Source: Deltaproteobacteria bacterium (GTDB taxonomy: Bacteria; Desulfobacterota; JBBIRW01). Taken from it: 64,000 nt of DNA. This document shows, piece after piece, positions 1-64,000 of this stretch; positions within the stretch are counted from its first letter, which is position 1, and every line of letters starts with the position of its first letter. The stretch spans positions 1,707 to 65,706 of the forward strand of contig JBBIRW010000005.1 of the NCBI GenBank assembly GCA_037441565.1. The letters are read 5' to 3'. The translations under genes and the position numbers were made by a program. Under the pieces are notes generated by a model. That model was not told where the DNA came from, searched no databases, and was given only the letters and a program-made list of their open reading frames with translations.

Positions 1-283
1 CACTGTAAACTGAACCTTAATGTCTTTTGACCAGGGTAAACCATCCAGCACATTCTCATCCCAGGGATTTTTTCCAGCAGAGATCATCTCCTTTATTGAT
101 GATAATATTTCCTTCTCTGAGAAGTGCTTATACCCATTAGAAATAATTTTTTCACTGTTTATTGTCTGTGGAGAAATTATCAGAAATAAACATGCGGATA
201 GAAATATTGTTAATTTTGTTATTTTTATTAGCAGGGATGATGATCTTCGGGGCCTCCTCTGGAATTCCCTCCAGTGACGAACC
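1..283 (-). CDS. Hypothetical secreted or membrane-anchored protein, partial (C-terminus lies beyond the left edge of the window)
   Basis: A minus-strand reading frame stays open to position 1. It starts MVRHWREFQRRPRRSSSLLIKITKLTIFLSACLFLIISPQ, a basic n-region followed by a hydrophobic stretch. It does not appear in the six-frame track because no stop lies inside the window. The listed plus ORF 20..277 is low-complexity and probably spurious. Confidence 0.3.
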
Positions 284-328
284 ATCGAATCTCAATTAAC
301 AGATTTCTCACTTAAAGTCAATAGTTTA

Positions 329-1147
329 TCAATATAAATTCAAAATTTCTTTGTAAAGGTCAACCCTCCTGTCTTTAAATATGTCATTCATTTCGGTGAT
401 AGATTTATCCATACTCAGGTTCAGATCCACATTCGCAACACACAGTGCATCTTCATCCTCCCCCAGAGAAGCAACAACCCTTCCCCATGGATCAACTATC
501 TGACTTCCTCCAGTAAATATGAGTCTTTTTCCTCCCCTCTCTTCAAAGCCTATCCTGTTTGCTGTTGCTGCAAAAATTCTGTTCTCAAGGCATCTTGTTA
601 GCATTGCCTTCTGGCAGTATGGGAGAACAAGATTTGATGGATGACAGACAATCTGTGCTTTTTTGAGTGAAAGGATTCTCATAACTTCAGGAAATATCCA
701 GTCAAAACATATCATTAGACCTATATTGCCAATATCCGTCTTAAAGACGGGGAAGCCCGTATTTCCCGGTTTAAAATAAAGCTTTTCCTCATAGAATAGA
801 TGCGCCTTCCTGTAATGACCTATATAGCCTGAAGGACCGATGAGAAATGCGGAATTGTAATATCCATCAGGAGCCTTCTCTGCAATCCCTCCAACAATAT
901 AAACCTTCTTCTCTGATGCAAGACTGGAGAGCATCTCGACTGTCCTTCCCTGTGGAATAGGTTCTGCAAGCTCTTCAATCTCCTCCTTAGATACAAATTG
1001 ATAACCCGTTGAGAAAAGCTCGGGAAGCACATAGAGATCTACATCTGCTCCTGAAATTTTCTCAACGACATGACGGAGATTCTCATCGACCTTTCCAAAT
1101 TTCGGAGCAAATTGTAAAAGCCCTATTCTCATGGATCCTCCCTTCAA
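329..1147 (-). CDS. Carbon-nitrogen hydrolase (nitrilase/amidase superfamily) protein
   Basis: 272 aa. N-terminal MRIGLLQFAPKFGKVDENL is typical of CN hydrolases. A catalytic Cys lies in the MICFD context. Confidence 0.75.
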   Translation of the reverse strand: MKGGSMRIGLLQFAPKFGKVDENLRHVVEKISGADVDLYVLPELFSTGYQFVSKEEIEELAEPIPQGRTVEMLSSLASEKKVYIVGGIAEKAPDGYYNSAFLIGPSGYIGHYRKAHLFYEEKLYFKPGNTGFPVFKTDIGNIGLMICFDWIFPEVMRILSLKKAQIVCHPSNLVLPYCQKAMLTRCLENRIFAATANRIGFEERGGKRLIFTGGSQIVDPWGRVVASLGEDEDALCVANVDLNLSMDKSITEMNDIFKDRRVDLYKEILNLY

Positions 1148-1150
1148 AAC

Positions 1151-2140
1151 CTATATCTTTTCCGCAAGGTGGCATGAAACAAAATGGCCTGGTTTTATTT
1201 CTCTCAATTCAGGAACCAATTCCTTACAGACATTTTCCACATAGGGGCATCTCGGGTGAAAGCTACATCCCGATGGTATGTTAATGGGACTTGGAACCTC
1301 CCCGCTTAAAATAATCCTCCTCCTCTTTGTTTGAGGGTCAACAACAGGAACTGCTGAAAGAAGTGCCCTTGTATAGGGATGGAGCGGGTTGGAGAATAAT
1401 TCATCTTTCTCCGCCCTTTCCACAATCTTTCCAAGATACATAACCACTATTTCGTCACAAACATATCTTACGATCCTTAAATCGTGAGAAATGAAAAGAT
1501 ATGTTAACTTGTATTCTTTCTGAAGCTCAATAAGAAGATTTAGAATCTGTGCCTGAATGGAAACATCAAGTGCGGAAACAGGCTCATCCGCAACTATAAA
1601 CTCAGGAACAGGAGCTATAGCCCTTGCAATGCCGATCCTCTGCCTCTGTCCACCACTGAATTCATGGGGATAGCGGTTGTAGTCAGAGCCCCTCAAACCC
1701 ACCCTTTCCATAATCTCAATGACCCTCTCTTTCAACTCCCTTCTCCTCACTATTCCATGTATCCTCAATGGCTCGGCAATTATATCGCCAACAGTCATTC
1801 TTGGATTCAGTGATGTAAAAGGGTCCTGGAATATAATCTGCATCCTTCTCCTTAGCTTCCTCATCTCCATCCGTGAAAGTGAAAAAATATCCACACCATT
1901 GAAAAGCACCTTTCCATCTGTGGGTTCTAACAGTCGGAGAATAACCCTGCCCAGTGTTGTCTTTCCGCTTCCAGACTCCCCTACAAGACCCACAGTCATC
2001 CCTTGCTCAATCTCAAAGCTCACATCATCAACAGCCCTGACCACGTCCTGTTTCCTGCTGAACAGTCCTTTCCTCAAAAAGAAATACTTTTTTACATTCC
2101 TCACCTCAACGATACTTTCGCCCATATAAATATACCTCAA
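1151..2140 (-). CDS. Oligopeptide/dipeptide ABC transporter ATP-binding protein (OppF/DppF type)
   Basis: Walker A GESGSGKTT, the LSGGQRQR signature, and the C-terminal oligopeptide-transporter extension (HPYTRALL, CxFxxRC). Confidence 0.85.
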   Translation of the reverse strand: MRYIYMGESIVEVRNVKKYFFLRKGLFSRKQDVVRAVDDVSFEIEQGMTVGLVGESGSGKTTLGRVILRLLEPTDGKVLFNGVDIFSLSRMEMRKLRRRMQIIFQDPFTSLNPRMTVGDIIAEPLRIHGIVRRRELKERVIEIMERVGLRGSDYNRYPHEFSGGQRQRIGIARAIAPVPEFIVADEPVSALDVSIQAQILNLLIELQKEYKLTYLFISHDLRIVRYVCDEIVVMYLGKIVERAEKDELFSNPLHPYTRALLSAVPVVDPQTKRRRIILSGEVPSPINIPSGCSFHPRCPYVENVCKELVPELREIKPGHFVSCHLAEKI

Positions 2141-2148
2141 GCGACCGT

Positions 2149-2709
2149 TCAGGAGGCCCTTTCGAGATATTCTCCTGTTCTTGTATCAACCTTTATAAGA
2201 TCACCTTCTTTAATAAAGAGGGGAACCTTTACTGTAAGCCCCGTCTCAAGGGTTGCAGGCTTCATTATATTGGTAATGCTGTCACCCCTGATTGCCGGTT
2301 CTGTGGAGATAACCTTGAGGATCACTGCTGCAGGCAATTCAATGCTCACAGGCTTACCCTCGAAAAAAAGGATCTTGTACTCCTCGTTCTCCTTTATATA
2401 GCCCTTTGCATCACCAAGATACTCCTCAGGGATTGTTATCTGCTCAAAGGTCTTACTATCCATAAAAGTGTATCCATCTTCATTTGAATACAGATACTGC
2501 ATAAACTTCTCTTCAAAGTCGGGTTCCTCAAATGTATCACCTGCAAAAAATGTTTTTTCAATTAATGCACCTGTTTTTATGTTCTTGAGTTTCGTTCTAA
2601 CAACAGCCTTCCTCTGGGCTGTCTTCGAATGCTGGAAATCAACAATATAGAATATTTCACCATCAACAGTAATTTTCATTCCTCTACGGAAATCGGATGT
2701 GCTTATCAT
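2149..2709 (-). CDS. efp: Elongation factor P
   Basis: 186 aa with the three-domain EF-P architecture. Conserved N-terminal SDFRRGMKI..DGE and C-terminal VKVPLFIKEGDLIKVDTRTGEY. Confidence 0.9.
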   Translation of the reverse strand: MISTSDFRRGMKITVDGEIFYIVDFQHSKTAQRKAVVRTKLKNIKTGALIEKTFFAGDTFEEPDFEEKFMQYLYSNEDGYTFMDSKTFEQITIPEEYLGDAKGYIKENEEYKILFFEGKPVSIELPAAVILKVISTEPAIRGDSITNIMKPATLETGLTVKVPLFIKEGDLIKVDTRTGEYLERAS

Positions 2710-2728
2710 AAGATCTTTCTCCTCCCTA

Positions 2729-2977
2729 TCAATTTAATTTATATTTCTCCGATATGACCCTTCTGAATCGGGAACCATAGATCAGATCAAAGGTATCTCC
2801 TTTTTCAGGAAATAGCTTGAGGGCCTCTCGCCTTACGCCTTCAACAATCCTGTATGCCTCTTCAATAGACAGATCACCCTGTCTTATAACATTTATTCCA
2901 ATCGCAACAAGCATACGAAGCCTCTTGAGCCTTTTCTCCTCCTCCCTTAATGCCTCGTTAAATTCGCCTTTTTCCAT
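2729..2977 (-). CDS. Hypothetical small protein
   Basis: 82-aa ORF immediately upstream of efp on the same strand. No recognisable motif. Confidence 0.35.
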   Translation of the reverse strand: MEKGEFNEALREEEKRLKRLRMLVAIGINVIRQGDLSIEEAYRIVEGVRREALKLFPEKGDTFDLIYGSRFRRVISEKYKLN

Positions 2978-3049
2978 ATAAAATTCCAGATTTGTAGATT
3001 ACCATAAAAATATACTCCATGTAAACCGATTGAAAAGCCAAAGCCTTTT

Positions 3050-3733
3050 TTGACTTTTCCGGCATATTTAATTAGACTTAATCAGAAAATGGGCAAATTT
3101 AAACATATCATTTTTGACCTTGACAATACCCTTTATCCAAGAGAAATAGGCCTGTTCAACTATGTAAATGAACGTATAAACAGATACCTTGTGGAATTCA
3201 TGCGCTTTCCTCCCGATCAAATTGAGGCGATCAGGAAGAATTACATAACAAATTACGGAACAACGCTACGGGGGTTAATTATTCATCATAATGTGGATAC
3301 TGATCATTACCTGCAGTATGTTCACGATATTCCCATATCAATTCTTATAAAAAGGGATTTGAAACTCCGAAGCTTCCTTAAAAATATTAATGTAAACAAG
3401 GTAATATTCACAAATGGCTCTGAGGATTACGCAAAAAAGGTTTTGAGGGCCCTCGGTGTTGAAAACTATTTTTCTCGCATCTTTGATATTCAGTTCTGTC
3501 AGTATAAACCCAAGCCCCATCCCGAATCCTATGAAAGGGTCCTCAGGGCATTAAATGCAGAGGGTGGGGAATGCATAATGGTTGATGATATGGAAGAAAA
3601 TCTTATTGTAGCCAGGGGCTTCGGTATGCTCACCATACTGATCGGCGATGGAAATTCAAATTCCTCACACTTCATAGTGGAAAGCCTGACCGAACTTGAC
3701 ATCCTTCTTGAAAACATTCTTAACCCGGAATAA
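3050..3733 (+). CDS. HAD-superfamily hydrolase (pyrimidine 5'-nucleotidase-like)
   Basis: Motif I IIFDLDNTLY, and the downstream motif III/IV region MVDDMEENL. Confidence 0.7.
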   Translation: MTFPAYLIRLNQKMGKFKHIIFDLDNTLYPREIGLFNYVNERINRYLVEFMRFPPDQIEAIRKNYITNYGTTLRGLIIHHNVDTDHYLQYVHDIPISILIKRDLKLRSFLKNINVNKVIFTNGSEDYAKKVLRALGVENYFSRIFDIQFCQYKPKPHPESYERVLRALNAEGGECIMVDDMEENLIVARGFGMLTILIGDGNSNSSHFIVESLTELDILLENILNPE

Positions 3734-3789
3734 AAAATAATTCCATTAACTATTTCGTCTAATCGGTGAAAAAAGAAAGGAGGGTTGAG

Positions 3790-4185
3790 ATGAAAAGGAT
3801 AATGATCTCCCTTTTAATTATAGTTTCGCTCTTAGCAGTCCAATCCCATCAGGCAGCAGCAGGACAGAAGGAGTGGGCTGTTGCAGGAAAAATCCTTACA
3901 GCAGTGATTGGTGGCATCCTTCTCCATCATATCATACATAAGGAGGCTGCAGAGGCCGCACCGGTATACCGATATGAGAAAGATCCACCCGCTGTTTACG
4001 AAGAAAGGACGGAGTACTATGTACCCGGCCATTATGAGGAAAGGTGGGTACCACCGCTTTACGTAAGAAAATATGATGAATTCGGAAATGTATACTATGA
4101 AAAGGTCAGAGAAGGTTATTACGCCAGGGTATGGGTACCGCCAAAGAGGATAGAAAAGAGGCGCATTACACAGTGGGATGATTGA
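3790..4185 (+). CDS. Secreted Tyr/Glu/Arg-rich repeat protein
   Basis: Strong SD AAGGAGG six nt upstream of the ATG at 3790, so the ATG at 3766 lies inside the SD. Signal peptide MKRIMISLLIIVSLLAVQSHQAAA. Repeated Y-x-E-(R/K) and WVPP motifs. Confidence 0.5.
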   Translation: MKRIMISLLIIVSLLAVQSHQAAAGQKEWAVAGKILTAVIGGILLHHIIHKEAAEAAPVYRYEKDPPAVYEERTEYYVPGHYEERWVPPLYVRKYDEFGNVYYEKVREGYYARVWVPPKRIEKRRITQWDD

Positions 4186-4189
4186 TAAA

Positions 4190-5140
4190 CTAACGGATAC
4201 GGATGGAATGGACTACCCCATCCGTATCCAACCTCACCTCGAGAACCAGGGCATTCCTTCCTTCATAATTTGAAAAACGCAGATCGAAAAATTCAATGAT
4301 TCGCGCATTGTCTTTTTCGAATGAATGAACTGCCGGATATTTTGCAAATTCAAAGAATGCCTTTACTTCATCATACCCCATTAAATCCTGCGGGATGGAA
4401 TCCATTCTAATTCCAGGCACCTTCCTTATGAGAAAGGACCTCTCAGTAAAAGATGCAGGCTCCATAAGATAATAAGAACTGCCTGATCTGGCAACAGCCT
4501 TCCATTTCAGAGGCCAGAAGAGCGATGGAAAAACCGATAGATCTTCCACTTTTACATTCCTCCTCTGCATCTCGGCTCTGGCCATCTCTATAGTGCTTTC
4601 ATGCATAAAGAAACAGAGGGATATATAGGCAATCACATAGAAAAGTAATCCTGATGCTATGAGGAAGCCCTGCCTGCTGAACCTTCTTATAAGAAGTATT
4701 GCAACGATCCCACCGGCTGTGAGTATCGGATCAAAGACAAAGATCAGATCAAGTGCATATCTCTTGTTACTCAAAGGGGCAAAAATCTGTGTTCCATAGG
4801 ATGTGAGTATATCAAAACAGATGTGGGAAATTATACCAGCAAGAGAGGTTAAATAGATCATGGAGAAATTTTTAAATTTGCTAAGTAAATATATAACAAT
4901 ACTCACAAAAAGGGATATAAAAGGTGCTGCAATGAATGAATGTGTAACCCATCTGTGGTATCTTAAAAAGTGATCCGGTCCCAGGAGCCAGAAAAGAAGA
5001 TCAATATCAGGCAGACATGAAGAGAGAATCAGCGTAAACATTAGTATTTTTCCACCCCTCTGGAAAAAACCCAAACGCGAAAAACTTACAGAAAGGAGTG
5101 CATGGGTAGTTGTATCCATATCAGCATAAATTATATACAA
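4190..5140 (-). CDS. Membrane-bound metal-dependent hydrolase-like protein (YdjM/DUF457-like) with C-terminal soluble domain
   Basis: The N-terminal half has multiple TM helices rich in His/Asp. The C-terminal roughly 130 aa are soluble. Confidence 0.45.
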   Translation of the reverse strand: MYIIYADMDTTTHALLSVSFSRLGFFQRGGKILMFTLILSSCLPDIDLLFWLLGPDHFLRYHRWVTHSFIAAPFISLFVSIVIYLLSKFKNFSMIYLTSLAGIISHICFDILTSYGTQIFAPLSNKRYALDLIFVFDPILTAGGIVAILLIRRFSRQGFLIASGLLFYVIAYISLCFFMHESTIEMARAEMQRRNVKVEDLSVFPSLFWPLKWKAVARSGSSYYLMEPASFTERSFLIRKVPGIRMDSIPQDLMGYDEVKAFFEFAKYPAVHSFEKDNARIIEFFDLRFSNYEGRNALVLEVRLDTDGVVHSIRIR

Positions 5141-5347
5141 ACAGACTGTTCAAAACATAGCTTGACTAAATCAAAAATGCTCCCTTCTTCAACCCGCATT
5201 TAAGACTGCCTATCACCCTTTTGCAGGCCCGATCTGGCCCATGCTTTTTGTAGCCATAGTATGCCGGGCTATATATGGATGGCATATCCTTATTATCCCC
5301 CCTGAGGTGGATACAAACAAAATGATCAATGAGACCCTGAATTCCCT

Positions 5348-5986
5348 TTATCCAGTGCCACTGAATGAATCTATGACAATAACTCTTAATATCTCAAATA
5401 CCTTTCTAAAATCTTCACTCTTTTTTAAAAAGATTATAAGCACAATATGGGGGCTCTTTTTTCTTATTGATACCCTCTGAACATCGAGTCCACTGGTTTT
5501 GATTTCATCGAATAATGCCCAATCTTTGTTATTAATTGACCCCCCATGGGCAATTGACCATTTTCCGAGATCCTTAAATTCATTCCGCCCCATCTGCCGA
5601 AGCTCTCGAATGATCCGCTTTTCAAAGGCTGTTTTCTTTAACCAGAATTCCACTTCCCTCTCCGGTTCACTGACAAGATCAGCCTTAATTACAAGGACAT
5701 CCCTTCTATTCATAATATGCTGTATTATCCATATAAAAGGAAACTCCCGCGTTTGAAGAAGAAGAAGTATGCCAAAACTTCTTAAAGGATGGAAAGGTTT
5801 ATGGACCTGGATCTGAAATCCAGAGCTTCCTATCCACTGAATCGTTGCATCCTCACCGATCATACTTATTTTTTCACGGATCCTTTTTAGAAAATGGATC
5901 CCCTTTCTCCTGTTTACCTGACCCCCCACAAAATACCAGGCGATGAGAAAAATGCAGAGGAAAGCGATCGTATTTATTAGATTCAA
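5348..5986 (-). CDS. Hypothetical membrane-anchored protein
   Basis: 212 aa with an N-terminal TM helix (INTIAFLCIFLIAWYFVGG). No recognisable catalytic motif. Confidence 0.4.
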   Translation of the reverse strand: MNLINTIAFLCIFLIAWYFVGGQVNRRKGIHFLKRIREKISMIGEDATIQWIGSSGFQIQVHKPFHPLRSFGILLLLQTREFPFIWIIQHIMNRRDVLVIKADLVSEPEREVEFWLKKTAFEKRIIRELRQMGRNEFKDLGKWSIAHGGSINNKDWALFDEIKTSGLDVQRVSIRKKSPHIVLIIFLKKSEDFRKVFEILRVIVIDSFSGTG

Positions 5987-6114
5987 ACCTGTTCCTCTTT
6001 TTCTTATGAAGTTAAAATTCAGTGTAAATCCGGTGCAGCATCGATGAAGTTTTAATCTCGCTGACTCAGGCGATCAACCGTTATTGAGCCCCTTGACAGC
6101 CCTGGAAAAATAAA

Positions 6115-6147
6115 AGGCGGGAAGGTGATCCACCTTCCCGCCCTATG
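6115..6147 (-). terminator. Rho-independent terminator downstream of the MFS transporter gene
   Basis: Perfect 12-bp stem GGCGGGAAGGTG/CACCTTCCCGCC with a 3-nt loop. On the minus strand it is followed by TTTTTATTTTT. Confidence 0.55.
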
Positions 6148-6165
6148 AGCTAATCTCAGACCCCT

Positions 6166-7401
6166 TTATTTCACTTCCTCCCTGATCGTGGGCTTCTTGC
6201 AGATAAGCACTGCAATAATGCCGAGAACAGCCATCAGTGAAAGTATCCAGAAGGCAGGCAGGAAGCTTCCATATGCAGCCCTTATCCTCGCACCGATCAT
6301 GGGCCCAAGTATACCGCCAACGCCCCATGATGTAAATATGATCGCATAATTCATTCCAACGTTCTTTGTTCCGTAGTAGTCAGCTGTGAATGCAGGCATA
6401 ACCGCAAACTCACCGCCATATGAGAATCCCACCATCGATATACCGATTGTGTACATAGTAAGTGTTGTAGCATTTCTGAGAACCACAAGCAGCCCAACAA
6501 TATAGATAATGAACGCCAATACTGCAGACCAGTTTCTACCAATCTTATCAGAAAGCGCTCCAAATGCAGGCCTTCCGAGACCATTGAAGATGGCCATTGT
6601 TCCAAGTGCACCAGCAGCCTGCGCGGGTGTTAGTCCTGCAAGCTCCTGACCCATTGGAACAGCCTGTGATATAGCCATCAGTCCTATACTCCCCCACATG
6701 AGCATGGTAAACCAGAGAAGGTATGTCTGGGGGTATGTCATGATCTCTGATGGTGGTACATCGATCCTCGTGGGTGCCTTAACTCCTGGAGGTGGAGCAG
6801 GTGGCTCCCATCCAGCAGGTCTCCATCCAACGGGTGGGTTCTTGAATGTTGCACCACTCAATACACAGATGATTCCGAATACAATGCCAAATACTGCAAA
6901 TGTCCCATAAACACCTATCTGCGTATTAAGGTATGTTCCAAGGGGTGCACCAATCATGGACCCCGCACCGAATCCCAGCACTGCAATGCCCGTCATTGCC
7001 CCTCTGTAGTCAGGGAACCATTTAATGAGAAGGGCAATAGGTGTCACGTAGCAGAATCCAACACCTGCACCTGCTATAACGCCGTATGCGAAATAAAGCC
7101 CCATCAATGAGGTACCTATCGCGCTTGCAAGTAAGAATCCAATACCAAGGAGCACTCCCCCTGTCATTGCAACAATCCTGGGGCCCGCCTTATCCTGCCA
7201 GCGTCCGGCAAATATCATTGCAAGGGCAAATACTGCTATTGAAATGGTAAAGGGCATGGTCGCCTCTGTAATCGACCAGCCGTGCATCTTCATAAGAGGG
7301 GTTCTGAATATGCTCCAGGTATAGAGATTACCAAGACATAATTGCATTAAAATGGCGGGAATGACAAACAACCATCGATTTGGTACTCTTTCCTCCTGCA
7401 T
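6166..7401 (-). CDS. MFS transporter, oxalate/formate antiporter (OFA) family-like
   Basis: 411 aa, 12 predicted TM helices. MFS signature loops (GRWQDKAGPR) and a central proline-rich loop. Confidence 0.75.
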   Translation of the reverse strand: MQEERVPNRWLFVIPAILMQLCLGNLYTWSIFRTPLMKMHGWSITEATMPFTISIAVFALAMIFAGRWQDKAGPRIVAMTGGVLLGIGFLLASAIGTSLMGLYFAYGVIAGAGVGFCYVTPIALLIKWFPDYRGAMTGIAVLGFGAGSMIGAPLGTYLNTQIGVYGTFAVFGIVFGIICVLSGATFKNPPVGWRPAGWEPPAPPPGVKAPTRIDVPPSEIMTYPQTYLLWFTMLMWGSIGLMAISQAVPMGQELAGLTPAQAAGALGTMAIFNGLGRPAFGALSDKIGRNWSAVLAFIIYIVGLLVVLRNATTLTMYTIGISMVGFSYGGEFAVMPAFTADYYGTKNVGMNYAIIFTSWGVGGILGPMIGARIRAAYGSFLPAFWILSLMAVLGIIAVLICKKPTIREEVK

Positions 7402-7680
7402 ATTTACCTCCTTTTCTTTTTAATTAGCCCTTTAAAATCATTATTCCCTCTCCCCAATGATCACCCCCTTTCTTTCCTGACTATCCTTTCTTCAGCACCA
7501 ATTTTGACTATCTATTTATCAGAAGCCTTATATTTATGTCAAGGAAATTTTTAATAAACCGTTTTATTTTTTTACCATTAGGAAAAAACTGGAACGTAAA
7601 GAAAGTCTTTGCAATGAAGGATAAAGATCATATATTTCCTTAATGTTTGACCTTCATGGTTTAAGATAATATACTTTTTT

Positions 7681-8277
7681 ATGTTTAATATGCAGGAAAA
7701 GATCATTCTCGTTGAAGACGATCAGTTCCTCCTTAAAATGTATAAATCTAAACTCGAGATGGAAGGATATGTTGTCATTACATGCACTAATGGTGCAGAG
7801 TGCCTTCAGATCTTATCCAGGGAAAAACCGCAGCTCATAATCACAGATCTCATTATGCCCGTTATGAATGGATTTCAGCTTCTCCAGACATTAAGACAGA
7901 ACCCGGAATTCTCACGGATCCCGGTTATTGTTCTATCCAGCCGCGGACTCCCACAAGAAATCGAAAAGGCTATCTCTCTTGGCGCAAAGGATTACATGGT
8001 AAAGACATCGATAACCATGAAGGAGATGGCACAGAAGATAAAGAAGGTTATTGAACAGAGTACTGCAGCCTCACCGCTTTATCACTATAAAATTGCGATA
8101 AAAGAAACACTCCTCGATGCACCAAAGCTTGCTACAGATTTTAATATGGATAGATTATTCCGCTGTCAGAAATGCGGTGGTCCCATCATCCTTGATCTGG
8201 TAAGGGATATTACGAGGGAGAAGGCGTGGTTTGTTGGACATTTTGTTTGTCAGAACTGCGGGTCATCCAGCAGTTAG
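7681..8277 (+). CDS. Single-domain response regulator (CheY-like receiver) with C-terminal Cys4 zinc-ribbon
   Basis: Receiver motifs (EDD, ITDLIMP, KDYMVK). The C-terminus carries CQKCGG...CQNCG. The true start is probably the MQEKIIL Met at 7690. Confidence 0.75.
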   Translation: MFNMQEKIILVEDDQFLLKMYKSKLEMEGYVVITCTNGAECLQILSREKPQLIITDLIMPVMNGFQLLQTLRQNPEFSRIPVIVLSSRGLPQEIEKAISLGAKDYMVKTSITMKEMAQKIKKVIEQSTAASPLYHYKIAIKETLLDAPKLATDFNMDRLFRCQKCGGPIILDLVRDITREKAWFVGHFVCQNCGSSSS

Positions 8278-8365
8278 TTTTCCTGAGCCTCACCTTTTAT
8301 TAATCCCATCTCTTCATCAACATCATCCAAGCCTGTTGCAAAAAGTATCTTTTTAAACAAAACTG

Positions 8366-9526
8366 TTAATCACCCCTTCCTGGCATTATAATAATTGAAC
8401 CTGCTAATGAAACAAAAGATGCAAATAGAAATGCGGGAAAATACCCACCCATTTCAATAATTTTTCCACCAACAAGTGAACTCATGGCAATCCCGGTATA
8501 GATTGCTGTGCTGAATCCACCCATTACAAAACCCCTTCCATTCTGCGGAGATTCCTCGGTAAGGAGTGAACCGATCGTAACAAAGCTCATTCCCATTGAA
8601 ATTCCAAGGATTGATGAGAGCAATATAAAGTTAATCACCGATTGTGAAAGAGCGATCAGCAGTGTTGAAACAGCACTTCCCAGCATGCCCAGCACTATAA
8701 AGGGTCTTCTCATCCCGCTCATATCCGAAAGTTTACCAACAGGAAGTCTTACAATCGTATTGAAAAAGGCCTGGAAAGCAAATATAACGCCGATTAAAAA
8801 TGTATTAATACCTTTCTCATGGGCAAAAAGTGGAAAAAAGGTAATTGATACACCCCATGTAAATGTCAAACATAGTGTCGCAATCCAGCATCTGTTTATA
8901 TTGCGTTCCCTGATAATCTCATAAATAACTGCACTATTGATGGAGACTCTCTCACCTGGATTTTTCACCTCCTTAAGTAATGTTACTGAGAGGATAAAAA
9001 TTGAAGCGATTATAGCTGCGGAAATAAAAAAGCTCATCTCAAGTGAGTATCTTGCAGCAATAAAACCCCCTATAGCAGGTCCCAGACTCATTCCCGCATA
9101 AAGGGATGTCGTATAATAGCCGTATGCCCTGCCAACATAGCCCGGATAAGATATATCACCGATATAAGACATAATGCTTGGTGTGAATGATGCTATGCCA
9201 ATACCCCCAAAAAGATAAAATAGCATTATCTGTAATGGCGTTTTGCAAAAAGGAACAATGAGCGATGTAAAGCCGCTTAAAAAAATCCCGGCAAGCATCA
9301 TCCTCCTCCTCCCCCATCTATCCGAACTAACACCCATAGGAAATGCAGTAATCGCAGCAGAAAGCATAAAGAGAAAGTTTATCAATCCAACCTGAGATGG
9401 TGAGGCATTTCTATATTTTGCATAAAGCGGTATAAGGGGGATCCTCATGTAGGCACCCACATAAAGAATAAAGGTAACAAGGCAGGCAATAAACAGTGAT
9501 CCTGGTGATATTTTCAAGTTAAACAT
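8366..9526 (-). CDS. MFS transporter
   Basis: 386 aa, 12 TM helices. Motif A-like GVSSDRWGRRRMM. Confidence 0.8.
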   Translation of the reverse strand: MFNLKISPGSLFIACLVTFILYVGAYMRIPLIPLYAKYRNASPSQVGLINFLFMLSAAITAFPMGVSSDRWGRRRMMLAGIFLSGFTSLIVPFCKTPLQIMLFYLFGGIGIASFTPSIMSYIGDISYPGYVGRAYGYYTTSLYAGMSLGPAIGGFIAARYSLEMSFFISAAIIASIFILSVTLLKEVKNPGERVSINSAVIYEIIRERNINRCWIATLCLTFTWGVSITFFPLFAHEKGINTFLIGVIFAFQAFFNTIVRLPVGKLSDMSGMRRPFIVLGMLGSAVSTLLIALSQSVINFILLSSILGISMGMSFVTIGSLLTEESPQNGRGFVMGGFSTAIYTGIAMSSLVGGKIIEMGGYFPAFLFASFVSLAGSIIIMPGRGD

Positions 9527-9528
9527 CC

Positions 9529-9936
9529 TCAGGCACTATAATAAGCAAGTATAGAATTGAACAGTGCAGGGTGGGGTCTTGCAAATGGCCTCTTCGACAT
9601 GATAAATTCAAGGGCCTCTTCAATACCAAATCCACATTCATAAAGATAACATATAGCAATTGCAGTTGAACGACTCACACCTGCATTGCAATGGATCAGC
9701 ACCTTTCCATCCCTTATCTTCCTCCTTATAAACTCAACAGCCTCATGAATATATGGGAATGGAATAGCAACGCCATCATCAAGAGGAACCTTTAAGTAGC
9801 ACAGATCCTCATGGGGGGTGTATTCCACCTCTTCTGCTGTGTTAAGAATCGCAATTATCCCTGCTCTCTTCAGATATTCAGCATCAAGAGCATCATATCT
9901 ATCCCCGAGTGCAAGCCTTTCAAGAATGAAGGTCAT
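9529..9936 (-). CDS. Dual-specificity (Tyr/Ser/Thr) protein phosphatase
   Basis: The CX5R P-loop HCNAGVSRS. Confidence 0.75.
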   Translation of the reverse strand: MTFILERLALGDRYDALDAEYLKRAGIIAILNTAEEVEYTPHEDLCYLKVPLDDGVAIPFPYIHEAVEFIRRKIRDGKVLIHCNAGVSRSTAIAICYLYECGFGIEEALEFIMSKRPFARPHPALFNSILAYYSA

Positions 9937-9993
9937 GGAAGCGCACCCCCTTTATTCGTAATAATAACTATATTTTTTGAATGGAGTGGACCC

Positions 9994-11724
9994 CTATTCT
10001 ATGGAGGATTTCCTTCTCTTCCTGGCTGACATCCTTGCCCTTATAAGAGCCCTCGGATCAAATGTAATAACACCCTCTGTCTCACCATCTTCATCCTCAA
10101 CCCTTTCAATAATGCCTTCTGCCCCTTCAGTTATCCCGAACCTCAGCCTTAATACCTTCTCCTCTCTTGGTCTTAAAGAGGAAAGAGCTTTCTGGATCTT
10201 GTCTGACAGATCCTTTTTTATAACTGCATCGGAGGGAAATATAGCCTTTTCATCCTCTATAAAGTTACCAACCTGACTGTCTTCCTCATCACCTATAGGG
10301 GTCTCAAGTGAAATCGGTTTCTTGATCACCTTGAATACATTTTTAACCTTCTCCACCGGAATACCCATCTCCTTAGCTATCTCCCCAGGACTTGGTTCCC
10401 TTCCGAGTTTTTGAACGAGATCCCTTGATATCCTTATCAGTTTATTTATTGTTTCTATCATATGAACAGGTATCCTTATAGTCCTTGCCTGATCAGCAAT
10501 TGCCCTTGTTATCGCCTGTCTTATCCACCATGTTGCATATGTGCTGAATTTATAACCCCTTTTATAATCAAATTTATCAACTGCCTTCATTAATCCGATG
10601 TTGCCTTCCTGAATAAGGTCAAGAAAGTTCAATCCTCTGCCGATATACTTCTTGGCAATACTGACAACGAGCCTGAGGTTTGCCCTCACCAGGTCTGCCT
10701 TTGCAGACTGAACCTTTTCCTCCCCCTTTCTCATTTTTATATAATCGTCTTTAACCTCGCTTATCTCGGAGCCGGAAATCTCCTCGATCCTTCTTATCTT
10801 TGCCATTATCCTGGACCACCTCTCATATATCTCGGAGATTTTTTCTTCCTCAAGATTGATTACCTTTGCTGCATCCTTCGGCGTCATCCTCTTTTCCATT
10901 TTTAGAAGAACTTCCTTTAGGATATTTTCTGGAACATTACAGCTTGAAAAAATTTCTCCAAGTTCCTTTTCAAGTTCATCGATTGTCCTTCCAAAGCTCT
11001 TAAGTTTTCTATACACCTTTTGCTCCTGGACCCTTTTAAGGTTCATATCCTTAAGAAGGGTAAGGATCTCCTCCCTCAACCTCTTATATCTGTTCTCTTT
11101 CTTTTGCCTCTCACATTCCTTTTTTATCTTTCCTTTCAACTCTTGCTCCAGCTCCGTTTTTCTTCTCCACATCCTCTTAAGCCTTCTCAGAAGGGAGAAA
11201 AATTCCCTCTTCTTTTGCTCCGCTCTAACCTTATTTTTTACATTTACACCTTCAATAATATCCTCAATCCCTATCTTCCCTTTCCTTAACCGCTCTTCAA
11301 GCTTCAAAACTTCCTTTACAGCAAGTGATGAGGATAAAACCGTCTCCCTTATCTCTTCCTCGCCCTCCTCTATCCTCTTTGAGATTTCAACCTCCTGTTC
11401 CGGTGTAAGGAGTGAAACCTTTCCTATCTCTTTTAGGTAAAGCCTTACAGGGTCCTCGAGTTCCGCTGTTTCGATCTCGAACTCCTCCTCAAACTCCGCA
11501 GATAGAAAGGGTTCAGCCTCCTCAGGTGCGCTAACAACCTCTATGTCCATATCCTCCACAATCCCAAGGATATCCTCTATCTGGTCCGGATAGATCATAT
11601 CAGGCGGAAGCACCTCATTTAGTTCGTCATAGGTCAAAAAACCCTTTTCTCTTCCGCATTCAATGAGTCTCCTCATTTCCCTATCTCTTACTTTTCTCAT
11701 TGGACAAAACCCCCTCTTTTTCAA
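9994..11724 (-). CDS. rpoD: RNA polymerase sigma-70 factor RpoD, with atypical C-terminal region 4.2
   Basis: Region 1.1 [12 protein letters not shown], an acidic non-conserved insert, region 2 [37 protein letters not shown], region 3, and region 4.1 [12 protein letters not shown]. The 5' 44 nt overlap the upstream GHMP kinase gene, so the true start is probably an internal Met ([14 protein letters not shown]...). Confidence 0.9.
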
Positions 11725-12718
11725 AAACCTTTACACCTTCACCTACAAATTTGTATCTTAGTATTTTAAATCCTTCTTCCTGGAGTTTTCCCATTACGTT
11801 ATCAACCCTATCCTCCTCAGCAAGTGTTATCATACAACCTCCACCTCCAGCACCACAGAGTTTTCCACCAATTGCACCATTTCTTTTTATCTTCTCCATA
11901 AAATCTTCTATCCAGTCAACGCTGATCCCCTTTACCAGACCCCTCCTGATTTTCCACTCCTCATCCATCAATCTCCCAACCTCATCAAGTTTGCCCTCCC
12001 TCAATACCCTGACCATCTCCATTGTTATAAACTTGATATTTTTGAGACCCTCCCTGATCCCTTTTCTTCCATCGATATAATACTTAATAATCTTCCAGTT
12101 AATTTCCGCAGAATCATGGCTAACATCCGTATAAGAGAGTATAAGCCTTCTGTTAAGTGAAGATATTATTGTATCACTTAAATGAAGTCCTTCCCTTCTT
12201 TCCCCGTCAGGTGTGTGGTAAATGAGGTTAAAGCCACCATATACAGAGGCAAAATAATCTTGCGTTCCAACAGGTATTTTAAGGAGTCGGGTTTCAACAA
12301 TAGAAGCCCTCCGTATGATGCTGCTGCAATCTAATGCCTCGCCCCTTGCCTTCATCAGTCCTGTTATAAGTGAAACAAGCAGAGATGATGATGCACCAAG
12401 ACCGGATCCAGTGGGCGCATCATTCCTGATCAGAATCTCAAAATCCCATGGAGGTTGAAAGGCCTTAATAGCTTCAACTACAAGTTCAAAGCCTGCCTTT
12501 TTTCCTAGCTCATTGATGTCCTTTCCTTCAATGAATCGACCGTCACCCCAAGAGATTATTTTAAAGCCCTTCTCACTCCTCTTCAAAATCCTGACTGTGC
12601 TCCATATACTTATACTGCTATTAAGGGTGATCCCTTCTTCAATAATATTTATTGGATAAAGGTCCAGGCTTCCGCCCGAAAAGTCAATTCTGTTGGGTGA
12701 AAGCGAGTATATCTCCAT
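11681..12718 (-). CDS. GHMP-family sugar kinase (HddA / heptose-7-phosphate kinase-like)
   Basis: GHMP motif [19 protein letters not shown] and a C-terminal [13 protein letters not shown]. Confidence 0.7.
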
Positions 12719-12784
12719 TTTTCGAAAAAAGATCTGGTAAGATGGGTCCCCCGCCCCTCCTCATCTGTTATCTTTTAGACTCTT

Positions 12785-13288
12785 TCAGGATGAATCCTTT
12801 TTCAGATATTTTCTTTCCACTTCTTTCAGGAAGTCATCGATCCATCTATCTGAATCACCACTTCCTTTATCGGGAACGCTTATCGTTCCCGCAGTCTCCA
12901 TGACTTTTCGGGTTACATAAATGGGGGCTTTAAATTTAAGGGCAATAGCAATAGAATCACTCGGTCTCGCATCGATTACTATCTGCTTCCCATTGTGCTC
13001 CAGGGATAAGGATGCATAATAAGTATTGTCCCGCAGATCCTCCACAACTACCTTCTGCACCTTTGCATAAAGAGCCTCTATGATGGATCTGATTAAATCA
13101 TGTGTCATAGGCCTTGGGGCAACCGAATTCGTCATCTCCATAGCAATCGCCTTTGCTTCAAATGGACCGATCCATATAGGAAGGACACGCTTTCCATGGC
13201 ATTCCTCGAGCATAACTATCCACATCTCGGATAGCTTATCATGCACAAGACCTGCTACCTTAACCTCTATTTCTTTTATCTCATCCAT
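12785..13288 (-). CDS. Bifunctional nuclease (BFN/DUF151) domain protein
   Basis: VLPIWIGPFEAKAIAMEM...RPMTHDL core. A C-terminal UVR-like tail. Confidence 0.65.
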   Translation of the reverse strand: MDEIKEIEVKVAGLVHDKLSEMWIVMLEECHGKRVLPIWIGPFEAKAIAMEMTNSVAPRPMTHDLIRSIIEALYAKVQKVVVEDLRDNTYYASLSLEHNGKQIVIDARPSDSIAIALKFKAPIYVTRKVMETAGTISVPDKGSGDSDRWIDDFLKEVERKYLKKDSS

Positions 13289-13395
13289 GACGCACTTATT
13301 ATAGTGATAAAAAAGACCTCTTTCAAGGGAAACAGGAAATTTTTACCCCCCATTTTCTTTATCCCGGTAAATTATTCAATAGCCCTGCTCCGGAA

Positions 13396-13560
13396 TATCA
13401 GCTCTTCTTTGAAGTCTTTGCATAAAAGCTTCCTAACTGGACCTTGATGTTCTCACCGTTGCATTTGGGACACCTTATCTTCGCCTCTTCCCTCTCCTTA
13501 AGGCTCATAACAAGTATAAACTCTTCACCGCAATTCATACATTTGAATTCATAAGTTGGC
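13396..13560 (-). CDS. FmdB-family zinc-ribbon regulatory protein (54 aa)
   Basis: Not in the ORF track because it is under 60 aa. It reads MPTYEFKCMNCGEEFILVMSLKEREEAKIRCPKCNGENIKVQ..., the classic YxFxCxxCG...CPxCG FmdB pattern. Confidence 0.6.
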
Positions 13561-13661
13561 ATACCGACCTCCTCTCTTTTTTTGAAGATAAGGAAAACCC
13601 TTTCCCAATATTAAATTACAGATATTTTATTCAGATTGCAAATCAAGATTTCTGTGAAAAA

Positions 13662-15386
13662 TCAACATGGCGGAATAGTCCCGCATGTGAGAACCTGCTC
13701 GGCCCTGGAACTGCTCCTGAAAACCGTTACACCTTTGCACCCAAGCTCATAGGCAAGCAGGAAACACCTCCTCACATCCTCTCTCGTTGCACCCTCCGGC
13801 AGATTTATTGTTTTTGATACAGCACTATCAATATACTTCTGAAACGCAGCCTGCATCCTTACGTGAACTTCTGGTGATATTTCAACTGCTGTCCTGAACA
13901 ATCTCTTTATCCTCTCCGGAATACCTTTTATATCACAAATTGTTCCTTTTCTGTTTATCTCATCCATGAGTGCATCGGAGTAAAAACCTTCATTTTTAGC
14001 GATCTCCATAAAATGTCTATTTTCCTCTATCAGTTTTTCATCGTCAAGAACACGCCTCAGATAAACTATACCAAATATCGGCTCGATACCACTACTGCAT
14101 CCCGCAATGATGCTCAGTGTTCCCGTTGGAGCAACTGTTATAAGGGTTGCATTCCTTAAAACCCTCTTACCATAAAATATGCTCTTCTTTATGTTGGGGA
14201 ATGGACCCCTTTCCCTTGCAAGCCTTTCTGATTCATCATAAGCTATCTTTCTGATAAATCCCATAACCCTTTCAGCAATTCCGATAGCCTCCTCGGAATC
14301 ATATGGTATTCCGAGCTGTATTAGCATATCAGCAAACCCCATAACACCGAGTCCTATCTTTCTGTTATCTTTTGTCATCCTCTCAATCTGTTTTATTGGA
14401 TATACATTCATGTCTATTACATTGTCCAGAAATCTCACGGCAACCCTTACTACATGTTCAAGTCTGTCATAGTCCAGCTCTTTCTTTTTTTCGGAAGTTC
14501 TTACGAATTGCGAAAGATTTATCGAACCGAGATTACATGACTCCCATGGAAGAAGGGGTTGTTCACCACATGGGTTTGTTGCCTCTATATATCCAAGTGC
14601 AGGAAGTGTATTCCCCCTGTTAATCGTATCCAGAAACAGAACCCCGGGGTCTCCCACATCCCATGCCGCATCAACAATGAGTTCAAATATTTCCCTCGCC
14701 CTTACCTTTTTCACCTTCCTTCCATCCCTTGGATTTATCAGATAGAAGAGCCGATCTTCCTCAACACACCTCATAAATTTATCCGTTATGCCAACTGAAA
14801 GATTGAAATTAACAAACTCTCCCCTCTTTCTTTTACAATTTATAAACTCTTCTATATCAGGATGATCACAGCGCAACACCCCCATATTCGCTCCCCTTCT
14901 CGTTCCTCCCTGCTTTATCACCTCAGTTGCCATATTGAAGATCCTCATGAATGATACTGGACCGCTTGCAATACCATGGGTGCTCTGGACAACATCACCC
15001 TTTGGTCGAAGGCGGCTGAAGGAAAAGCCTGTTCCTCCTCCGCTCTGATGTATAAGGGCAGTTGCCTTCAGGGCATCGAAGATCGATTCCAGGGAATCTT
15101 CGATGGGAATAACAAAGCATGCAGAGAGTTGCTGCAGCTCCCTGCCTGCATTCATAAGGGTTGGAGAATTTGGAAGAAAATCGAGTGATGACATAATTGT
15201 GAAGAATTCCTTCCTTATCTCCCTCTCCTTCCTTCCATCACCATAAAGGAGCTCAGCCTTCGCAATATTCCTGGCAACTCTGTCAAACATCGCATCCACA
15301 CTCTCCACTACTTTTCCCTTGGGGTCCTTCTTAAGGTATCTCTTCTCAAGAACTATCCTTGCATTCTTTGTGAGATATGCTGACAT
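13662..15386 (-). CDS. nrdJ: Adenosylcobalamin-dependent ribonucleotide reductase (class II, NrdJ-like)
   Basis: 574 aa. N-terminal [12 protein letters not shown], catalytic NPCGEQPL, a ten-stranded-barrel region, and a C-terminal Cys pair CGTIPPC. Confidence 0.8.
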
Positions 15387-15436
15387 GATTATTTATAATC
15401 TATCAGAGCAGAAAAGGGGAGTCAAACAGCAGTAAC

Positions 15437-16276
15437 TCAAATGGTTGCTGGTAAAACTTCTGCGACACCATTTTTTACAATCCTCCTGCCATCCCTTTCT
15501 ACCTCAATATGCAATATCTCCACTTTTTCCAAGGTCTCACCTCTCCATGCAAGCATTCTTAAAAAATCACCCGGGAATACGGGATTAGAAAATTCAACCT
15601 TCAGTCTCTTTAACCTGTATGGTTCTGAGTCCAGATACTCATCAATTATCGCCCTTGCCACAAATGACATTGTGCAGAGCCCATGCAGGATTGGCTCACG
15701 AAAACCAGCAGATCTTGCAAAATCTCTATCAAGATGTACAGGATTTCTGTCCCCTGATGCCTCTGCATACCACTTTGCCTGCTCTTCATAAACAGGAATA
15801 ATCTCATCAATAACACATTGTCTCTCATCCTTGTTACTTATCCTGAATAATTCCCTCCGCTCCTTCCTTTCATAGACTCCCTTCCTTACTATAAAAATTC
15901 CTTCCTCCTCAAGAACAGCATCACCTTTCTGATTCCAGCAGTTAACCCGAATGCATATTAAATCCATATTTTTCAACTGACCGATTTCCTTAATGTATGC
16001 CCTTGATGTTATAGTATCCCCTATCCTTACTTCACTGAGGAATCGCATATCATGTGCCCAATGAAGAAGCCTTATCAGGTCTATATCTAACTCCGGATCC
16101 CTGATGGGATCTGCAATCGATCCTCCAGAATACACAACCCCAAACATGGGCGGGACCATAACAGGTCTTTCGTCTATCTCTTTAAAATATCTTGGATTGT
16201 AATCATTCGTTGCGATGGCAAACCGCGTTGTATCCTCGAATCTAATCACAAATTTCCGCTCGGGATATATCTTCAT
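15437..16276 (-). CDS. MaoC-like double hot-dog dehydratase
   Basis: 279 aa with two hot-dog halves. The second half carries the hydratase motif DRNPVHLD. Confidence 0.7.
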   Translation of the reverse strand: MKIYPERKFVIRFEDTTRFAIATNDYNPRYFKEIDERPVMVPPMFGVVYSGGSIADPIRDPELDIDLIRLLHWAHDMRFLSEVRIGDTITSRAYIKEIGQLKNMDLICIRVNCWNQKGDAVLEEEGIFIVRKGVYERKERRELFRISNKDERQCVIDEIIPVYEEQAKWYAEASGDRNPVHLDRDFARSAGFREPILHGLCTMSFVARAIIDEYLDSEPYRLKRLKVEFSNPVFPGDFLRMLAWRGETLEKVEILHIEVERDGRRIVKNGVAEVLPATI

Positions 16277-16330
16277 TGGGAAATTCCCTGTTATGATCCA
16301 CCTCTCATCTTTAGAAAGTATAGATGATCA

Positions 16331-16729
16331 CTAAAAGCCCATCGCCCTTCTCAACTCATCAGGGACTACAATCTTCTGACCTTTCTCGTAATCGTACATC
16401 ACCTGAACAGTCTCAGCAGTTGCAACAAGCCTTCCTGTATTCTTCTCCCTTACCTCGTAATACAATCTGAAACTTGAATTTCCCACTGATGACACCCTGA
16501 CACCCACTTCCAGTTCATCACCAAAAAATGCAGGCGATTTATAATCTATAGATGCACTTGCAAGGATAAAATTAAGACCTTTAAGTCCCCTCTGCTTTGT
16601 CAAATGTTCCCAGAAGGCAATCCTCGCAGATTCAAGATATGTAAGGTAAGTAGCATTATTTACATGCCCAAAATAATCGAGATCCCTGAAGATTACTTTT
16701 ACTGGAAAGGTAAATTGAAAGCCATCCAT
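16331..16729 (-). CDS. Acyl-CoA thioesterase (4HBT/YbgC family)
   Basis: 132 aa. DYFGHVNNATY motif of 4HBT hot-dog thioesterases. Confidence 0.75.
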   Translation of the reverse strand: MDGFQFTFPVKVIFRDLDYFGHVNNATYLTYLESARIAFWEHLTKQRGLKGLNFILASASIDYKSPAFFGDELEVGVRVSSVGNSSFRLYYEVREKNTGRLVATAETVQVMYDYEKGQKIVVPDELRRAMGF

Positions 16730-16742
16730 CTAAAGCCCTCCA

Positions 16743-17423
16743 TCAATTATGAGGTTTTCTTCCAGAACCTTTGTTTAAGATCCTGAGGACCCTATTACAA
16801 AATTCATTAAGATTTTTTACCACATGATCTCCGGACTCAATCCCTCTTCTTTCAAGAAGATATGCATTTATACCAATACGTGAGGGTATAAGATAATCAA
16901 ATTCCCTGTGGTCTCCGACATGTACTATCTCATGCGGCATGCATTTTATTTGCTTAAGTATATTCAAATAAAATCCCGGGTCATTTTTCACCGTTTTAAA
17001 GTCAGATGTCGCAGAGAAGATATTGAAGAAATATTCTCTTATACCTGTCTCCTCGAGTTCTATATCTATAAACTCCCTCATGGCATTAGAGGTAAGTATG
17101 AGCGGTGCCACAGAAGAGAGTTCCTTAAGCACGTCTCTTGCCTCTGGAAATATCCTTACCTCCTTCCTGTATTTATAAAGCAGATCTTTCCAGTTATAAT
17201 TTAGACCGAAAAATTTCAACCAGTAATCAAGGTCATACCATTCGATTCGATTATCGCTCATCTTCTCATATTCCTTGGATATATAACTGAGGGCATCTTC
17301 GAATTTAATACCATTCTTTTGAGCCAGAAGCTCTGCCACGCCATCATACCATACCTTTATGTTGAAGCTAAAATCTACTATTGTTCCATCAAGATCAAAT
17401 GATATATACCTTATCAAGGACAC
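16743..17423 (-). CDS. HAD-family hydrolase
   Basis: Motif I ISFDLDGTIVD, motif II LTSN, and motif IV GDHREFD. Confidence 0.7.
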   Translation of the reverse strand: MSLIRYISFDLDGTIVDFSFNIKVWYDGVAELLAQKNGIKFEDALSYISKEYEKMSDNRIEWYDLDYWLKFFGLNYNWKDLLYKYRKEVRIFPEARDVLKELSSVAPLILTSNAMREFIDIELEETGIREYFFNIFSATSDFKTVKNDPGFYLNILKQIKCMPHEIVHVGDHREFDYLIPSRIGINAYLLERRGIESGDHVVKNLNEFCNRVLRILNKGSGRKPHN

Positions 17424-17540
17424 CCCTCAGTCTGCCGACATTGAAAAATCTGTTTTCTGCTGGTAAATTTAAATATATAACACAACAGGAAGAAGTCAAT
17501 TCATCTTATAAGTTTATTAAGTTTGAAGGGGTAAATCTCC

Positions 17541-17984
17541 ATGAAAAGCGGTAGAAGTATAGATGAAATTCAGGTCGGGCAAAAGGCGTCCTTTTCGAGA
17601 ACATTCTGTGAAGCTGATGTGGCATTATTTGAGACTGTAACCTGGGATTTCAATCCTTTCCACACCAATGAGCTCTTCGCAAAAAAGAGCATCTTTTCCA
17701 GAAGGATCGTCCATGGATTGCTTACAGCAAGTATGGTTACGCATTTTGGAGGAAATCTTTTTCCAGGACCAGGATTTCTCGCCACAGAGATGCACTTTAA
17801 ATTTCTGGCACCTGTTTATATCGGAGATACAATTACTGCGCATGCAGAGATTACTGAGGTGAACAGGGAGAGAAAAAGAGTAAAGTTTCAGATGAGATGC
17901 TTTAATGAAGAGGGTAAAGAGGTGCTTCAAGCAGAGGTAACAGGTATTCCTACCTCAATTGATATACCCATTCCTTCGGAGTAA
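17541..17984 (+). CDS. MaoC-like (R)-specific enoyl-CoA hydratase (single hot-dog)
   Basis: 147 aa, DFNPFHTNE...HGLL motif. Confidence 0.8.
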   Translation: MKSGRSIDEIQVGQKASFSRTFCEADVALFETVTWDFNPFHTNELFAKKSIFSRRIVHGLLTASMVTHFGGNLFPGPGFLATEMHFKFLAPVYIGDTITAHAEITEVNRERKRVKFQMRCFNEEGKEVLQAEVTGIPTSIDIPIPSE

Positions 17985-17989
17985 GAGTT

Positions 17990-18961
17990 ATGGAAATAGA
18001 CGGAATCCATCTTTTAAGGATATCAACGCCTTTTCTTGTAGGTAATGTCAATACTTATTTAATAGTGTCTCCTGAGCCTACACTTATTGATGTTCCTCCT
18101 AATGACGAAATTTATATAAAAGAGCTTGAGGAGGCATTAAGAGAGAAAGGCTACCTGATAAAAGATATAAGAAGGATAATCATAACCCATCCCCACTTTG
18201 ACCACTTTGGTTCAGTTGCGAGGATTGTTGAGAAAAGTGGGGCAGAAGTATGTATATCCAGTGAGGGAGCAAGATGGCTTGAGGATTTCGAAAAAGAATT
18301 CATCGATGATGACCTCTTCTACAGGGACTTTCTTAAAAAGGCAGGGGTACCTCCCAGAATGGCAGAGTATTCAAGTAAACTTTACAACCGTGCAAAGAGG
18401 TTTGGATGTCAGGCAAGAGTATCAAAACATCTCACTGAAGGTGACAGAATAGCACTTTCATCAGGAAAGCTTGAAGTAATAAGCCTGCCCGGTCATACAC
18501 CATGGTGTATTGGTCTTTATGAATCTCAGAAGGGGATACTCTTTACAGGTGATTTTCTACTAAAAGAGATCTCCTCAAATGCCCTTTTGCAGAGACCATG
18601 GGTAGTTCCCTCTGGCTACAAGAGCCTGAAGGCATACATATCTTCGCTCAATAAGGCAAATGCATTAAATATTAAATTTGCCCTTCCAGGGCATGGAGAG
18701 ATTATAGAAAATCCTGTTGAAAGGATAGAAGAACTGCTCTTTTTTATTCCCAGAAGAAAACAGGCTATTTCTCAGATATTAAAAAGAAACGGAAAGATTA
18801 CTCCTTACGAGATAATGCTCCAGCTATTCCCCAACCTTCCTGATGAACAACTCTTCCTTGGTATCTCAGAGGTAATGGGGTACCTGGAGCTCCTTGAAGA
18901 TGAAGGCTCAGCTCGAAAAATAGAAAAGGGGTTAATTTACTTCTTACCCATCACCCCTTAG
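17990..18961 (+). CDS. MBL-fold metallo-hydrolase
   Basis: HPHFDHFG metal-binding motif. Downstream His and Asp ligands. Confidence 0.8.
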   Translation: MEIDGIHLLRISTPFLVGNVNTYLIVSPEPTLIDVPPNDEIYIKELEEALREKGYLIKDIRRIIITHPHFDHFGSVARIVEKSGAEVCISSEGARWLEDFEKEFIDDDLFYRDFLKKAGVPPRMAEYSSKLYNRAKRFGCQARVSKHLTEGDRIALSSGKLEVISLPGHTPWCIGLYESQKGILFTGDFLLKEISSNALLQRPWVVPSGYKSLKAYISSLNKANALNIKFALPGHGEIIENPVERIEELLFFIPRRKQAISQILKRNGKITPYEIMLQLFPNLPDEQLFLGISEVMGYLELLEDEGSARKIEKGLIYFLPITP

Positions 18962-19373
18962 GTCTTTTATCTGTCATCCGTGCAAAGGCAAGAAGGATAT
19001 CCCTGTCCGTTATGATCCCTACGAGTTCTCCCCTTGATACAACAGGCAAACAACCTATCTTCTTTTCAACGAGCATCTCAGCAGCCTCTGCTATGGGTGT
19101 TAGTGGAGTAACAGTAAAAGGGTCCCTCGTCATTATCCCCTCAATTTTCAAGTTATCAAGAAGTTCTATAATCTCTTTGACCTCCACTGAAATGAGCTTT
19201 GATGCAAGGGAATGCCTTACATCCCTGTCAGTCACAACACCAATGAGCTTTTTCCCCTCAACAACAGGAAGATGCCTTATCTGATGTCTATCCATGAGCT
19301 CCCTTGCTGTTTTTGCGGTGTCCTTCGGTGATATTGTTATTACCTTTGTTTGCATAATGTCTTTGACAAACAT
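18951..19373 (-). CDS. CBS-domain pair protein
   Basis: 140 aa, two CBS repeats (IRHLPVV..., IGCLPVV...). Confidence 0.8.
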   Translation of the reverse strand: MFVKDIMQTKVITISPKDTAKTARELMDRHQIRHLPVVEGKKLIGVVTDRDVRHSLASKLISVEVKEIIELLDNLKIEGIMTRDPFTVTPLTPIAEAAEMLVEKKIGCLPVVSRGELVGIITDRDILLAFARMTDKRPKG

Positions 19374-19376
19374 ACC

Positions 19377-20708
19377 TCACCTTTTTTTATCATTTTTTGC
19401 CCCTTTCATCCATTCATCCGGATTTTTAGGAAATACTTCCTCAACCCTCTTGTCAGTAATAAAAATCTTATCCTTTTTCCTGCTTGTCCAAACATAGATT
19501 TTGTCCTTATTTAGGGGATTTCCAATTGATAATATTACAGACTCATCGCTCCCATCAACATGAAAAATCGCCCTCAGGGATCTATCGGATATGCCGTATT
19601 TCTCAAGACTTTTCGGATTATCTACGATATCATCTGCCTTCCACCCCTTTAGTCTGACGATAAATGCTGAAACCCTCCCTTCATCGGCATCACCCTGTGA
19701 TCGAGATACAATTTTCCACCTTTCTCCTTCTTTCTTTACTTCTATCTTTCCATACCCCTTTACAATCTCGATCGATCTAATCCTTTCGGGGTCAAGATCA
19801 AAAATCCTTCTGTTTCTGAAATCAATTGCCCTTTTTGCTGCATCATTCCACGCTCCCTCCTCTACCCTTACAACCTCCCCCTTGTCCCTTAAAGCCGCAT
19901 AAACCCTCTTACCCTTCCTTGCCATAATGAGGTGTTTCTTCTCCCCATTTTTCAGTCCAATCTCAATCTCAAGACCTGGCCTGTCAAGTGCTGCTTCCTT
20001 CATGGAGATACCAGGATACTCCACCGCCCTTATCCCTCCAACCCTATAGATATAACTGAAAACCTCCTCCCTCTCCGCCCTCTCCTTTATAGGATGGACA
20101 AGCTCCCATTCATCACCCTTCCTCTCAACCAACACCCTTCCCTGTGGACCTTTAATCTTTATGCTCTCAATGTCCTTCTCCTTAAGTAGCAGGAGCCTCT
20201 TTTCCCTCCAGTCCTGAGGTCTTTTCCTTATGTACTGCTCAATACCTGCTTCAACGAGAACAATCCTACCCTCATCCCCCCTCATCACATAAACGCTGTA
20301 ACCAACAGGACTCCTCTTTCCTATCCTGAGTTCGATGGCTGAATCCTTTCCCATATTAAGCTTTATTCTTCCCTGCGGCTCATCCAGTCCATAATACGAT
20401 CGATTCTCTCCCTTCTCATCAACAACCTTCTTCACTGTCATAAGCTTCATTGTCGTTAACAGATCAGCAACAACTTCACCATCCGCCGTAGCATCGATCG
20501 GATCCGTAATCCTCCATGATTCACCCTCCCTCCTGAGCCTTATTCTTTCCTTTCCTGACTCAATGTCAACAGAATCTATCTTCTCCCAGATCAAATCAAA
20601 AAGCCTCTCTTCCTTTGCTGCTTTCTCCTTCTTTTCATAAATGAGGTAGTAGCTTAAAAGTAACAAAAAGACGAGCAGAACAGCTCCAATTTTCCAGATC
20701 CTCATCAA
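19377..20708 (-). CDS. DUF4340-like periplasmic protein, distal member of the GldG-type ABC operon
   Basis: 443 aa with an N-terminal TM anchor and repetitive beta-rich domains. It sits last in the ATPase-permease-GldG gene order. Confidence 0.5.
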   Translation of the reverse strand: MMRIWKIGAVLLVFLLLLSYYLIYEKKEKAAKEERLFDLIWEKIDSVDIESGKERIRLRREGESWRITDPIDATADGEVVADLLTTMKLMTVKKVVDEKGENRSYYGLDEPQGRIKLNMGKDSAIELRIGKRSPVGYSVYVMRGDEGRIVLVEAGIEQYIRKRPQDWREKRLLLLKEKDIESIKIKGPQGRVLVERKGDEWELVHPIKERAEREEVFSYIYRVGGIRAVEYPGISMKEAALDRPGLEIEIGLKNGEKKHLIMARKGKRVYAALRDKGEVVRVEEGAWNDAAKRAIDFRNRRIFDLDPERIRSIEIVKGYGKIEVKKEGERWKIVSRSQGDADEGRVSAFIVRLKGWKADDIVDNPKSLEKYGISDRSLRAIFHVDGSDESVILSIGNPLNKDKIYVWTSRKKDKIFITDKRVEEVFPKNPDEWMKGAKNDKKR

Positions 20709-20726
20709 CCCATCCCCCTGATTTTC

Positions 20727-22274
20727 TTATCTCCTTGAGTACCATACAATAAGACCAAAGATCAGAAATACCTCGGGAAGGAATAGAACAGATCCGTAAA
20801 AGAGGATATCACCCTGTCTCTGGGTGAGATCGAGACTTGAGGACTTCAATATCTTCGGTCTTATTGAAATAAACTCCTCTTCAGACAGTAGCCAGTTACA
20901 TATATTAACGAAAAAATCCCTGTTGAAGAAAAGCGAAATAAATCTGTTGCTTGCAAAATCACTGTCTCCCACACATAAAATCCGTGCCTTCTTCCTGTCC
21001 TTAAGTTCCCTTTCCACTGCAGCAGCAACAGGAACAGGTCCCTTCAGGTCGTTGCTATCAAGCCTCGCCTCACCCCTTTCAAAAACCCTCCTCACATCCC
21101 TTTCAGCCCAGCTCGATGGTGATGTCCTTGCAATAACAGTTGATCTGGTATCCTTATCAGACAAGGATTTAATATCGACCGATCTCACCATGGAAAGTAG
21201 AATCCTGCCTCTCATAACCCTTGTTATGGGATGATCCTCAAATCTGTTTATCACTATATCAACTCCAAGAGCGGGCCCTGCGAAGAGCCTTAAAACCCTG
21301 TCTATTACAATATTATCACCAACAGTTATCCCCCATTTCTCAATATATTTCGAAAAAGAGGAGGAGATACCGGGATCAACAAGGAAAAGCACATTTCCAC
21401 CCCTGTTTAAATATTCATCTATTGCGCTTATCTCTTCTTGGAGAAGATCCCTTTCAGCACCTGCAATTATCAGTAGTGAACAGTCGGATGGAACGCCTTT
21501 CGCCTCAGGAATGAAGAGCTTCTTTACCTTATAATTCTCACTCTCAAGCGCCTTCTTTGCAGATCCATAACCCTTTGCAGCTGACTCATCAAGGGGATCC
21601 CTCTCTCCGTGACCTTCAAGGAAGTATATGACCTTCTCGCCCTTTGCAAGGACCCTTCTTATGGCGTTTGTAATCGATTCTTCTGAGAAATCCGTTACCT
21701 TAACCCATTGTGAATCCCTTTCAATTACAACTGTCCCATACTGATCGACCCCATACTTTTCCGCCAGGTCAGGCCTCTTTTCAGGATCTATAAGATTGTA
21801 GCTTATATGCTTCGATGCATAGGCATACATATCAAGGAGATCGGAAAAGTTTCTTCTCCCTTCATCCTTAACGAATGCGAAAATCCTTATGTCTTTATCG
21901 ATAGATTTCAGCACCTTCTGTGATTGATCAGAAAGGGTGTGTATGGAGGCCTCTGTAAGATCCCATCTCAGGTAATGCCTGTTTGATATTAGATTAATAA
22001 TGGCGATTGTAGCCACAATGAGCGAAATATAGATAAATGCGGGCACACCCTTTTTAAAGCTCCGATGAACAAAGAATTCCCTCAATGTTGACGAATTATA
22101 GTAGATGTATATTGCGATAAGGATAACCGATGACAGCAGATGTAACTTTACAAATATAGAAAATGAGAGGGTAAAAAGATAGCTCAGCATGCCAAAGATA
22201 AAAACAACAATTCCTATAAGGCCTGACATTCTCTTCAATTTTTCCACTGCACTACCTCCATCTCCAGGATTCAA
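20727..22274 (-). CDS. GldG-like ABC-transport auxiliary protein (Gldg family)
   Basis: 515 aa with N- and C-terminal TM helices flanking a large extracytoplasmic domain. It follows an ABC-2 permease. Confidence 0.6.
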   Translation of the reverse strand: MNPGDGGSAVEKLKRMSGLIGIVVFIFGMLSYLFTLSFSIFVKLHLLSSVILIAIYIYYNSSTLREFFVHRSFKKGVPAFIYISLIVATIAIINLISNRHYLRWDLTEASIHTLSDQSQKVLKSIDKDIRIFAFVKDEGRRNFSDLLDMYAYASKHISYNLIDPEKRPDLAEKYGVDQYGTVVIERDSQWVKVTDFSEESITNAIRRVLAKGEKVIYFLEGHGERDPLDESAAKGYGSAKKALESENYKVKKLFIPEAKGVPSDCSLLIIAGAERDLLQEEISAIDEYLNRGGNVLFLVDPGISSSFSKYIEKWGITVGDNIVIDRVLRLFAGPALGVDIVINRFEDHPITRVMRGRILLSMVRSVDIKSLSDKDTRSTVIARTSPSSWAERDVRRVFERGEARLDSNDLKGPVPVAAAVERELKDRKKARILCVGDSDFASNRFISLFFNRDFFVNICNWLLSEEEFISIRPKILKSSSLDLTQRQGDILFYGSVLFLPEVFLIFGLIVWYSRR

Positions 22275-23037
22275 CTGATCTGACGGTAAGAATAATGCCG
22301 ATTCCGATTATACTTAAAAAATACACCAGATCCCTTGTGTCAAACAGCCCCTCTGCCATCCTGATATAATGTTCCCTCAGAGATAGGTAGTAGAGGACAT
22401 CCCTAACCTTACCCTCCATGGTCTGGGCGGGCCATGCAACTACATAAAGGAGTATGAGGATGAGAAAACAGCTGGTCGCGGCGATAATCTGATTCTTTGT
22501 AAGTGTTGAGGTAAACATCCCTATTGATACATACGAAGAAGAAAGGAGTAGCAAACCCAGATATCCTGAAAGCAGAGGTCCTGGATCGGGATCTCCAGAT
22601 ATGAAGAGAAGTGCCGGATAGAGAAGCGTTATCAGAAGCATAATCATTATGAATCCCAGTGCACCAAGAAATTTTCCAGCAACAAGCTCCCCCACTTCAA
22701 TGGGTGATGTAAGGATAAGCTCATCGGTTCCATCCCTTCTCTCTTCAGCAAACAATCGCATTGTCATAAGCGGAACTATAAACATGAGTAGGAAGGAAAG
22801 GTTAAGGAAAAAGGGAGTCAGAACAAAAACATTCAGATTGAATGAAATAGAAGAATGAAACTGCCCTGTTGCCATCATCATGGTTTTTAATCTTATAAAG
22901 TTTCCAATAAGGGAGAAGAAGAACCATCCACTCAATGTTAAAAAACCTGCAATCACTGCATATGCAACAGGTGAAAGGAAGTAGCTTCTAATTTCCCTCT
23001 TCAGGATGGTAAGCACGTTCTTCATCTCTCTCCACAC
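22252..23037 (-). CDS. ABC-2 family transporter permease
   Basis: 261 aa, six TM helices. Confidence 0.7.
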   Translation of the reverse strand: MWREMKNVLTILKREIRSYFLSPVAYAVIAGFLTLSGWFFFSLIGNFIRLKTMMMATGQFHSSISFNLNVFVLTPFFLNLSFLLMFIVPLMTMRLFAEERRDGTDELILTSPIEVGELVAGKFLGALGFIMIMLLITLLYPALLFISGDPDPGPLLSGYLGLLLLSSSYVSIGMFTSTLTKNQIIAATSCFLILILLYVVAWPAQTMEGKVRDVLYYLSLREHYIRMAEGLFDTRDLVYFLSIIGIGIILTVRSVESWRWR

Positions 23038-23743
23038 CCCTTACCCTGATGGTGCTAGAAACAAAAATCTCTTCAAGCCATTGCGGATCCTTTCCATCGA
23101 TATACCCTTCATATGCAACCCTGCCCTCACTAATTATAATCACTTTGTTGCATATCATTGATATCTCAGGTATTAGATGCGAGCTTAAAAGAACGGTTTT
23201 CCTTCCTTCAAAGCTTTTGATGAGATTTCTTACCTCAATGACCTGATTGGGATCAAGACCTATTGTAGGCTCATCGAGTATTAATACATCCGGATCATGG
23301 ATTATCGCCTGTGCAAAACCCACTCTCTGCTGATATCCTTTTGAGAGGTTTCCAATAACCCTGGATCTCACATCCTCAAGACCACAAAGGTTTATACTCC
23401 TCTCTATAAGCTCCTTCTTTCTTACCCCTTTCACTCCCTTTATGTCAGCAACAAAATCAAGGTATGAATAGACGGTCATCTCCCTATACAGAGGCGGCCT
23501 TTCAGGAAGATAACCAATGATGCCTCTTACCTTTTTTGAGTCATTAAGAATATCATACCCCCCTATCTTTGCCGTTCCTCTGGAAGGTGGCATGAAACAG
23601 GAGAGGATTTTGAGGGTTGTGCTTTTGCCCGCCCCATTCGGACCGAGCAGACCGGCAATCTCCCCCCTCTCAATGCGAAAAGAGACATCCCTTATTGCCT
23701 CACGGTCACCATAATTTTTACATAGACCGATAGCTTCTATCAT
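22988..23743 (-). CDS. ABC transporter ATP-binding protein
   Basis: Walker A GPNGAGKST, signature LSKGYQQR, Walker B ILDEP. Confidence 0.85.
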   Translation of the reverse strand: MIEAIGLCKNYGDREAIRDVSFRIERGEIAGLLGPNGAGKSTTLKILSCFMPPSRGTAKIGGYDILNDSKKVRGIIGYLPERPPLYREMTVYSYLDFVADIKGVKGVRKKELIERSINLCGLEDVRSRVIGNLSKGYQQRVGFAQAIIHDPDVLILDEPTIGLDPNQVIEVRNLIKSFEGRKTVLLSSHLIPEISMICNKVIIISEGRVAYEGYIDGKDPQWLEEIFVSSTIRVRGVERDEERAYHPEEGN

Positions 23744-23823
23744 TTTCTTACCCTATGATATTGGTCTCTTGATATTTAATGATCGATAAGATTTAGTGGC
23801 TGCCAGCCACTTAATTAAACACC

Positions 23824-24039
23824 TCAGGTTCCGCCATAACCAATCGTGATCCTTTCACCTTCAACAATAACCGGAACCCTTCTATCACCACCAGTGATTT
23901 TTAACATCCTTTCCAAACCCTTTGGATCATCCTTGGCATTAATATATTCAACCGTGTACCCCTTTTTCTTGTAGTCCTCACGGGCCTGTGTTGTATATGG
24001 TCAAGTATCCTTTCCGAAAATTATTACCTTCTTCTCCAT
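23824..24039 (-). CDS. Glutaredoxin-like small protein with in-frame UGA at the active site (candidate selenoprotein, U-P-Y-T motif)
   Basis: SD AGGAGG 7 nt upstream of the ATG at 24039. It reads MEKKVIIFGKDT-TGA(24001..24003)-PYTTQAREDYKKKGYTVEYINAKDDPKGLERMLKITGGDRRVPVIVEGERITIGYGG. The Grx fold is conserved on both sides of the TGA in one frame. The TGA sits at the first Cys of the Grx CPYC motif. It is missing from the ORF track because of the internal TGA. Confidence 0.6.
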
Positions 24040-24323
24040 AGATTTACCTCCTGATCAATATATCTTATCGGGGACATTCCTACCGCAATTGAAGAGATCT
24101 CTTGCACCTCTCACTGCACTTCTTTCCCTGAAGTGCCATCTGTTCCTGAGTGGGGCATGCGATCCCCATTAATGAACGCTTTATCCCGTGCTGTAACTCC
24201 TCTTCCTTGTAGAGCAGAACAATATTTATCTCCTGATTGAGATCAGGGCATAATATGTTCTTTTCTTCCGTTTTAAACATGATACTACCTATCTTTCTTA
24301 CTTTACCCCATTTTTGAAATTGA

Positions 24324-24404
24324 TGGTCGAGGCGAGAGGATTTGAACCTCCGACCTCCTGGTCCCGAACCAGGCGCTCTGACCAGGCTGAGCTACGCCTC
24401 GACC
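24324..24404 (-). tRNA. tRNA-Pro (anticodon CGG)
   Basis: 7-bp acceptor stem GGTCGAG/CTCGACC, anticodon stem CCTGG/CCAGG with loop TTCGGGA, T-arm GGTTCAAATCC, encoded CCA. Confidence 0.85.
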
Positions 24405-25057
24405 GAAAATGCCTCATCCCTCATCCTCCTTATTGTCTCCCTGTAGTTATCCGTTCCAAATATCCCCGTTCCTGAAACGAGTATATCAGCACCTGCCCTG
24501 GCAACTGATCCTGCATTTCCAAGCTTTATCCCTCCATCTACCTCAAGCTCAACAGAAAGCCCCTTTCTATCTACCATCTCCCTTGCATCCCTTATCTTCT
24601 TAATCATTCCATTGATAAATTCCTGTCCACCGAATCCAGGATTGACACTCATGATCAGAAGAAGATCGATCTCATCAACTACATAATTAACAAGGGAAAG
24701 CTCCGAGGATGGATTAAGTGCAACCCCAGCCCTGCGACCTCCGTTTTTGATGTCATATATCACCCTGTGGAGATGAAACGTTGCCTCAGGATGTATAGTA
24801 ATTATATCTGCACCAGCCTTTATGAAATTCCTGATATATCTCTCTGGTTCATATATCATTAGATGAACATCAAGAGGAAGAGATGTGCATCTCCTTATTG
24901 CTTCCACCACAAGGGAACCCACACTTATATTTGGAACAAATCTTCCATCCATAATATCTATATGGATATAATCAGCCCCTGCAGCCTCAACTTCCTTTAT
25001 CTCCTCACCGAGCCTTGTAAAATCAGCTGCAAGGATAGATGGAGCGATCTTAACCAT
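24392..25057 (-). CDS. rpe: Ribulose-phosphate 3-epimerase
   Basis: MVKIAPSILAADF...HIDIMDGRFVPN. SD AAGGAGG 5 nt upstream of the ATG at 25057. The last 13 nt overlap the tRNA-Pro 5' end. Confidence 0.9.
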   Translation of the reverse strand: MVKIAPSILAADFTRLGEEIKEVEAAGADYIHIDIMDGRFVPNISVGSLVVEAIRRCTSLPLDVHLMIYEPERYIRNFIKAGADIITIHPEATFHLHRVIYDIKNGGRRAGVALNPSSELSLVNYVVDEIDLLLIMSVNPGFGGQEFINGMIKKIRDAREMVDRKGLSVELEVDGGIKLGNAGSVARAGADILVSGTGIFGTDNYRETIRRMRDEAFSVEA

Positions 25058-25117
25058 TAAACCTCCTTTTAAGATAGAATTATGCAATAAATTTCCTAAC
25101 TCTTTCAAATAGAATAA

Positions 25118-26455
25118 TCACTTGATTTTTCTAAGCCTTGCTCCAAAAAAGCCATCCATACCATGCCTATGCGGATAGATTCTTAAGAAAAGGTCCTTTC
25201 CTACAAGTGCTCTTGCTGGTTCAGGTAAAAATTCCCTCGGATCATCAACAACAATACCCCCTTTTTTTATAATACCTTTTATTACATCCTCCGTTTCTTC
25301 AGGAAGTACAGTGCACACACTGTAGACAAGGACACCTTTTTTATTGAGGAGTTTAACCGCATTTTCCATAAGCCTCGTCTGAATGCCTTTATACCTCTCG
25401 ATATCCTCCTTTTTCCTTCTGTGTTTTATCTCAGGATGCCTCCTTATTATGCCCAGATCCGAACAGGGTGGATCGAGAAGAATCCTGTCAAACTTTACGC
25501 CTATGAATGGGCACCCCTCTACTGCATCAGCAACAATGGGATAGATTATCTTCACACCCAACCTCATGCTGTTTTCTTTAAGCAGTAAGAGCCTCTGAAA
25601 ACTTATATCAACTGCATAGATCGCTCCCCTGTTTTCCATGAGTGCAGCCAGGTGTGTTGTTTTTACGCCAGGTGCTGCACAGATATCAAGAACGGTATCG
25701 CCCTCTTTTACCCCGAGCATATACGATATGAGTTGCGATGCCTCATCCTGAACAGAAAAATAACCTTCATCATAACCTGGAATCTCCCTAACATGCATCC
25801 GTGTGGCAAAGATTATGCCATCGGGCGAGTAAATGGTATTTGCAGCAACATAACCCTTTTCCTTCAACAGAGCAACAAAATCGTCCCTTTTTATCTTTAA
25901 TGTATTTACCCTCAGACATAATGGTGCATGCTCATTCAATGCCTCAAGGAGACGGGATATATCGGCTCTTCCAACTATCTGATATAGCTTTTTAACCATC
26001 CAGAGGGGGAAGGAGTAATATATGGAAAGGAAAAGGAATGGGTCCTTAACAGGGTCAGGATATCTGATCTTATCCTTCATCTCCAGGAATCTTCTAAGGC
26101 ATGCATTGACAAACCCTCTCTCCTCCTTCCTCTCAAGAAGATTTACAGTCTCATTAACTACTGCGTATGATGGCACCCTGTCCATAAAAATTGCCTGATA
26201 GATACCGATTCTTAATGCCTCAAGCACCCTTCTTTCCATCCTTTTTAAATCAATCTTTGAAATCTGCTTTATAATCCAATCGATCCTGATATTCCACCTG
26301 AGCACACCCATTACAATCTCATAAACAAATGCTCTGTCCAGTGTTGTTAATTTTGGTTTTCTCCGGAAGGTCTTATCCAGCACCTCATCGGCGTGGGATT
26401 TTTTCTCCCTTATGTGCATCAGAACCTGATGGGCACACTTCCTTGCCTCATCCAT
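25118..26455 (-). CDS. rsmB: 16S rRNA (cytosine967-C5)-methyltransferase RsmB/Sun
   Basis: NusB-like N-terminus, SAM motif DICAAPGVKT, catalytic PCSDLGIIRRHPE. It sits in the conserved def-fmt-rsmB arrangement. Confidence 0.85.
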   Translation of the reverse strand: MDEARKCAHQVLMHIREKKSHADEVLDKTFRRKPKLTTLDRAFVYEIVMGVLRWNIRIDWIIKQISKIDLKRMERRVLEALRIGIYQAIFMDRVPSYAVVNETVNLLERKEERGFVNACLRRFLEMKDKIRYPDPVKDPFLFLSIYYSFPLWMVKKLYQIVGRADISRLLEALNEHAPLCLRVNTLKIKRDDFVALLKEKGYVAANTIYSPDGIIFATRMHVREIPGYDEGYFSVQDEASQLISYMLGVKEGDTVLDICAAPGVKTTHLAALMENRGAIYAVDISFQRLLLLKENSMRLGVKIIYPIVADAVEGCPFIGVKFDRILLDPPCSDLGIIRRHPEIKHRRKKEDIERYKGIQTRLMENAVKLLNKKGVLVYSVCTVLPEETEDVIKGIIKKGGIVVDDPREFLPEPARALVGKDLFLRIYPHRHGMDGFFGARLRKIK

Positions 26456-26463
26456 ACAAGTTT

Positions 26464-27408
26464 TTACCTGCCAAGGATGGTGCCAGTTTTAATGGGAAAG
26501 CCTTTAAGAAATTCCGAAATAGGAAGTCTTCTCTTCCCTTCCCTCTGAATTTCAAGTATAGCAATTACTCCCTTTCCAGTTGCAACTTTTAATCCGTCGA
26601 TTCCTGCTTCAATAACAGTCCCCGGAAGGATGGAGGAGCTTTCCCTGTCAATTACCCTGGATGCATAGATCTTCAGCATCGTTTCCCCTATGAATGTATA
26701 CGCACCTGGCCATGGCTGAAGACCACGGATTCTGTTGTGAATAGCCTCAGCATCCATATGCCAGTCTATATTTCCATCCTCCTTTTTAATAAACCTTGCA
26801 TATGAGGCACGTTCATGATCCTGGGGGGTTGGCTTTATCGAACCCGAAAGGATCCCGTCAAGGGTTTCGATAAGGAGCTCACCGCCAATGATTGAAAGTC
26901 TCTTTTCAAGCTCCTCAGCATTCTCATCAGGAAGTATCTCGATCTCCCTTTGAAGGAGTATGTGGCCCGTATCAACACCTTCGTCCATGATCATTGTGGT
27001 TACACCCGTTTTTTTCTCTCCATTTATTATTGCCCATTGTATAGGTGCTGGCCCCCTGTATTTAGGAAGTAGTGATGCATGAACATTTACCGGTGCCTTT
27101 TTCGGGATGGACAGGAGCTGTGGGGGAAGTATCTTACCGTATGCAGCAACAACAATGAAATCAGGCGATAATCTGCTTATCTTTTCGATAAATTCCTGAG
27201 TTTTTATGCTCTCAGGCTGTAGTAGTGGAAGACCGAGTCTTAATGCCTCTTCCTTCACAGCTGGTGATGAAATCTGAAGACCCCTTCCTTTTGGTTTATC
27301 AGGAGTAGTAACGACAAGTGATATTCTGAAATCCGAATCCTTGAGTGTCCTCAATGAGGATAAGGCAAATGGTGATGTTCCCATAAAAACAACGTTTGCC
27401 CTGCTCAT
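26464..27408 (-). CDS. fmt: Methionyl-tRNA formyltransferase
   Basis: N-terminal VFMGT, SLLPKYRGPAPIQWAI motif. Confidence 0.9.
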   Translation of the reverse strand: MSRANVVFMGTSPFALSSLRTLKDSDFRISLVVTTPDKPKGRGLQISSPAVKEEALRLGLPLLQPESIKTQEFIEKISRLSPDFIVVAAYGKILPPQLLSIPKKAPVNVHASLLPKYRGPAPIQWAIINGEKKTGVTTMIMDEGVDTGHILLQREIEILPDENAEELEKRLSIIGGELLIETLDGILSGSIKPTPQDHERASYARFIKKEDGNIDWHMDAEAIHNRIRGLQPWPGAYTFIGETMLKIYASRVIDRESSSILPGTVIEAGIDGLKVATGKGVIAILEIQREGKRRLPISEFLKGFPIKTGTILGR

Positions 27409-27914
27409 GTTTGTTTCTGTAAAAGCTTTTTTCTGTTTCTCCTGTAGAGTTCCCTTTTCAAAAAGCTCACCCTATCAATGATAAGGGTTCCATTGAGATG
27501 GTCTATCTCATGCTGAATGGCAACTGCCTCAAGCCCTGAAGCCTTCAGTTCAACAGGCAACCCCTCCCTGTCAAGACCTTTAACAACAACATCGGATGCC
27601 CTTTTCACCTCAATGCTAAAATCTGGCACACTGAGACATCCCTCCTCATAGACGATCTCCCCTTCTGCATACACAATCTCCGGATTAATGAGAACGATAA
27701 GGCCATTGCCCTTCTCTTTTACTGAAACATCAACAACAATAATCCTCAGCAATTCACCGATCTGTGGAGCGGCGAGACCAATTCCCGGTGCAGCATACAT
27801 GGTTTCAATCATATCGGCTATTATCCTTCTTGTGCCCTCATCTACCATAACAACGGGCTTCGCCTTTCTCTTCAACAGGGGATGGGGATATTTCAAAATT
27901 TCCCTTACTGCCAT
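27405..27914 (-). CDS. def: Peptide deformylase
   Basis: GIGLAAPQIG, EGCLS and HEIDHLNG motifs. Confidence 0.9.
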   Translation of the reverse strand: MAVREILKYPHPLLKRKAKPVVMVDEGTRRIIADMIETMYAAPGIGLAAPQIGELLRIIVVDVSVKEKGNGLIVLINPEIVYAEGEIVYEEGCLSVPDFSIEVKRASDVVVKGLDREGLPVELKASGLEAVAIQHEIDHLNGTLIIDRVSFLKRELYRRNRKKLLQKQT

Positions 27915-27959
27915 AGTATCTTTCAGTTTAACAATAATAACTAATTAATTCAATGTATA

Positions 27960-29978
27960 TCACAAAATGTTAACAGGATCCACATCAACCTGAATTCTCA
28001 CACTACCTGAACGCCCTTCTCGAAGGAATTCTGAAAAGAGGATGCGAAGAAACCTGTCCATGCTATCCTTCCTCTTTGCCTTTAAAAGGATCTGCCACCT
28101 GTATTTCCCCCTCAATCTACTGTAAGGACAGGGCGCAGGACCGAGCAGCTTTATATCCTTTTTCAATTCAGAAAAACTTTCAAATATCTCTAAGGCTTTT
28201 AGCCTTATATCATCTGCAACCCTCGATACACTTTCCTCCTTCCTTCCCACAAATCTTATAATTGTAATGACGCTGAAGGGAGGGTATCCAAGCTCCTTTC
28301 TCTGTTTTATCTCCCACGCATAAAATGCCTCGTAATCCTGATCCTTTGCAAACATGATTATTGGATGATCCGGACTGTATGTTTGAAGGATAACTTTCCC
28401 CCTTATATCACCCCTTCCTGATCTACCAGCCACCTGGGTAAGTAACTGAAATGTCCTCTCACCTGCCCTGAAGTCAGGGAATGAGAGGGACATATCAGCC
28501 CATATAACACCAACCACTGTCAATGCCGGATAGTCGTGACCTTTTGTTATCATCTGGGTGCCAACAAGAATCTCGATCCTGCCGCTTTCCATTTCTTCAA
28601 AGATCTTTATATGGGAATCTCTCTCCCTTGTTGAATCCCTATCCATCCTCCTTACCCTTGACCATGGTAAAATCCCTTTTATCTCATTAACGATCCTCTC
28701 TGTTCCTGCACCTGAAAGGGAGATCCTGTAGCCATGGCAGCCAGGACACTGGCTCGGTGCATTTACCGCATAACTGCAATAATGACATAGCATCCTCTTT
28801 TCCTTATTATGATAGGTAAGGGGGACATTACATAATGGACATCTATGGCTCCATCCGCAATCCCTGCAGAATATAAAAGGGGCAAAGCCCCTTCTGTTTA
28901 GAAATATTAGCGACTGCCCTCTCCTTCTCCAGTTTTCCTCAAGTGCAATCCTGAGCTTTTCCGAAATAAACCCCTTTTTCTCCTCCTTTTTCAAATCTAC
29001 TACCTCAACCTCAGGAAGGGACCTTTTTTCAATCCTCTTTGGAAGCCTTAAAAGCTCTATCTCCCCTTTTTTTGCACGGAAATATACCTCAACAGATGGT
29101 GTTGCAGAACCAAGTATAACAGGTATATTCCATATATTCCCCCGAAGGATCGCCATATCCCTTGCATTGTACCTTATGCCCTCCTCCTGCTTGTAGGATG
29201 GGTCATGCTCTTCATCAATAATAATCAATCCGAGATCCTCCACTGGCGCGAAAATGGATGAGCGTGCTCCAATAACTATCCTTTTCTTACCCTTTTTAAT
29301 ATCAAGCCACTCCCTGAACCTTTCTTTCTCTGACATCCTGCTGTGAAAGATGGCAATCAGTTCACCAAATCTCGCGCTGAATCTCGATGAAAGTTGAGGC
29401 GTAAGCGAGATCTCCGGAACAAGGATGATCGCGCCCCTCCCCCGTTCGATCACACTGGAGATAGCCCTTATATAAACCTCGGTCTTTCCACTCCCTGTAA
29501 CACCATGCAGGAGAAAGACCCTGTGTGATCCTTCAATTATCGATCCCTTTATCCGCTCGAAGGCAAAGATCTGATAGGTATTTAAATCAGGTGCATCCTC
29601 GGATCCATGGTCTTCTTTTACAAAAAATCCTGAATCTTTTTCAGCCGGGATCTTTCTTTTAAGGTCGAAAGGCAATGCCCCTCTTATCACTTCTCCTATG
29701 GGTGAAAGGTAATAGTCTGAAAGTCCCATCAGGAATTTCAGCATCCTTTCAGAAAGCAGGGGTTCATCATCGACAACCTCAATGATGGGCTTTATATCCT
29801 GTGCATATGACTTCTCTATAAAGGAAATGACGAATCCTATAATGATTCTGTTTCTAAAGGAAACCTTAACCCTCTTTCCAATCTCAACTGACTCCCTTAG
29901 CGCATCAGGTATTGAATAGTGAAATGTTTTGTAAAGGGGGAGTGGCACAGCAATTTCAGCTATGGACCTTCCCTCCAA
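27960..29978 (-). CDS. priA: Primosomal protein N' (replication restart helicase PriA)
   Basis: 672 aa. Walker A GVTGSGKT, DEEH box, Cys-rich zinc-binding region (CxxC x4), C-terminal helicase domain. Confidence 0.9.
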   Translation of the reverse strand: MEGRSIAEIAVPLPLYKTFHYSIPDALRESVEIGKRVKVSFRNRIIIGFVISFIEKSYAQDIKPIIEVVDDEPLLSERMLKFLMGLSDYYLSPIGEVIRGALPFDLKRKIPAEKDSGFFVKEDHGSEDAPDLNTYQIFAFERIKGSIIEGSHRVFLLHGVTGSGKTEVYIRAISSVIERGRGAIILVPEISLTPQLSSRFSARFGELIAIFHSRMSEKERFREWLDIKKGKKRIVIGARSSIFAPVEDLGLIIIDEEHDPSYKQEEGIRYNARDMAILRGNIWNIPVILGSATPSVEVYFRAKKGEIELLRLPKRIEKRSLPEVEVVDLKKEEKKGFISEKLRIALEENWRRRGQSLIFLNRRGFAPFIFCRDCGWSHRCPLCNVPLTYHNKEKRMLCHYCSYAVNAPSQCPGCHGYRISLSGAGTERIVNEIKGILPWSRVRRMDRDSTRERDSHIKIFEEMESGRIEILVGTQMITKGHDYPALTVVGVIWADMSLSFPDFRAGERTFQLLTQVAGRSGRGDIRGKVILQTYSPDHPIIMFAKDQDYEAFYAWEIKQRKELGYPPFSVITIIRFVGRKEESVSRVADDIRLKALEIFESFSELKKDIKLLGPAPCPYSRLRGKYRWQILLKAKRKDSMDRFLRILFSEFLREGRSGSVRIQVDVDPVNIL

Positions 29979-29979
29979 T

Positions 29980-30753
29980 TCAACCCCCTTTTTTCCATAT
30001 CTCCATGAGTTTTTCGTAAGATGGTGGAAATACAGGATTATACCTTAAGAAGCTCGGGATGGGATATCTTATCCCACCTTGATGGGTGCCCTTTAATCCC
30101 TCCACGATCTCCTCACTGAACTTCCACGGGAATGTAAATGCCATCTCTTGATCCTGTGTTTGACCGAAAAGCCTATCACCATAGCATGGAAGAATGATCT
30201 GGGGCATCTGCGTCTGGGTAGTTTTTACAACGATATCAGCGCAATCAACCCTTCCTGTGAAACTGCAGGTAAGGGAGCCCCCCCTTTTAAAGAGAAATGC
30301 AGTGAGAAGCCTCAGAACCTGTCCAGAATTCCCATATACAACAACAACATCAGGAACATAATCTATCCTATTAAGTGGACCTGCAACGATGTATCCGTAT
30401 CTGCCGTATTCAAACTTTGGGACAGCCTCCTCTGAAATTCTTCCAGCCTCCTTTGTCTCTGTATACATCCCGAAGCAGAGATTTCCCTCTGTGTAAAAAT
30501 CAACGGGTTTATCAAATCCAAATGCAACCCTTGCAAGGGGGCAATTAATGTCCTCCCTCTCCATCGCCACTGTCCATCCATATCTTCTCCCTATGGATAT
30601 TCCCTGACATATAGCTATTTCACAACCAAAATCTCTTCTTGGAATCTTCACCTTTGCAGGGAGATCCTCCTTCTCGAACATTCTGATACCAAGAGGAAAG
30701 CTTTCAGGTCTCAGGTATCTCTCCAGTTCATCATTAAGTGTTTTTGTATCCAT
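29980..30753 (-). CDS. DUF169-family protein (COG2043-like, function unknown)
   Basis: 257 aa, Cys-containing conserved blocks (GCEIAICQG, NCPLARVAFGF). Confidence 0.5.
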   Translation of the reverse strand: MDTKTLNDELERYLRPESFPLGIRMFEKEDLPAKVKIPRRDFGCEIAICQGISIGRRYGWTVAMEREDINCPLARVAFGFDKPVDFYTEGNLCFGMYTETKEAGRISEEAVPKFEYGRYGYIVAGPLNRIDYVPDVVVVYGNSGQVLRLLTAFLFKRGGSLTCSFTGRVDCADIVVKTTQTQMPQIILPCYGDRLFGQTQDQEMAFTFPWKFSEEIVEGLKGTHQGGIRYPIPSFLRYNPVFPPSYEKLMEIWKKGG

Positions 30754-30790
30754 ACATACCCCCTATTATTTTTTGAAGGAGACGCTGAAA

Positions 30791-32131
30791 CTACTCCATC
30801 ACCCTCGCAACCCCACTTTCGATAGCAGCCCTTTCCACTGCCTCAGCAACTGCCCTGTGAACTTCGAGATTCATTATGTTGGGAACAAGTTCCCCTTTTT
30901 CAGCAAACCTCGCAATTACCTTTGCCGCACTGATCTTCATCCTGTCTGTAATCTTCCTTGCTCTCACATTCAGCGCACCCCTGAATATGCCTGGAAATCC
31001 CAGTGCATTGTTAACACTCCTTCCGTCTGATGCAAATATCGCACCCGCACGGAGTGCTTCCTCCGGTTTTATCTCCGGATATGGATTAGAAAGTGCAAGG
31101 ATGATCTGCCCCTTCCTGACCATTTCAGGTTTTATTAGGTTAGGAACACCTGTTGTTGCAACAACTACATCAGAATGCCTCATCAATCCCTCAAGACTAT
31201 CTGTCTTCCCTCCCATCCGTGCAAGCATCTCCATAGCGGTTTCCTTTATATCATTTCCAACAATCCTCTTGACACCGTATGCCTTGAGAAGCTTCGCAAT
31301 ACCCATACCTGCTGCACCCAGACCTATAACACCAACAGTTGCTGATCTCAGCTCTATTCCACAAAGGGCTGTTGCGTTGAGAAGCGCTGCAAGAACAACA
31401 ACAGCTGTCCCGTGCTGATCGTCGTGCATAACAGGAATGTCCAGCATCTCAATAAGTCTATCCTCTATTTCAAAGCATTGAGGGGATGCGATATCCTCAA
31501 GATTGATTGCTCCAAAACCCTTTGAGATAAGTCTCACAACGTTTATGAATTCCTCTGTATCCCTTGTATCAACAAGAATGGGAATACCACTTAATGAAAC
31601 GAGCATCTCCATGAGCACTGCCTTCCCCTCCATTACCGGATGACCTGCAACGACACCAATATCACCAAGCCCGAGGATTGCAGTTCCATTTGTAATAATT
31701 GCAACACTGTTTCCTTTCCATGTATAGTTGTATGCATCCTCAGGTTTTTCCAGAATAGCCTTACAGACCCTTGCAACACCTGGTGTGTATATTTTTCTGA
31801 GAACACCGAGATCGCAGTTCTTTATTCTGCTTTTAACCTCGATCTTACCTCCTTTGTGAAGTTCAAGAACAGGATCTATAACATCTTCAAGGTAAATCCC
31901 ATCAAGCTTTTCAATTGCCTTTATCACCCTCTGAAGGTGTTCCTCATCATCAACAAGAACTGTAATCTCCCTTGTATTGTATTGAAGTCCCATCTTCACA
32001 AGTCTTATGTCGCCGATGTTACCTCCCTCATTTCCTATCGCTGTTGTTAGTTTTCCAAGATATCCTGGCTGGTCTGTTATCAGGACCCTTAATGTCTTTA
32101 CAAACTTATCGGTCCCCTTTTCAATCTGCAT
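30791..32131 (-). CDS. NAD(P)-dependent malic enzyme with N-terminal ACT domain
   Basis: An ACT-like N-terminal roughly 80 aa. Then malic-enzyme motifs (YTPGVA, NGTAILGLGDIG, VMHDDQHGTAVV) and the NAD-binding GLGAAG. Confidence 0.8.
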   Translation of the reverse strand: MQIEKGTDKFVKTLRVLITDQPGYLGKLTTAIGNEGGNIGDIRLVKMGLQYNTREITVLVDDEEHLQRVIKAIEKLDGIYLEDVIDPVLELHKGGKIEVKSRIKNCDLGVLRKIYTPGVARVCKAILEKPEDAYNYTWKGNSVAIITNGTAILGLGDIGVVAGHPVMEGKAVLMEMLVSLSGIPILVDTRDTEEFINVVRLISKGFGAINLEDIASPQCFEIEDRLIEMLDIPVMHDDQHGTAVVVLAALLNATALCGIELRSATVGVIGLGAAGMGIAKLLKAYGVKRIVGNDIKETAMEMLARMGGKTDSLEGLMRHSDVVVATTGVPNLIKPEMVRKGQIILALSNPYPEIKPEEALRAGAIFASDGRSVNNALGFPGIFRGALNVRARKITDRMKISAAKVIARFAEKGELVPNIMNLEVHRAVAEAVERAAIESGVARVME

Positions 32132-34016
32132 CTTCCTCCCCTTTCTTCCTGTTTTTCTTCTGTTCCCTTTCCAGCATAATCATAAGGATTGAAAGGGCTG
32201 CAGGTGTCATTCCAGGAATCCTTGATGCCTGACCCAGTGAAATGGGTCTTATCCTCTCAAGTTTTTCCCTGAGCTCGTTTGAGAGTCCCTGGACAGCCCT
32301 GTAATCAAAATCATACGGAACTTTTATCGACTCAAGCCTTTTAAATTTTTCCACTTCCTGCATCTGCCTCCTTATGTATCCATCATACTTTATTTCAATT
32401 TCAACGCCTTTTATTACTTCTGGATCATCAATTGCCTCCCCACCGCAAAGTCTCATCACGGTTCTGTAGTCCAGCTTTGGTCTTTTAAGTAGTTGATAAC
32501 AGGTTGTTACCTCATCTATGGGTGCCTCCCCCATGGCATCCAGCTCCTCATTGATCCACTCTTCAGGGTATATCTTTAGATTTTTAAGTCTCTCGACCTC
32601 CTCATCGATCCTCCTCTTCCTCTCTCTCATCCTTTCAACAGCCTCATATGTTATGAGACCCAGTTCGTAGCCCCTTTCCATAAGCCTCATGTCTGCATTA
32701 TCCTCTCTCAAAAGCAACCTGTATTCTGCACGGGATGTGAACATTCGGTAGGGCTCGTTTGTCCCTTTTGTCACAAGGTCATCCACCATAACAGCCATGT
32801 AGGCCTCTGATCTGTCAAGGAGAAAAGGCCCCTTCCCCTTAACCTTCAGTGATGCATTAACGCCTGCCCAGAAACCCTGGGAAGCTGCCTCTTCATAACC
32901 CGTTGTCCCATTTATCTGTCCTGCGAGAAAGAGATTCTCTACGAGCTTTGTCTCAAGTGTTGGATGGAGCTGATGGGGAAATACGATATCATGCTCTATG
33001 GCGTATCCCGGCCTCATGATCTCAGCTTTCTCAAGCCCTGGAACTGACCTTACTATCTCATACTGAAGCTCAAAGGGCATGCTGTTTCCAAGACCACTCA
33101 CATATATCTCATCTGTATCAATCCCTTCGGGCTCAAGGATGACCCTGTGCCTTTCCCTCTCTGAAAATTTCACAACTTTATCCTCAAGGGAAGGGCAATA
33201 CCTTACAGGGGTTGCCTTTATCTGACCGCTATAAAGGGCGGACTTGTCAAGGTTCTTCATAATGATTTCGTGCGTCTCAGGTGTTGTGTAGGTTATGTAG
33301 CAGGGAAACTCCCTGAACCCAAGCCTTACCGTTCGATGAGAGAAGGGCCTTGGATTCTTATCCCCCCATCTTTCCTCCATCTTAGAGTAATCTATGGTTG
33401 AGCCTTTAAGGCGTGGGCCTGTCCCCGTTTTAAAACTTCCCATTTCGAAACCCAACATCTTTAGATTTTCCGAGAGTCTCTTCGATGAAAATTCTCCTGC
33501 TCTTCCTGATGGAAAGCTCTTAAGTCCGATGTGGATAACACCATTCAAAAAGGTCCCTGGTGCAAGCACAATCGCCTTGCCGTAGAAGACATTTCCAAAT
33601 TGATCCTTTACCCCTATTGCAACCCTCCCATCGGTAACTATCTCTTCTATGAGCGCCTGCTTTATGTCCAGATTCCTCTGTTTTTCAAGGATGGTTCTCA
33701 TTACTAATTTATAGCGATTCTTATCCACCTGTACCCTTGTTGACCATATTGCTGCACCCTTTGATCTGTTCAATGTTTGAAACTGCAAGGCACTCTGATC
33801 AGTGACCCACCCCATCTCTCCTCCAAGCGCATCCAGCTCCCTTACGAGATGCCCCTTTGCAGTTCCACCAACTGATGGTGCACAGGACATGTGGGCGATA
33901 TTATCGATATTTATCGTAAGCATAAGGGTCTTAAGCCCCATGCGTGATGAGGCGAGTGCAGCCTCGCATCCTGCATGCCCTCCGCCAACAACAATAATAT
34001 CATATGTGTTTTTCAT
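32121..34016 (-). CDS. mnmG: tRNA uridine 5-carboxymethylaminomethyl modification enzyme MnmG (GidA)
   Basis: FAD motif YDIIVVGGGHAGCEAA, 631 aa, conserved C-terminal domain. Confidence 0.9.
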   Translation of the reverse strand: MKNTYDIIVVGGGHAGCEAALASSRMGLKTLMLTINIDNIAHMSCAPSVGGTAKGHLVRELDALGGEMGWVTDQSALQFQTLNRSKGAAIWSTRVQVDKNRYKLVMRTILEKQRNLDIKQALIEEIVTDGRVAIGVKDQFGNVFYGKAIVLAPGTFLNGVIHIGLKSFPSGRAGEFSSKRLSENLKMLGFEMGSFKTGTGPRLKGSTIDYSKMEERWGDKNPRPFSHRTVRLGFREFPCYITYTTPETHEIIMKNLDKSALYSGQIKATPVRYCPSLEDKVVKFSERERHRVILEPEGIDTDEIYVSGLGNSMPFELQYEIVRSVPGLEKAEIMRPGYAIEHDIVFPHQLHPTLETKLVENLFLAGQINGTTGYEEAASQGFWAGVNASLKVKGKGPFLLDRSEAYMAVMVDDLVTKGTNEPYRMFTSRAEYRLLLREDNADMRLMERGYELGLITYEAVERMRERKRRIDEEVERLKNLKIYPEEWINEELDAMGEAPIDEVTTCYQLLKRPKLDYRTVMRLCGGEAIDDPEVIKGVEIEIKYDGYIRRQMQEVEKFKRLESIKVPYDFDYRAVQGLSNELREKLERIRPISLGQASRIPGMTPAALSILMIMLEREQKKNRKKGEEDAD

Positions 34017-34071
34017 GACCCTAATCCTTGCTGATGATTGAGTTAAATTATATCATGATTTTGTAGGAAAG

Positions 34072-34995
34072 ATGGTTGAAAGGAAACCCTACAGGGATCT
34101 TAAAGGATTTCTCATCGAGAAGTTTGGATGCAGGGTGCATAAAGTCCCACTTGATGCTGGACTCACATGCCCAAACAGGGATGGGACTCTTGGATACGGA
34201 GGTTGTATCTATTGTAATGAGCTGGGCTCAGGGACAGGTGCCTGGGATCGAAGGATCCCTTTAAGGGAACAGTTGCTAAGGGGTGTGGATTTTCTTAAAA
34301 GGAGATATGGGGCGGAGAAGTTTATTGCCTACTTTCAATCCTTTACAAATACCTATGGAAAACCTGATCTCCTTAAATCCCTTTACGATGAAGTGCTCGA
34401 TCATCCGGATGTTGTTGGAATATCAGTAGGTACAAGACCTGACTGCATTGATGACCAGCTTTTAGCACTTCTTCAGTCTTATACGCGAACTCACTCCGTA
34501 TGGATAGAATATGGGCTCCAGAGTGCGAATGACTATACCTTAAGACTTATAAACCGCGGACACTTCACCCATGAATTCCTTAAGGCAGTTGAAATGAGTA
34601 AAGGGAGGGACTTTCACATTGTTGCCCACATTATAATTGGACTTCCTGGTGAGGGAAGGGCTGATGTTATAAAAACAGCAAGATTTCTCACCGATGTGGG
34701 TGTTGATGGTGTAAAGATTCACCTCCTCTACATCCAGAAAGGGAATGAGCTATACAGAATGTTCAAAAAGGGTGATTACAGACCCCTCGAAATGGATGAA
34801 TATGTTGGACTTGTGTGCGATTTTCTCGAACACCTCTCGCCACAAATTGTGATACACCGTTTAACAGGTGATGCACATATGGGAAGGCTTATTGCCCCTG
34901 AGTGGAGTGAAGATAAGCAGAAGGTAATCTCATCTATCGTCAATGAGCTTAAAAGCAGAAAAACCTATCAAGGGATCTACTGCGGGCGATATTAA
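34072..34995 (+). CDS. Radical SAM protein, TIGR01212 (YhcC-like) family
   Basis: KVPLDAGLTCPNRDGTLGYGGCIYC N-terminal Cys cluster typical of TIGR01212. Confidence 0.75.
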   Translation: MVERKPYRDLKGFLIEKFGCRVHKVPLDAGLTCPNRDGTLGYGGCIYCNELGSGTGAWDRRIPLREQLLRGVDFLKRRYGAEKFIAYFQSFTNTYGKPDLLKSLYDEVLDHPDVVGISVGTRPDCIDDQLLALLQSYTRTHSVWIEYGLQSANDYTLRLINRGHFTHEFLKAVEMSKGRDFHIVAHIIIGLPGEGRADVIKTARFLTDVGVDGVKIHLLYIQKGNELYRMFKKGDYRPLEMDEYVGLVCDFLEHLSPQIVIHRLTGDAHMGRLIAPEWSEDKQKVISSIVNELKSRKTYQGIYCGRY

Positions 34996-35042
34996 AAGAA
35001 AAGGGGGCATTTCTGCCCCCATTTAATGGAATTTAGAAAGGA

Positions 35043-35360
35043 TTATTTCTTGTGGCACCTGTTGCAGGTTGCATTGTCGCTTGTTTTGAACGCCTTTTTA
35101 CCGTTGTGGCACTCACCACAGAACTTCCCCGCATTGAGATCAGCCATCTTCATCTTTGCCTCCCCAAACTTCATCTTGAAGATCTTTGGATGGCAATCAG
35201 CGCACTTCTGACCCTTGTTAGCATGAACCTTTCCATCAAATATCACCTTTCCAGCATCACCATCTTTCCACTCGAGGGTCTTTCCAGAACCTACTGCCAG
35301 GGCTGAAGTTGTAAAAGCAATGAGGAATATCACTGCAAATAACGAAATCGTCCTCATCAT
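35043..35360 (-). CDS. Periplasmic triheme cytochrome c7 (PpcA-like, cytochrome c3 superfamily)
   Basis: Signal peptide. Three CxxCH motifs (CADCH, CGECH, CNRCH) in an ~80-aa mature domain with bis-His spacing. Confidence 0.8.
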   Translation of the reverse strand: MMRTISLFAVIFLIAFTTSALAVGSGKTLEWKDGDAGKVIFDGKVHANKGQKCADCHPKIFKMKFGEAKMKMADLNAGKFCGECHNGKKAFKTSDNATCNRCHKK

Positions 35361-35640
35361 CCTTCACCTCCTTTCTTTGTTAGTGCCTCCAGACAAATGC
35401 CCTCTCTCTTTAATCTGGCTTCCTGTTATTTGGACGGATACGCTGGTATTTTATTTAAGAGATCGGGCATAAGTTTATACCATTACGGCTGTTATGTCAA
35501 AACAATATTTAACGCCGCAGGTTATTGAAAATATTGTGTATGGAGAGACTCAACAACCTTGGGAACAATAAAGATGTTAAGCGCGCTCTCAAGCTCCGTG
35601 GCAGGGCACAGGAAATGGAAACCCAATAAAGAAATAGGGA

Positions 35641-35743
35641 TTTGACAAAATGTCAATGATTTTTGTGATTTCACCTTAATTTTTAGACAAATTGTCAATC
35701 GATATCAGGGATCTTCTTCTATTTTTTGTCAAATTGGCAAAGT
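35641..35743. promoter_or_regulatory. Candidate operator array: GACA-N3-TGTC palindromes in the divergent cytochrome-c7 / synthase promoter region
   Basis: TTGACAAAATGTCAA (35642..35656, perfect 6-N3-6 inverted repeat), GACAAATTGTC (35687..35697), and a half-site TTGTCAAATTGGCAA (35726..35740). They lie in the 577-bp intergenic region. Confidence 0.35.
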
Positions 35744-35937
35744 TCCCATTTAATTTAACCTGCAAAAGGGGGAAAGGATGTAGTAAGTGAGCTTCAGAAA
35801 AGTATTTAAAGAATATGGCATTAGCCTTTATGTCCCATCAAAAGGGATTTATGCATGTTCTGGCTTTTATCTTGCTAAATGATTGTAGTTAGGCTAAATT
35901 ATTAATTAACTAAACAATCCAAAAGAAAGGAGGCTAT

Positions 35938-37308
35938 ATGATTGAGAGAAATCCAAAATCGGGCTTTCTGGAGTATAAAGAGAAGTTTGAGCTGAAGGAT
36001 ATTCCTGAACCAAATCTCCTCCGTGACATGTTCCCCTTCACGGAAATTCCAAGGATCACTTTTGACAACTTCATGGTCATGCCTGAGCTCCCCTCTGAGA
36101 TATGGATAACTGATACCACATTCAGGGATGGTCAGCAGGCAAGACCCCCTCTCACAGTGAAACAGATAGTTGACATCTATGACATGCTCCATAAGCTTAG
36201 TGGGCCGAATGGTGTCATCCGTCAGTGTGAATTCTTCCTCTATACGGAAAAGGACAGGGAGGCAGTGAGAAAGTGCCTGGAAAAGGGGTATCAGTATCCT
36301 GAAGTGACGGGATGGATAAGGGCAGTTGCGGCAGATTTCAAGCTTGTTAAGGACATGGGTCTAAAGGAGACCGGGATCCTCACATCCATCTCTGACTACC
36401 ATATCTTTCACAAGCTTAAAAAGAGCAGAAGAAAGGCTATTGATGATTATATTGCGCTTGTTAAAGAGGCAGCTGCTGCTGGTATGAAACAGGTAAGATG
36501 TCATCTTGAAGACCTCACAAGGGCAGACTTCTTTGGATGCGTTGTCCCTTACGTTCAGGAACTGATGAAGGTATCTGAAGAGGCAAAGATGCCAGTAAAA
36601 ATAAGACTTTGCGACACCATGGGATATGGTGTGCCCTGGCCATTTGCATCCCTTCCAAGGAGCGTTCCAAAGCTTGTCTGGGGTCTCAGACACTATTGTG
36701 GGGTCCCGCCTGAGAGACTCGAATGGCACGGTCATAACGACTTCCATCTTGTGCTTGCCAACGGGACAGCTGCATGGCTCTATGGTTGTTCAGCACTCAA
36801 CTGCACACTTCTCGGATTTGGTGAAAGAACAGGTAATCCACCCCTTGAAGGTGCTGTAATAACCTATGTGGAGCTCACCGGGAGTGAAAATGGCATGAAC
36901 CTCCATATGATAACAGAAATCGCAAAATACATGGAAAAGGAGTGCGGCTATCTTATCCCACCCTCCATGCCCTTTGTGGGTCAGAACTTCAACGTCACCA
37001 TGGCCGGGATACATGCTGACGGTATCATAAAAGACCCCGAGATCTACAACATCTTTGATACGGAGAAGATCCTCAACAGGCCCTTTGGTGTTAATATTAC
37101 AGATAAAACAGGACTTGCAGGGATTGCCTTCTGGATAAATCATCGCCTCGGCCTTAAAGGGGACAAACGCATTCCTAAATCCCATCCAGGGATTGCAAAG
37201 ATCGAGGAGTGGGTGCAGGAGCAGTACAAGATTGGAAGAAACACGGCAATTTCACCAGAGGAGCTCGAGGAGCAGGCAAGGAAGTGGCTCCCTGAATATT
37301 TCAAATAA
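35938..37308 (+). CDS. Homocitrate/2-isopropylmalate/Re-citrate synthase family (HMGL-like aldolase) protein
   Basis: WITDTTFRDGQQ catalytic N-terminal motif preceded by a ~50-aa extension, 456 aa. HxH metal-ligand region (WHGHNDFH). Size and N-terminal extension resemble clostridial Re-citrate synthase. Confidence 0.7.
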   Translation: MIERNPKSGFLEYKEKFELKDIPEPNLLRDMFPFTEIPRITFDNFMVMPELPSEIWITDTTFRDGQQARPPLTVKQIVDIYDMLHKLSGPNGVIRQCEFFLYTEKDREAVRKCLEKGYQYPEVTGWIRAVAADFKLVKDMGLKETGILTSISDYHIFHKLKKSRRKAIDDYIALVKEAAAAGMKQVRCHLEDLTRADFFGCVVPYVQELMKVSEEAKMPVKIRLCDTMGYGVPWPFASLPRSVPKLVWGLRHYCGVPPERLEWHGHNDFHLVLANGTAAWLYGCSALNCTLLGFGERTGNPPLEGAVITYVELTGSENGMNLHMITEIAKYMEKECGYLIPPSMPFVGQNFNVTMAGIHADGIIKDPEIYNIFDTEKILNRPFGVNITDKTGLAGIAFWINHRLGLKGDKRIPKSHPGIAKIEEWVQEQYKIGRNTAISPEELEEQARKWLPEYFK

Positions 37309-37312
37309 GGGA

Positions 37313-37345
37313 AAAGGGCATCCCCTCGGGGATGCCCTTTTTTAT
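37313..37345 (+). terminator. Rho-independent terminator after the synthase gene
   Basis: GGGCATCCCC TCG GGGGATGCCC stem followed by TTTTTTAT. Confidence 0.6.
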
Positions 37346-37375
37346 GACCAGAAATATCTTCCTGAGAAGAATTTT

Positions 37376-38443
37376 ATGCTATCCCGTGGAAAAATTTTGC
37401 AATCATTAATAATAATCCTCATACTTCTCCTCACAAATAGTTATTCCTGGGCATTGCTACCCATCCAGAAATGCCTGATATGTCATGGCAAAAGGGATTT
37501 TAAAAAGACTTACCCTGATGGAAAGGTAAAGCCATTATATGTGGACCCATTGATCATAGAAAAATCTGTTCACTCAAAAAAGATATGTACGGACTGCCAC
37601 TTTGATGCAGTTGAAATCCCTCATAGTAAGACTCCAGAAAGGGTTCAGTGCACAAGATGCCACTACAAGGGAAATCCTGAAGGTGCACCGCAATCAGATG
37701 CATATCTTGAATACAGGGAGAGCATCCATGGAAGGGCTGTAACTGCAGGCAATGCAGCAGCACCTGTATGTCAGGATTGCCATGGCACACATGACATACT
37801 TCATACGAAAAACCCACTGTCAAGGGTATCCCACGGAAGGGTGGCTGAGACATGTGGCAGATGTCATATGAGTATCTTTGCCCAGTACAGAAGCAGCATC
37901 CATGGTGTTGCCCTCTACGAAAGGAAGATACCTGAAGCGCCTGACTGCACAAGCTGTCATGGTGAGCACGGGATAAGATCACCGAAGGACCCAACATCAC
38001 CTGTGTATCCAACAAAGGTTACAAAAACCTGCTCCTCCTGTCATGAGGAAGAGGGGATTGTCGGTAAATACGGGATAAGAACGGAGCAGGTTGAGACTTA
38101 TAAAGAGAGCTTCCATGGTATTGCCATAAGATATGGTGCAAGGACGGTTGCAAACTGTGCAAGTTGTCACGGCGTCCATGACATAAGGCCGCCTGAAGAT
38201 CCGCTCTCCTCCGTATATATAAAGAACATCCCGCAGACATGCGGGAAATGCCATCCAGGTGCAAATATAAACTATGCGAGGGGGAAGATCCATGTGAATC
38301 CAAAAAAGAAGGAGTCAGGGATTGTCTACTGGGTCTCACTCTTCTTTAAATACTTTACATTTACGGTGATCCTTTCACTCATCGCCCATATATTCCTTGA
38401 TCTTTACAGAAGGGTCCAGGAATTGAGGGAAAAAAGAACCTGA
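37376..38443 (+). CDS. Nonahaem c-type cytochrome with C-terminal membrane anchor (CbcA-like)
   Basis: Signal peptide. Nine CxxCH motifs, several in the paired CxxCHGxHDI style with recurring SxHG. A C-terminal TM helix [25 protein letters not shown]. Confidence 0.8.
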
Positions 38444-38453
38444 TGGTGGAAAG

Positions 38454-39377
38454 ATGGATAAAGAAAAAAGGAAAGAGGTATTAAATCTGGAAGAGATTGC
38501 AAGAGAGATCGAGGAGGAGATCCTCAAGGAGCATGATAGGGAGATAACAGAGGAGTTACGGAATGAATTAAGAAAAATGGTAAGGGAAAGGGTGCTGCAA
38601 GGGGTAAGCAGTGAAATCCCATCCATTATTGAAGAGATAAAGAGAAAAAGGGGGATCGAAATCGAAGAGCACAGGAGGAAGGAGCACATTCAGGAAGAGG
38701 AGTTCCTCCGCTTCAACCTCCACTTCAGGATCCAGCACATGATCCTTTTTACCAGCGTAATAATCCTCATCCTTACAGGGCTTCCCCTCAGGTATCCGGA
38801 TTTTGAACCGCTTTCAGACCTCATCTGGCTCCTTGGAGGGATTGAATATTCAAGGGTCCTCCATAGGATAGGTGCTGCAGGCCTCATACTCGTTGCCATA
38901 TATCATACCCTTTATACCATCCTCCATCCTGATGGCAGGAGGGATTTTCTGCTTCTGATCCCAACACCAAAAGACTTCAAGGACTTCTATTTGCAGATCA
39001 ACTATTTCCTTGGCAGATCAAAGGAAAGACCGAAATTTGGAAGATTCAGTTATATAGAAAAATTTGACTACTGGGCTGTTTACTGGGGTTGTGTTATTAT
39101 GATCGGCTCTGGCCTTCCCCTATGGTTTGAAGAGATCTCCCTCAGGTTTCTTCCAAAATTCATCCTTGATATTTCCAAGGAGGCACACAGTGATGAGGCA
39201 CTTCTTGCGACCCTTGCCATAGTGATATGGCACTTCTACAATGTCCACTTCAATCCCGATAGATTCCCCATGAGCTGGACCTGGTGGACGGGGAGGATAT
39301 CAAAGCACGAGATGATGAAGGAACATCCTCTTGAATATGAAGAGATGATGGCAAAGAGGGGGAAGAAGGGGGATTAA
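38454..39377 (+). CDS. Dihaem b-type cytochrome membrane subunit (HydC/FdnI Ni_hydr_CYTB family, CbcB-like) with charged N-terminal extension
   Basis: Four TM helices with conserved His ([30 protein letters not shown]) and the C-terminal [14 protein letters not shown] tail. A ~95-aa Glu/Arg/Lys-rich N-terminal extension. Confidence 0.75.
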
Positions 39378-39380
39378 GAG

Positions 39381-41459
39381 ATGAGTTATATTCGCGAGAT
39401 CTCCTCACTCATAAAGGATTTTGTATCAAGTCTCTGGGCACTTATTAAGAGACATAAAAAAGCATCACTTCTACTTGTAGGTATTATCATTACGCTTTTC
39501 TTAATCTTCAATGCCTCCTTCTATGTTCTCTCCTACATCCCCAGGTCCTGCATTATCTGCCATTATATGGATCCATACTATAAGCAGTGGGCAACATCAA
39601 GGCATAACAACATCAGCTGCATAAGATGCCATCCTTTCAGACCTGCTTTCATCACGGTTGCAACAATTAAATATCTAACGGGCATTTACAATCCCAGACC
39701 TCATGCCATAGTTGAGGACAGGAGCTGCCTTCAATCAGGATGCCATCCCGAGAGACTGCTTGAGGGAAAGGTTGCATTTAAAAATAATATAATCTTCGAT
39801 CATAAACAGCACGTTGGGACAATAAAAAGGGGGGAAAGACTCAAATGTGCATCATGCCATGCACAGATCGTTCAGGGAAAGCATATCTCTGTTGATGAAA
39901 GGGTGTGTTTCCTCTGTCATTTCAAAGGCGCACCCGCAGGGACAGCAATGACGGGTTGTCCATCCTGTCATGGGACTCCTGCAAAGGCTGTTAAACATGA
40001 GGGGTTCGTCTTTAATCATGATCCATATATAAAGATGGGAGTAAGGTGTAATCAGTGTCACATAGAGGTATCCAGAGGACAGGGATCTGTGCTTGAGGAA
40101 AGATGTTTCTCCTGTCATGTCGAGAGGACAGAGAAATATAAAGACCCTATTTTACTCCATCAGGTCCATGTAACAAAAAGGAATTATGAGTGTTTTAGCT
40201 GCCACGAAGAGATAATCCACAGGAGTATAAGATTTGTTCGAACGCTGGAAGTAAAATGCCAGTCATGTCATGAAACCCTTCATAACATGCAGATGCAGAT
40301 GTATATGGGTGTTGGTGCAAAGGGTGTTTCCGATACACCAAGTATAATGTTTGCAACACAGGTTTCATGCGAGGGCTGCCATCTGAAATCTGTTGAAAAA
40401 ACAGGCATCATGAGGGATCGTAGTAGGCATATACAGATCATAAGGAATTCATGTGTTTCATGCCATGGCAAGTCATACGCAGGTATGGTTGACACCTGGA
40501 TTCAGGAATCAGATCGCGTGTTCCAGCAGGTATCGCAATTTGTTAATTATGCTGATGAAATCATCAAAAACTATCCAGAGAAACAGAAAAGGGTTCGTGA
40601 GGCAAGGGATCTTATAAGGGATGCAAAATACAATCTCGTATTTATAAAAGATGGTAAAGCCGCACATAATGTGCAATACGCATTGAGGATCCTTGCAACA
40701 GTATGGGAACAGGCATCCCTTGCACTGAAAGCAGTAAATGCATCATACACGGTTGATAAACCAGAACTCATAAAATCACCCTCAGTCTACTGCAACACAT
40801 TATGCCACAGCAGGATTATCCCGGCTTCCAATGTTTCCTTTAAGGATATGGCAATAAAGTTTCCCCATCATCTACATTCAAATCAGATGGGTATTGAGTG
40901 CACACAATGCCATCCGGCTAAAAAGCACAGAGCAGGTATTGTTAATAAAAAGGGGTGTAAAGATTGTCATCATACACCACAGACAGCTACATGCAGGGGA
41001 TGCCACCCTTATCAGGATGCCATCTATCATGGGAATATGAATATTCTTGGTATCAAGGCGTCTCCAGACATAATGGCAAAAGGTGTTTCCTGCAGGGAAT
41101 GCCATGAGCTTAAGGAAGGCAAACATACGATTGATCTCATTTCGGCAAGATGCGTTTCATGTCATAATAAAGAGTACAGGGATCTACTCAATTCGTGGAT
41201 AAGAGAAATTAATGAATCGCAGGGAGCTGTTGAAATAAAGATTTCTCAGTTAAGAGAAAAACTGGGCTTACTCCGAAAGGCAGGTCTTGATACATCATCC
41301 TATGAAAAAACCTTATCAGAAATTGAGCATTCAATATCACTTTTGAAGAGGGCGAAGGGTGTGCACAATTACGGATTCTCAATGCAGGTTATTTCCAGCG
41401 CACGTGATTCCCTGGACAGATCCATTGTTGAGATACAGAAACAATTAACACAGAGGTAG
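39381..41459 (+). CDS. NapC/NirT-type membrane-anchored multihaem c-type cytochrome (about 18 haem motifs)
   Basis: N-terminal TM helix followed immediately by CIICH...CIRCH, the NapC/NirT quinol-dehydrogenase pattern. Sixteen more CxxCH or CxxxCH motifs across 692 aa. Confidence 0.8.
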   Translation: MSYIREISSLIKDFVSSLWALIKRHKKASLLLVGIIITLFLIFNASFYVLSYIPRSCIICHYMDPYYKQWATSRHNNISCIRCHPFRPAFITVATIKYLTGIYNPRPHAIVEDRSCLQSGCHPERLLEGKVAFKNNIIFDHKQHVGTIKRGERLKCASCHAQIVQGKHISVDERVCFLCHFKGAPAGTAMTGCPSCHGTPAKAVKHEGFVFNHDPYIKMGVRCNQCHIEVSRGQGSVLEERCFSCHVERTEKYKDPILLHQVHVTKRNYECFSCHEEIIHRSIRFVRTLEVKCQSCHETLHNMQMQMYMGVGAKGVSDTPSIMFATQVSCEGCHLKSVEKTGIMRDRSRHIQIIRNSCVSCHGKSYAGMVDTWIQESDRVFQQVSQFVNYADEIIKNYPEKQKRVREARDLIRDAKYNLVFIKDGKAAHNVQYALRILATVWEQASLALKAVNASYTVDKPELIKSPSVYCNTLCHSRIIPASNVSFKDMAIKFPHHLHSNQMGIECTQCHPAKKHRAGIVNKKGCKDCHHTPQTATCRGCHPYQDAIYHGNMNILGIKASPDIMAKGVSCRECHELKEGKHTIDLISARCVSCHNKEYRDLLNSWIREINESQGAVEIKISQLREKLGLLRKAGLDTSSYEKTLSEIEHSISLLKRAKGVHNYGFSMQVISSARDSLDRSIVEIQKQLTQR

Positions 41460-41624
41460 GGGAGCTCAAGATTGGGATTTTCTTACATCGGGCTGCTTCA
41501 TCTTTTCGGAAGTAGATTGCATCATCTGTCTCATCCTCCTCTTCCTTGCCTTCTCCCTCCTCTTCCTTCTCCTTCTAATCTCCCTCATCCTTTCTGTAAC
41601 CATCTCCAGACCCCCTTATAACAT

Positions 41625-42287
41625 TCAGTGATCTATCTTAATTATTCCTCTCTGTATTGCATATTTTATAAGGGCTGCCCTTGAGTGTATTCCCAGTTTT
41701 TCACTGATGTTGCTTTGATGTGCAATAACAGTTTTTACACTCAAATTTAGAAGATCTGCTATCTCTTTGTGCGTATATCCCTCTGCAATAAGTCTTAAAA
41801 CCTGCTTTTCCCTATCAGTTAGCCTTTCATAAGGATCCTCCATCTCCATCTTTTTATCCAGATAAGTAGCAACTACTTCAGAAGTAATGGATGGATAGAG
41901 ATAGATCTCCCCTCTACTAACAGCTCTTATTGCAGAGATAAGGTCACTTCCCACAGCCTTTTTAAGGATATAGCCGGAAACACCTGCCTTCAAAAATCTC
42001 GAAATATACTCCCTGTCATCATACTGTGTCAGAACAAGGATCTTTGTTTCAGGTGAAATCCTTTTTATCTCAACTGTTGCCTCAAGTCCTCCAAGTTTTG
42101 GCATATTTATATCCATTATCACCACATCAGGCTGAAGTCTTTCGGCCTTTTTAATGGCCTCTATCCCATCAGATGCTTCACCTATAACCTCTATGTCGTC
42201 GCAAAGCTTGAGAAAGGCAGCAATACCTTCTCTGACTAATGCATGATCATCAGCTATTAGAACCTTTATCTTACGCATTCGATCCAT
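41625..42287 (-). CDS. NarL/LuxR-family response regulator
   Basis: Receiver (VLIADDH, D in VVIMDINMP) plus a LuxR HTH (LTDREKQVLRLIAEGYTHKEIA). Confidence 0.9.
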   Translation of the reverse strand: MDRMRKIKVLIADDHALVREGIAAFLKLCDDIEVIGEASDGIEAIKKAERLQPDVVIMDINMPKLGGLEATVEIKRISPETKILVLTQYDDREYISRFLKAGVSGYILKKAVGSDLISAIRAVSRGEIYLYPSITSEVVATYLDKKMEMEDPYERLTDREKQVLRLIAEGYTHKEIADLLNLSVKTVIAHQSNISEKLGIHSRAALIKYAIQRGIIKIDH

Positions 42288-44109
42288 CCTGATATCTGAC
42301 AGGTATATAAAGGCTTACTGTACAACCTTCTCCTGGTGCAGATCTTATCTCAAGCTCCCCACCTATAAGGGATGCCCTCTCCTTCATACCCATAATTCCG
42401 AGACCCCTACCATCCCTGAGATGACGACCTTCCCTATCAAAAAGAGATTCTATATCAAATCCCCTTCCGTCATCCTTTATTTCCATTCTTAACATATTTT
42501 CGTTGGCATCTATATTAAGGATAACATTTTCTGCATCCGAATGCTTTGAGATGTTAACAACAGCCTCCTGGATTATCCTGAACAGTGCAATCTCTATCTC
42601 TGGTGGAAACCTTTTCTCCTTCAGTCCCTTAATATTAAAGAAATAGTTTATCCCCTTTTCACCAAGATGGGTGTCAAAAAGCCATTTTATTGCTGCCTCA
42701 AGTCCAAGATCATCTATCATCGATGGCCTCAGGTTCTGTATTACGCTTAAAACCCCCTCCCATGCCCTCAATACGATATCCCTTAATTCTTCTGTCTTCT
42801 CCTTACCAAATTTTTCGGGATAAAGTCTGTACATATCAATCCTCATAAGTATGGCAGAAAGACTCTGCAGTATCTCATCATGGAGCTCTCTTGCAATCCT
42901 CTTTCTCTCCTCTTCCTGTGAACTTATTATCTTTTTTAGCAGGCTTTCAACCCTTTTCTGGCTCTCCTCAATCTGTCTTGTTCTTTCCCTCACACGATCC
43001 TCTAACTCAAGACTGTATTTCTTTATACTTTCCATGGATTCAAGCAGCCTTACCCTCATGATCTCAAAACTCTTTGCAAGCATTCCTATCTCATCGCTTC
43101 CATGATGCACAATGGGTTTTTCCAGCTCCCCACGGGCTATCCTCCCTGTTGCCTTTATAAGCTCCCTCACAGGATTCAGAATGCTCCTGTTGATCCCTAT
43201 CGTTAAGATAAAGGCGGTCAGAATAAACACAATGCCCATTGCAATAAATGTCTTTTTGAGTTTTTTTGCAGGTGAAAAAACATTCTCAACAGATTCCTGA
43301 ATCGATATCCCCCATGATGCGCTCTCCAGTGGCACAAATACAAGCATATTCGTAGTAATTGTTTTTTTACTGCCACTTTCGTGGCATTCATGGCAGGTTG
43401 TAACAAGCTCCTTTTTTGCATTTATTATTTTGCTGAAGTATTTATCATGATCACAACATATCAATACCCTTACAGGATCCGATGAAGCAATAACAACACC
43501 ATTTGCATCCATGATATCTATAAAAACATTTTTATTCTTTCCAACATCTGTTAATCCCAGTTCGTAAGAAAGGGTGGGATTGGTGGGATCTATCTCCCCA
43601 CCAACAGCACCGATAATGTTACCATTCCTGTCCTTAAGAGGCACGAGGGCAAAAATAACCTTTTTATTAAGGGGTTCAACAGTGTAAATATTCGATATCA
43701 CAGGCCTCCCTGTACCAATAATCCTTCGTATGGGCTCGACGCCGAGCAGATTCGTTCCAAAATCTCTCATCCTCTCAGGATAGTCGAGGATTAAGTTTCC
43801 GTTTCTGTCAAGAAGGAACACACCATCGGTAAAGAGGGAATATCTGTATGCAATACTCAATGCTTCCCTTTCAGGGTTAAAGTCATTGTCTGCAAGATCT
43901 ATACTTCCGGAAAGGGATATATCATAGAGGCGATTAAGGTTTGTTTTCAGTTTTTCTTCGATATTATTCCTGATAAGCCTCGCTATCTCGAACTTCCTTT
44001 CTATCGAATGCTCTATTGTCTTCTGTATTATGTAATAGCTTGCCAGTGCGAATACAGTAAGGATAATACCCATCCATAATGTAAGGGCTATGGCAATCCT
44101 CTTTCTCAA
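42271..44109 (-). CDS. Sensor histidine kinase (HisKA_3/NarX-type) with periplasmic sensor domain carrying a CxxCH haem-binding motif
   Basis: TM1 at residues ~5-28, a ~255-aa periplasmic domain, TM2, HAMP, the H-box ARELHDEIL and HATPase_c. The periplasmic domain contains TTCHECH (codons at 43381..43395) plus ICCDHD. Confidence 0.85.
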   Translation of the reverse strand: MRKRIAIALTLWMGIILTVFALASYYIIQKTIEHSIERKFEIARLIRNNIEEKLKTNLNRLYDISLSGSIDLADNDFNPEREALSIAYRYSLFTDGVFLLDRNGNLILDYPERMRDFGTNLLGVEPIRRIIGTGRPVISNIYTVEPLNKKVIFALVPLKDRNGNIIGAVGGEIDPTNPTLSYELGLTDVGKNKNVFIDIMDANGVVIASSDPVRVLICCDHDKYFSKIINAKKELVTTCHECHESGSKKTITTNMLVFVPLESASWGISIQESVENVFSPAKKLKKTFIAMGIVFILTAFILTIGINRSILNPVRELIKATGRIARGELEKPIVHHGSDEIGMLAKSFEIMRVRLLESMESIKKYSLELEDRVRERTRQIEESQKRVESLLKKIISSQEEERKRIARELHDEILQSLSAILMRIDMYRLYPEKFGKEKTEELRDIVLRAWEGVLSVIQNLRPSMIDDLGLEAAIKWLFDTHLGEKGINYFFNIKGLKEKRFPPEIEIALFRIIQEAVVNISKHSDAENVILNIDANENMLRMEIKDDGRGFDIESLFDREGRHLRDGRGLGIMGMKERASLIGGELEIRSAPGEGCTVSLYIPVRYQDGSNA

Positions 44110-44208
44110 GTTCTTACCTTCCCCGACCTTTAAGATCCTGATAATATATCAATTTAAATTATAAGTTATCCGATGAAAAAAGCCAGAAGGGCAGCAACAT
44201 CTGCCCCA

Positions 44209-44961
44209 TCACTCGGAAGAATGAACTACTTCCTTATGTGGATGGCCACCAGCAATCTCCAGGATTTCATCTATTTTCTTTCCCTCGATCCTCGCAAGCT
44301 CTAAGGGGTGCTCGTGAAGCATCCTCTCCCTTGATATATATCCCGTGAATATACATGTGTCTATGGGGAATACCTCGGGGCTGAAGACTGAATTGTAAAT
44401 ATGCCATGTAACGATAACCAGAAATGCAAGGAGTGCTTCATTTGTATGAGCTGCCTTTGCAGCAGGTATAACCTCTCCAGGAAGAAATCTTGCAAATACT
44501 GTTGGATACCAGAGTATAAACCCTGTAATTATCATGATCAATCCACCCAGAATAACACCCCAGTATTCGAATTTCTGTCTGTAGTCGTATCTATCACAAA
44601 GTGCGGGATAATCTGTGAAGCCAAAGTAGTATCTGAGATTTGTTATTGCATCGGTAAAATCTTTCCTTGTAATAACCATTGAAGCAGGCCATTTCTTAAA
44701 TATTACACCGAACGATCCAACAACAATGTGCTGGAGAACAAGGATTGAAAATAGAAGTCCCATATAGCGATGTATTATCCTTGTCATATTTATCCCACCC
44801 ATCTTCATTATTATCCAGTGGGATAACTCTAAGTTATAAAATTTTTGTGAAAGTCCGGTGATAACGAGAATTACAAAAACTATTGCATTAAGCCAGTGTT
44901 CAATGATCCTTAGGATATGGAATCTCTTTATGTATATAGTTTCCTTCTCATTTTTTCTCAT
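44209..44961 (-). CDS. Dihaem b-type cytochrome membrane subunit (Ni_hydr_CYTB family, CbcB-like)
   Basis: Paralogue of 38454..39377, with the same His-containing helices and the HEHPLE tail. Confidence 0.8.
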   Translation of the reverse strand: MRKNEKETIYIKRFHILRIIEHWLNAIVFVILVITGLSQKFYNLELSHWIIMKMGGINMTRIIHRYMGLLFSILVLQHIVVGSFGVIFKKWPASMVITRKDFTDAITNLRYYFGFTDYPALCDRYDYRQKFEYWGVILGGLIMIITGFILWYPTVFARFLPGEVIPAAKAAHTNEALLAFLVIVTWHIYNSVFSPEVFPIDTCIFTGYISRERMLHEHPLELARIEGKKIDEILEIAGGHPHKEVVHSSE

Positions 44962-44971
44962 AACCCTCCTC

Positions 44972-46402
44972 CTATCTGTTTACTGCGTATCTCCATATAT
45001 GGAGCAGTATCTGCAATATAAGACCTATCATCATGAATGGAATAAAAATTCTGTAAAATAGCTTCACAAGGAATACAAGTGGTGCCTTTTTGAGTGTTGG
45101 CTCATAATGTGATAACCATGCATCAGGAAAATTCTCTGTTGCATCAGGATGACACTTCATGCAACTTTTCACAAGATTCTTCTTCAATACATTCGATGAT
45201 GGTCCTGATGTTTTTGTTATATCATGTATGCCATGGCAGTCTGTGCACACAGCAATACCTTTGTCCGGTCTTACAGCCATGTTCTTTTCCTTCCGATAAA
45301 AGCTGAGTGTTATTCCATGAAAGTCCTGAAGGTAGTTGTTAATCACATCTGTTGATAGACCATATTTGGACATAATCTGTTTGTTTGAATGGCAATTACC
45401 ACATATCTCAGGGACTTTTTCCTTGTAATCAAAGGTCCTCGGATCCTCGATATCATGTGCTCTGTGGCAATCCGTGCATACAGGAACATCCTGATTTGAT
45501 TCATTTATAAGTGCATTTCCATGAATACTTTTTGCATAAACATTATATATATTCTCGTGACACCTTCTGCATCTCTTTGAACTCCATACCTTTTCAAGAC
45601 CTGCCCTTCCTATGGAATGGGAGCCGTGACAGTCAATACACACAGGCGCATTCAGATTGCCCTGGCTGAGCATTGTATAGTGAATGCTTTCCAGTGCCTT
45701 TGTATATTTATCGAAATGGCATCTCCTGCAGACCTCGGAGTTCGCAATCCTGAACTCCCGTTCATTCCTGAAATTCCTTTTTGGATGCTGGGATCTTGAA
45801 AATCCAAAATGGCAGTCCGAACAGCTCAACCTGCTGTGAACGGATTCCTTCAATACCCCCGAATCTATCTTCAAGACAATCCTTTCTCCGCTTTTAAATA
45901 ACATCTCTATATTATGGGCATGACAGCTCATGCAATATTCCCTTTCGTTTGAAAAAACCCTTCCACCGGAAATGGGGCTAACAGCATGTGATCCATGACA
46001 ATCTGTACACACAGGTGCCCTGCCCTCCCTCTCTCTTACGATAAGATTTGCATGAATATCCTTTGACATCAGTTGCTTTTCCGGATGACACTTCCTGCAG
46101 ATAAGAGCACTCTTTAATTTATATTCCTTCTTACTTCTAAATTTTCCAGAAGGATGATCTTCCATGGAAAAACCTGTATGGCAATCCGAGCATGTGAAGG
46201 AGGAGTGAACAGAAGATTTTAGTTTCCCTATATCAATAAAGACATCAATGGCTTCGCCATTTTCAAATTTCTTTATAATCCCTTTTTTTGAATGGCATTC
46301 AAGACAGGCAGAAACCTCCTCCGGAGTTGAAGAGGCTTCTGCCTTAATGGTGGACATCATCAATAGAATTATGAAAGCAATCAGTATTTTTCTCCTCAAC
46401 AT
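44972..46402 (-). CDS. Tridecahaem c-type cytochrome with C-terminal membrane anchor (CbcA-like)
   Basis: Signal peptide. 13 CxxCH motifs with internally repeated modules (SVHS...CSDCH(T/F)GFS...HP). C-terminal TM helix. Confidence 0.8.
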   Translation of the reverse strand: MLRRKILIAFIILLMMSTIKAEASSTPEEVSACLECHSKKGIIKKFENGEAIDVFIDIGKLKSSVHSSFTCSDCHTGFSMEDHPSGKFRSKKEYKLKSALICRKCHPEKQLMSKDIHANLIVREREGRAPVCTDCHGSHAVSPISGGRVFSNEREYCMSCHAHNIEMLFKSGERIVLKIDSGVLKESVHSRLSCSDCHFGFSRSQHPKRNFRNEREFRIANSEVCRRCHFDKYTKALESIHYTMLSQGNLNAPVCIDCHGSHSIGRAGLEKVWSSKRCRRCHENIYNVYAKSIHGNALINESNQDVPVCTDCHRAHDIEDPRTFDYKEKVPEICGNCHSNKQIMSKYGLSTDVINNYLQDFHGITLSFYRKEKNMAVRPDKGIAVCTDCHGIHDITKTSGPSSNVLKKNLVKSCMKCHPDATENFPDAWLSHYEPTLKKAPLVFLVKLFYRIFIPFMMIGLILQILLHIWRYAVNR

Positions 46403-46411
46403 AGGACCCCC

Positions 46412-46762
46412 TTATCCAGGATCTTTTTTAACCTTCTTGCTGCTCCTCCTTCCTCCAAGATATGCCTCGGTAAGTCTCCATCCGAAGGAGGAAATACTCC
46501 ATGCGAGTTTTGAGATTGCACTGAAGACCTTCATTGCAACCACACCAACAACCATGAGTATTGTGATAAGAGGGAGAAAGATAGCATAGAGCAGACCAAG
46601 CACAGGACTGATGATGAGCACGAAAGGTGCTGGCATTCTGAGATAGATTGTTGAGCTTTCGCCAGGAAGAACCCCTTCATGCTCCATCTCCACCCTTTCT
46701 CCTGTTAGAGGATTCCAGTACGTCCCCTTAATTACCTTTTCCCCACCTCTGTATCTTAACAT
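46412..46762 (-). CDS. Small two-TM membrane protein, first gene of the minus-strand cytochrome operon
   Basis: Strong SD GAAAGGAGGTGA. 116 aa with two hydrophobic helices. Confidence 0.45.
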   Translation of the reverse strand: MLRYRGGEKVIKGTYWNPLTGERVEMEHEGVLPGESSTIYLRMPAPFVLIISPVLGLLYAIFLPLITILMVVGVVAMKVFSAISKLAWSISSFGWRLTEAYLGGRRSSKKVKKDPG

Positions 46763-46832
46763 TTTTAATCACCTCCTTTCACTCTTTTATCCTCTCGATT
46801 CCCAGTCTATATGAATCTGTGGATCTATGGAA

Positions 46833-46875
46833 TTGGAAGAATTTCCTAATTTGAAGGGAATATTTTCCTAATTTT
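46833..46875. promoter_or_regulatory. Tandem GGAA-N4-TTCC palindromes (candidate operator) upstream of the minus-strand cytochrome operon
   Basis: GGAAGAATTTCCTAATTT at 46835.. and GGAATATTTTCCTAATTT at 46856... That is 21 nt apart. Each is an inverted GGAA/TTCC repeat followed by TAATTT. Confidence 0.3.
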
Positions 46876-46889
46876 TGCCCTTAAGTTGC

Positions 46890-47417
46890 TTATTGACGAA
46901 CACTCTCTGCTATCCTTAATAGTTCGATGGGGGTTGATTTCATTGAAATGGTCATCCTGAATCCATCCTCAGTCCAGCTTATTTTGCTGCATGCCTCCTC
47001 ATCCTCACAAATACCTACCAAAAGATCAGCCTCCTTTCCTTTCAGGCTATATTTAACACTTTCCCTTACCCTTACGATTCTAATCTCCCTTTCCTCAGTA
47101 ATATGCCTGTTGAGTTCTACCTGGTATATGATCATGACAACCTCACCACTGCCACCATGCCTGAATTTTAAAACAACTGCCTTATAGGGCTTCCCCTGCG
47201 CAAGTATCTCCGATGGAGGCCAGTTAATTCCCTGAGGAAAATATGATGGAACGTATATATGATCTATCTTAATCCTATGTTTAGCCTCCTCGATACTCCT
47301 GTACCTCTGGAGAGTTTCCCTGTTAATGATGGATGGGATAAAATTAATCACTTTAAGTGATATAATCAAAATTAAAAGCATAAACAAAAAAATCAGGATG
47401 TTTAAAGCCTTTTTCAT
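46890..47417 (-). CDS. Hypothetical membrane-anchored protein
   Basis: 175 aa, N-terminal TM helix. It follows an M56-type peptidase gene with a 4-nt overlap. Confidence 0.4.
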   Translation of the reverse strand: MKKALNILIFLFMLLILIISLKVINFIPSIINRETLQRYRSIEEAKHRIKIDHIYVPSYFPQGINWPPSEILAQGKPYKAVVLKFRHGGSGEVVMIIYQVELNRHITEEREIRIVRVRESVKYSLKGKEADLLVGICEDEEACSKISWTEDGFRMTISMKSTPIELLRIAESVRQ

Positions 47418-48409
47418 ATTATGAAGTAGTTTATCAAAGTTACTGCAATCAGAGTTAATATAAATTCAAACCATCTCTCTCCATCCTGATCAATTCTATC
47501 CCTTGAAAGCCTTTCTTTTCTCCTCTTTATTACCATTCTATGTGTGTATTCCTGGACCCCCCTTTTTAATGAGTATATACCACCTGTATTTTCAACCCCT
47601 CCTGTCTCCCTCATATATATTTTCTCCAATGCAGATGCTAATTCCAGCGACCTTCCTGTCATCCTCACAGCAGCATCATCACATATCATCTCCTCCTCCT
47701 CAAGCATCCTCCGAAATTCAATGAGAATAACAGGGTTGAAGAAATTGATTATTCTCAAAAAAAACATAATGAACAAATAGGGTCTCTTAGACCTTTTAAT
47801 GTGAGCCCTTTCATGGCCTATAACAGCATCAAGCTCATCCTTTGTAAGGGTATTAATCAATTTTCCCGAAAGATAAATGGCGCTATTCTTACCAATCCTC
47901 GAATAAAGGGTGAAATCCTTATCATCAATGATGATCAAACGCACTTTCCCATTTAAATATTTCAATTCATTTACCCTTCCATCCTCCTCCATTTTTTCTC
48001 CTGCATACTTCCTTGTCTCGTATATATGCCTGATGATCGGGATCAATTCCTGAAAGATAAAGATAATGGATGTGACTGCCAGAATAACAAGAAAAAGCCA
48101 TTGCATGGATATCATTCCCCATAAATTAATGCTAAAAAAGCTTGTGCTGTCAAAAAGGGAGTCTGCCCTGAATGAAAGGCATGTTCTATAAGGATCTATT
48201 ATGTGATAGAAATAAAAGGAAAAGACAGGAAATGCAATAACAATGAATCGAAACCTCTGTGAAACAGAAGGATCTGTTATCTTCCATATGCTGATGGAGT
48301 AATTCACAATCAGTGCCGTAATTAAAGAGTGAAAAAACGATTGCGAAACATACATTCCAATACTGGAGGTAAATATATACTGCATCCCCATAGTCCATTC
48401 CATTTTCAT
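47414..48409 (-). CDS. M56/M48-type zinc metallopeptidase membrane protein (BlaR1-like sensor/peptidase family)
   Basis: Multiple TM helices. HExxH motif IGHERAHIKR within a cytoplasmic loop. Confidence 0.65.
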   Translation of the reverse strand: MKMEWTMGMQYIFTSSIGMYVSQSFFHSLITALIVNYSISIWKITDPSVSQRFRFIVIAFPVFSFYFYHIIDPYRTCLSFRADSLFDSTSFFSINLWGMISMQWLFLVILAVTSIIFIFQELIPIIRHIYETRKYAGEKMEEDGRVNELKYLNGKVRLIIIDDKDFTLYSRIGKNSAIYLSGKLINTLTKDELDAVIGHERAHIKRSKRPYLFIMFFLRIINFFNPVILIEFRRMLEEEEMICDDAAVRMTGRSLELASALEKIYMRETGGVENTGGIYSLKRGVQEYTHRMVIKRRKERLSRDRIDQDGERWFEFILTLIAVTLINYFII

Positions 48410-48510
48410 ACAACTACTATGGAAGGGTCAAGGTATCCAATCTCTGGCGTTTATCTATCGGCAAGGTTTATGGTGGTCTCAGGTTCAAATACCTGAATGC
48501 CGGGGTCATC

Positions 48511-48606
48511 TGGCGGAGAGGGAGGGATTCGAACCCTCGGATGGAGCTTTTACTCCATCAACCGCTTAGCAGGCGGTTGCCTTCAGCCTTACTCGGCCAC
48601 CTCTCC
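48511..48606 (-). tRNA. tRNA-Ser (anticodon GCU)
   Basis: Acceptor stem GGAGAGG/CCTCTCC, anticodon loop CUGCUAA, long variable arm, T-arm GGTTCGAATCC, encoded CCA. Confidence 0.85.
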
Positions 48607-48619
48607 ATAAATTATAAAA

Positions 48620-48707
48620 TGGCGGAGGGCGCAGGATTTGAACCCGCAAGGGCGCAAAGCCCGGTGGATTTCAAGTCCACTGCCTTACCAGGTTAGGCTA
48701 GCCCTCC
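48620..48707 (-). tRNA. tRNA-Ser (anticodon UGA)
   Basis: Acceptor GGAGGGC/GCCCTCC, anticodon loop CUUGAAA, long variable arm, T-arm GGTTCAAATCC, CCA. Confidence 0.85.
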
Positions 48708-48756
48708 ATCTGTGGATTATAATGCATCGGCTATTTTCATTAAAAGAGGAATTTTA

Positions 48757-49326
48757 TTAGATCCCTTCCCCTGGGAATCCATAATTCTGCAGCCTTGATG
48801 AGGCACGGATTCTACCTCGTTCGACAGCTAAGGACAGCTCCATTACCTCACTTAAAAAGGGGCTTAACTTATCAAAAAACTCCCTCTTTCCTATTTCGGA
48901 TCTCCTTATAAGGAGTGTATTCCTGACATGAAATCCGCTCGCACTAAAACGGGACAGGTATCTCCTCAGGTACCCTTCCTCACCGAATCCGCCAGCAGTG
49001 ATAAATACCGAAACATCACCTCCAACCCTACCTCTCATCATCTTTATAAAAGCATTTACAGGAGGACAGCTAAAGGTCCATTTTGGAAAACCTATTATCA
49101 TATGATCGAACCTCAAGGGATCATTCAAAAAAATTTCATCAATTTTTACATGGCTTCCTGGAATAAATGAAAGAAAGAGCCAGCTCCAGTAGGATCTTTT
49201 TTTTGCTGGACAGATAGGGAAGAGCAACACATCGTGATATCTGCTGAGGATTTCTGCCATATATTCAGCAACCGTTTTTGTGTTTCCGGTAAAGGAGAAA
49301 TAGTAAATGGCGATCTTCTTTCTCAT
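48757..49326 (-). CDS. Flavodoxin-like fold protein
   Basis: N-terminal IAIYYFSFTGNTKTVAEYMAE, a flavodoxin-type FMN-binding start. Confidence 0.55.
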   Translation of the reverse strand: MRKKIAIYYFSFTGNTKTVAEYMAEILSRYHDVLLFPICPAKKRSYWSWLFLSFIPGSHVKIDEIFLNDPLRFDHMIIGFPKWTFSCPPVNAFIKMMRGRVGGDVSVFITAGGFGEEGYLRRYLSRFSASGFHVRNTLLIRRSEIGKREFFDKLSPFLSEVMELSLAVERGRIRASSRLQNYGFPGEGI

Positions 49327-49359
49327 GGGTTTTAAAAATGATAGATCAGTGAATACTGA

Positions 49360-49779
49360 TTAGCCCTTCTCTGTTAATGGGCTTGAGGTACGGAAGGCAA
49401 TTGCCTGGCACATGGCAAGGGGATCGCCCTTTTCATTCCTCACCTGAATCGTATAAAATCCGAGCTTCTTCGTAATCTTCTCCTCCCTTGCCTCCGCAAT
49501 GATCCTCTCACCAGGCACTGCAGGGGCCATAAAATGTATGCTGACCTGTGCAGCAACAGCACGGATACCATGACTGTTGCATGCAGCGGCAAATGCAGCA
49601 TCTGCAAGGGAAAATACAAAACCACCATGGGAAAGCCCCAAGAAATTTATCATTTCACCTTTTATCTCCGCGCTCACCCTGCTAAATCCCTTAGCCACTT
49701 CCTCAATCCTAATACCAAGATATTTGCAGTATGGGTCATTTTCCAGTATCCTTTTTAATTCATCCATATTGCCCCTCAC
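49360..49779 (-). CDS. PaaI/PaaD-like hot-dog thioesterase
   Basis: 139 aa, HGGFVFSLADAAFA motif. Confidence 0.75.
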   Translation of the reverse strand: MRGNMDELKRILENDPYCKYLGIRIEEVAKGFSRVSAEIKGEMINFLGLSHGGFVFSLADAAFAAACNSHGIRAVAAQVSIHFMAPAVPGERIIAEAREEKITKKLGFYTIQVRNEKGDPLAMCQAIAFRTSSPLTEKG

Positions 49780-49787
49780 CTCCGCCC

Positions 49788-52149
<2,362 letters not shown>

Positions 52150-53231
52150 CGTAAATCCTTATAATCCTGTAAAGTGTATCACGCTCAACAGGTATCTTTC
52201 CCGCCTTTCTTATCAGACGGATCAATTCGCCCTTTGGTAGAAATTCATCTGTCATTGCACCGGCAGAATGTGTAATCTTCTCCTCAACAACCGTTCCATC
52301 AAGATCATCAGAACCAAAAAGCAGTGACAGCTGGGCTATCTTTTTTCCTAACATTATCCAGAACGACTTTATATGAGGGAAATTGTCAAGGAAAAGTCTT
52401 GAGACTGCTATTGTCTTCAAATCATCAATAGCCGTTGTATAGTTTGCCCCATTAATCCTTGTATTTTTCGGGTGGAAGGCAAGGGGGATAAATGCCTGGA
52501 ACCCTCCTGTTTCATCCTGAAGTGCTCTCAGGAGTGAAAGATGATGAACCCTGGACTCATAATCCTCGAGATGACCATAAAGCATTGTAGCATTGGATCT
52601 TATTCCAAGGCGATGCGCAGTTCTCATAATCTCGAGCCAGCGTTCTCCCGTTATCTTTTCCGGACAGATCCTTTCCCTTATCCTTTTTTCAAATATTTCA
52701 GCACCTCCACCGGGAAGTGATCCCAGTCCTGCCTCTTTCAATTCCAGCAGGACATCTCCTATCGATTTTCCAGAAATCCTTGAAAAATAATCAATCTCAA
52801 CAGCAGTGAAAGCCTGAAGATGCACAGCTGGAAACTCTCTTTTTATAACCCTTAGCATTTCAATGTAAAATTCATATGGGAGTTCAGGATGAAGGCCTCC
52901 CACTATATGAATCTCTGTTGCGCCGAGAGCCATAGCCTCCCTTGTTCTTTCGAGAATCTCATCAATTGTCAGTGTGTATGCACCACTATCACCTTTATCC
53001 TTGCTGAATGCACAGAATCTGCATCTATTGATACATATGTTACTTGGGTTTATATGTCTGTTTACAACAAAATACACATAATCACTATTTTTCTTCCTTG
53101 AAACGTAATGAGCGAGCTCACCAATAGTTAATAGATCATCGCTCTTGAACAAAAGAATTGCATCTTCCTCTGTTAATCTTTCACCCGAAAGCACTTTTCT
53201 CTCTATAATCTTAAGTGACATCCCGATCCTT

Positions 53232-55031
53232 TTAATACCTTGGCAATCTTATTATGAATGAAACACCATCCCCGGGTCTATTCCAGACATCTATGGAGCC
53301 ATTATGGTTCTCCACTATCCTGTGAACTATTGCAAGGCCAAGACCTGTCCCCTTTGCCTTTGTTGTAAAGAATGGGTTGAATATATTTGCAACCATTTCA
53401 GGTGGTATACCTCCTCCTGTATCACTTACCTCTATTGCCAAATGAGGGGTATCTCTATGTCTCAGCCCGTAGGTCTTTATCACGAGCCTCCCCCTCTCCT
53501 TCATTGCCTCAAAAGAATTGGAGAACAGATTGATAAACACCTGTTTTATCTGCTGTGGATCCGCATTGAGATCGTCTGCATCCATATCAAATTCCTTTAA
53601 AACCTCTATCCTCCTTCCCTTCAATTCATCATGAAAGAACTCCAATGCCTCATCGATTATCGATGATATCCTTATCCTGCTGAATCTGACCTTCGTATCC
53701 CTGCTGAAATTGAGTATATCGTTAACAACATTTTCAAGATCCCTTACTTCCTTTATTATTGCCTCAACATACCATGAAAGCTTTCTATCATATGGAGGTA
53801 TAATCTTCCTGATCCTCCTTGCGAATCCTCCTATCACCATGAGTGGATTCTTAATTTCATGTGCTACACTCGCTGCCATCTCACCGAGGGCTGCAAGCTT
53901 CTCCCTGTGAAGTATCCTCTCCTGGACTTCCTCAAGCTCCCTGTGCGCCTTTTCCAGCTTACTATAAAGGACAGAGAGCTCCTTTACCTTTCCATCCCTC
54001 TCCTCCGCAATCTCCTGCATCTGCTGAAATATCATTGCATTTGAAATTGCACCTGAAATGGTAGAGGCTATCGCCATGAGAAAGCGCATGTCATCATCAT
54101 CAAAGAAGCCTTCCCTCCCCCTCTTACCACCCTCTTTATCACAAAGCGATATTGTTCCGATAACCTTTCCTTTGAAAATAAGCGGGACGCATATCAAGGA
54201 TACAGGTCTCTCTCCCCCTTTAATGAAATCAACGCTCCCTTCCGCATCCACACCTTCAAGGATCACGGCCTCCCCTGTAAGGGCAACCTTCCCTGAAATT
54301 CCCTCCCCTATCTTTATATTGGCCTTGCTGAATCTTGATCCATCCCTGCTGAACTCAGCAACAAAATAGAGTTCCCCACTCTTCTCATCAAGCACCCTCA
54401 ATATCCCTTCTTTTGCCCCTAAAAGTCTTGTGCTGTACTGGAGCGCAATTGTTGCAACCTCTCTCAACTCAATAGTTGAACTCACTGCCTTTGATAATTG
54501 ACAGATGGTTGCCAGTTCTGATGCGCTTCTTCTCGCCTCAAAATTTATCCTGTATGTTCTTATTGCATATGCAATGAGGGTTGCACAGCTTTTCAAACAA
54601 TTAATCTCATCCTTCAGGAATGTCCTTGGATGACTGTACCTTAAATTCATAACCCCGAAGAGGAATGTTTCATCATTAAGTGGAACTGAAACCATGGATG
54701 AACAATCTTTTATTTCAAATGAATTCAGTGAACCAAATGGAGGAACATTTTCCATATCCTCAATAACAATAACATCCCTTCTTTCAGCAGCAACCCCTGT
54801 TATTCCCTCGCCCTTCCTTATCCTTACCCTCTCCATCTCGGGATTGGTTGAAACACGGAGTGTGAGTGTTTCTCCTTCACCCTCCGTGAGAAAGATTGTG
54901 CATTCATTTGCATCGAAAGATGATCTTATAAAATCACAGATATGCTCAAGCCTTCTACCCAGATCAACATGGGAAGTGGTTATTTCTATAATTTTTTTTA
55001 GAATCTTGTTTGCCTTTTCAGATGAAAACAT
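53232..55031 (-). CDS. Cytoplasmic sensor histidine kinase with two GAF domains
   Basis: No TM segments. Two GAF-like regions, then HisKA (HEIKNPL) and HATPase_c (GTGLGLAI). Confidence 0.85.
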
Positions 55032-55037
55032 ATAAAT

Positions 55038-56498
55038 TCAGCTATCCACTTTCTTTGAAAGTGCAATCCTGTAAAGTTCAATGTATTTCTGTGCAGCTAC
55101 ATCCCAGGAAAAATCCTTCCTCATTGCCCTTATCATAAGCTCCCTCCACCTAACAGGATCCTGAAAAGTCTCGGTTGCCCTTCTCAGTGCATCAAGGAGT
55201 GCCTCCCCTGTGTATGCTGAAAATTTAAACCCCGTTCCCCTTTCGTTATCACTGGTATAATCATCTATTGTATCATCAAGACCACCCGTTGCCCTCACAA
55301 CAGGTATAGTTCCGTATTTAAGGCTGTATATCTGATTAAGTCCACAGGGCTCGTATCGAGATGGCATTAGAAAGAGATCGCATCCTGCTTCTATCTTATG
55401 GGCAAGGACATTATCATAGGCATTTTTAAATGCGAAACTCTCAGGGTACTTGCGTGAGAGACTCTCGAAGGACTCCTCATACCTTCTGTCCCCTTTGCCG
55501 AGAATTATATATTGCACACCCATTTCCATGATCCTATCGAAACAATCCCTTATTAAATCAAAACCCTTCTGATCTGCAAGCCTTGATATCGACCCTATAA
55601 GCGGCACATTATCCCTTACAGGAAGCCCGCATACCCTCTGCAGATCCTCTTTGCACCTCTTTTTGTTCTCCAGTGATTCTTCATTATAGCGGGCAATAAT
55701 ATAAGGATCAGTTTCCGGATTCCAGTTATCGTAATTAACGCCATTGGTGATGCCGAAAAGGTCCTTCTTCCTGTCCCTCAACACACCATCAAGACCAAAG
55801 CCGAACTCAGGCGTCTGTATCTCCTCTGCATATTTTTTGCTAACAGTGGTAAGGATATCAGAAAAATATAGACCACCCTTGAGAAAATTTATCTTTCCAT
55901 AAAATTCAATACCCCCAGGATGAAAGACATCCCAGTCGAGTCCTGTGAGGTGTAAATCATAGTGCCAGAAGATCCCCTGATAACCAAGGTTATGGATGGT
56001 GAAAAGTGTTGCTGTATTTTTAAACTGTGGATCTCCTTTATAGATGGTTTTTAAGTAAACAGGTATAAGACCTGTTTGCCAATCATGACAGTGGATGATA
56101 TCAAACTGTAAGTTATATTTCTTTATAAATTCTGGGACAGCCCTGCATAAGAATGTAAATCTTGCAGCGTTATCCTCATAATCCCCATCACTTGTCCCAT
56201 AAAGATAGTCCCTATCGTAATACTTATCCTTTCTTAAAAAGAAGCATTTTATATTCTTTCCGATGGTGGTCCATAGAACCTCAGCTGTATCCCTTCTTGT
56301 TGAAATGGGAACAGAGAGGGGTATGTCCATCTTCTTTAATCCAAAACCTCCCTGAAGTACGCATTTGTAAGCAGGACTGAATATGTTTACCTCTACCCCT
56401 AACTTTTCAAGCGAAAGGGGCAGTGAGCCAATAACATCCGCAAGCCCTCCTGTCTTTGAGAAGGGCTCAACCTCAGAGGATACCATAAGTATGCGCAT
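55038..56498 (-). CDS. glgA: Glycogen synthase
   Basis: MRILMVSSEVEPFSKTGGLADV N-terminus. GT-B fold, 486 aa. Confidence 0.9.
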   Translation of the reverse strand: MRILMVSSEVEPFSKTGGLADVIGSLPLSLEKLGVEVNIFSPAYKCVLQGGFGLKKMDIPLSVPISTRRDTAEVLWTTIGKNIKCFFLRKDKYYDRDYLYGTSDGDYEDNAARFTFLCRAVPEFIKKYNLQFDIIHCHDWQTGLIPVYLKTIYKGDPQFKNTATLFTIHNLGYQGIFWHYDLHLTGLDWDVFHPGGIEFYGKINFLKGGLYFSDILTTVSKKYAEEIQTPEFGFGLDGVLRDRKKDLFGITNGVNYDNWNPETDPYIIARYNEESLENKKRCKEDLQRVCGLPVRDNVPLIGSISRLADQKGFDLIRDCFDRIMEMGVQYIILGKGDRRYEESFESLSRKYPESFAFKNAYDNVLAHKIEAGCDLFLMPSRYEPCGLNQIYSLKYGTIPVVRATGGLDDTIDDYTSDNERGTGFKFSAYTGEALLDALRRATETFQDPVRWRELMIRAMRKDFSWDVAAQKYIELYRIALSKKVDS

Positions 56499-56519
56499 AG
56501 CATTCCTCCCTTCCCGGGA

Positions 56520-57518
56520 TTATATCCTGACTTCTCTCATATATTGTGCTGCATCCTCCGGAGGGGTAGGATTAATGAAGAATCCTGAACCCCATTCAAA
56601 TCCCGCAAGTTTTGTTAACTTTGGAACGATTTCAAAGTGCCAGTGATAGTAAGGCTCAGTATTTTCATAAAAAGGGGATGTATGAAGCATAAAATTGTAT
56701 GGTGGGTTCTCAAGTACTGCATCTATCCTTACGAATATATCGGAAAATATCGAAGCAAGACTCTCCATCTCCGCAACCTCTGTATTCTCATAAAGTGCCA
56801 TATGGCGCTTTGGAAGTATCCATGTCTCAAAGGGTGATCTTGATGCATAGGGGGCTATTGCAAGGAAATGTCTGTTTTCGCTGATTACCCTTATTTTTTC
56901 ATTCAGCTCCTGTCTTATTATATCGCAGTAGATACACCTTTCCTTGTATTTATAATAGCCTTCTGATCCTGCAAGCTCTTCAGAAACTGCGATAGGCACG
57001 ATAGGGAGAGCAATAAGCTGCGAATGGGTATGCTCAAGGGATGCACCTGCTGCTTCTCCATGATTTTTGAATATCAGACAGTATTTCAGTCTTCTGTCCT
57101 TTTTCAGATCCATTATCCTGTCCCTGTATGACCAGAATACATCCTCCAGCGCCTTTGGATGCATATTTGAAAATGTCGCCTCATGAACAGGTGATTCTAT
57201 TATTACCTCATGAGCCCCTATCCCTGTCATCTTGTCATAAACGCCCTCCCCCTCCCTGATAAGCTCTCCTTCTATCCTCAGGGCAGGAAATTTGTTCGGA
57301 ACAACCCTGAGTGTCCAGTTAGAGTTGCTATAAGGGATCATATTATTCCTGTAAACAAGGATACTGGGAGGTGTCTTGTCCTCATTGCCGGGGCAGAATG
57401 GACAGAATACAGCCTTCTTTTTTGGCACCACCCTCTCAAAATCTGAAGGCCTTTTTCCCCTTTCCGTTGATATAATCACCCATATACCCACTATGGGTTC
57501 CTTTCTCAATTCCGGCAT
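56520..57518 (-). CDS. galT: Galactose-1-phosphate uridylyltransferase-like HIT-family nucleotidyltransferase (GalT family)
   Basis: CPFCPGNE zinc site, active site HTHSQL. Confidence 0.7.
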   Translation of the reverse strand: MPELRKEPIVGIWVIISTERGKRPSDFERVVPKKKAVFCPFCPGNEDKTPPSILVYRNNMIPYSNSNWTLRVVPNKFPALRIEGELIREGEGVYDKMTGIGAHEVIIESPVHEATFSNMHPKALEDVFWSYRDRIMDLKKDRRLKYCLIFKNHGEAAGASLEHTHSQLIALPIVPIAVSEELAGSEGYYKYKERCIYCDIIRQELNEKIRVISENRHFLAIAPYASRSPFETWILPKRHMALYENTEVAEMESLASIFSDIFVRIDAVLENPPYNFMLHTSPFYENTEPYYHWHFEIVPKLTKLAGFEWGSGFFINPTPPEDAAQYMREVRI

Positions 57519-57520
57519 CC

Positions 57521-57880
57521 CTATCTCCTCCTCTTTTCTTCTATCTCCTGGGCCTCTTTACAATCGATGCACAGCTCTGTTACAGGTCTTACCCTCAGCC
57601 TCTCCTCCGATATCTCATTTCCACACAATTCACAGATACCAAAGGTCCCCTCCTCTATCTTCTTCAATGCCTTATCGATCTTCTGAAGAAGCTTCCTCTC
57701 CCGATCCCTGAGTCTTAAAATAAAGTTTCTATCAGATTCGAAAAGTGCCCTATCTGTAGGATCAGGAAACCTCTCCTTGAGCTCACTCATCCCCTGAAGA
57801 GTTTTTTCAGCCTCCATCAAAAGCTGCCTCCTCTGGTCGAGGAGAAAGTTTCTAAAGAAATCAAGCCTTTCCTTATCCAT
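57521..57880 (-). CDS. dksA: DksA/TraR-family C4 zinc-finger protein
   Basis: Coiled-coil N-terminus, CELCGNEI...CIDC zinc finger. Confidence 0.75.
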   Translation of the reverse strand: MDKERLDFFRNFLLDQRRQLLMEAEKTLQGMSELKERFPDPTDRALFESDRNFILRLRDRERKLLQKIDKALKKIEEGTFGICELCGNEISEERLRVRPVTELCIDCKEAQEIEEKRRR

Positions 57881-57951
57881 TGCCCTTCTGTTTTTCTTTC
57901 TTTACAAAAATAAATTTATACTAATTCATGCATCTGGAAAAGTCAAAGCTT

Positions 57952-58662
57952 CTACCTGAGCCTGAACTCTACAGGAAGGATTATCCATCCATCATATGGG
58001 GGGTATTCCTTTATGGAGAGGAGGGCATTTATCACGGATCTGTCAAGCTCATCCCATCCAGATGAAGAAATAATCTTATACCCGGTAACCCTTCCACTGT
58101 TGTCGATATGGAACGAAAGCCTAATCCTTCCCTCGTGCCCCATTTTTCTTGAACTTTCAGGATAAACAATTGCATTGAGTATCCTTCTCCTTATCTCTTC
58201 AAGGAGATATCTCTCATTGGAAGAACTGCCACTGCCTTCAATGGACCCGCCATCATATTCAGTATTTCCGTTATCTCCAGATTGGATTGATAAATCTTCT
58301 TCGTACCCATTATTAAAAGAATAGGTCTCAAATATTCTTCCATTTCCGCTTTCAACCTTCAGGGGACCATGGTTTTCTCCACCTTCAATAATACCTTCCC
58401 TTTCTGAATTGCCGATGATTTCTTTTTTCAATCCTTCCATTGCCTGTAAGATACGCATATCCATCCCTTTTTTTCGAACATTGGGGTATCTGACTATTTG
58501 GTCATCACCAATTATCTCGATGTTGATCATTACATCCTTTTTATTTTTCTCACCTTTCTCCAGAGAAAGGGGGGTGTTGTTAAAGGCCAATATTAAGAAA
58601 AAATGGATCAGAAATGATGCTGCCATGAATCTCCAGATTTTCAAATCTACTTCGTTTCGCAT
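57952..58662 (-). CDS. tonB: TonB-family energy transducer
   Basis: N-terminal TM anchor (AASFLIHFFLILAF), proline/charged linker, C-terminal TonB_C-like domain. The start is trimmed to the MRNEV Met to remove the overlap with the upstream ATPase gene. Confidence 0.65.
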   Translation of the reverse strand: MRNEVDLKIWRFMAASFLIHFFLILAFNNTPLSLEKGEKNKKDVMINIEIIGDDQIVRYPNVRKKGMDMRILQAMEGLKKEIIGNSEREGIIEGGENHGPLKVESGNGRIFETYSFNNGYEEDLSIQSGDNGNTEYDGGSIEGSGSSSNERYLLEEIRRRILNAIVYPESSRKMGHEGRIRLSFHIDNSGRVTGYKIISSSGWDELDRSVINALLSIKEYPPYDGWIILPVEFRLR

Positions 58663-59378
58663 CCAAATAACTCCCCTAATCCACTTTTCTTCATTAAAAG
58701 TGACGAGGGACCATCGTCCACGATGCATCCATCCTTCATTATGATCAACCTGTCGCTAAATTCTGCAAGGTTTCTTATGTTATGGGAGACAATTATGGTT
58801 GAAATTCCCTTTTTCTTTCTCAGCTCCATAAGCATCTTTAATATTTCGCTCTGGTATGAAATGTCAAGATAAACGAGCGGTTCATCCATTATTATTACCT
58901 CAGCCCTCTGCGCAAGAACCCTTGCTATAAAAACCCTCTGTCTTTCACCACCACTCAATTCCTGAATGTATCTGTCCCGGAGCTGAATCGTTGATGTTTC
59001 CTCCATTGCCTCAAGTGCAATATAAATATCCTCTTCATCTTCCATATCAAAATATCTCATGTATGGATACCTTCCCATAATAACAAAGTCCAGGACCTTG
59101 AAAGGAAAACCGTCAGGGATTATCTGCGGAAGAACGCCAACAATACATGCCATCTCTCTCCGAGTATAGCTGTGTAAAGGCCTTCCTTTGAGGTATATTT
59201 CCCCTTTCTCAGGGGTGTAATAGCCCGTAATTAACTTTATAAGCGTAGATTTTCCGCAGCCATTAGGCCCAACAATCCCAACACCCTCTGATGGATAAAC
59301 CTTCATATTAATGTTCCTCAAGGACCAGCCACCCTTTTTATAGGAAAAGTACACATCAATAACATCATATATGAGCAT
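58647..59378 (-). CDS. Iron/cobalamin-type ABC transporter ATP-binding protein (FecE/BtuD-like)
   Basis: Walker A GPNGCGKST, signature LSGGERQR, Walker B IMDEP. Confidence 0.85.
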   Translation of the reverse strand: MLIYDVIDVYFSYKKGGWSLRNINMKVYPSEGVGIVGPNGCGKSTLIKLITGYYTPEKGEIYLKGRPLHSYTRREMACIVGVLPQIIPDGFPFKVLDFVIMGRYPYMRYFDMEDEEDIYIALEAMEETSTIQLRDRYIQELSGGERQRVFIARVLAQRAEVIIMDEPLVYLDISYQSEILKMLMELRKKKGISTIIVSHNIRNLAEFSDRLIIMKDGCIVDDGPSSLLMKKSGLGELFGCETK

Positions 59379-60381
59379 AGATATCCTTCCCCATCTTCAT
59401 AAATATAAATAGAAAGAATGGTGCACCGGTTAATGCTGTTATTATTCCTACAGGAACTTCTCCGGTGCTTGCAATACTTCTTGATAACATATCGGCAAAT
59501 ACAAGGAATATAGATCCGGAAAGTGCAGCTGCCGGAATAAGTATCCTGTGATCACTACCCCATATCATCCTCGATGCATGAGGGACCATAAGTCCAATAA
59601 AGCCTATCGGACCTGTTGCAGAAACACATGCTGCACTTATCATTGACCCAACAATGAGTATAAGTTTTCTCATCCTTTGAGGAGAAACACCAAGGTAGAA
59701 TGCATGTTCTTCTCCGATACAGAGAAGATTAAGCGGTCTTGCCATAATATATGCACATACTATTCCCAATATAACATATGGTGATATTAACTTCAGCGTT
59801 AAATAATCCCCACCTGAAAGGTCACCAATAAGCCATGAAACCACTATATGCAGTGAGCCTGGATCAACTATATACAAAAAGAAAAGAATCATTGATGAGA
59901 AAAATGCACCAACTATAATGCCGGAAAGGAGGATTCCAAGAGGACTCCATCTTCCTGACAACGTTGCTATAAAATAGATGATAGAAACAGCAAGAATTGC
60001 CCCCATAAAAGAGAATAAGGGCAGTCCCATAGATGTTTTCATAACAAGACCTGTTGTAACTCCAACAATGATGCCGAAAGCTGATCCACTTGAAATTCCC
60101 AGAAGATAAGGATCAGCGAGCGGATTTCTCAAAAGTGATTGAAAAAGAATCCCTGACACACTAAGGCCAGCACCGATAACAATTCCAAGAAGAACACGAG
60201 GAAGCCTTATTTTAATAACTATATCTTTAGCCATATTTTGTGAATTACCAATATAAAGATTTTCAAATACTTCTTTTGGTGATATATACCTCGATCCAAG
60301 ACAGAGCGATAGAAGTGATATAACAAACAGCATGAAAAGAAGAAAAAGGGTTGTTTTTAATAGATAAGCTTTTTTAAACAT
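59365..60381 (-). CDS. FecCD-family ABC permease (BtuC-like)
   Basis: 338 aa, about ten TM helices, conserved FecCD glycine-rich loops. Confidence 0.85.
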   Translation of the reverse strand: MFKKAYLLKTTLFLLFMLFVISLLSLCLGSRYISPKEVFENLYIGNSQNMAKDIVIKIRLPRVLLGIVIGAGLSVSGILFQSLLRNPLADPYLLGISSGSAFGIIVGVTTGLVMKTSMGLPLFSFMGAILAVSIIYFIATLSGRWSPLGILLSGIIVGAFFSSMILFFLYIVDPGSLHIVVSWLIGDLSGGDYLTLKLISPYVILGIVCAYIMARPLNLLCIGEEHAFYLGVSPQRMRKLILIVGSMISAACVSATGPIGFIGLMVPHASRMIWGSDHRILIPAAALSGSIFLVFADMLSRSIASTGEVPVGIITALTGAPFFLFIFMKMGKDIYAHI

Positions 60382-60383
60382 AT

Positions 60384-61268
60384 CTATCTTCTTCCATGGA
60401 GAATACTGAAAAGCTCCTCCACGCCTTCGATAAATCTGGGACCGGGTCTCTCATAGTAATCCGGGTTTACCCTGTACACTCTTCCATCCTTAATTGCATC
60501 GACCATCTTTAACAAACTTCCATCCTCGCCCGATAGGTATTTTCCATCCACATCCCCGCCAAGGATGATAACCTCTGGGTTCATTCTAAGGATATCCTCT
60601 CTGCTTAACCTTGGATATTTTGTATTACCATTGCGGGCAACATTAAGACCTCCTGCAAGCTCTATCATTTCATCTATAAATGTCCCTCCCCCAACTGCTA
60701 TCATAGGCCTCTCCCATATAAGGAAAAGAACCCTGGTCCTCCTCAATCCCCTGCTCTGCTTCCTTATGGATTCTATCCTCTCAATAATTCCATTAATAAG
60801 GGATTCCGATTTATCTTCACTATTAGTGAGTTTTCCTAAGATCCTTATCGAATCAAGAATCTGGGGTATACTGCCAGACCCCAGTATAAAGGTCTTGATC
60901 CCCAGGGATTCAAGCCTTGAAACTACATCCCTTCTGCTCCCTTCTTTGCTCATCATGACAATATCGGGTTTCAGTAAAAGGATCCTCTCGTAGTCAGGAT
61001 CGAGCATTCCACCAACCTTGGCTATGGATGATGTTTGCGGAGGATAATTACAATATCTTGTAACGCCCACAACCCTTTCACCCTGGCCAATTGCAAAGAT
61101 CAATTCCGTAATTGAAGGTGCAAGACTTACTATCCGGGATGGTGGATTATTGATGCTGACATTTCTGCCCGCATGATCCCTAATGATCATGCCATTTGTT
61201 TCGAAAGGGAAAAGGAGAAGGAGAAGGCTAATTATTACTGTTTTCATCATCCTTTTTTTCATCCCCAC
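60384..61268 (-). CDS. Periplasmic substrate-binding protein (BtuF/cobalamin-binding type)
   Basis: Signal peptide, class III SBP layout. It sits within the riboswitch-controlled operon. Confidence 0.7.
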
Positions 61269-61407
61269 CCCTTTCCCCTACCATTACATATTCTTCATCA
61301 AGCCACTTCCCGAGGTCTATGAGCTTGCATCTTTCAGAACAGAAAGGTCTGTAAGGATTGCCCTCCCATTCGACCTTCTTTTTACATGTTGGGCACTTAA
61401 CCTTCAT
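61228..61407 (-). CDS. yacG: YacG-like zinc-finger protein (DNA gyrase inhibitor family, DUF329), 59 aa
   Basis: Not in the ORF track. It reads [40 protein letters not shown]..., the CPxC...RPFCSxRC...DLGxW signature. Its ATG overlaps the TGA of the receptor gene (TGATG). Confidence 0.65.
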
Positions 61408-63302
61408 CAGAATTTTGCCGCCATCCCTATGAGGAAAGTTCTGGGGAGCGCAGGGAACCCCAGGGCTTCCTCATAGTTTTCATTAAGAAGATTCTCCACC
61501 CTCAGGTTTGCAACAAGCTCCCTCATTCTGTATGCGTCCCTTATCAATCTCCATCTTAAGGCAAAATCCACCTTCTGAAATCCCCGATTCTCCACAGGGA
61601 TAAAGGTTAAGGGATCAATATCCCTCCTTTCACCCACAAAGGTGGCATTGAGATTCATCCCTAAATCCGTTGTTACATCCCACTGAATCTGAACAAATCC
61701 ACTGTCATTTGGCCTCCTTAAAAGCTCCTCATCCGTTTCCCTATTGATACTCTTAAGATGGGTATAGCCACCGCTGATGGTGATCCCATATCCTGCATTA
61801 ATACTCCCCTCCAGTTCAAACCCTTCAGAAAGCGCCTTTGCTATATTCACAGGCTTTATACCAAATGGGTATCCCGGATCTGATGTGGGAACAAATGCAA
61901 TAAGGTCTTTAAAGGTCGTTCTAAAATAGGTAAAGCCGACTTTTCCCCTCTTTCCAAAGAAATACTGTTCCATTCCCACCTCATAGGATCTGCTTTTTTC
62001 AGGATTTAGATCAGGATTGCCGAACCCTGGAAAGAAGAGGTCATTTAAGGTCGGGGATCTGAAACCCTCTCCAATTGATCCTTTGAATTTTGTTCCAGTT
62101 TCCTTAATAAAATATGCACCGGATAACCTTGGACTTGTTACAGTTCCAAAGATACTGTTAAGATCCCATCTTATGCCTGGTGTAAAAGAAAGGGTTTCAT
62201 TCCACCCCACATGAGCTTCAAGAAAGTATGCCTTATTGATCACATCCTTGTCATAGGATGTTTCACCGAAAAATGGATCAAAAGCATTGAATTCACCACT
62301 CTGTTCTTCAAGCTCAATCCCGATTATTCCTTTTATATTTTTTGATAGATCAATGCTCCCTGTAATCTCCGCTCTCTTCCTCAACGTATCTGTGCTGGAT
62401 TTTGTCGAATAGAGAGGATCGTTGAACTTAATCCGATCATCAACAATGCTTACCGTTAATGAATTCCTCCACCAGTCTAACATCTTGTGATCGAATTTGA
62501 AAAGTAACAGTGCCGATCTTGTGTCCTGCTCCTGTGTGGGATCAAAAAACCTTCCTGCAACAGCTGGAAGCTCTTTCGAAGCATCATAAAATCTTCCCGA
62601 AAAGGTAATCTCAAGATCATCCCTGAGCTGACTCCTGTAAAGACCGCTGAAATACGTGCTTCCAAATTTATCATGATCAAGGGCACCATCCGTATCGAAA
62701 CGGGAAAGATCGAAGCTCCAGGAGCTCCCATCCTTTGACCCTTCAATAGAGGCACCCTCCCTGGTGGTCCTCAAATTCCCCGCATCAAAAAGAAGCTCCA
62801 CCGAGGGCCTCCCATATCCCTTCTTTGTTATTATGTTTATCACACCACCCATGGCCTCGGAGCCGTAAAGGGCACTCTGTGGCCCTCTTACTATCTCTAT
62901 CCTCTCTATATTTTCTGCTGGAAGCGTTGAAAAATCAAAGAGACCAGTTGTAGGGCTGTTTACCCTTACACCATCGATGAGAACAAGTGTCTGGTTCGAT
63001 GCTGCCCCTCTCAAGAAGATTGTTGTGAGTGAGCCCTGAGAGCCCTGCTGATTCACATATATACCTGGAACATTCCTGAGCACCTCTCCAACTGTTAATG
63101 CCCCCTGATTTCTTATATCCTCCTCAGTAATAACTCTTACAGAACTGCCCGTAAGACTCAAAGGTTCCTCAATCCTTGTTGCTGTAACAACAACCTCCTC
63201 CAGTTCCTTTATCTCCGATGCCTCACAAATTGTTAAAAAGAGCAGTTTAAGCATCAGACAAACAAGAAGGATAGATATCCTCTTCTTTTTACATCGTCCC
63301 AT
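61407..63302 (-). CDS. TonB-dependent outer-membrane receptor (BtuB-like cobalamin receptor)
   Basis: Signal peptide, TonB box EVVVTATR, plug domain, 22-strand barrel, C-terminal aromatic residue (AAKF). Confidence 0.85.
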
Positions 63303-63360
63303 CCCTTCCTCCTTTCCCCTCGAAAGGAAGAGGGCGCCTCAATCTTCGGCCCATAGAAAT

Positions 63361-63393
63361 TAAAAAGCCCAACCTTCCTGGTTGGGCTTTTTA
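63361..63393 (-). terminator. Riboswitch expression-platform terminator (intrinsic hairpin)
   Basis: AAAAAGCCCAACC AGGAA GGTTGGGCTTTTT sits between the riboswitch aptamer and the receptor start codon. Confidence 0.55.
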
Positions 63394-63394
63394 A

Positions 63395-63600
63395 TCGCTA
63401 TCTACCCCCTCCCCTCGGAAGGTTCGATAAACGGGTCAGGCCAGGTCTCCTGACTTACGGATCATCCTACTCTCCGCGCCTTCCCATCCACCTTGAAGTG
63501 GAAAGTGGCATTCTGCGGATTTCGTCCCCGATCACAGTTGCGGGGCAGTGAGGGATTCTCACCCTCTTCCCTTTACCGCCTATGGCGGTTTTACCTGACC
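63395..63600 (-). ncRNA. Cobalamin (AdoCbl) riboswitch
   Basis: The minus strand reads AAGGGAAGAGGGTGAGAATCCCTCACTGCCCCGCAACTGTGATCGGGG...GAATGCCACT...GTAAGTCAGGAGACCTGGCCTGAC. This matches the conserved GGTGA-AATCC, CUGCCCCGCAACUGU, B12-box GCCACU and AGUCAGGAGACCUGGCC elements. Confidence 0.85.
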
Positions 63601-63624
63601 ACTATGTTAAAGAACCTGTTTATT

Positions 63625-63657
63625 AATCCATCATAATATCTTAGCTAAATAAGTCAA
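63625..63657 (-). promoter_or_regulatory. Putative sigma-70 promoter for the riboswitch-led operon
   Basis: On the minus strand: TTGACT, a 16-17 nt spacer, then TATGAT, just upstream of the riboswitch. Confidence 0.35.
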
Positions 63658-63663
63658 TACTCT

Positions 63664-64000
63664 TTAGAAGTTCATATGCTTCAGAAAATAATCCTGAAAA
63701 CTAACATGTTGTGACATATGGATATATGTTATTTTTCTTGCTATTTCCCTTGCCCTCCTTGAAGCATCCTCAGACATCAGGCATAGCAGTGCCCCATGAC
63801 CTGCTATATTCCCCGAAGAGACTATCCTTTCTTTCGGAAAAGGTGGCAGAAGCCCTGTTCGCAATGCACTCTCAGGGCTCAGGTAGTTTCCAAAGGAGCC
63901 AGCAAGGTAAACCTTTCTTACATCATCGATACAGATTCCCATTTCCTTAATCATTATCTCAATACCTGTTCTTAATGCCGCTTTTGCCAGCTGGAACTCC
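63664..64000 (-). CDS. ASKHA-fold (DUF4445/RACo-like corrinoid-activation ATPase family) protein, 3' portion only (N-terminus beyond the window)
   Basis: The frame is open to the right edge (…EFQLAKAALRTGIEIMIKEMGI…). C-terminal VYLAGSFGNYL...GNIAGHGA matches the ASKHA nucleotide-binding motifs. Confidence 0.4.
   Translation of the reverse strand, partial: EFQLAKAALRTGIEIMIKEMGICIDDVRKVYLAGSFGNYLSPESALRTGLLPPFPKERIVSSGNIAGHGALLCLMSEDASRRAREIARKITYIHMSQHVSFQDYFLKHMNF

Follow-up and report, generated by a model that had tools for sequence, protein, structure and literature searches.

The gene at 23815..24039 on the minus strand of the 64-kb stretch of DNA analysed here (the window, at its full length) is best explained as a 74-residue member of UXX-star selenoprotein family 1 that combines a minimal glutaredoxin fold, two selenocysteines (Sec) and a hairpin at each of its two UGA codons, and taken as a whole we regard this reading as very probably correct. 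Family, motif and the presence of two Sec have all been catalogued before, since a curated NCBIfam model exists and a review lists the family as a UxxT protein with two Sec, and the gene is therefore an ordinary member and not a novel one. Our analysis adds one more Thermodesulfobacteriota member to UXX-star family 1, together with comparative data that amount to modest refinements of a known family and not to a discovery.

Gene structure and family membership

Direct reading of the sequence confirmed a minus-strand frame that opens at an ATG (24039..24037) and passes through an in-frame TGA at codon 13 (24003..24001), giving the translation MEKKVIIFGKDT-TGA-PYTTQ...GYGGT up to a second in-frame TGA (23826..23824). 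On the same strand this second TGA is followed in frame by GGT GTT TAA (23823..23815), so that, read to its first stop other than TGA, the frame comprises 74 codons, two of them TGA, and spans 23815..24039 (-). A preliminary description of the locus had given the gene an AGGAGG Shine-Dalgarno sequence and an ATG on the minus strand, and both are in place (AGGAGG at 24052..24047, 7-nt spacer, ATG at 24039..24037). It had also proposed a 71-codon frame; the start and the TGA at codon 13 stand, and the TGA that it took as the close of the frame is instead read here as a second Sec codon within 74 codons. The features of the locus are as follows, in the order in which the ribosome would meet them, with the basis of each in brackets.

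24047..24052, minus strand: Shine-Dalgarno sequence AGGAGG, with a 7-nt spacer to the ATG (read from the sequence)
23815..24039, minus strand: complete coding sequence, 74 codons plus TAA, predicted product MEKKVIIFGKDT-U-PYTTQAREDYKKKGYTVEYINAKDDPKGLERMLKITGGDRRVPVIVEGERITIGYGGT-U-GV (match to NF041114; comparison with the closest relative, L001)
24001..24003, minus strand: first UGA (site 1), predicted Sec13, which opens the U-P-Y-T active-site motif at codons 13-16 (TGA in 28 loci, TGC/TGT in 84)
23973..23987, minus strand: site-1 SECIS-like mini-hairpin, predicted and weak (Sec-type motif, rare codons, compensatory changes)
23824..23826, minus strand: second UGA (site 2), predicted Sec72, the third residue from the C-terminus (U-G-V-stop; conservation of TGA-x-x-stop)
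23815..23817, minus strand: true stop codon, TAA (read from the sequence)
23795..23811, minus strand: site-2 SECIS hairpin in the 3' UTR (energy, pairing probability, presence across loci)

Profile searches were run on the 74-residue product with U written as C. The product matched NCBIfam NF041114, "UXX-star selenoprotein family 1", with 117.3 bits against an equivalog cut-off of 72 (E = 2.5e-34), residues 5-74 aligning to profile positions 1-70 of 70, and it matched the parent model NF041212 with 94.8 bits against a cut-off of 66. The NF041114 score was 9 bits higher with the U-G-V tail than without the last three residues. From Pfam, the general Glutaredoxin domain PF00462 alone passed its threshold (35.2 versus 22.9 bits), which, with the Grx/NrdH fold described below, bears out the initial view of a glutaredoxin-like gene. 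The full-length match to NF041114, the Sec-x-x-stop C-terminus and a UxxT motif that would bring the number of Sec to two, the last of these already noticed in the preliminary description, jointly point to membership in UXX-star family 1. The primary paper on the UXX-star families is reportedly that of Haft and Tolstoy in 2025, and the main text of the GOS paper does not name family 1. A 2026 review of the prokaryotic selenoproteome lists NF041114 as "Distant Grx-like protein 1", UxxT, with 2 Sec (PMC13188914).

Compared with UXX-star family 1, the window gene shares the UxxT motif, the two Sec, the U-x-x-stop ending and the glutaredoxin-like fold, and differs in nothing of substance. UXX-star families 2 and 3 and the HUGP/GUXX-star fusion (NF041211, NF047338 and NF045501) have the same glutaredoxin-like domain ending in Sec-x-x-stop; against these models the window protein scores 57-60 bits, far below their cut-offs of 97-325 bits, and the gene has neither a fused nor an adjacent HUGP domain. 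Family 2 also has one Sec (GxGU) and not two (PMC13188914).

That gene callers would truncate the gene had been anticipated, and this is what is found for P0001, a 93%-identical relative whose only database entry is a 55-aa fragment running from one TGA to the other. More generally, public calls of close relatives are 55-58-aa fragments, and the family is routinely mis-called. For annotation, the locus would become one 74-codon coding sequence with two Sec at 23815..24039 (-), neither missed nor split.

Conservation of both UGA codons across related loci

A scan of species-representative genomes yielded 24 loci from Thermodesulfobacteriota, Acidobacteriota, Actinomycetota, Nitrospirota/Thermodesulfovibrionia, Deferribacteres and others. 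Both TGAs, followed by G-V-stop, are present in 19 of them, in at least five phyla and with conserved residues on both sides; in four others Cys at site 1 is combined with TGA at site 2, and a single locus (L022) has Cys at both sites. The pattern used for the metagenome scan demanded a Cys codon at site 1, and the 80 loci that it returned are thus Cys-type only and were used as controls. Site 2 is TGA in all 79 of these Cys13-type loci that are readable there, 72 of which end in U-G-V-stop. Eight further metagenome loci, whose products had been called with the TGA as Trp, carry both TGAs.

Across 112 loci the active-site codon is TGA in 28 (Sec-type) and TGC/TGT in 84 (Cys-type), with identical flanking residues. 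The Cys-type loci read GKDT-C-PYT at the matching position, so that the first TGA falls exactly where the active-site Cys would be, as the preliminary description had proposed. Beyond the TGA at site 2, the next in-frame stop lies two codons on in 108 of the 111 loci that have this TGA and three codons on in the remaining 3. Both in-frame UGAs are thus conserved coding positions; the hallmark is the predicted C-terminal Sec, which is nearly invariant, and at the active site either Sec or Cys is found.

The closest relative of the gene, L001, comes from a MAG of the Thermodesulfobacteriota, a phylum named among the most selenoprotein-rich, and over 6.2 kb it aligns collinearly with the window, at 91% nucleotide identity. 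The two selenoprotein genes differ by 9 synonymous and 3 non-synonymous changes. In the 12 codons upstream of the first UGA there are 3 synonymous differences and no non-synonymous ones, which indicates that the N-terminal stretch is translated in the same frame.

These comparisons bear on two readings in which Sec plays no part. Were the gene a pseudogene, or the sequence in error, the TGAs would be mutated or miscalled TGC or TGT codons, and indeed Cys-type relatives exist and one base change turns TGC or TGT into TGA. Both TGAs nonetheless recur in genomes and metagenomes of several phyla that were assembled independently, the gene is under purifying selection by the comparison with L001, and SECIS-type elements accompany the TGAs specifically. 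The recurrence in independent assemblies, together with the purifying selection, excludes both a sequencing error and a pseudogene, and we give this reading next to no probability. A genome-wide reassignment of TGA to Trp or Gly (code 4 or 25) would be in line with some metagenome pipelines, which rendered the TGA of relatives as Trp (P0016, P0033 and others). Against it, TGA ends 14 of the 38 long ORFs in the window, including those of RsmB, MnmG and GlgA, whose family matches extend to the profile ends, and the homologues have Cys at both positions and not Trp or Gly. Given that TGA is an ordinary stop in the window, codes 4 and 25 are excluded, and a reassignment is almost certainly not the explanation.

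Some Cys-type relatives vary in their tail. In three MAGs of the Desulfobacteraceae (L011, L013 and L016), the GKT motif is followed by a four-residue tail, U-R-V-V or U-R-I-L, and then the stop; here the hairpin downstream, with a loop of the UGUAU type, is a weaker one.

A SECIS hairpin just past the stop codon

Three nucleotides past the TAA begins the hairpin AGUGGCU-GGC-AGCCACU, which has a 7-bp stem and a GGC loop starting 19 nt after the second UGA. It has an energy of -8.8 to -9.8 kcal/mol, and when the whole mRNA is folded the probability of its pairs is 0.81-1.0. The published bacterial SECIS (bSECIS) model calls for an apical loop of 3-9 nt, an upper stem of 4-16 bp, a G in the first two loop positions, a distance of 16-37 nt from the UGA and a minimum free energy of at most -7.5 kcal/mol (PMC13188914), and the hairpin lies within all of these constraints. 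Equivalent hairpins occur in 96 of 103 loci, compared with 5.3% of shuffles, at a spacing of 15-22 nt, with 36 distinct inner stems and loops that are mostly GGC, GGUC or GUC. The single difference from L001 turns a G-C pair into G.U and so keeps the pairing. The hairpin has no T-run and is thus not terminator-like, nor was it scored as a terminator. An Rfam scan of the window at gathering thresholds returned a cobalamin riboswitch and tRNAs only, and no SECIS family. The element after the second UGA is a canonical bacterial SECIS located just past the stop codon. The preliminary description, which had seen no convincing SECIS, was on this point incomplete, as the best one lies immediately 3' of the stop codon and outside the interval that it covered. 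Its interpretation is therefore partly supported: it was right about the active-site Sec and missed both the second Sec and the real SECIS.

A protein of 71 residues with a single Sec, in which the TGA at 23826..23824 is the true stop and GGT GTT TAA is untranslated and follows by chance, would agree with the use of TGA as a normal stop in this window and with database calls of Cys13 relatives, which end at GGT. It would leave the in-frame stop at two or three codons in all 111 loci, the G-V tail of the Cys-type metagenome loci and the inclusion of the tail in the NF041114 profile, with its gain of 9 bits, to coincidence, as it would the SECIS-type hairpin that 96 of 103 loci have within a set distance of 15-22 nt. 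Furthermore, L022, the locus with Cys at both sites, is without a hairpin at that spacing. We therefore consider a single-Sec protein very unlikely, and in what follows the second UGA is read as Sec72.

The stop codon two codons past this Sec-UGA is itself TGA in 39 of the 111 loci, including L001 (3214..3222), whereas the window uses TAA. In such loci two TGAs of opposite meaning, Sec and stop, lie 9 nt apart and are thus told apart only by their distance to the hairpin, which makes these 39 loci a natural test of how sharply SECIS spacing splits the two meanings of UGA.

A conserved RNA element after the first UGA

The best local structure after the first UGA, at 23986..23973, is GG-C-CC GUGA GG-A-CU, with 2+2 bp interrupted by a mismatch or bulge and an energy of -2.1 kcal/mol. 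It pairs A17-U31, G18-C30, C20-G28 and C21-G27, or takes a neighbouring register with a GUGA loop. The loop, GUGA or CGUGA, starts 19 nt (or 18 nt) after the UGA, at about the same spacing as at site 2, and in this respect agrees with the bacterial SECIS consensus model. By the other measures the element is weak: its pair probability is zero in the whole-mRNA ensemble, RNAalifold gives about 0 kcal/mol, and it has neither an uninterrupted upper stem of 4 bp or more nor the energy of -7.5 kcal/mol or below that the bSECIS model calls for. The CCGUG...CACGG pairing that had been suggested as the recoding element does not hold up, being kept only in L001, enclosing a 22-nt loop and not being chosen by RNAfold.

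Comparison across loci nevertheless sets this sequence apart. The motif CC-G[G/U]NN-GG at +18..+25 is found in 17 of 20 Sec-type loci versus 1 of 84 Cys-type loci (Fisher p = 1.5e-15, uncorrected for phylogeny). Among loci that share the residues A-R-x-D, the three wobble-type positions fit the motif in 18/18 of the Sec-type and 1/28 of the Cys-type. In the window gene the motif is written in the codons GCC-CGT-GAG-GAC, which are rare in this window of 42% GC, where GCC makes up 13% of Ala, CGT 3.4% of Arg and GAC 22% of Asp codons; the other four Arg codons of the gene are all AGR, and its other four Asp codons all GAT.

In relatives of the A-R-S-A-Y subtype, the same alignment columns pair cleanly into a 5-bp hairpin whose loop is of the AGGUC type (-5.8 to -8.5 kcal/mol), and compared with this subtype of UXX-star family 1 the recoding hairpin is weaker in the lineage of the window. 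The subtype also contains synonymous compensatory changes, for example GCC-AGG-UCG versus GCU-AGG-UCA, both of which encode Ala-Arg-Ser. On the first 20 sequences covariation at site 1 was uninformative, because the pairs hardly vary, and it became informative only once the A-R-S-A-Y subtype was added. With 24 distinct sequences, 75% of cells pair and 8 cells have changed on both sides, and 0 of 500 shuffles match the observed pairing, the count of double changes or the covariation score. When the register is slid by +1 the covariation score is equal, so the register given here for site 1 is a candidate one. The motif, the rare codons and the compensatory changes show that the site-1 sequence is under selection at the RNA level. 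The predicted internal hairpin, of low thermodynamic stability in the lineage of the window, is preserved by the use of rare codons and by compensatory changes that are synonymous.

This weakness is one of two points in favour of a reading in which the first UGA terminates translation, the real protein starts downstream of it (compare the 55-aa P0001) and only the C-terminal UGA is recoded; the other is that gene callers yield such a model. The product would have neither strand 1 nor the active site. Conservation across phyla extends to the 12 codons ahead of the first UGA, which differ from L001 by synonymous changes only, and the Shine-Dalgarno sequence and ATG are correctly placed. Moreover, 84 relatives have Cys codons at exactly the position of the first UGA, and the motif that follows it is maintained by rare codons. 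A downstream start is accordingly hard to credit, and we give it only a slight chance.

Recoding at both UGAs, the reading that we prefer, would proceed by the standard bacterial mechanism: a separate hairpin follows each UGA, both times with 19 nt to an apical loop that begins G-G/U, and SelB.GTP.Sec-tRNASec would bind to it as the ribosome reaches the UGA, inserting Sec, and ribosomes that arrive at the later TAA would terminate normally. A variant of this scheme, which we find possible yet unlikely, is that the first UGA is decoded through the conserved 8-nt core CC-G[G/U]NN-GG, which at about -2 kcal/mol falls well short of the stability accepted for a bacterial SECIS, either alone or jointly with the 3' SECIS some 180 nt downstream. 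If this were the case, the 8-nt core would be a smaller or cooperative bacterial SECIS than current search models allow.

Predicted fold and putative chemistry

As a structural proxy we used P0033, a 58%-identical homologue that spans both recoded positions in Trp-substituted form, for which an AlphaFold2 model was built. The model (pLDDT 85.5) has the order strand-helix-strand-helix-strand-strand (E-H-E-H-E-E) and a low-confidence, disordered tail. The nearest solved folds are glutaredoxins and NrdH, including cGrx1 (7c10) and NrdH (1h75). The model contains no third helix, and the protein appears to end where the third glutaredoxin helix would begin. The glutathione-thiol site of glutaredoxins lies beside the catalytic residue and is lined by the cis-Pro loop and by the GG that follows strand 4; the cis-Pro loop here is VPV.

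On this model, Sec13 would be the nucleophile at the N-terminus of helix 1. The flexible tail, which departs from the conserved GG behind strand 4, would place Sec72 beside the active site. Since Thr appears to stand in for the customary resolving Cys (UPYT), Sec72 is the obvious candidate partner for Sec13. The two may form a reversible intramolecular Se-Se bond, or a Se-S bond in Cys13 relatives, with the tail serving as a mobile resolving or shuttling arm. We infer that a reversible Se-Se couple between Sec13 and Sec72 is the most likely putative chemistry. The main alternative is that the two selenols act as a putative ligand pair for a soft metal or metalloid, and metal or metalloid ligation by UXX-star proteins has been reported as a suggestion (PMC13188914).

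The Sec-containing glutaredoxin of Clostridium, CPYC glutaredoxins and NrdH have in common with the window protein the thioredoxin/glutaredoxin fold, a catalytic residue, Sec or Cys, where helix 1 begins, and the cis-Pro loop. Compared with classical glutaredoxin and NrdH, the window protein has UPYT in place of a CxxC/S active site, with Thr for the second Cys, no C-terminal helix and a second predicted Sec on its tail. Its scores against the classical models lie well under their cut-offs, at 34.6 versus 90 bits for GRX_bact (TIGR02181) and 34.2 versus 88.55 for the YruB-type TIGR02196. The Clostridium protein is UxxC in the account of Kim et al. 2011 that is cited in PMC13188914.

The arrangement of the tail invites comparison, by analogy only, with animal thioredoxin reductase, which would resemble it in having a Sec near the C-terminus on a flexible, mobile redox tail and a SECIS after the stop codon. 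The animal protein is a large eukaryotic flavoenzyme with a C-terminal Gly-Cys-Sec-Gly tail, a eukaryotic SECIS and decoding by SBP2/eEFSec. The partner of its Sec is the adjacent Cys, whereas the proposed partner of Sec72 would be the distant active-site Sec.

Genomic context

The selenoprotein gene is preceded by def, fmt, rsmB, rpe and a tRNA-Pro gene and followed by genes for a GldA/GldF/GldG-like ABC transporter, a DUF4340 protein and a CBS-pair protein. None of the neighbours is shared across phyla, and the gene context offers no hint of function. ARAGORN found no tRNA-Sec in the 64-kb window, and an NCBIfam scan of its ten ORFs of the size of SelA, SelB or SelD found no selA, selB or selD, these ORFs being MnmG, BtuB-like, histidine kinases, PriA, GlgA, MqnC and others. 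A scan of the 64-kb window for other genes with in-frame TGAs revealed no second selenoprotein gene, only adjacent genes in the same frame or noise. One such candidate, a read-through of the CBS-pair gene (18954..19376, -) and the DUF4340 gene (19377..20708, -), was rejected as two ordinary adjacent genes with a TGA between them.

A 66-aa ORF with four Cys (MFKTEEKNILCPDL...KKCSERCKRSLQLR) occupies 24080..24280 (-) and is separated by 40 nt from the selenoprotein gene downstream. Neither Pfam nor NCBIfam gave a match, and among the other loci only L001 has the ORF, with 97% protein identity. Since the nucleotide differences from L001 are nearly all synonymous, it is probably a real small gene.

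Elsewhere in the window, tandem tRNA-Ser genes with anticodons GCT and TGA lie 13 nt apart at 48511..48707 (-). The cobalamin riboswitch (Rfam, 114.9 bits) at 63422..63613 (-) is directly upstream of a gene for a TonB-dependent receptor at 61407..63302 (-) that resembles the vitamin B12 receptor BtuB. Several genes for multihaem cytochromes c lie at 44972..46402 (-), 39381..41459 (+) and 35043..35450 (-), with paired CXXCH motifs, c7/c3-type features and an NrfH-like N-terminus, and these cytochromes fit an anaerobic, metal- or sulfur-respiring host from the Thermodesulfobacteriota.

Follow-up and report, generated by a model that had tools for sequence, protein, structure and literature searches.

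Two facing CbcL-type split cytochrome units and an 18-haem cytochrome that probably connect the quinone pool with extracytoplasmic redox partners

A dense cluster of multihaem cytochrome genes beside a two-component system raises the question of whether it encodes a single respiratory system, and between which partners such a system would carry electrons. The cluster lies in a 64-kb stretch of DNA (hereafter, the window), where all five open reading frames with at least three CxxCH motifs fall between 35.0 and 46.4 kb. A preliminary description had listed nine genes here as one respiratory island. In our ORF, motif, transmembrane (TM) and family checks, all nine were present at the coordinates and on the strands it gave, and its haem counts, membrane anchors and paralogy assignments held. 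Two CbcL-type split units and an 18-haem protein probably carry electrons between the quinone pool and partners that lie beyond the cytoplasm.

Layout of the locus

The "island" is two independently conserved, convergent units, with unit A on the plus strand facing unit B on the minus strand, and gaps of 3-10 nt between genes inside each unit. Unit A (37376-41459) is a tightly spaced operon of the 9-haem cytochrome c cytc9 (37376..38443), the four-TM dihaem cytochrome b cytb1 of FdnI/HydC fold (38454..39377), and, after a gap of 3 nt, the N-terminally anchored 18-haem cytochrome MHC18 (39381..41459). Unit B (48409-41625) encodes, in order, a BlaR1-like M56/M48 membrane metalloprotease that leads the neighbourhood (47414..48409), a 175-aa membrane-anchored or secreted protein (46890..47417), a small 116-aa membrane protein (46412..46762), the 13-haem cytochrome c cytc13 (44972..46402), its four-TM dihaem partner cytb2 (44209..44961), a haem-c Cache sensor histidine kinase (42271..44109) and a NarL/GerE-type response regulator (41625..42287). 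The minus-strand operon had been drawn as beginning with the small protein; the genes assigned to it do belong to it, while the conserved unit reaches 48409 and so takes in the 175-aa protein and the M56 peptidase. Directly 3′ of the response regulator lies an extremely basic 45-aa ORF (41466..41603, minus strand), whose sequence is conserved in relatives down to the lineage of 75% identity; the gene calls of L001, L009, L010 and L095 include it.

The triheme cytochrome c7 (35043..35360, minus strand) is a PpcA-like protein with a signal peptide, three CxxCH motifs and matches to Pfam Cytochrome_C7 (66 bits, cutoff 24.8) and TIGR04257 (79.5 bits, cutoff 40). Its identity stands as first described, and its place in the island does not, the adjacency being unconserved and specific to this assembly. 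The gene is monocistronic, with its own promoter-like site (35500-35472) and terminator (35020-35003), and an unrelated HMGL-like gene lies between it and the rest of the island. A synteny and assembly breakpoint at about 35534-35716 separates the two; in relatives L001 and L009 the place of c7 is taken by other cytochromes, and the Logan assembly has the c7 side and the island side on different contigs. The junction is supported by the window's own assembly only. Elsewhere in the window, some 5 kb from the island, there are MqnC/MqnE-like genes for menaquinone, and a TonB-dependent receptor is encoded, which identifies the host as a diderm.

The c and b subunits and MHC18

A C-terminal TM helix anchors each c subunit, and the N-terminus of each resembles a signal peptide; there are 9 CxxCH motifs in cytc9 and 13 in cytc13. 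An internal duplication was detected in cytc13, which consists of a 9-haem unit and a duplicated 4-haem N-terminal unit, and cytc9 aligns with its C-terminal nine haems (34% identity, E 5e-60). The b subunits are likewise 34% identical (E 1e-41), and both pairs are diverged paralogues, as had been proposed for the c subunits. Orthologues of cytc9 in other phyla are 59-62% identical to it, and a His in its anchor helix is at least 90% conserved; the anchor helix of cytc13 also carries a conserved His. More than 7000 homologues of cytc13 were found, and among the 120 best matches listed, all 107 of 465-500 aa have exactly 13 CxxCH motifs.

Each b subunit matches PF01292 (Ni_hydr_CYTB; 55.2 bits for cytb1 and 53.9 bits for cytb2, cutoff 30.1). 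In cytb1, H95, H137, H245 and H260 occupy the positions of the four FdnI haem ligands and are 100% conserved, with H151 as a fifth His, and an ~85-aa charged cytoplasmic extension at the N-terminus is a trait of its family. In cytb2, which matches FdnI (1kqf_C) with E 8.6e-8, H22, H64, H172 and H187 align with FdnI H18, H57, H155 and H169. A neighbour-joining tree divides the b family into three clades, with cytb2 in a separate clade typical of Nitrospirota, and all four ligands are ~100% conserved across the three subfamilies. Together, the PF01292 matches, TM helices and alignments support the earlier view of a duplicated module in which a dihaem b subunit of FdnI/HydC fold is paired with a C-terminally anchored multihaem c subunit.

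The same b subunits match all 51 CbcL-type proteins from Geobacteraceae/Desulfuromonadales, whose b domains are 29-43% identical to cytb1 (E down to 5e-46); for one of them, P0416, the identity to the b subunit is 39% over 228 aa (E 5e-46). A fragment of a CbcL-type c-b fusion, P0433, is collinear with residues 216-354 of cytc9 and residues 63-212 of cytb1, and its c part matches cytc9 with E 1.4e-18. Judged by sequence, the c and b pairs are split forms of the CbcL/MtoC/MtrH family.

MHC18 has a single N-terminal TM helix, an NrfH-type tetrahaem module fused to a part with 14 more haems, and two long helical hairpins that contain no Cys. Its haem motifs comprise 16 CxxCH together with C116-x4-CH and C471-x3-CH. 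That there are 18 haem sites is well supported, since all of them, canonical or not, are invariant throughout an alignment (A1) of the 20-member family, and P0239 and P0240, its two most distant members, have an ordinary CxxCH in place of the x4 motif. The preliminary description, which had counted about 18 haems, called the protein NapC/NirT-type; the superfamily is correct, and the protein is more exactly NrfH-type. It carries the CxxCHxM motif, haems 1-2 match NrfH (2j7a_C) without gaps, and the NrfH profile TIGR03153 aligns over positions 9-136 of 138 (E 9e-13, below cutoff). The structure model of the protein is moderate (pLDDT 69), and none of its fold matches was significant.

Among 65 informative loci, which span many phyla, 57 have the trio of cytc9, cytb1 and MHC18, usually with extra CbcL-like units before or beside it. 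The arrangement had at first not been recognised as described; the trio was in fact noted before, as "cluster 1" of Ca. Deferrimicrobium borealis (Begmatov 2022, PMC9386147). In an Aminicenantia locus, 8- and 10-haem cytochromes and a Porin_4 outer-membrane protein directly precede the modules, and in close relatives a 9-haem cytochrome and an NHL-propeller 10-haem cytochrome adjoin the island.

Regulation and accessory proteins of unit B

The synteny of unit B is kept in all four distant relatives. At these four loci the M56 protease (Peptidase_M56, 55.1 bits), the 175-aa protein and the small protein keep their positions, with identities of 38-41%, 39-48% and 45-47%, respectively. No Pfam family was found for the latter two. 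The small protein, which leads a small-c13-b transcription unit, has a hydrophobic hairpin at residues 39-88 and weakly resembles HmcD-like (DVU_0533) proteins (E ~1e-7). At the other end of this transcription unit, where cytb2 ends, lies a terminator-like hairpin (44207-44188).

The kinase has the Pfam domain order dCache_1-HAMP-HisKA_3-HATPase, and its haem motif T-C-H-x-C-H (residues 238-243) lies in the periplasmic dCache_1 domain between two TM helices; the CxxCH is kept in five of six lineages. The REC-GerE response regulator (Response_reg 98 bits, GerE 70 bits) is 67-75% identical at the four distant loci and directly 3′ of the kinase every time. A candidate operator (46835..46870, minus strand) consists of two TAGGAA-N4-TTCC palindromes in tandem, spaced by 22 bp, which lie at -106 and -84 relative to the start codon of the small protein. 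The pair is conserved in all six lineages while its flanks diverge, and it accounts for two of the only three exact motif matches in the window. With its predicted c-type haem, the kinase probably monitors the redox state of the periplasm and, with the regulator as the putative cognate partner of the operator, probably controls unit B. Synteny and operator thus bear out a dedicated two-component system for the 13-haem unit, and not for the whole island as had been claimed: the four distant unit B loci and the operator search gave no link of the regulator to unit A.

Electron flow, coupling and comparison with known systems

The best explanation, to which we assign a probability of roughly 0.55, is that two facing respiratory units carry out menaquinol:periplasmic-cytochrome electron transfer, most likely outward. 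Here, two b haems stacked across the membrane would let the b subunit exchange electrons with menaquinol/menaquinone, the c-subunit helix would pack on the b subunit like the FdnH anchor on FdnI, and the periplasmic haem wire of the c subunit would exchange electrons with soluble cytochromes of the periplasm, the nearby c7 being an example. MHC18 would bring in another quinol site, this one of NrfH type and on the periplasmic side, along with a long haem wire. Menaquinol would then be oxidised toward low-potential periplasmic or extracellular acceptors, as by Geobacter CbcL; quinol specificity, direction, partners and complex formation among the trio members are all points that we infer, and extracellular or potential-dependent electron transfer is a reasonable, tentative reading. 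In favour of the best explanation we count the haem motifs, anchors, b ligands, anchor His, CbcL and NrfH homology, gene gaps, synteny of the trio and of unit B, sensor CxxCH, operator, porin and multihaem neighbours, Mqn genes and diderm host. Against it we count that the 64-kb window encodes neither a terminal reductase nor an outer-membrane cytochrome-porin conduit, that the MHC18 model is moderate and without a significant fold match, and that c7 adjacency is not conserved.

The direction of flow is left open by two observations, namely that the CbcL/MtoC/MtrH family, proposed to be bidirectional, has homologues in Fe(II) oxidisers (PMC6295460), and that the FdnI fold, here conserved with its ligand set, is natively a quinone reductase. 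The modules could accordingly be read as periplasmic-cytochrome:menaquinone reductases, redox loops running in the FdnI direction and conserving energy as proposed for Qrc, Hmc and MtoC. The electrons would be supplied by Fe(II), by a syntrophic partner, or by a periplasmic hydrogenase or formate dehydrogenase acting through c3/c7 cytochromes. We consider this inward reading unlikely. In two relatives (L092 and L093), HmcD-like, FeS and NrfD genes precede unit B with its 13-haem/b pair, with a cytochrome c3 gene also in L092, which hints at periplasmic hydrogen, formate or sulfur metabolism; Hdr-like and NiFe-hydrogenase genes come after the Aminicenantia cluster, and the likeness of the small protein to HmcD points the same way. 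However, the characterised member, Geobacter CbcL, runs outward to PpcA, an NrfH-type module such as that of MHC18 is characteristically a quinol dehydrogenase, and no hydrogenase, formate dehydrogenase or Dsr genes occur in the window.

Whether the units work together is a separate matter. That they are independent neighbours with different partners and regulation, c7 being unrelated or joined by assembly, is possible, if short of probable, and concerns coupling rather than biochemistry, so it is compatible with outward menaquinol oxidation. The trio is absent from all four distant unit B loci, none of the 79 trio-anchored loci compared from other lineages has the unit B small protein or such a NarL-type kinase/regulator pair, and the second c and b pair in those 79 belongs to a different clade. 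The units adjoin in the window's lineage only, and the operator motif occurs upstream of unit B only, its look-alike upstream of cytc9 not being conserved; the separate contigs and the synteny break (35534-35716) bear on c7. Against this, the two units still converge side by side in relatives down to 75% protein identity, and in other phyla further CbcL-like units nearly always occur with the trio, so that multi-module working recurs. Very improbable, by comparison, is that these are nitrite, hydroxylamine or sulfite reductase components (NrfH/NrfA, Hao or MccA type), for which the NrfH-like N-terminus of MHC18, sub-threshold NrfB/NrfH matches in the c subunits and weak top folds of the MHC18 model (NrfA, octahaem nitrite reductase and MccA; E 0.08-0.5, TM ≤0.24) might speak. 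The fold matches are not significant, no protein has CxxCK or an above-threshold Pfam/NCBIfam match to NrfA, Hao or MccA (Cytochrom_C552 reaches 19.5 bits against a cutoff of 24.1, in cytc13 only), and a catalytic subunit is absent from the window and all related loci. This identity, which for nitrite and hydroxylamine reductases the preliminary description had named among the findings that would overturn it, is effectively refuted.

Among known systems, the preliminary description had likened the modules to CbcBA. The pairing of c with b agrees, and the family does not, as the modules group by sequence with CbcL; CbcL and CbcBA have no sequence homology (Joshi et al.). Some features of CbcBA are found here, and its 3-His b subunit, 7 haems and sigma54/BccR control are not. 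CbcL, which has nine c haems and donates electrons to the c7 cytochrome PpcA (PMC9129911), is a c-b fusion, whereas here the two halves are separate genes. The parts of the island are widespread across phyla yet uncharacterised, rather than unique.

Two convergent units and their surroundings

The genes that the preliminary description treated as one cytochrome island (35043–46762) are all present, and they form two units, not one island. Unit A is a plus-strand trio encoding a nine-haem cytochrome c (cytc9, 37376–38443), a cytochrome b (cytb1, 38454–39377) and an 18-haem cytochrome (MHC18, 39381–41459), with gaps of 10 nt between cytc9 and cytb1 and 3 nt between cytb1 and MHC18. Unit B runs on the minus strand from 48409 to 41625 and encodes an M56 peptidase, a 175-aa protein, a small protein (46412–46762), a 13-haem cytochrome c (cytc13, 44972–46402), a second cytochrome b (cytb2, 44209–44961), a histidine kinase (42271–44109) and a NarL-type response regulator (41625–42287). 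The convergent juxtaposition of the two units is kept down to 75% identity and is confined to the lineage of the window. Directly downstream of the response regulator lies an extremely Arg/Lys-rich 45-aa ORF (41466–41603, minus strand; MVTERMREIRRRRKRREKARKRRMRQMM...), which is also kept to 75% identity and is gene-called in four assemblies.

The haem counts first read from the DNA hold. CxxCH motifs number 3 in the c7 cytochrome (35043–35360, minus strand), 9 in cytc9 and 13 in cytc13, while the roughly 18 haems ascribed to MHC18 are made up of 16 CxxCH motifs together with C116-x4-CH and C471-x3-CH. Across 20 aligned family members drawn from several phyla, the 16 canonical and two non-canonical motifs are invariant, which makes the 18 haem sites a property of the MHC18 family; the x4 site is a plain CxxCH in the two most distant aligned members. 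Beyond these cytochromes, no ORF of the 64-kb window contains more than one CxxCH, and an Rfam search of the island gave no match. Cytc9 and cytc13 each carry a signal-like N-terminal segment and a C-terminal TM helix, and MHC18 is anchored by one N-terminal TM helix. In Pfam and NCBIfam searches, both b subunits score above threshold for Ni_hydr_CYTB, the kinase has the domain order dCache_1-HAMP-HisKA_3-HATPase and the regulator is REC-GerE. The c and b genes are separate in both pairs, divided by stop codons and 10-nt gaps. The paralogy proposed for the two pairs was borne out, with 34% identity between cytc9 and cytc13 (E 5e-60) and between cytb1 and cytb2 (E 1e-41), where cytc9 aligns to the last nine haems of cytc13 and the first four haems of cytc13 are an internal duplication.

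The c7 cytochrome matches PF14522 Cytochrome_C7 at 66 bits (cutoff 24.8) and TIGR04257 at 79.5 bits (cutoff 40), and falls below the Geobacter equivalog NF043011 (26.8 vs 120). Its place beside the trio is questioned by several observations. Identity to GCA_037446715.1 is 99.8% between window positions 56402 and 35630, and synteny stops at the latter; in this genome and in GCA_964505185.1, a 93–96% relative, the c7, radical-SAM and mnmG genes of the window are replaced by genes for two multihaem cytochromes, one with 9 haems and one an NHL-propeller protein with 10. The sample was also assembled independently in Logan, where the c7-side contig stops at window position 35533 and the island-side contig begins at 35717, which places the synteny and assembly breakpoint at 35534–35716. 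The c7 gene has its own promoter-like site and its own terminator, and between it and the trio lie an HMGL-like gene and, after this, a strong hairpin. From the end of synteny, the contig break, the separate transcription signals and the intervening gene, the c7 cytochrome is at best loosely associated with the trio and is possibly a mis-joined neighbour. Left of the HMGL gene, both relatives also carry a secreted repeat protein and ResB. A porin considered as a neighbour of the island in these relatives was rejected, as the 400-aa neighbour is a secreted repeat protein and is not barrel-like.

Two further loci of the window touch on quinone and envelope. About 5 kb from the island, two adjacent Radical_SAM/CofH_C genes (51100–53221, minus strand) are MqnC/MqnE-like, of the futalosine route to menaquinone. 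A B12 uptake operon occupies 57952–63613 (minus strand): behind a cobalamin riboswitch (114.9 bits) come genes for a TonB-dependent receptor, a periplasmic binding protein, a FecCD permease, an ABC ATPase and TonB. Its TonB-dependent receptor shows that the organism is diderm. No outer-membrane conduit is encoded within the 64-kb window.

Unit B and its two-component system

The cytc13 family has more than 7000 matches, of which the best 120 listed are 53–60% identical, one 96% relative aside, and are mostly labelled Nitrospirae/Nitrospirota. Among these 120, all 107 members of 465–500 aa have exactly 13 motifs. In four of four distant relatives on long contigs the gene order of unit B is kept, running from the M56 peptidase through the ~175-aa protein, a ~115-aa small protein, the 13-haem cytochrome c, the cytochrome b and the dCache/HisKA_3 kinase to the NarL-type regulator, with each gene homologous to its window counterpart; the trio is absent near unit B in all four. 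Two of these distant loci have HmcD-like, FeS and NrfD genes inserted between the small-protein and 13-haem genes, the HmcD-like genes lying at 6602–7030 of locus L092, which also has a cytochrome c3, and at 6758–7150 of locus L093. The small protein of the window (46412–46762, minus strand) itself shows weak similarity to an HmcD-like family (PF28260 DVU_0533; E about 1e-7 in a small database).

The kinase (42271–44109, minus strand) contains T-C-H-x-C-H at residues 238–243, within its periplasmic dCache_1 domain. As this motif sits in a periplasmic Cache domain and is kept in five of six lineages, the kinase is probably a c-haem sensor, and sensor kinases with a haem-c Cache domain seem to be uncharacterised so far. 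Upstream of the small-protein gene, at 46835–46870 (minus strand), two TAGGAA-N4-TTCC palindromes stand in tandem, 22 bp apart, before the small-protein/13-haem operon. They are kept in all six lineages while their flanks have diverged, and they account for two of the three exact matches in the window. The adjacent NarL-type regulator may act through this pair, a candidate operator. A look-alike motif upstream of cytc9 is not kept even in the 93–96% relative, and a 9-mer common to the upstream regions of both units was rejected as a shared regulator motif, as it is not kept in that relative either and occurs at about chance frequency. Since its synteny with unit B is conserved and the motif is conserved only upstream of that unit, the two-component system is dedicated to unit B; the initial claim that it serves the whole region is not upheld.

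The trio, its b subunits and their predicted function

Homologues of MHC18 number 382 in a large protein collection, all of them full length and, two close relatives aside, 35–45% identical; their sources are Deferrimicrobiaceae, other Desulfobacterota, Acidobacteriota and Aminicenantia. In species genomes, a scan turned up 443 related stretches, in lineages that include Ignavibacteria, Calditrichota, Latescibacterota, Zixibacteria, NC10/Methylomirabilis, Thermoanaerobaculia and Eisenbacteria. We annotated 79 loci with an ORF and blastp script, 65 of which had enough upstream sequence. In 57 of these 65, a 9-haem cytochrome c (typically 51–69% identical to cytc9) lies immediately upstream, and the same 57 have a ~312-aa cytochrome b (typically 46–63% identical to cytb1). 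Most trio loci also have, upstream and co-directional, an 11-haem cytochrome c (~420 aa) with a 231-aa cytochrome b, and a ~700-aa 11-haem c-b fusion. The trio, part of an arrangement at first not recognised as described, is found in many phyla, and it occurs in the "cluster 1" of Ca. Deferrimicrobium borealis SHF-111, in which two 4-TM cytochromes b accompany four multihaem cytochromes with 9–16 CxxCH. Begmatov et al. (2022; PMC9386147) proposed, as a prediction only, that this cluster encodes a complex for Fe(III) reduction linked to the quinone pool, and they suggested an outer-membrane position for the 16-CxxCH protein. Close relatives of the window give the locus no functional explanation. 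In Desulfobacterota relatives (L004, CP070770.1, at 12020–15864, and the minus strand downstream in L012, L014–L016, L034 and L070), further quinol-linked modules come after the trio. They consist either of a bc1/b6-type Cytochrome_B together with two cytochromes, a multihaem one of 419 aa and a NapC/NirT one of 426 aa, or of a ~500-aa 11-haem paralogue of MHC18 with a 7–9-haem partner.

The N-terminal module of MHC18 consists of the TM helix and four haem sites at C57, C80, C116 and C156. Its first haem site is a CxxCHxM (C57-x2-CH-x-M63), in which M63 is at least 90% conserved, and haems 1–2 match D. vulgaris NrfH (2J7A) without gaps. The TIGR03153 profile is covered over nearly its whole length (E 9e-13), yet at 48.5 bits against a cutoff of 134.2; PF03264 has no match on MHC18, and the curated thresholds of TIGR03153, TIGR02161 and PF03264 are not reached. 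Judged by sequence, the N-terminus is an NrfH-type module and, because of this module and the N-terminal TM helix, we argue for an inner-membrane location of MHC18, contrary to the placement of Begmatov et al. The remainder of the protein has 14 haems and two long Cys-free helical hairpins bearing invariant H-N motifs. Aminicenantia and Acidobacteriota versions have a ~90-aa insertion with three extra CxxCH, giving 21 sites (columns about 540–635 of the family alignment A1; homologues P0193 and P0194; L007, 10001–12319). An AlphaFold2 model from 20 sequences reached pLDDT 69 and pTM 0.45, and a Foldseek search of the PDB returned nothing at E ≤ 0.001; fold matches to NrfA, ONR and MccA (E 0.08–0.5) were discarded as unusable. 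PDB sequence searches with the c subunits and MHC18 gave weak or spurious matches only, among them interferon gamma on the helical hairpin. As for the alternative that the island proteins are ordinary nitrite or hydroxylamine reductase components, CxxCK is absent from them and no match to an NrfA, Hao or MccA family HMM reaches threshold.

The b subunits align with E. coli FdnI (1KQF; E 8.6e-8), reach the gathering score of the FdnI/HydC family (PF01292) and have its four bis-His ligands on TM1, TM2 and TM4. The equivalents of the FdnI haem ligands are H22, H64, H172 and H187 in cytb2 and H95, H137, H245 and H260 in cytb1. These four and a fifth His on TM2 (H78 in cytb2, H151 in cytb1) are about 100% conserved across three b subfamilies. 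Near the cytoplasmic end of the c-subunit anchor lies a further His (IAHIF in cytc9, LLHIW in cytc13), at least 90% conserved in both families and about 70% in the 11-haem family. The split modules therefore keep six TM His, two beyond the need of two bis-His haems, and the surplus pair could serve alternative ligation, a quinone site or a third haem. By eye, the extra TM2 His is missing in P0399, one Geobacter-type CbcL sequence. The b family comprises 2269 representatives at 50% clustering, and split and fused forms coexist in it, with 60 of the 150 best cytb1 relatives fused to 3–25-haem domains. Since the trio type, the 231-aa type and the type partnering 13-haem proteins form separate clades, the second pair of the window is a third paralogue; its orthology with the 11-haem/231-aa b pair found in the canonical cluster had been considered, and the three clades rule it out. 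Residues 1–85 of cytb1 (38454–38708, plus strand) are an N-terminal cytoplasmic extension, about 50% charged and common to the whole subfamily (median 85 aa), which is perhaps the leftover linker of a c-b fusion.

The relationship of the pairs to CbcL was examined with fragments recovered from an OCR-garbled published alignment, used as a query and not relied on alone. One fragment matches cytb1 with z = 9, and the query retrieved 51 CbcL-type proteins from Geobacteraceae, Desulfuromonadales and Desulfuromonas, which stand in for full-length GSU0274. All 51 match both b subunits, with a median of 104 bits and a best E of 5e-46 for cytb1 and a median of 88.6 bits for cytb2; identity between the window b subunits and the CbcL-type b domains is 29–43%, a Geobacteraceae orthologue being 43% identical to cytb1. 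In P0433, a partial CbcL-type c-b fusion, residues 1–141 correspond to cytc9 216–354 (E 1.4e-18) and residues 137–299 to cytb1 63–212 (E 4e-16), so that its c part, anchor and b part are collinear with cytc9 followed by cytb1. On the b matches, this collinearity and the nine haems of cytc9, the pairs classify at the sequence level as split CbcL-type modules, which points, indirectly, away from CbcBA.

Each c+b pair would probably link the menaquinone pool to a periplasmic haem wire, where two b haems stacked across the membrane form the electron path and the c-subunit anchor helix packs on the b subunit as the FdnH anchor does on FdnI. MHC18 would supply a quinol site on the periplasmic side and an 18-haem wire. 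From the analogy with CbcL and the genomic context of related loci, we infer a preferred outward direction, to periplasmic c7-type carriers and finally to low-potential extracellular acceptors. This context includes a Porin_4 protein and 8- and 10-haem cytochromes immediately before the modules in Aminicenantia, the presence of the cluster in Thermoanaerobaculum and Deferrimicrobia, and the NHL-propeller cytochromes that adjoin the island in close relatives. The modules may instead run inward and reduce quinone, as the CbcL/MtrH/MtoC family is bidirectional in principle, its fused members occurring across 15 phyla in both Fe(III) reducers and Fe(II) oxidisers (PMC6295460), and Hmc-like inserts lie within unit B in relatives; the CbcL analogy and the surroundings of the related loci favour outward flow.

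It is improbable, in our estimate, that the trio goes further and assembles into a single supercomplex of the inner membrane, in which each membrane face would have its own quinone site, FdnI-type on the b side and NrfH-type on the periplasmic side. If it did, the FdnI-type site would lie near the cytoplasmic b haem, the fifth TM2 His and the anchor His could give alternative or third b-haem ligation, and the complex could be a Q-loop built of cytochromes alone, or a potential-gated switch that lets electrons leave the menaquinone pool by either an energy-conserving or an energy-dissipating route. It would then be a widespread undescribed respiratory device in many phyla.

Leaving the supercomplex aside, the locus combines split CbcL-type modules, a widespread uncharacterised NrfH-fused 18-haem cytochrome and a putative haem-sensing two-component system. 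The observation behind the preliminary description is confirmed and its interpretation partly supported: the locus is not unique, each of its parts can be recognised, and what is specific to the lineage is the combination alone. To our knowledge, the points at which extracellular electron transfer enters and leaves the inner membrane have been established by experiment only in Geobacter and Shewanella. By the assignment made here, the CbcL type also occurs split, in several paralogous clades, one of which is fixed in a conserved operon with the uncharacterised 18-haem NrfH-type cytochrome in phyla that include Deferrimicrobia, Acidobacteriota, Ignavibacteria, NC10 and Zixibacteria. Marker-gene surveys target fused CbcL, ImcH or CymA; they would overlook the split forms, and potential metal, humic or electrode respirers would therefore be under-counted. 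Unit B, with its putative haem-c Cache kinase, NarL-type regulator and candidate tandem operator, offers a testable circuit.

Comparison with known systems

CbcL has nine c haems and passes electrons to the c7 cytochrome PpcA (PMC9129911). The modules of the window resemble CbcL (GSU0274), which has a c7 cytochrome as its known partner, in the nine periplasmic c haems of cytc9 and in the His pattern, with one His in the first helix (here the c anchor) followed by an FdnI-like set. Unlike CbcL, which is a single six-helix fusion, they are split into c and b polypeptides (1 + 4 TM); their b subunits have the extra invariant TM2 His, and cytb1 begins with the charged extension of 85 aa. The second module has 13 haems, and the trio module is operon-linked to the 18-haem NrfH-type protein. 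The CbcBA architecture proposed at first (GSU0593–0594) stands in part. As in CbcBA, a c subunit with a C-terminal TM anchor is encoded directly upstream of a 4-TM dihaem PF01292-type b subunit, the c subunit has an anchor His, and there is an operon under dedicated regulation. However, CbcA has 7 haems against 9 and 13 in the window pairs, CbcB is described with three ligand His and a fourth from CbcA where the window has four FdnI-type His and one more, and CbcBA is controlled by sigma54 and a divergent BccR-type regulator, not by a HisKA_3/NarL two-component system; no Sigma54_activat protein was found in or adjoining the island. CbcBA and CbcL themselves are described as being without sequence homology (Joshi et al.).

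In FdnH/FdnI (1KQF), as here, a b subunit with four ligands is joined by a partner that gives one C-terminal TM helix, while the periplasmic wire of the window modules consists of c haems and not FeS clusters, a catalytic subunit is lacking, and the anchor helix has a conserved His and TM2 an extra one. MHC18 shares with the NrfH/NapC-NirT cytochromes (NrfH 2J7A, CymA, ImcH) a single N-terminal TM helix and four haem sites within about 130 residues. It is longer than NrfH (692 aa vs about 160), continuing into 14 further haems and two helical hairpins, and it differs also in using CX4CH at haem 3 and in being without an NrfA partner. A further close system is cluster 1, whose 9-haem cytochrome c, 4-TM cytochrome b and 16-CxxCH cytochrome are orthologous to the trio, with 43–45% identity for the 18-haem protein and about 60% for cytc9 in Deferrimicrobiaceae loci. 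Cluster 1 differs in having an 11-haem c-b fusion and an 11-haem c/231-aa b pair, both co-directional, and no two-component system, while the window has a 13-haem/b unit of another clade, convergent to the trio.

Follow-up and report, generated by a model that had tools for sequence, protein, structure and literature searches.

Does a histidine kinase encoded next to respiratory cytochrome genes carry a covalently bound haem in its extracytoplasmic sensor domain and, if so, what would this haem report to the cell? The question was raised by a sequence-only reading of the window (the whole stretch of DNA that was analyzed, 64,000 nucleotides), which had noticed a haem c-binding CxxCH motif in the periplasmic sensor domain of the kinase. 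Our analysis indicates that this kinase probably uses haem to sense redox state or a gas and represents a kind of sensor not described before, since a strictly conserved haem-attachment motif is located in an outward dCache domain and respiratory cytochrome genes adjoin the kinase gene. The fuller reading, according to which it is a haem-based sensor histidine kinase of a yet undescribed type working by the mechanism proposed below, appears fairly likely to us.

Kinase architecture and CxxCH motif

The kinase gene is present in a single copy in the genome from which the window comes, and the features of its locus are listed in Table 1. The HAMP, HisKA_3 and HATPase_c domains of the protein each score above their Pfam cut-off. 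Comparison with NCBIfam gave partial matches to UhpB/NarQ/NarX-type kinases, restricted to the transmitter part and all far below the cut-offs; none reached the equivalog level for the kinase (the best one, UhpB, scored 134 bits for a cut-off of 408). Hydropathy delimits a loop of about 254 residues between the two transmembrane helices, in agreement with the periplasmic domain of about 255 residues initially proposed. Since the N-terminus carries RKR and the HAMP domain directly follows TM2, this loop is predicted to lie outside the cytoplasm. Together with hydropathy, the same elements place the CxxCH motif in the periplasm rather than in the cytoplasm.

Table 1. Features of the kinase locus, with positions given in the window
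Feature	Position	Strand	Basis
NarL/LuxR-type response regulator (REC + GerE); start overlaps the kinase stop by 17 nt	41625..42287	minus	Pfam
Sensor histidine kinase gene, 612 aa, TTG start	42271..44109	minus	ORF and Pfam: TM1, dCache_1, TM2, HAMP, HisKA_3, HATPase_c
Cytoplasmic transmitter: HAMP 306-356, HisKA_3 401-463, HATPase_c 506-604	42298..43194	minus	Pfam
TM2, residues 284-312, continuing into HAMP	43174..43260	minus	Hydropathy; HAMP 306-356 (Pfam)
Predicted periplasmic dCache_1 sensor domain, residues 30-283	43261..44022	minus	Pfam, AlphaFold2, Foldseek, VIA
Membrane-proximal Cache module, about residues 190-283	43261..43542	minus	DSSP of the model
CHECH codons, residues 239-243, candidate haem c site (two thioether Cys and proximal His)	43381..43395	minus	Translation, alignment
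C219-D220-H221 ("SDH" in most relatives), H221 being a candidate distal ligand or haem-pocket residue	43447..43455	minus	Alignments
TM1, residues 3-29, with RKR ahead of it	44023..44103	minus	Hydropathy windows, sequence
Terminator-like hairpin and T-run, just past the cytochrome b stop	44188..44207	minus	Consensus match only
Cytochrome b (Ni_hydr_CYTB; formate dehydrogenase gamma-subunit-like), directly upstream of the kinase	44209..44961	minus	Pfam, NCBIfam
Multihaem cytochrome c, 476 aa, 13 CxxCH, N-terminal signal/anchor, C-terminal TM helix	44972..46402	minus	Pfam, hydropathy

As the sequence-only reading had stated, the minus strand reads C-H-E-C-H at 43381..43395, between TM1 and TM2 (residues 239-243). 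The ICCDHD that it had reported upstream of TTCHECH was also found and corresponds to residues 217-222 (the two cysteines being 218 and 219), with 14 residues between the two segments. CHECH is the sole CxxCH of the kinase and, with TM1 before it and the HAMP domain beyond TM2, it lies on an exported segment, as expected of c-type haem proteins. In 100,000 shuffles of the sensor-domain composition (4 Cys and 4 His in 256 residues), a CxxCH arose by chance with a frequency of 0.0007; a chance origin is excluded because relatives conserve the motif. An artefact of frame or chance was also considered and rejected, the ORF being a complete kinase with conserved homologues.

Covalent attachment of haem c would rely on a cytochrome c maturation system. 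The genome from which the window comes contains four Cytochrom_C_asm (PF01578) plus ResB (PF05140) matches over the cut-offs. In one class of Chloroflexota, searched with the sensor alone because the results of a whole-kinase query (alignment A4) were dominated by the cytoplasmic domains, PF01578 was detected in 20 of the 21 sensor-bearing genomes and in 99 of the 130 others (one-sided p 0.035). This association is weak, since 79% of the class carries these genes anyway.

Fold of the sensor domain

The sensor can be assigned with high confidence to the double Cache domains of the dCache_1 family (PF02743), on the basis of profile matches and of a predicted structure. The Pfam match scores 49.5 bits with the whole protein and 51.4 bits with the domain alone, for a cut-off of 45, and the ESM Atlas returned dCache_1 again. 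The AlphaFold2 model of the sensor (pLDDT 92.8, pTM 0.89) shows a dCache fold, two PAS-like/PDC modules being stacked on a long N-terminal helix, and resembles solved dCache domains according to both Foldseek (E about 1e-12, TM 0.6-0.7) and VIA (Z 15-21 across 200-240 residues). The top structural matches are solved dCache domains without exception, double-Cache structures being matched by residues 1-255 of the model. Sequence search of solved structures gave no meaningful match, the best one being ribosomal protein S6 (E 0.06).

In this model, which was made without haem and whose residue numbers are those of the protein minus 25, DSSP assigned strands at 170-176, 180-184, 210-215 (beta3), 228-235 (beta4) and 241-248 and a helix at 197-206. 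Within the membrane-proximal module, the motif spans the last part of beta3 and the loop that connects it to beta4; nowhere in the model is pLDDT lower than in the loop blocks (80-82). The sequence-only reading had suspected that the fold is not the PAS-like type of Geobacter kinases and chemoreceptors, and this was borne out: the domain belongs to dCache_1, and PF11845, the family of GSU0582 and GSU0935, gave no hmmscan row at E <= 10 with either the whole sensor or the proximal module alone. The sCache_heme structures are not among the 50 structural matches listed, which has no bearing either way.

Conservation of the motif and neighbouring genes

Conservation of the CxxCH in orthologues, a check suggested at the outset, proved extensive. 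C-H-x-C-H is found in all 120 close homologues (120/120), and C239, H240, C242 and H243 are invariant across the 121 aligned sequences (identity of at least 54%). In the syntenic loci of Nitrospirota type, CxxCH is found in 75/80; three others, from one clade, have CHRCK and the loop is deleted in the last two. These two kinases are still in the operon, which counts against a haem sensor. At larger distances, CxxCH is present in 95 of the 137 cluster representatives (identity 24-60%) and in 77/79 loci of a distant Chloroflexota clade. The only group-specific positions among the representatives are D220, C239, H240, C242 and H243. The beta3-beta4 loop of the proximal module, which is somewhat longer here and bears the motif, is shorter in the motif-less relatives, where the loop residues disappear together. 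All of the 70 motif-bearing representatives whose outputs were scanned are histidine kinases, and no chemoreceptor was found among them.

The surroundings of ICCDHD are more variable. Close homologues retain only C219 of this segment (86%), and position 219 is usually Ser in the wider family. D220 is found in 87% of the motif-bearing representatives versus 19% of the motif-less ones. H221 is present in at least 90% of alignment A1 and in 94% of the motif-bearing versus 74% of the motif-less representatives; Arg takes its place in 74% of close homologues, so that we can name no conserved distal ligand for this subfamily.

Considered together, the motif, the model and the genomic context make it quite likely that haem is covalently attached to the sensor. 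However, H240, which follows the first Cys, is invariant although an ordinary CxxCH needs no His at this position, and this counts against a plain haem site. An alternative is that C239, H240, C242 and H243, possibly together with C219 or H221, bind a metal (Zn, Fe or Cu) or act as a CxxC thiol-disulfide switch devoid of haem, the kinase then directly sensing a metal or the periplasmic thiol redox state. The invariance of all four residues and the conservation of C219 in close homologues would be in keeping with such a site, as would a sub-threshold match of the region to Zn_ribbon_8 (E 0.04-0.19, far below the cut-off). However, a match to Cytochrom_C550 is equally weak (E 0.12), and therefore such matches decide nothing. 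C219 is lost in the wider family, and an exported Cys-x-x-Cys-His is the canonical signature of haem c in an organism that has a maturation system and many c-type cytochromes. Lys can also serve as the haem c ligand, in a CxxCK motif such as that of NrfA; the change to CHRCK, in which His is replaced by Lys and the rest is kept, suits a swap of haem ligand better than Zn, even though it represents a single evolutionary event. We therefore regard a haem-free metal or thiol site as improbable.

Slightly less probable still is that haem c is present but serves as a structural or electron-transfer cofactor, the signal being a small molecule bound in the distal module as in ordinary dCache_1 sensors. 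Characterized dCache_1 receptors indeed bind their ligands in the distal module, as indicated by Upadhyay 2016 and by the titles of the structural matches, and stand-alone sCache_heme proteins are reported to be redox-protein-like rather than sensor-like (10.64898/2026.02.01.703092). The distal module is also highly conserved in close homologues, with many invariant positions at residues 57-180. However, motif-less relatives retain the same distal module, which argues that the haem adds something specific. Moreover, gains and losses of the motif follow the clades of the tree (13 changes, a number reached by none of 500 label shuffles), and the proximal module directly touches TM2, so that a cofactor located there would be well placed for signalling. 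That the motif is conserved yet non-functional or purely structural (for example a disulfide), in an ordinary dCache chemosensor, would agree with the two loop deletions and with the 42/137 representatives devoid of the motif but is very improbable, since four residues invariant down to 24% identity over at least two phyla are not expected of a dispensable motif and a disulfide would need neither His.

The kinase also belongs to a conserved gene order: 13-haem cytochrome c, cytochrome b, kinase and NarL-type regulator. Where the related loci have room for them, cytochrome b is found upstream of the kinase in 72/74 and the 13-haem cytochrome in 66/67; the regulator is downstream in 76/80, the four misses being contig ends. 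All 13 CxxCH of the neighbouring cytochrome are invariant in 50 sequences. The sequence-only reading had considered the kinase as co-transcribed with this cytochrome module. The very strong conservation of synteny and the gap of 5-9 nt in some relatives agree with this. However, the gap of 99 nt found here includes an AT-rich stretch and a hairpin with a T-run, although the region as a whole has no more terminator-like sites than shuffled sequences do. Because this terminator-like hairpin precedes the kinase gene, co-transcription is doubtful in this genome. Furthermore, only about 22/79 of the Chloroflexota loci have multihaem genes in their vicinity, so the wiring of kinase to cytochrome is not general.

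Proposed mechanism and comparison with known systems

The haem-based sensor that we favour could work as follows. The loop between TM1 and TM2 would be exported by Sec, and the cytochrome c maturation system would join one haem covalently to C239 and C242, H243 being the proximal ligand. Oxidation or reduction of this haem, or the binding of a small ligand, for instance NO, CO, O2 or sulfide, would reshape the proximal module. Since this module sits directly on TM2, its change would be transmitted through TM2 and the HAMP domain to the HisKA_3/HATPase core. The kinase would then set the phosphorylation of the NarL-type regulator, whose gene overlaps its own, and the regulator would control the neighbouring cytochrome genes, which we infer to be its targets. 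The signal might be the redox state of the periplasmic cytochrome pool, a proposal to which we give slightly less than an even chance; a gas or another small ligand is a rather unlikely signal.

A broader evolutionary scenario can be put forward as speculation, and we hold it to be somewhat unlikely. Covalent haem c would have arisen twice in the Cache superfamily, the second time in the proximal module of dCache_1, and a large family of kinases with an invariant C-H-x-C-H would have resulted in Nitrospirota-type bacteria and Chloroflexota. The Nitrospirota kinase would be hard-wired to the quinol-cytochrome module made of the 13-haem cytochrome c and cytochrome b; its haem would exchange electrons with the 13-haem cytochrome, and the kinase would inform the NarL-type regulator directly of the electron flux or acceptor availability of the respiratory chain.

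CbcBA and CbcL-type systems are quinol-cytochrome modules of Geobacter. The neighbours of the kinase, though not the kinase itself, resemble them by gene make-up alone, with a multihaem cytochrome c bearing a C-terminal membrane helix and an FdnI-like cytochrome b. To our knowledge, no dedicated haem-dCache two-component system is known for these Geobacter modules. If the proposed reading is true, the kinase would be a candidate sensor matching cytochrome expression to redox conditions in uncultured subsurface anaerobes (Thermodesulfovibrionales-type Nitrospirota, Dehalococcoidia).

The haem-binding motif of DcrA is CHHCH which, if right, shares its second-position His with the present C-H-x-C-H. 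DcrA, a methyl-accepting chemotaxis protein of Desulfovibrio vulgaris Hildenborough, carries a covalent haem c in its periplasmic part, and both haem binding and a response to oxygen/redox are described as experimentally shown (PMC8396549, PMC2886117). By description only, both proteins are transmembrane signal transducers from anaerobes with a haem c, predicted in our case, on the periplasmic side. However, DcrA is a chemoreceptor whereas the present protein is a kinase.

Bacteria use Cache domains more than any other type of extracellular sensor, and these domains have been regarded as binders of free small molecules. The present sensor has the same fold and family as ordinary dCache_1 domains (PctA, Tlp3, KinD, DctB, Mlp24/37) and is likewise located between two TM helices. 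However, those domains lack CxxCH and hold small molecules without covalent linkage, for the most part in the distal module, whereas the proximal beta3-beta4 loop of the present one bears this motif. If haem is indeed bound there, the usually silent membrane-proximal module would have a sensing role.

Among the closest parallels is the sCache_heme/Cache_heme family (DUF3365, Tll0287-like, PF11845), which includes GSU0582 and GSU0935 from Geobacter sulfurreducens, Tll0287 and the CHH receptor of Pseudomonas azotoformans (10.64898/2026.02.01.703092; 10.64898/2026.05.25.727664). According to one preprint, no Cache domain with a covalently attached cofactor was known before sCache_heme, whose strictly conserved CXXCH is described as sitting on a short helical insertion between beta3 and beta4 (10.64898/2026.02.01.703092). 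The main text of this preprint makes no real mention of a dCache form, and our literature search, which did not extend to its supplementary datasets, where such proteins may be listed, found no paper describing a haem dCache. In each family, an extracytoplasmic Cache fold carries a conserved CXXCH in the segment from beta3 to beta4 of one module, TM helices and a HAMP domain link this fold to a signalling output, and the expected readout is redox or an NO-type ligand. However, the present domain is a double Cache without match to PF11845, its motif is located in the membrane-proximal module and consists of C-H-x-C-H with an invariant second-position His, and DSSP places this motif at a strand end and loop of the haem-free model rather than on the short helix predicted for sCache_heme. 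If true, the haem of the dCache_1 proximal module would be a second, structurally different covalent-cofactor solution beside sCache_heme, and the sensor domain is small, soluble and easily tested through heterologous expression. Overall, we read the present domain as a new variant among haem-c Cache sensors.

The putative haem c site and the fold of the sensor domain

Hydropathy analysis of the 612-aa sensor histidine kinase places its membrane helices at residues 3-29, after an RKR N-terminus, and 284-312, with a HAMP domain directly C-terminal to the second one. Since two helices flank them and HAMP follows the second, the ~254 inter-helix residues and the motif that they contain lie on the periplasmic side. 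The sequence-only reading had proposed a CxxCH in a periplasmic sensor domain, and ORF translation, hydropathy and HAMP position confirm it, placing the loop outside the cytoplasm. This is the only CxxCH of the kinase, and its chance frequency given the sensor domain's own composition is 0.0007 (100,000 shuffles); ICCDHD occupies residues 217-222. Four Pfam domains score above their cut-offs: dCache_1 (41-233), HAMP (306-356), HisKA_3 (401-463) and HATPase_c (506-604). In NCBIfam, the cytoplasmic part matches UhpB/NarQ/NarX-type kinases only partially and below threshold. The next gene encodes a REC + GerE (NarL/LuxR-type) regulator and begins inside the kinase gene, the two sharing 17 nt at the kinase stop.

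Positions in the window of the kinase gene, its motif and neighbouring features
Feature	Position	Strand	Basis or remark
Sensor histidine kinase ORF, 612 codons, TTG start	42271-44109	minus	ORF reading
C-H-E-C-H, residues 239-243	43381-43395	minus	translation
H240	43390-43392		second residue of the motif
Terminator-like hairpin, then T-run	44207-44188	minus	in the 99-nt gap
BlaR1/M56-type peptidase gene	47414-48409	minus	upstream of the cytochrome genes
Region holding the peptidase gene, a 175-aa ORF and a 116-aa membrane ORF	46412-48409	minus	no Pfam matches for the two ORFs
Second cytochrome set	37193-41459	plus	converges on the regulator gene
HMGL-like gene	35938-37308		
Cytochrome c7-family gene, 105 aa	35043-35360	minus	edge of the cytochrome island; adjoins radical SAM and MnmG genes

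The AlphaFold2 model of residues 26-290 (input alignment of 110 sequences; model number = protein number minus 25) has a mean pLDDT of 92.8 and a pTM of 0.89. Its top Foldseek matches in the PDB are all solved double-Cache ligand-binding domains (PctA, Tlp3, KinD, DctB and Mlp24/37; E about 1e-12, TM 0.6-0.7), and an independent all-against-all structural search retrieved domains of this type as well (Z 15-21 over 200-240 residues); a sequence search of solved structures with the sensor found no related structure. In model numbering, the membrane-proximal module consists of strands 170-176 and 180-184, a helix (197-206) and strands 210-215, 228-235 and 241-248, so that the motif (214-218) occupies the end of beta3 and the beta3-beta4 loop. 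Model confidence is lowest at this loop (block pLDDT means 80 and 82), as might be the case for a cofactor loop modelled without its cofactor.

Conservation, variants and losses of the motif

The motif is kept in orthologues, a check that the sequence-only reading had itself suggested: in a search over 5.8 billion proteins, each of the 120 listed homologues (54-94% identity across the sensor) carries exactly one CxxCH, always as C-H-x-C-H. C239, H240, C242 and H243 are invariant in the resulting 121-sequence alignment, where C219 is kept in 86% of the sequences, position 218 is mostly Gln and 74% have Arg at position 221. Among 1.84 billion cluster representatives, a full HMMER search retrieved 624 proteins at E <= 0.001. 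Among 137 analyzed sequences (the query and those of the best 150 of the 624 that cover at least 220 sensor residues), 95 have C..CH at the aligned position and 42 lack it. The only group-specific positions (at least 80% with the motif, <30% without) are D220, C239, H240, C242 and H243, H221 being found in 94% of the motif-bearing and 74% of the motif-less group. Motif-less members have a shorter loop from which every motif residue is gone together. Four near relatives devoid of CxxCH (P0129, P0133, P0142 and P0147; 32-41% identity) form one clade whose loop retains one Cys and one His (e.g. C-S-H or C-R-H) and may represent a decayed form of the site or a place for another cofactor.

On a FastTree tree built without the motif columns, the trait changes 13 times, at least four of these changes being forced by well-supported branches; as few as 13 changes were obtained in none of 500 label shuffles, and motif-less groups are nested among motif-bearing ones. 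We read this pattern as suggesting an old motif with several losses, on a tree whose root is unknown and whose FastTree support is limited. A Pfam scan of 70 of the 81 motif-bearing representatives with a length of at least 450 aa identified HisKA_3 or HisKA in 63, whereas seven end once HAMP or GAF is complete; outputs of the chemoreceptor or cyclase type were absent from the listing for these 70.

We also examined 80 loci taken from species-representative genomes, nearly all of them MAGs with a Nitrospirota or Thermodesulfovibrionales label. Their syntenic kinases carry C..CH in 75 cases (CHRCH 40, CHQCH 11, CHVCH 10, CHECH 5, CHSCH 4, CHHCH 2 and CY.CH 3). In loci L033 and L034 (kinase ORFs from 6905 and 6899), a deletion of 16 residues has taken out the motif loop, with a single Cys left, and the kinases nevertheless still follow the genes for cytochrome c and cytochrome b. 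The three others (L067, L075 and L077; ORFs starting at 6920 in each locus) read CHRCK and, being closely similar, count as one event. These variants bear on the alternative that the motif is a metal site instead of a haem site. Its best argument is H240, which is His in 97% of motif-bearing representatives (Tyr or Asn otherwise): a His after the first Cys is not required by an ordinary CxxCH site, and this invariance is unexplained. However, CHRCK keeps both Cys and H240 while exchanging the last His for Lys, and CxxCK is known from NrfA as a haem c motif in which lysine is the ligand; this swap speaks more for a haem than for a zinc site.

Cytochrome neighbourhood and haem maturation genes

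In the Nitrospirota-type loci, (i) the gene directly upstream of the kinase encodes a cytochrome b (72 of 74 loci with room), (ii) further upstream, beyond cytochrome b, comes a homologue of the 476-aa cytochrome c (66 of 67 with room), and (iii) the regulator lies downstream of the kinase (76 of 80, the four misses being at contig edges). The 476-aa protein has a C-terminal membrane helix and 13 CxxCH, none of which varies across 50 aligned sequences; for the cytochrome b, there is a match to Ni_hydr_CYTB and a sub-threshold one to formate dehydrogenase gamma subunits. A functional linkage between the kinase and the cytochrome genes is thus well supported by synteny. Their co-transcription in this genome, assumed in the sequence-only reading, is unproven. 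The cytochrome b stop and the kinase start are separated by 99 nt (5 to 297 nt in relatives, median 72), including an AT-rich stretch and a terminator-like hairpin; such sites are no more numerous in the scanned region than in shuffles, so the hairpin is a caution rather than a finding.

A search for a more distant clade with query alignment A4 retrieved 79 loci, which without exception bear the label Chloroflexota and belong mostly to Dehalococcoidia. Their kinases carry C..CH within the first 340 residues in 77 cases (usually CHRCH or CHTCH), and most loci have a NarL-type regulator downstream. However, ORFs with at least three CxxCH are present in only about 22 of the 79, and the cytochrome c and cytochrome b pair in three (L137, L150 and L162). 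The motif thus characterizes a wide kinase family, and it is the Nitrospirota branch of which a tight link with the cytochrome module is typical.

Other genes surround this module. The peptidase gene, the 175-aa ORF and the 116-aa ORF recur upstream in many related loci, and in Chloroflexota loci L150 and L162, homologues of the 116-aa ORF adjoin the cytochrome pair too. In many relatives, the small membrane ORF is separated from the gene of the 13-haem cytochrome by three extra genes absent from the window, which encode a c7-like cytochrome, a 4Fe-4S dicluster protein and an NrfD-type membrane subunit (L003:1974-4684 (+) and the equivalent ~2.7 kb of other loci). The second cytochrome set encodes a 416-aa ORF with nine CxxCH, a 307-aa cytochrome b and a 692-aa NrfH-like protein (16 CxxCH, one Cx3CH and one Cx4CH). 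The true start of the 416-aa ORF is probably later than predicted, since its TTG start overlaps the end of the HMGL-like gene.

The source genome (1.87 Mb, 98% complete) has a single copy of the sensor, four Cytochrom_C_asm (PF01578) matches and ResB matches. PF01578 was also found in each of five kinase-bearing Chloroflexota genomes examined. In a sample of 151 genomes from one Chloroflexota class (sensor in 21, PF01578 in 119), it is present in 20 of the 21 sensor genomes versus 99 of the 130 others (one-sided Fisher p 0.035). This association agrees with the haem reading and is weak, since most of the class has these genes anyway and the genomes are incomplete.

Proposed sensing mechanism and comparison with known haem-c sensors

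The haem interpretation is supported, agreeing with every available test short of biochemistry, and we consider that the kinase is probably a haem-based sensor kinase. In the most likely reading, a single haem would become covalently attached to C239 and C242 of the exported loop, and H243 would be its proximal ligand. The membrane-proximal module would respond to the redox state of this haem or to a small ligand that it binds and, since this module sits on TM2, the change would reach HAMP and drive the kinase and then the regulator. H221 is a candidate distal ligand, widely conserved yet replaced by Arg in most close homologues. The conserved neighbour genes lead us to favour the redox state of the periplasmic cytochrome pool as signal, a gas or small ligand coming second.

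Haem-c sensor domains already known include GSU0582/GSU0935, Tll0287 and the Pseudomonas Cache_heme receptors, now united as sCache_heme domains (PF11845/DUF3365). DcrA of Desulfovibrio vulgaris is another haem-c sensor according to two reviews (PMC8396549, PMC2886117). A 2026 preprint from the Zhulin and Crane groups states that no Cache domain with a covalently attached cofactor was known before sCache_heme, whose CXXCH it locates to a short helix that lies between strands beta3 and beta4; it also reports that signalling sCache_heme proteins sense a gas or small ligand, and makes no real mention of a double-Cache form in its main text (10.64898/2026.02.01.703092). Unlike sCache_heme, the present domain is a double Cache that matches dCache_1 and has no PF11845 match even at E <= 10; therefore, it is not a member of this family. 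The same matches bear out the earlier impression that its fold is not the Geobacter PAS-type. The motif lies at the same topological place in a Cache module as in sCache_heme, although DSSP of the model, built without haem, gives a strand end and a loop here instead of a helix, and the present domain may therefore work in a similar way; this shared place could reflect convergence or very old common descent. Full-text literature searches, together with the main text of the preprint, gave no description of a haem dCache. Overall, we rate the kinase sensor as likely to belong among the haem-c Cache sensors, as a variant new to the literature searched.
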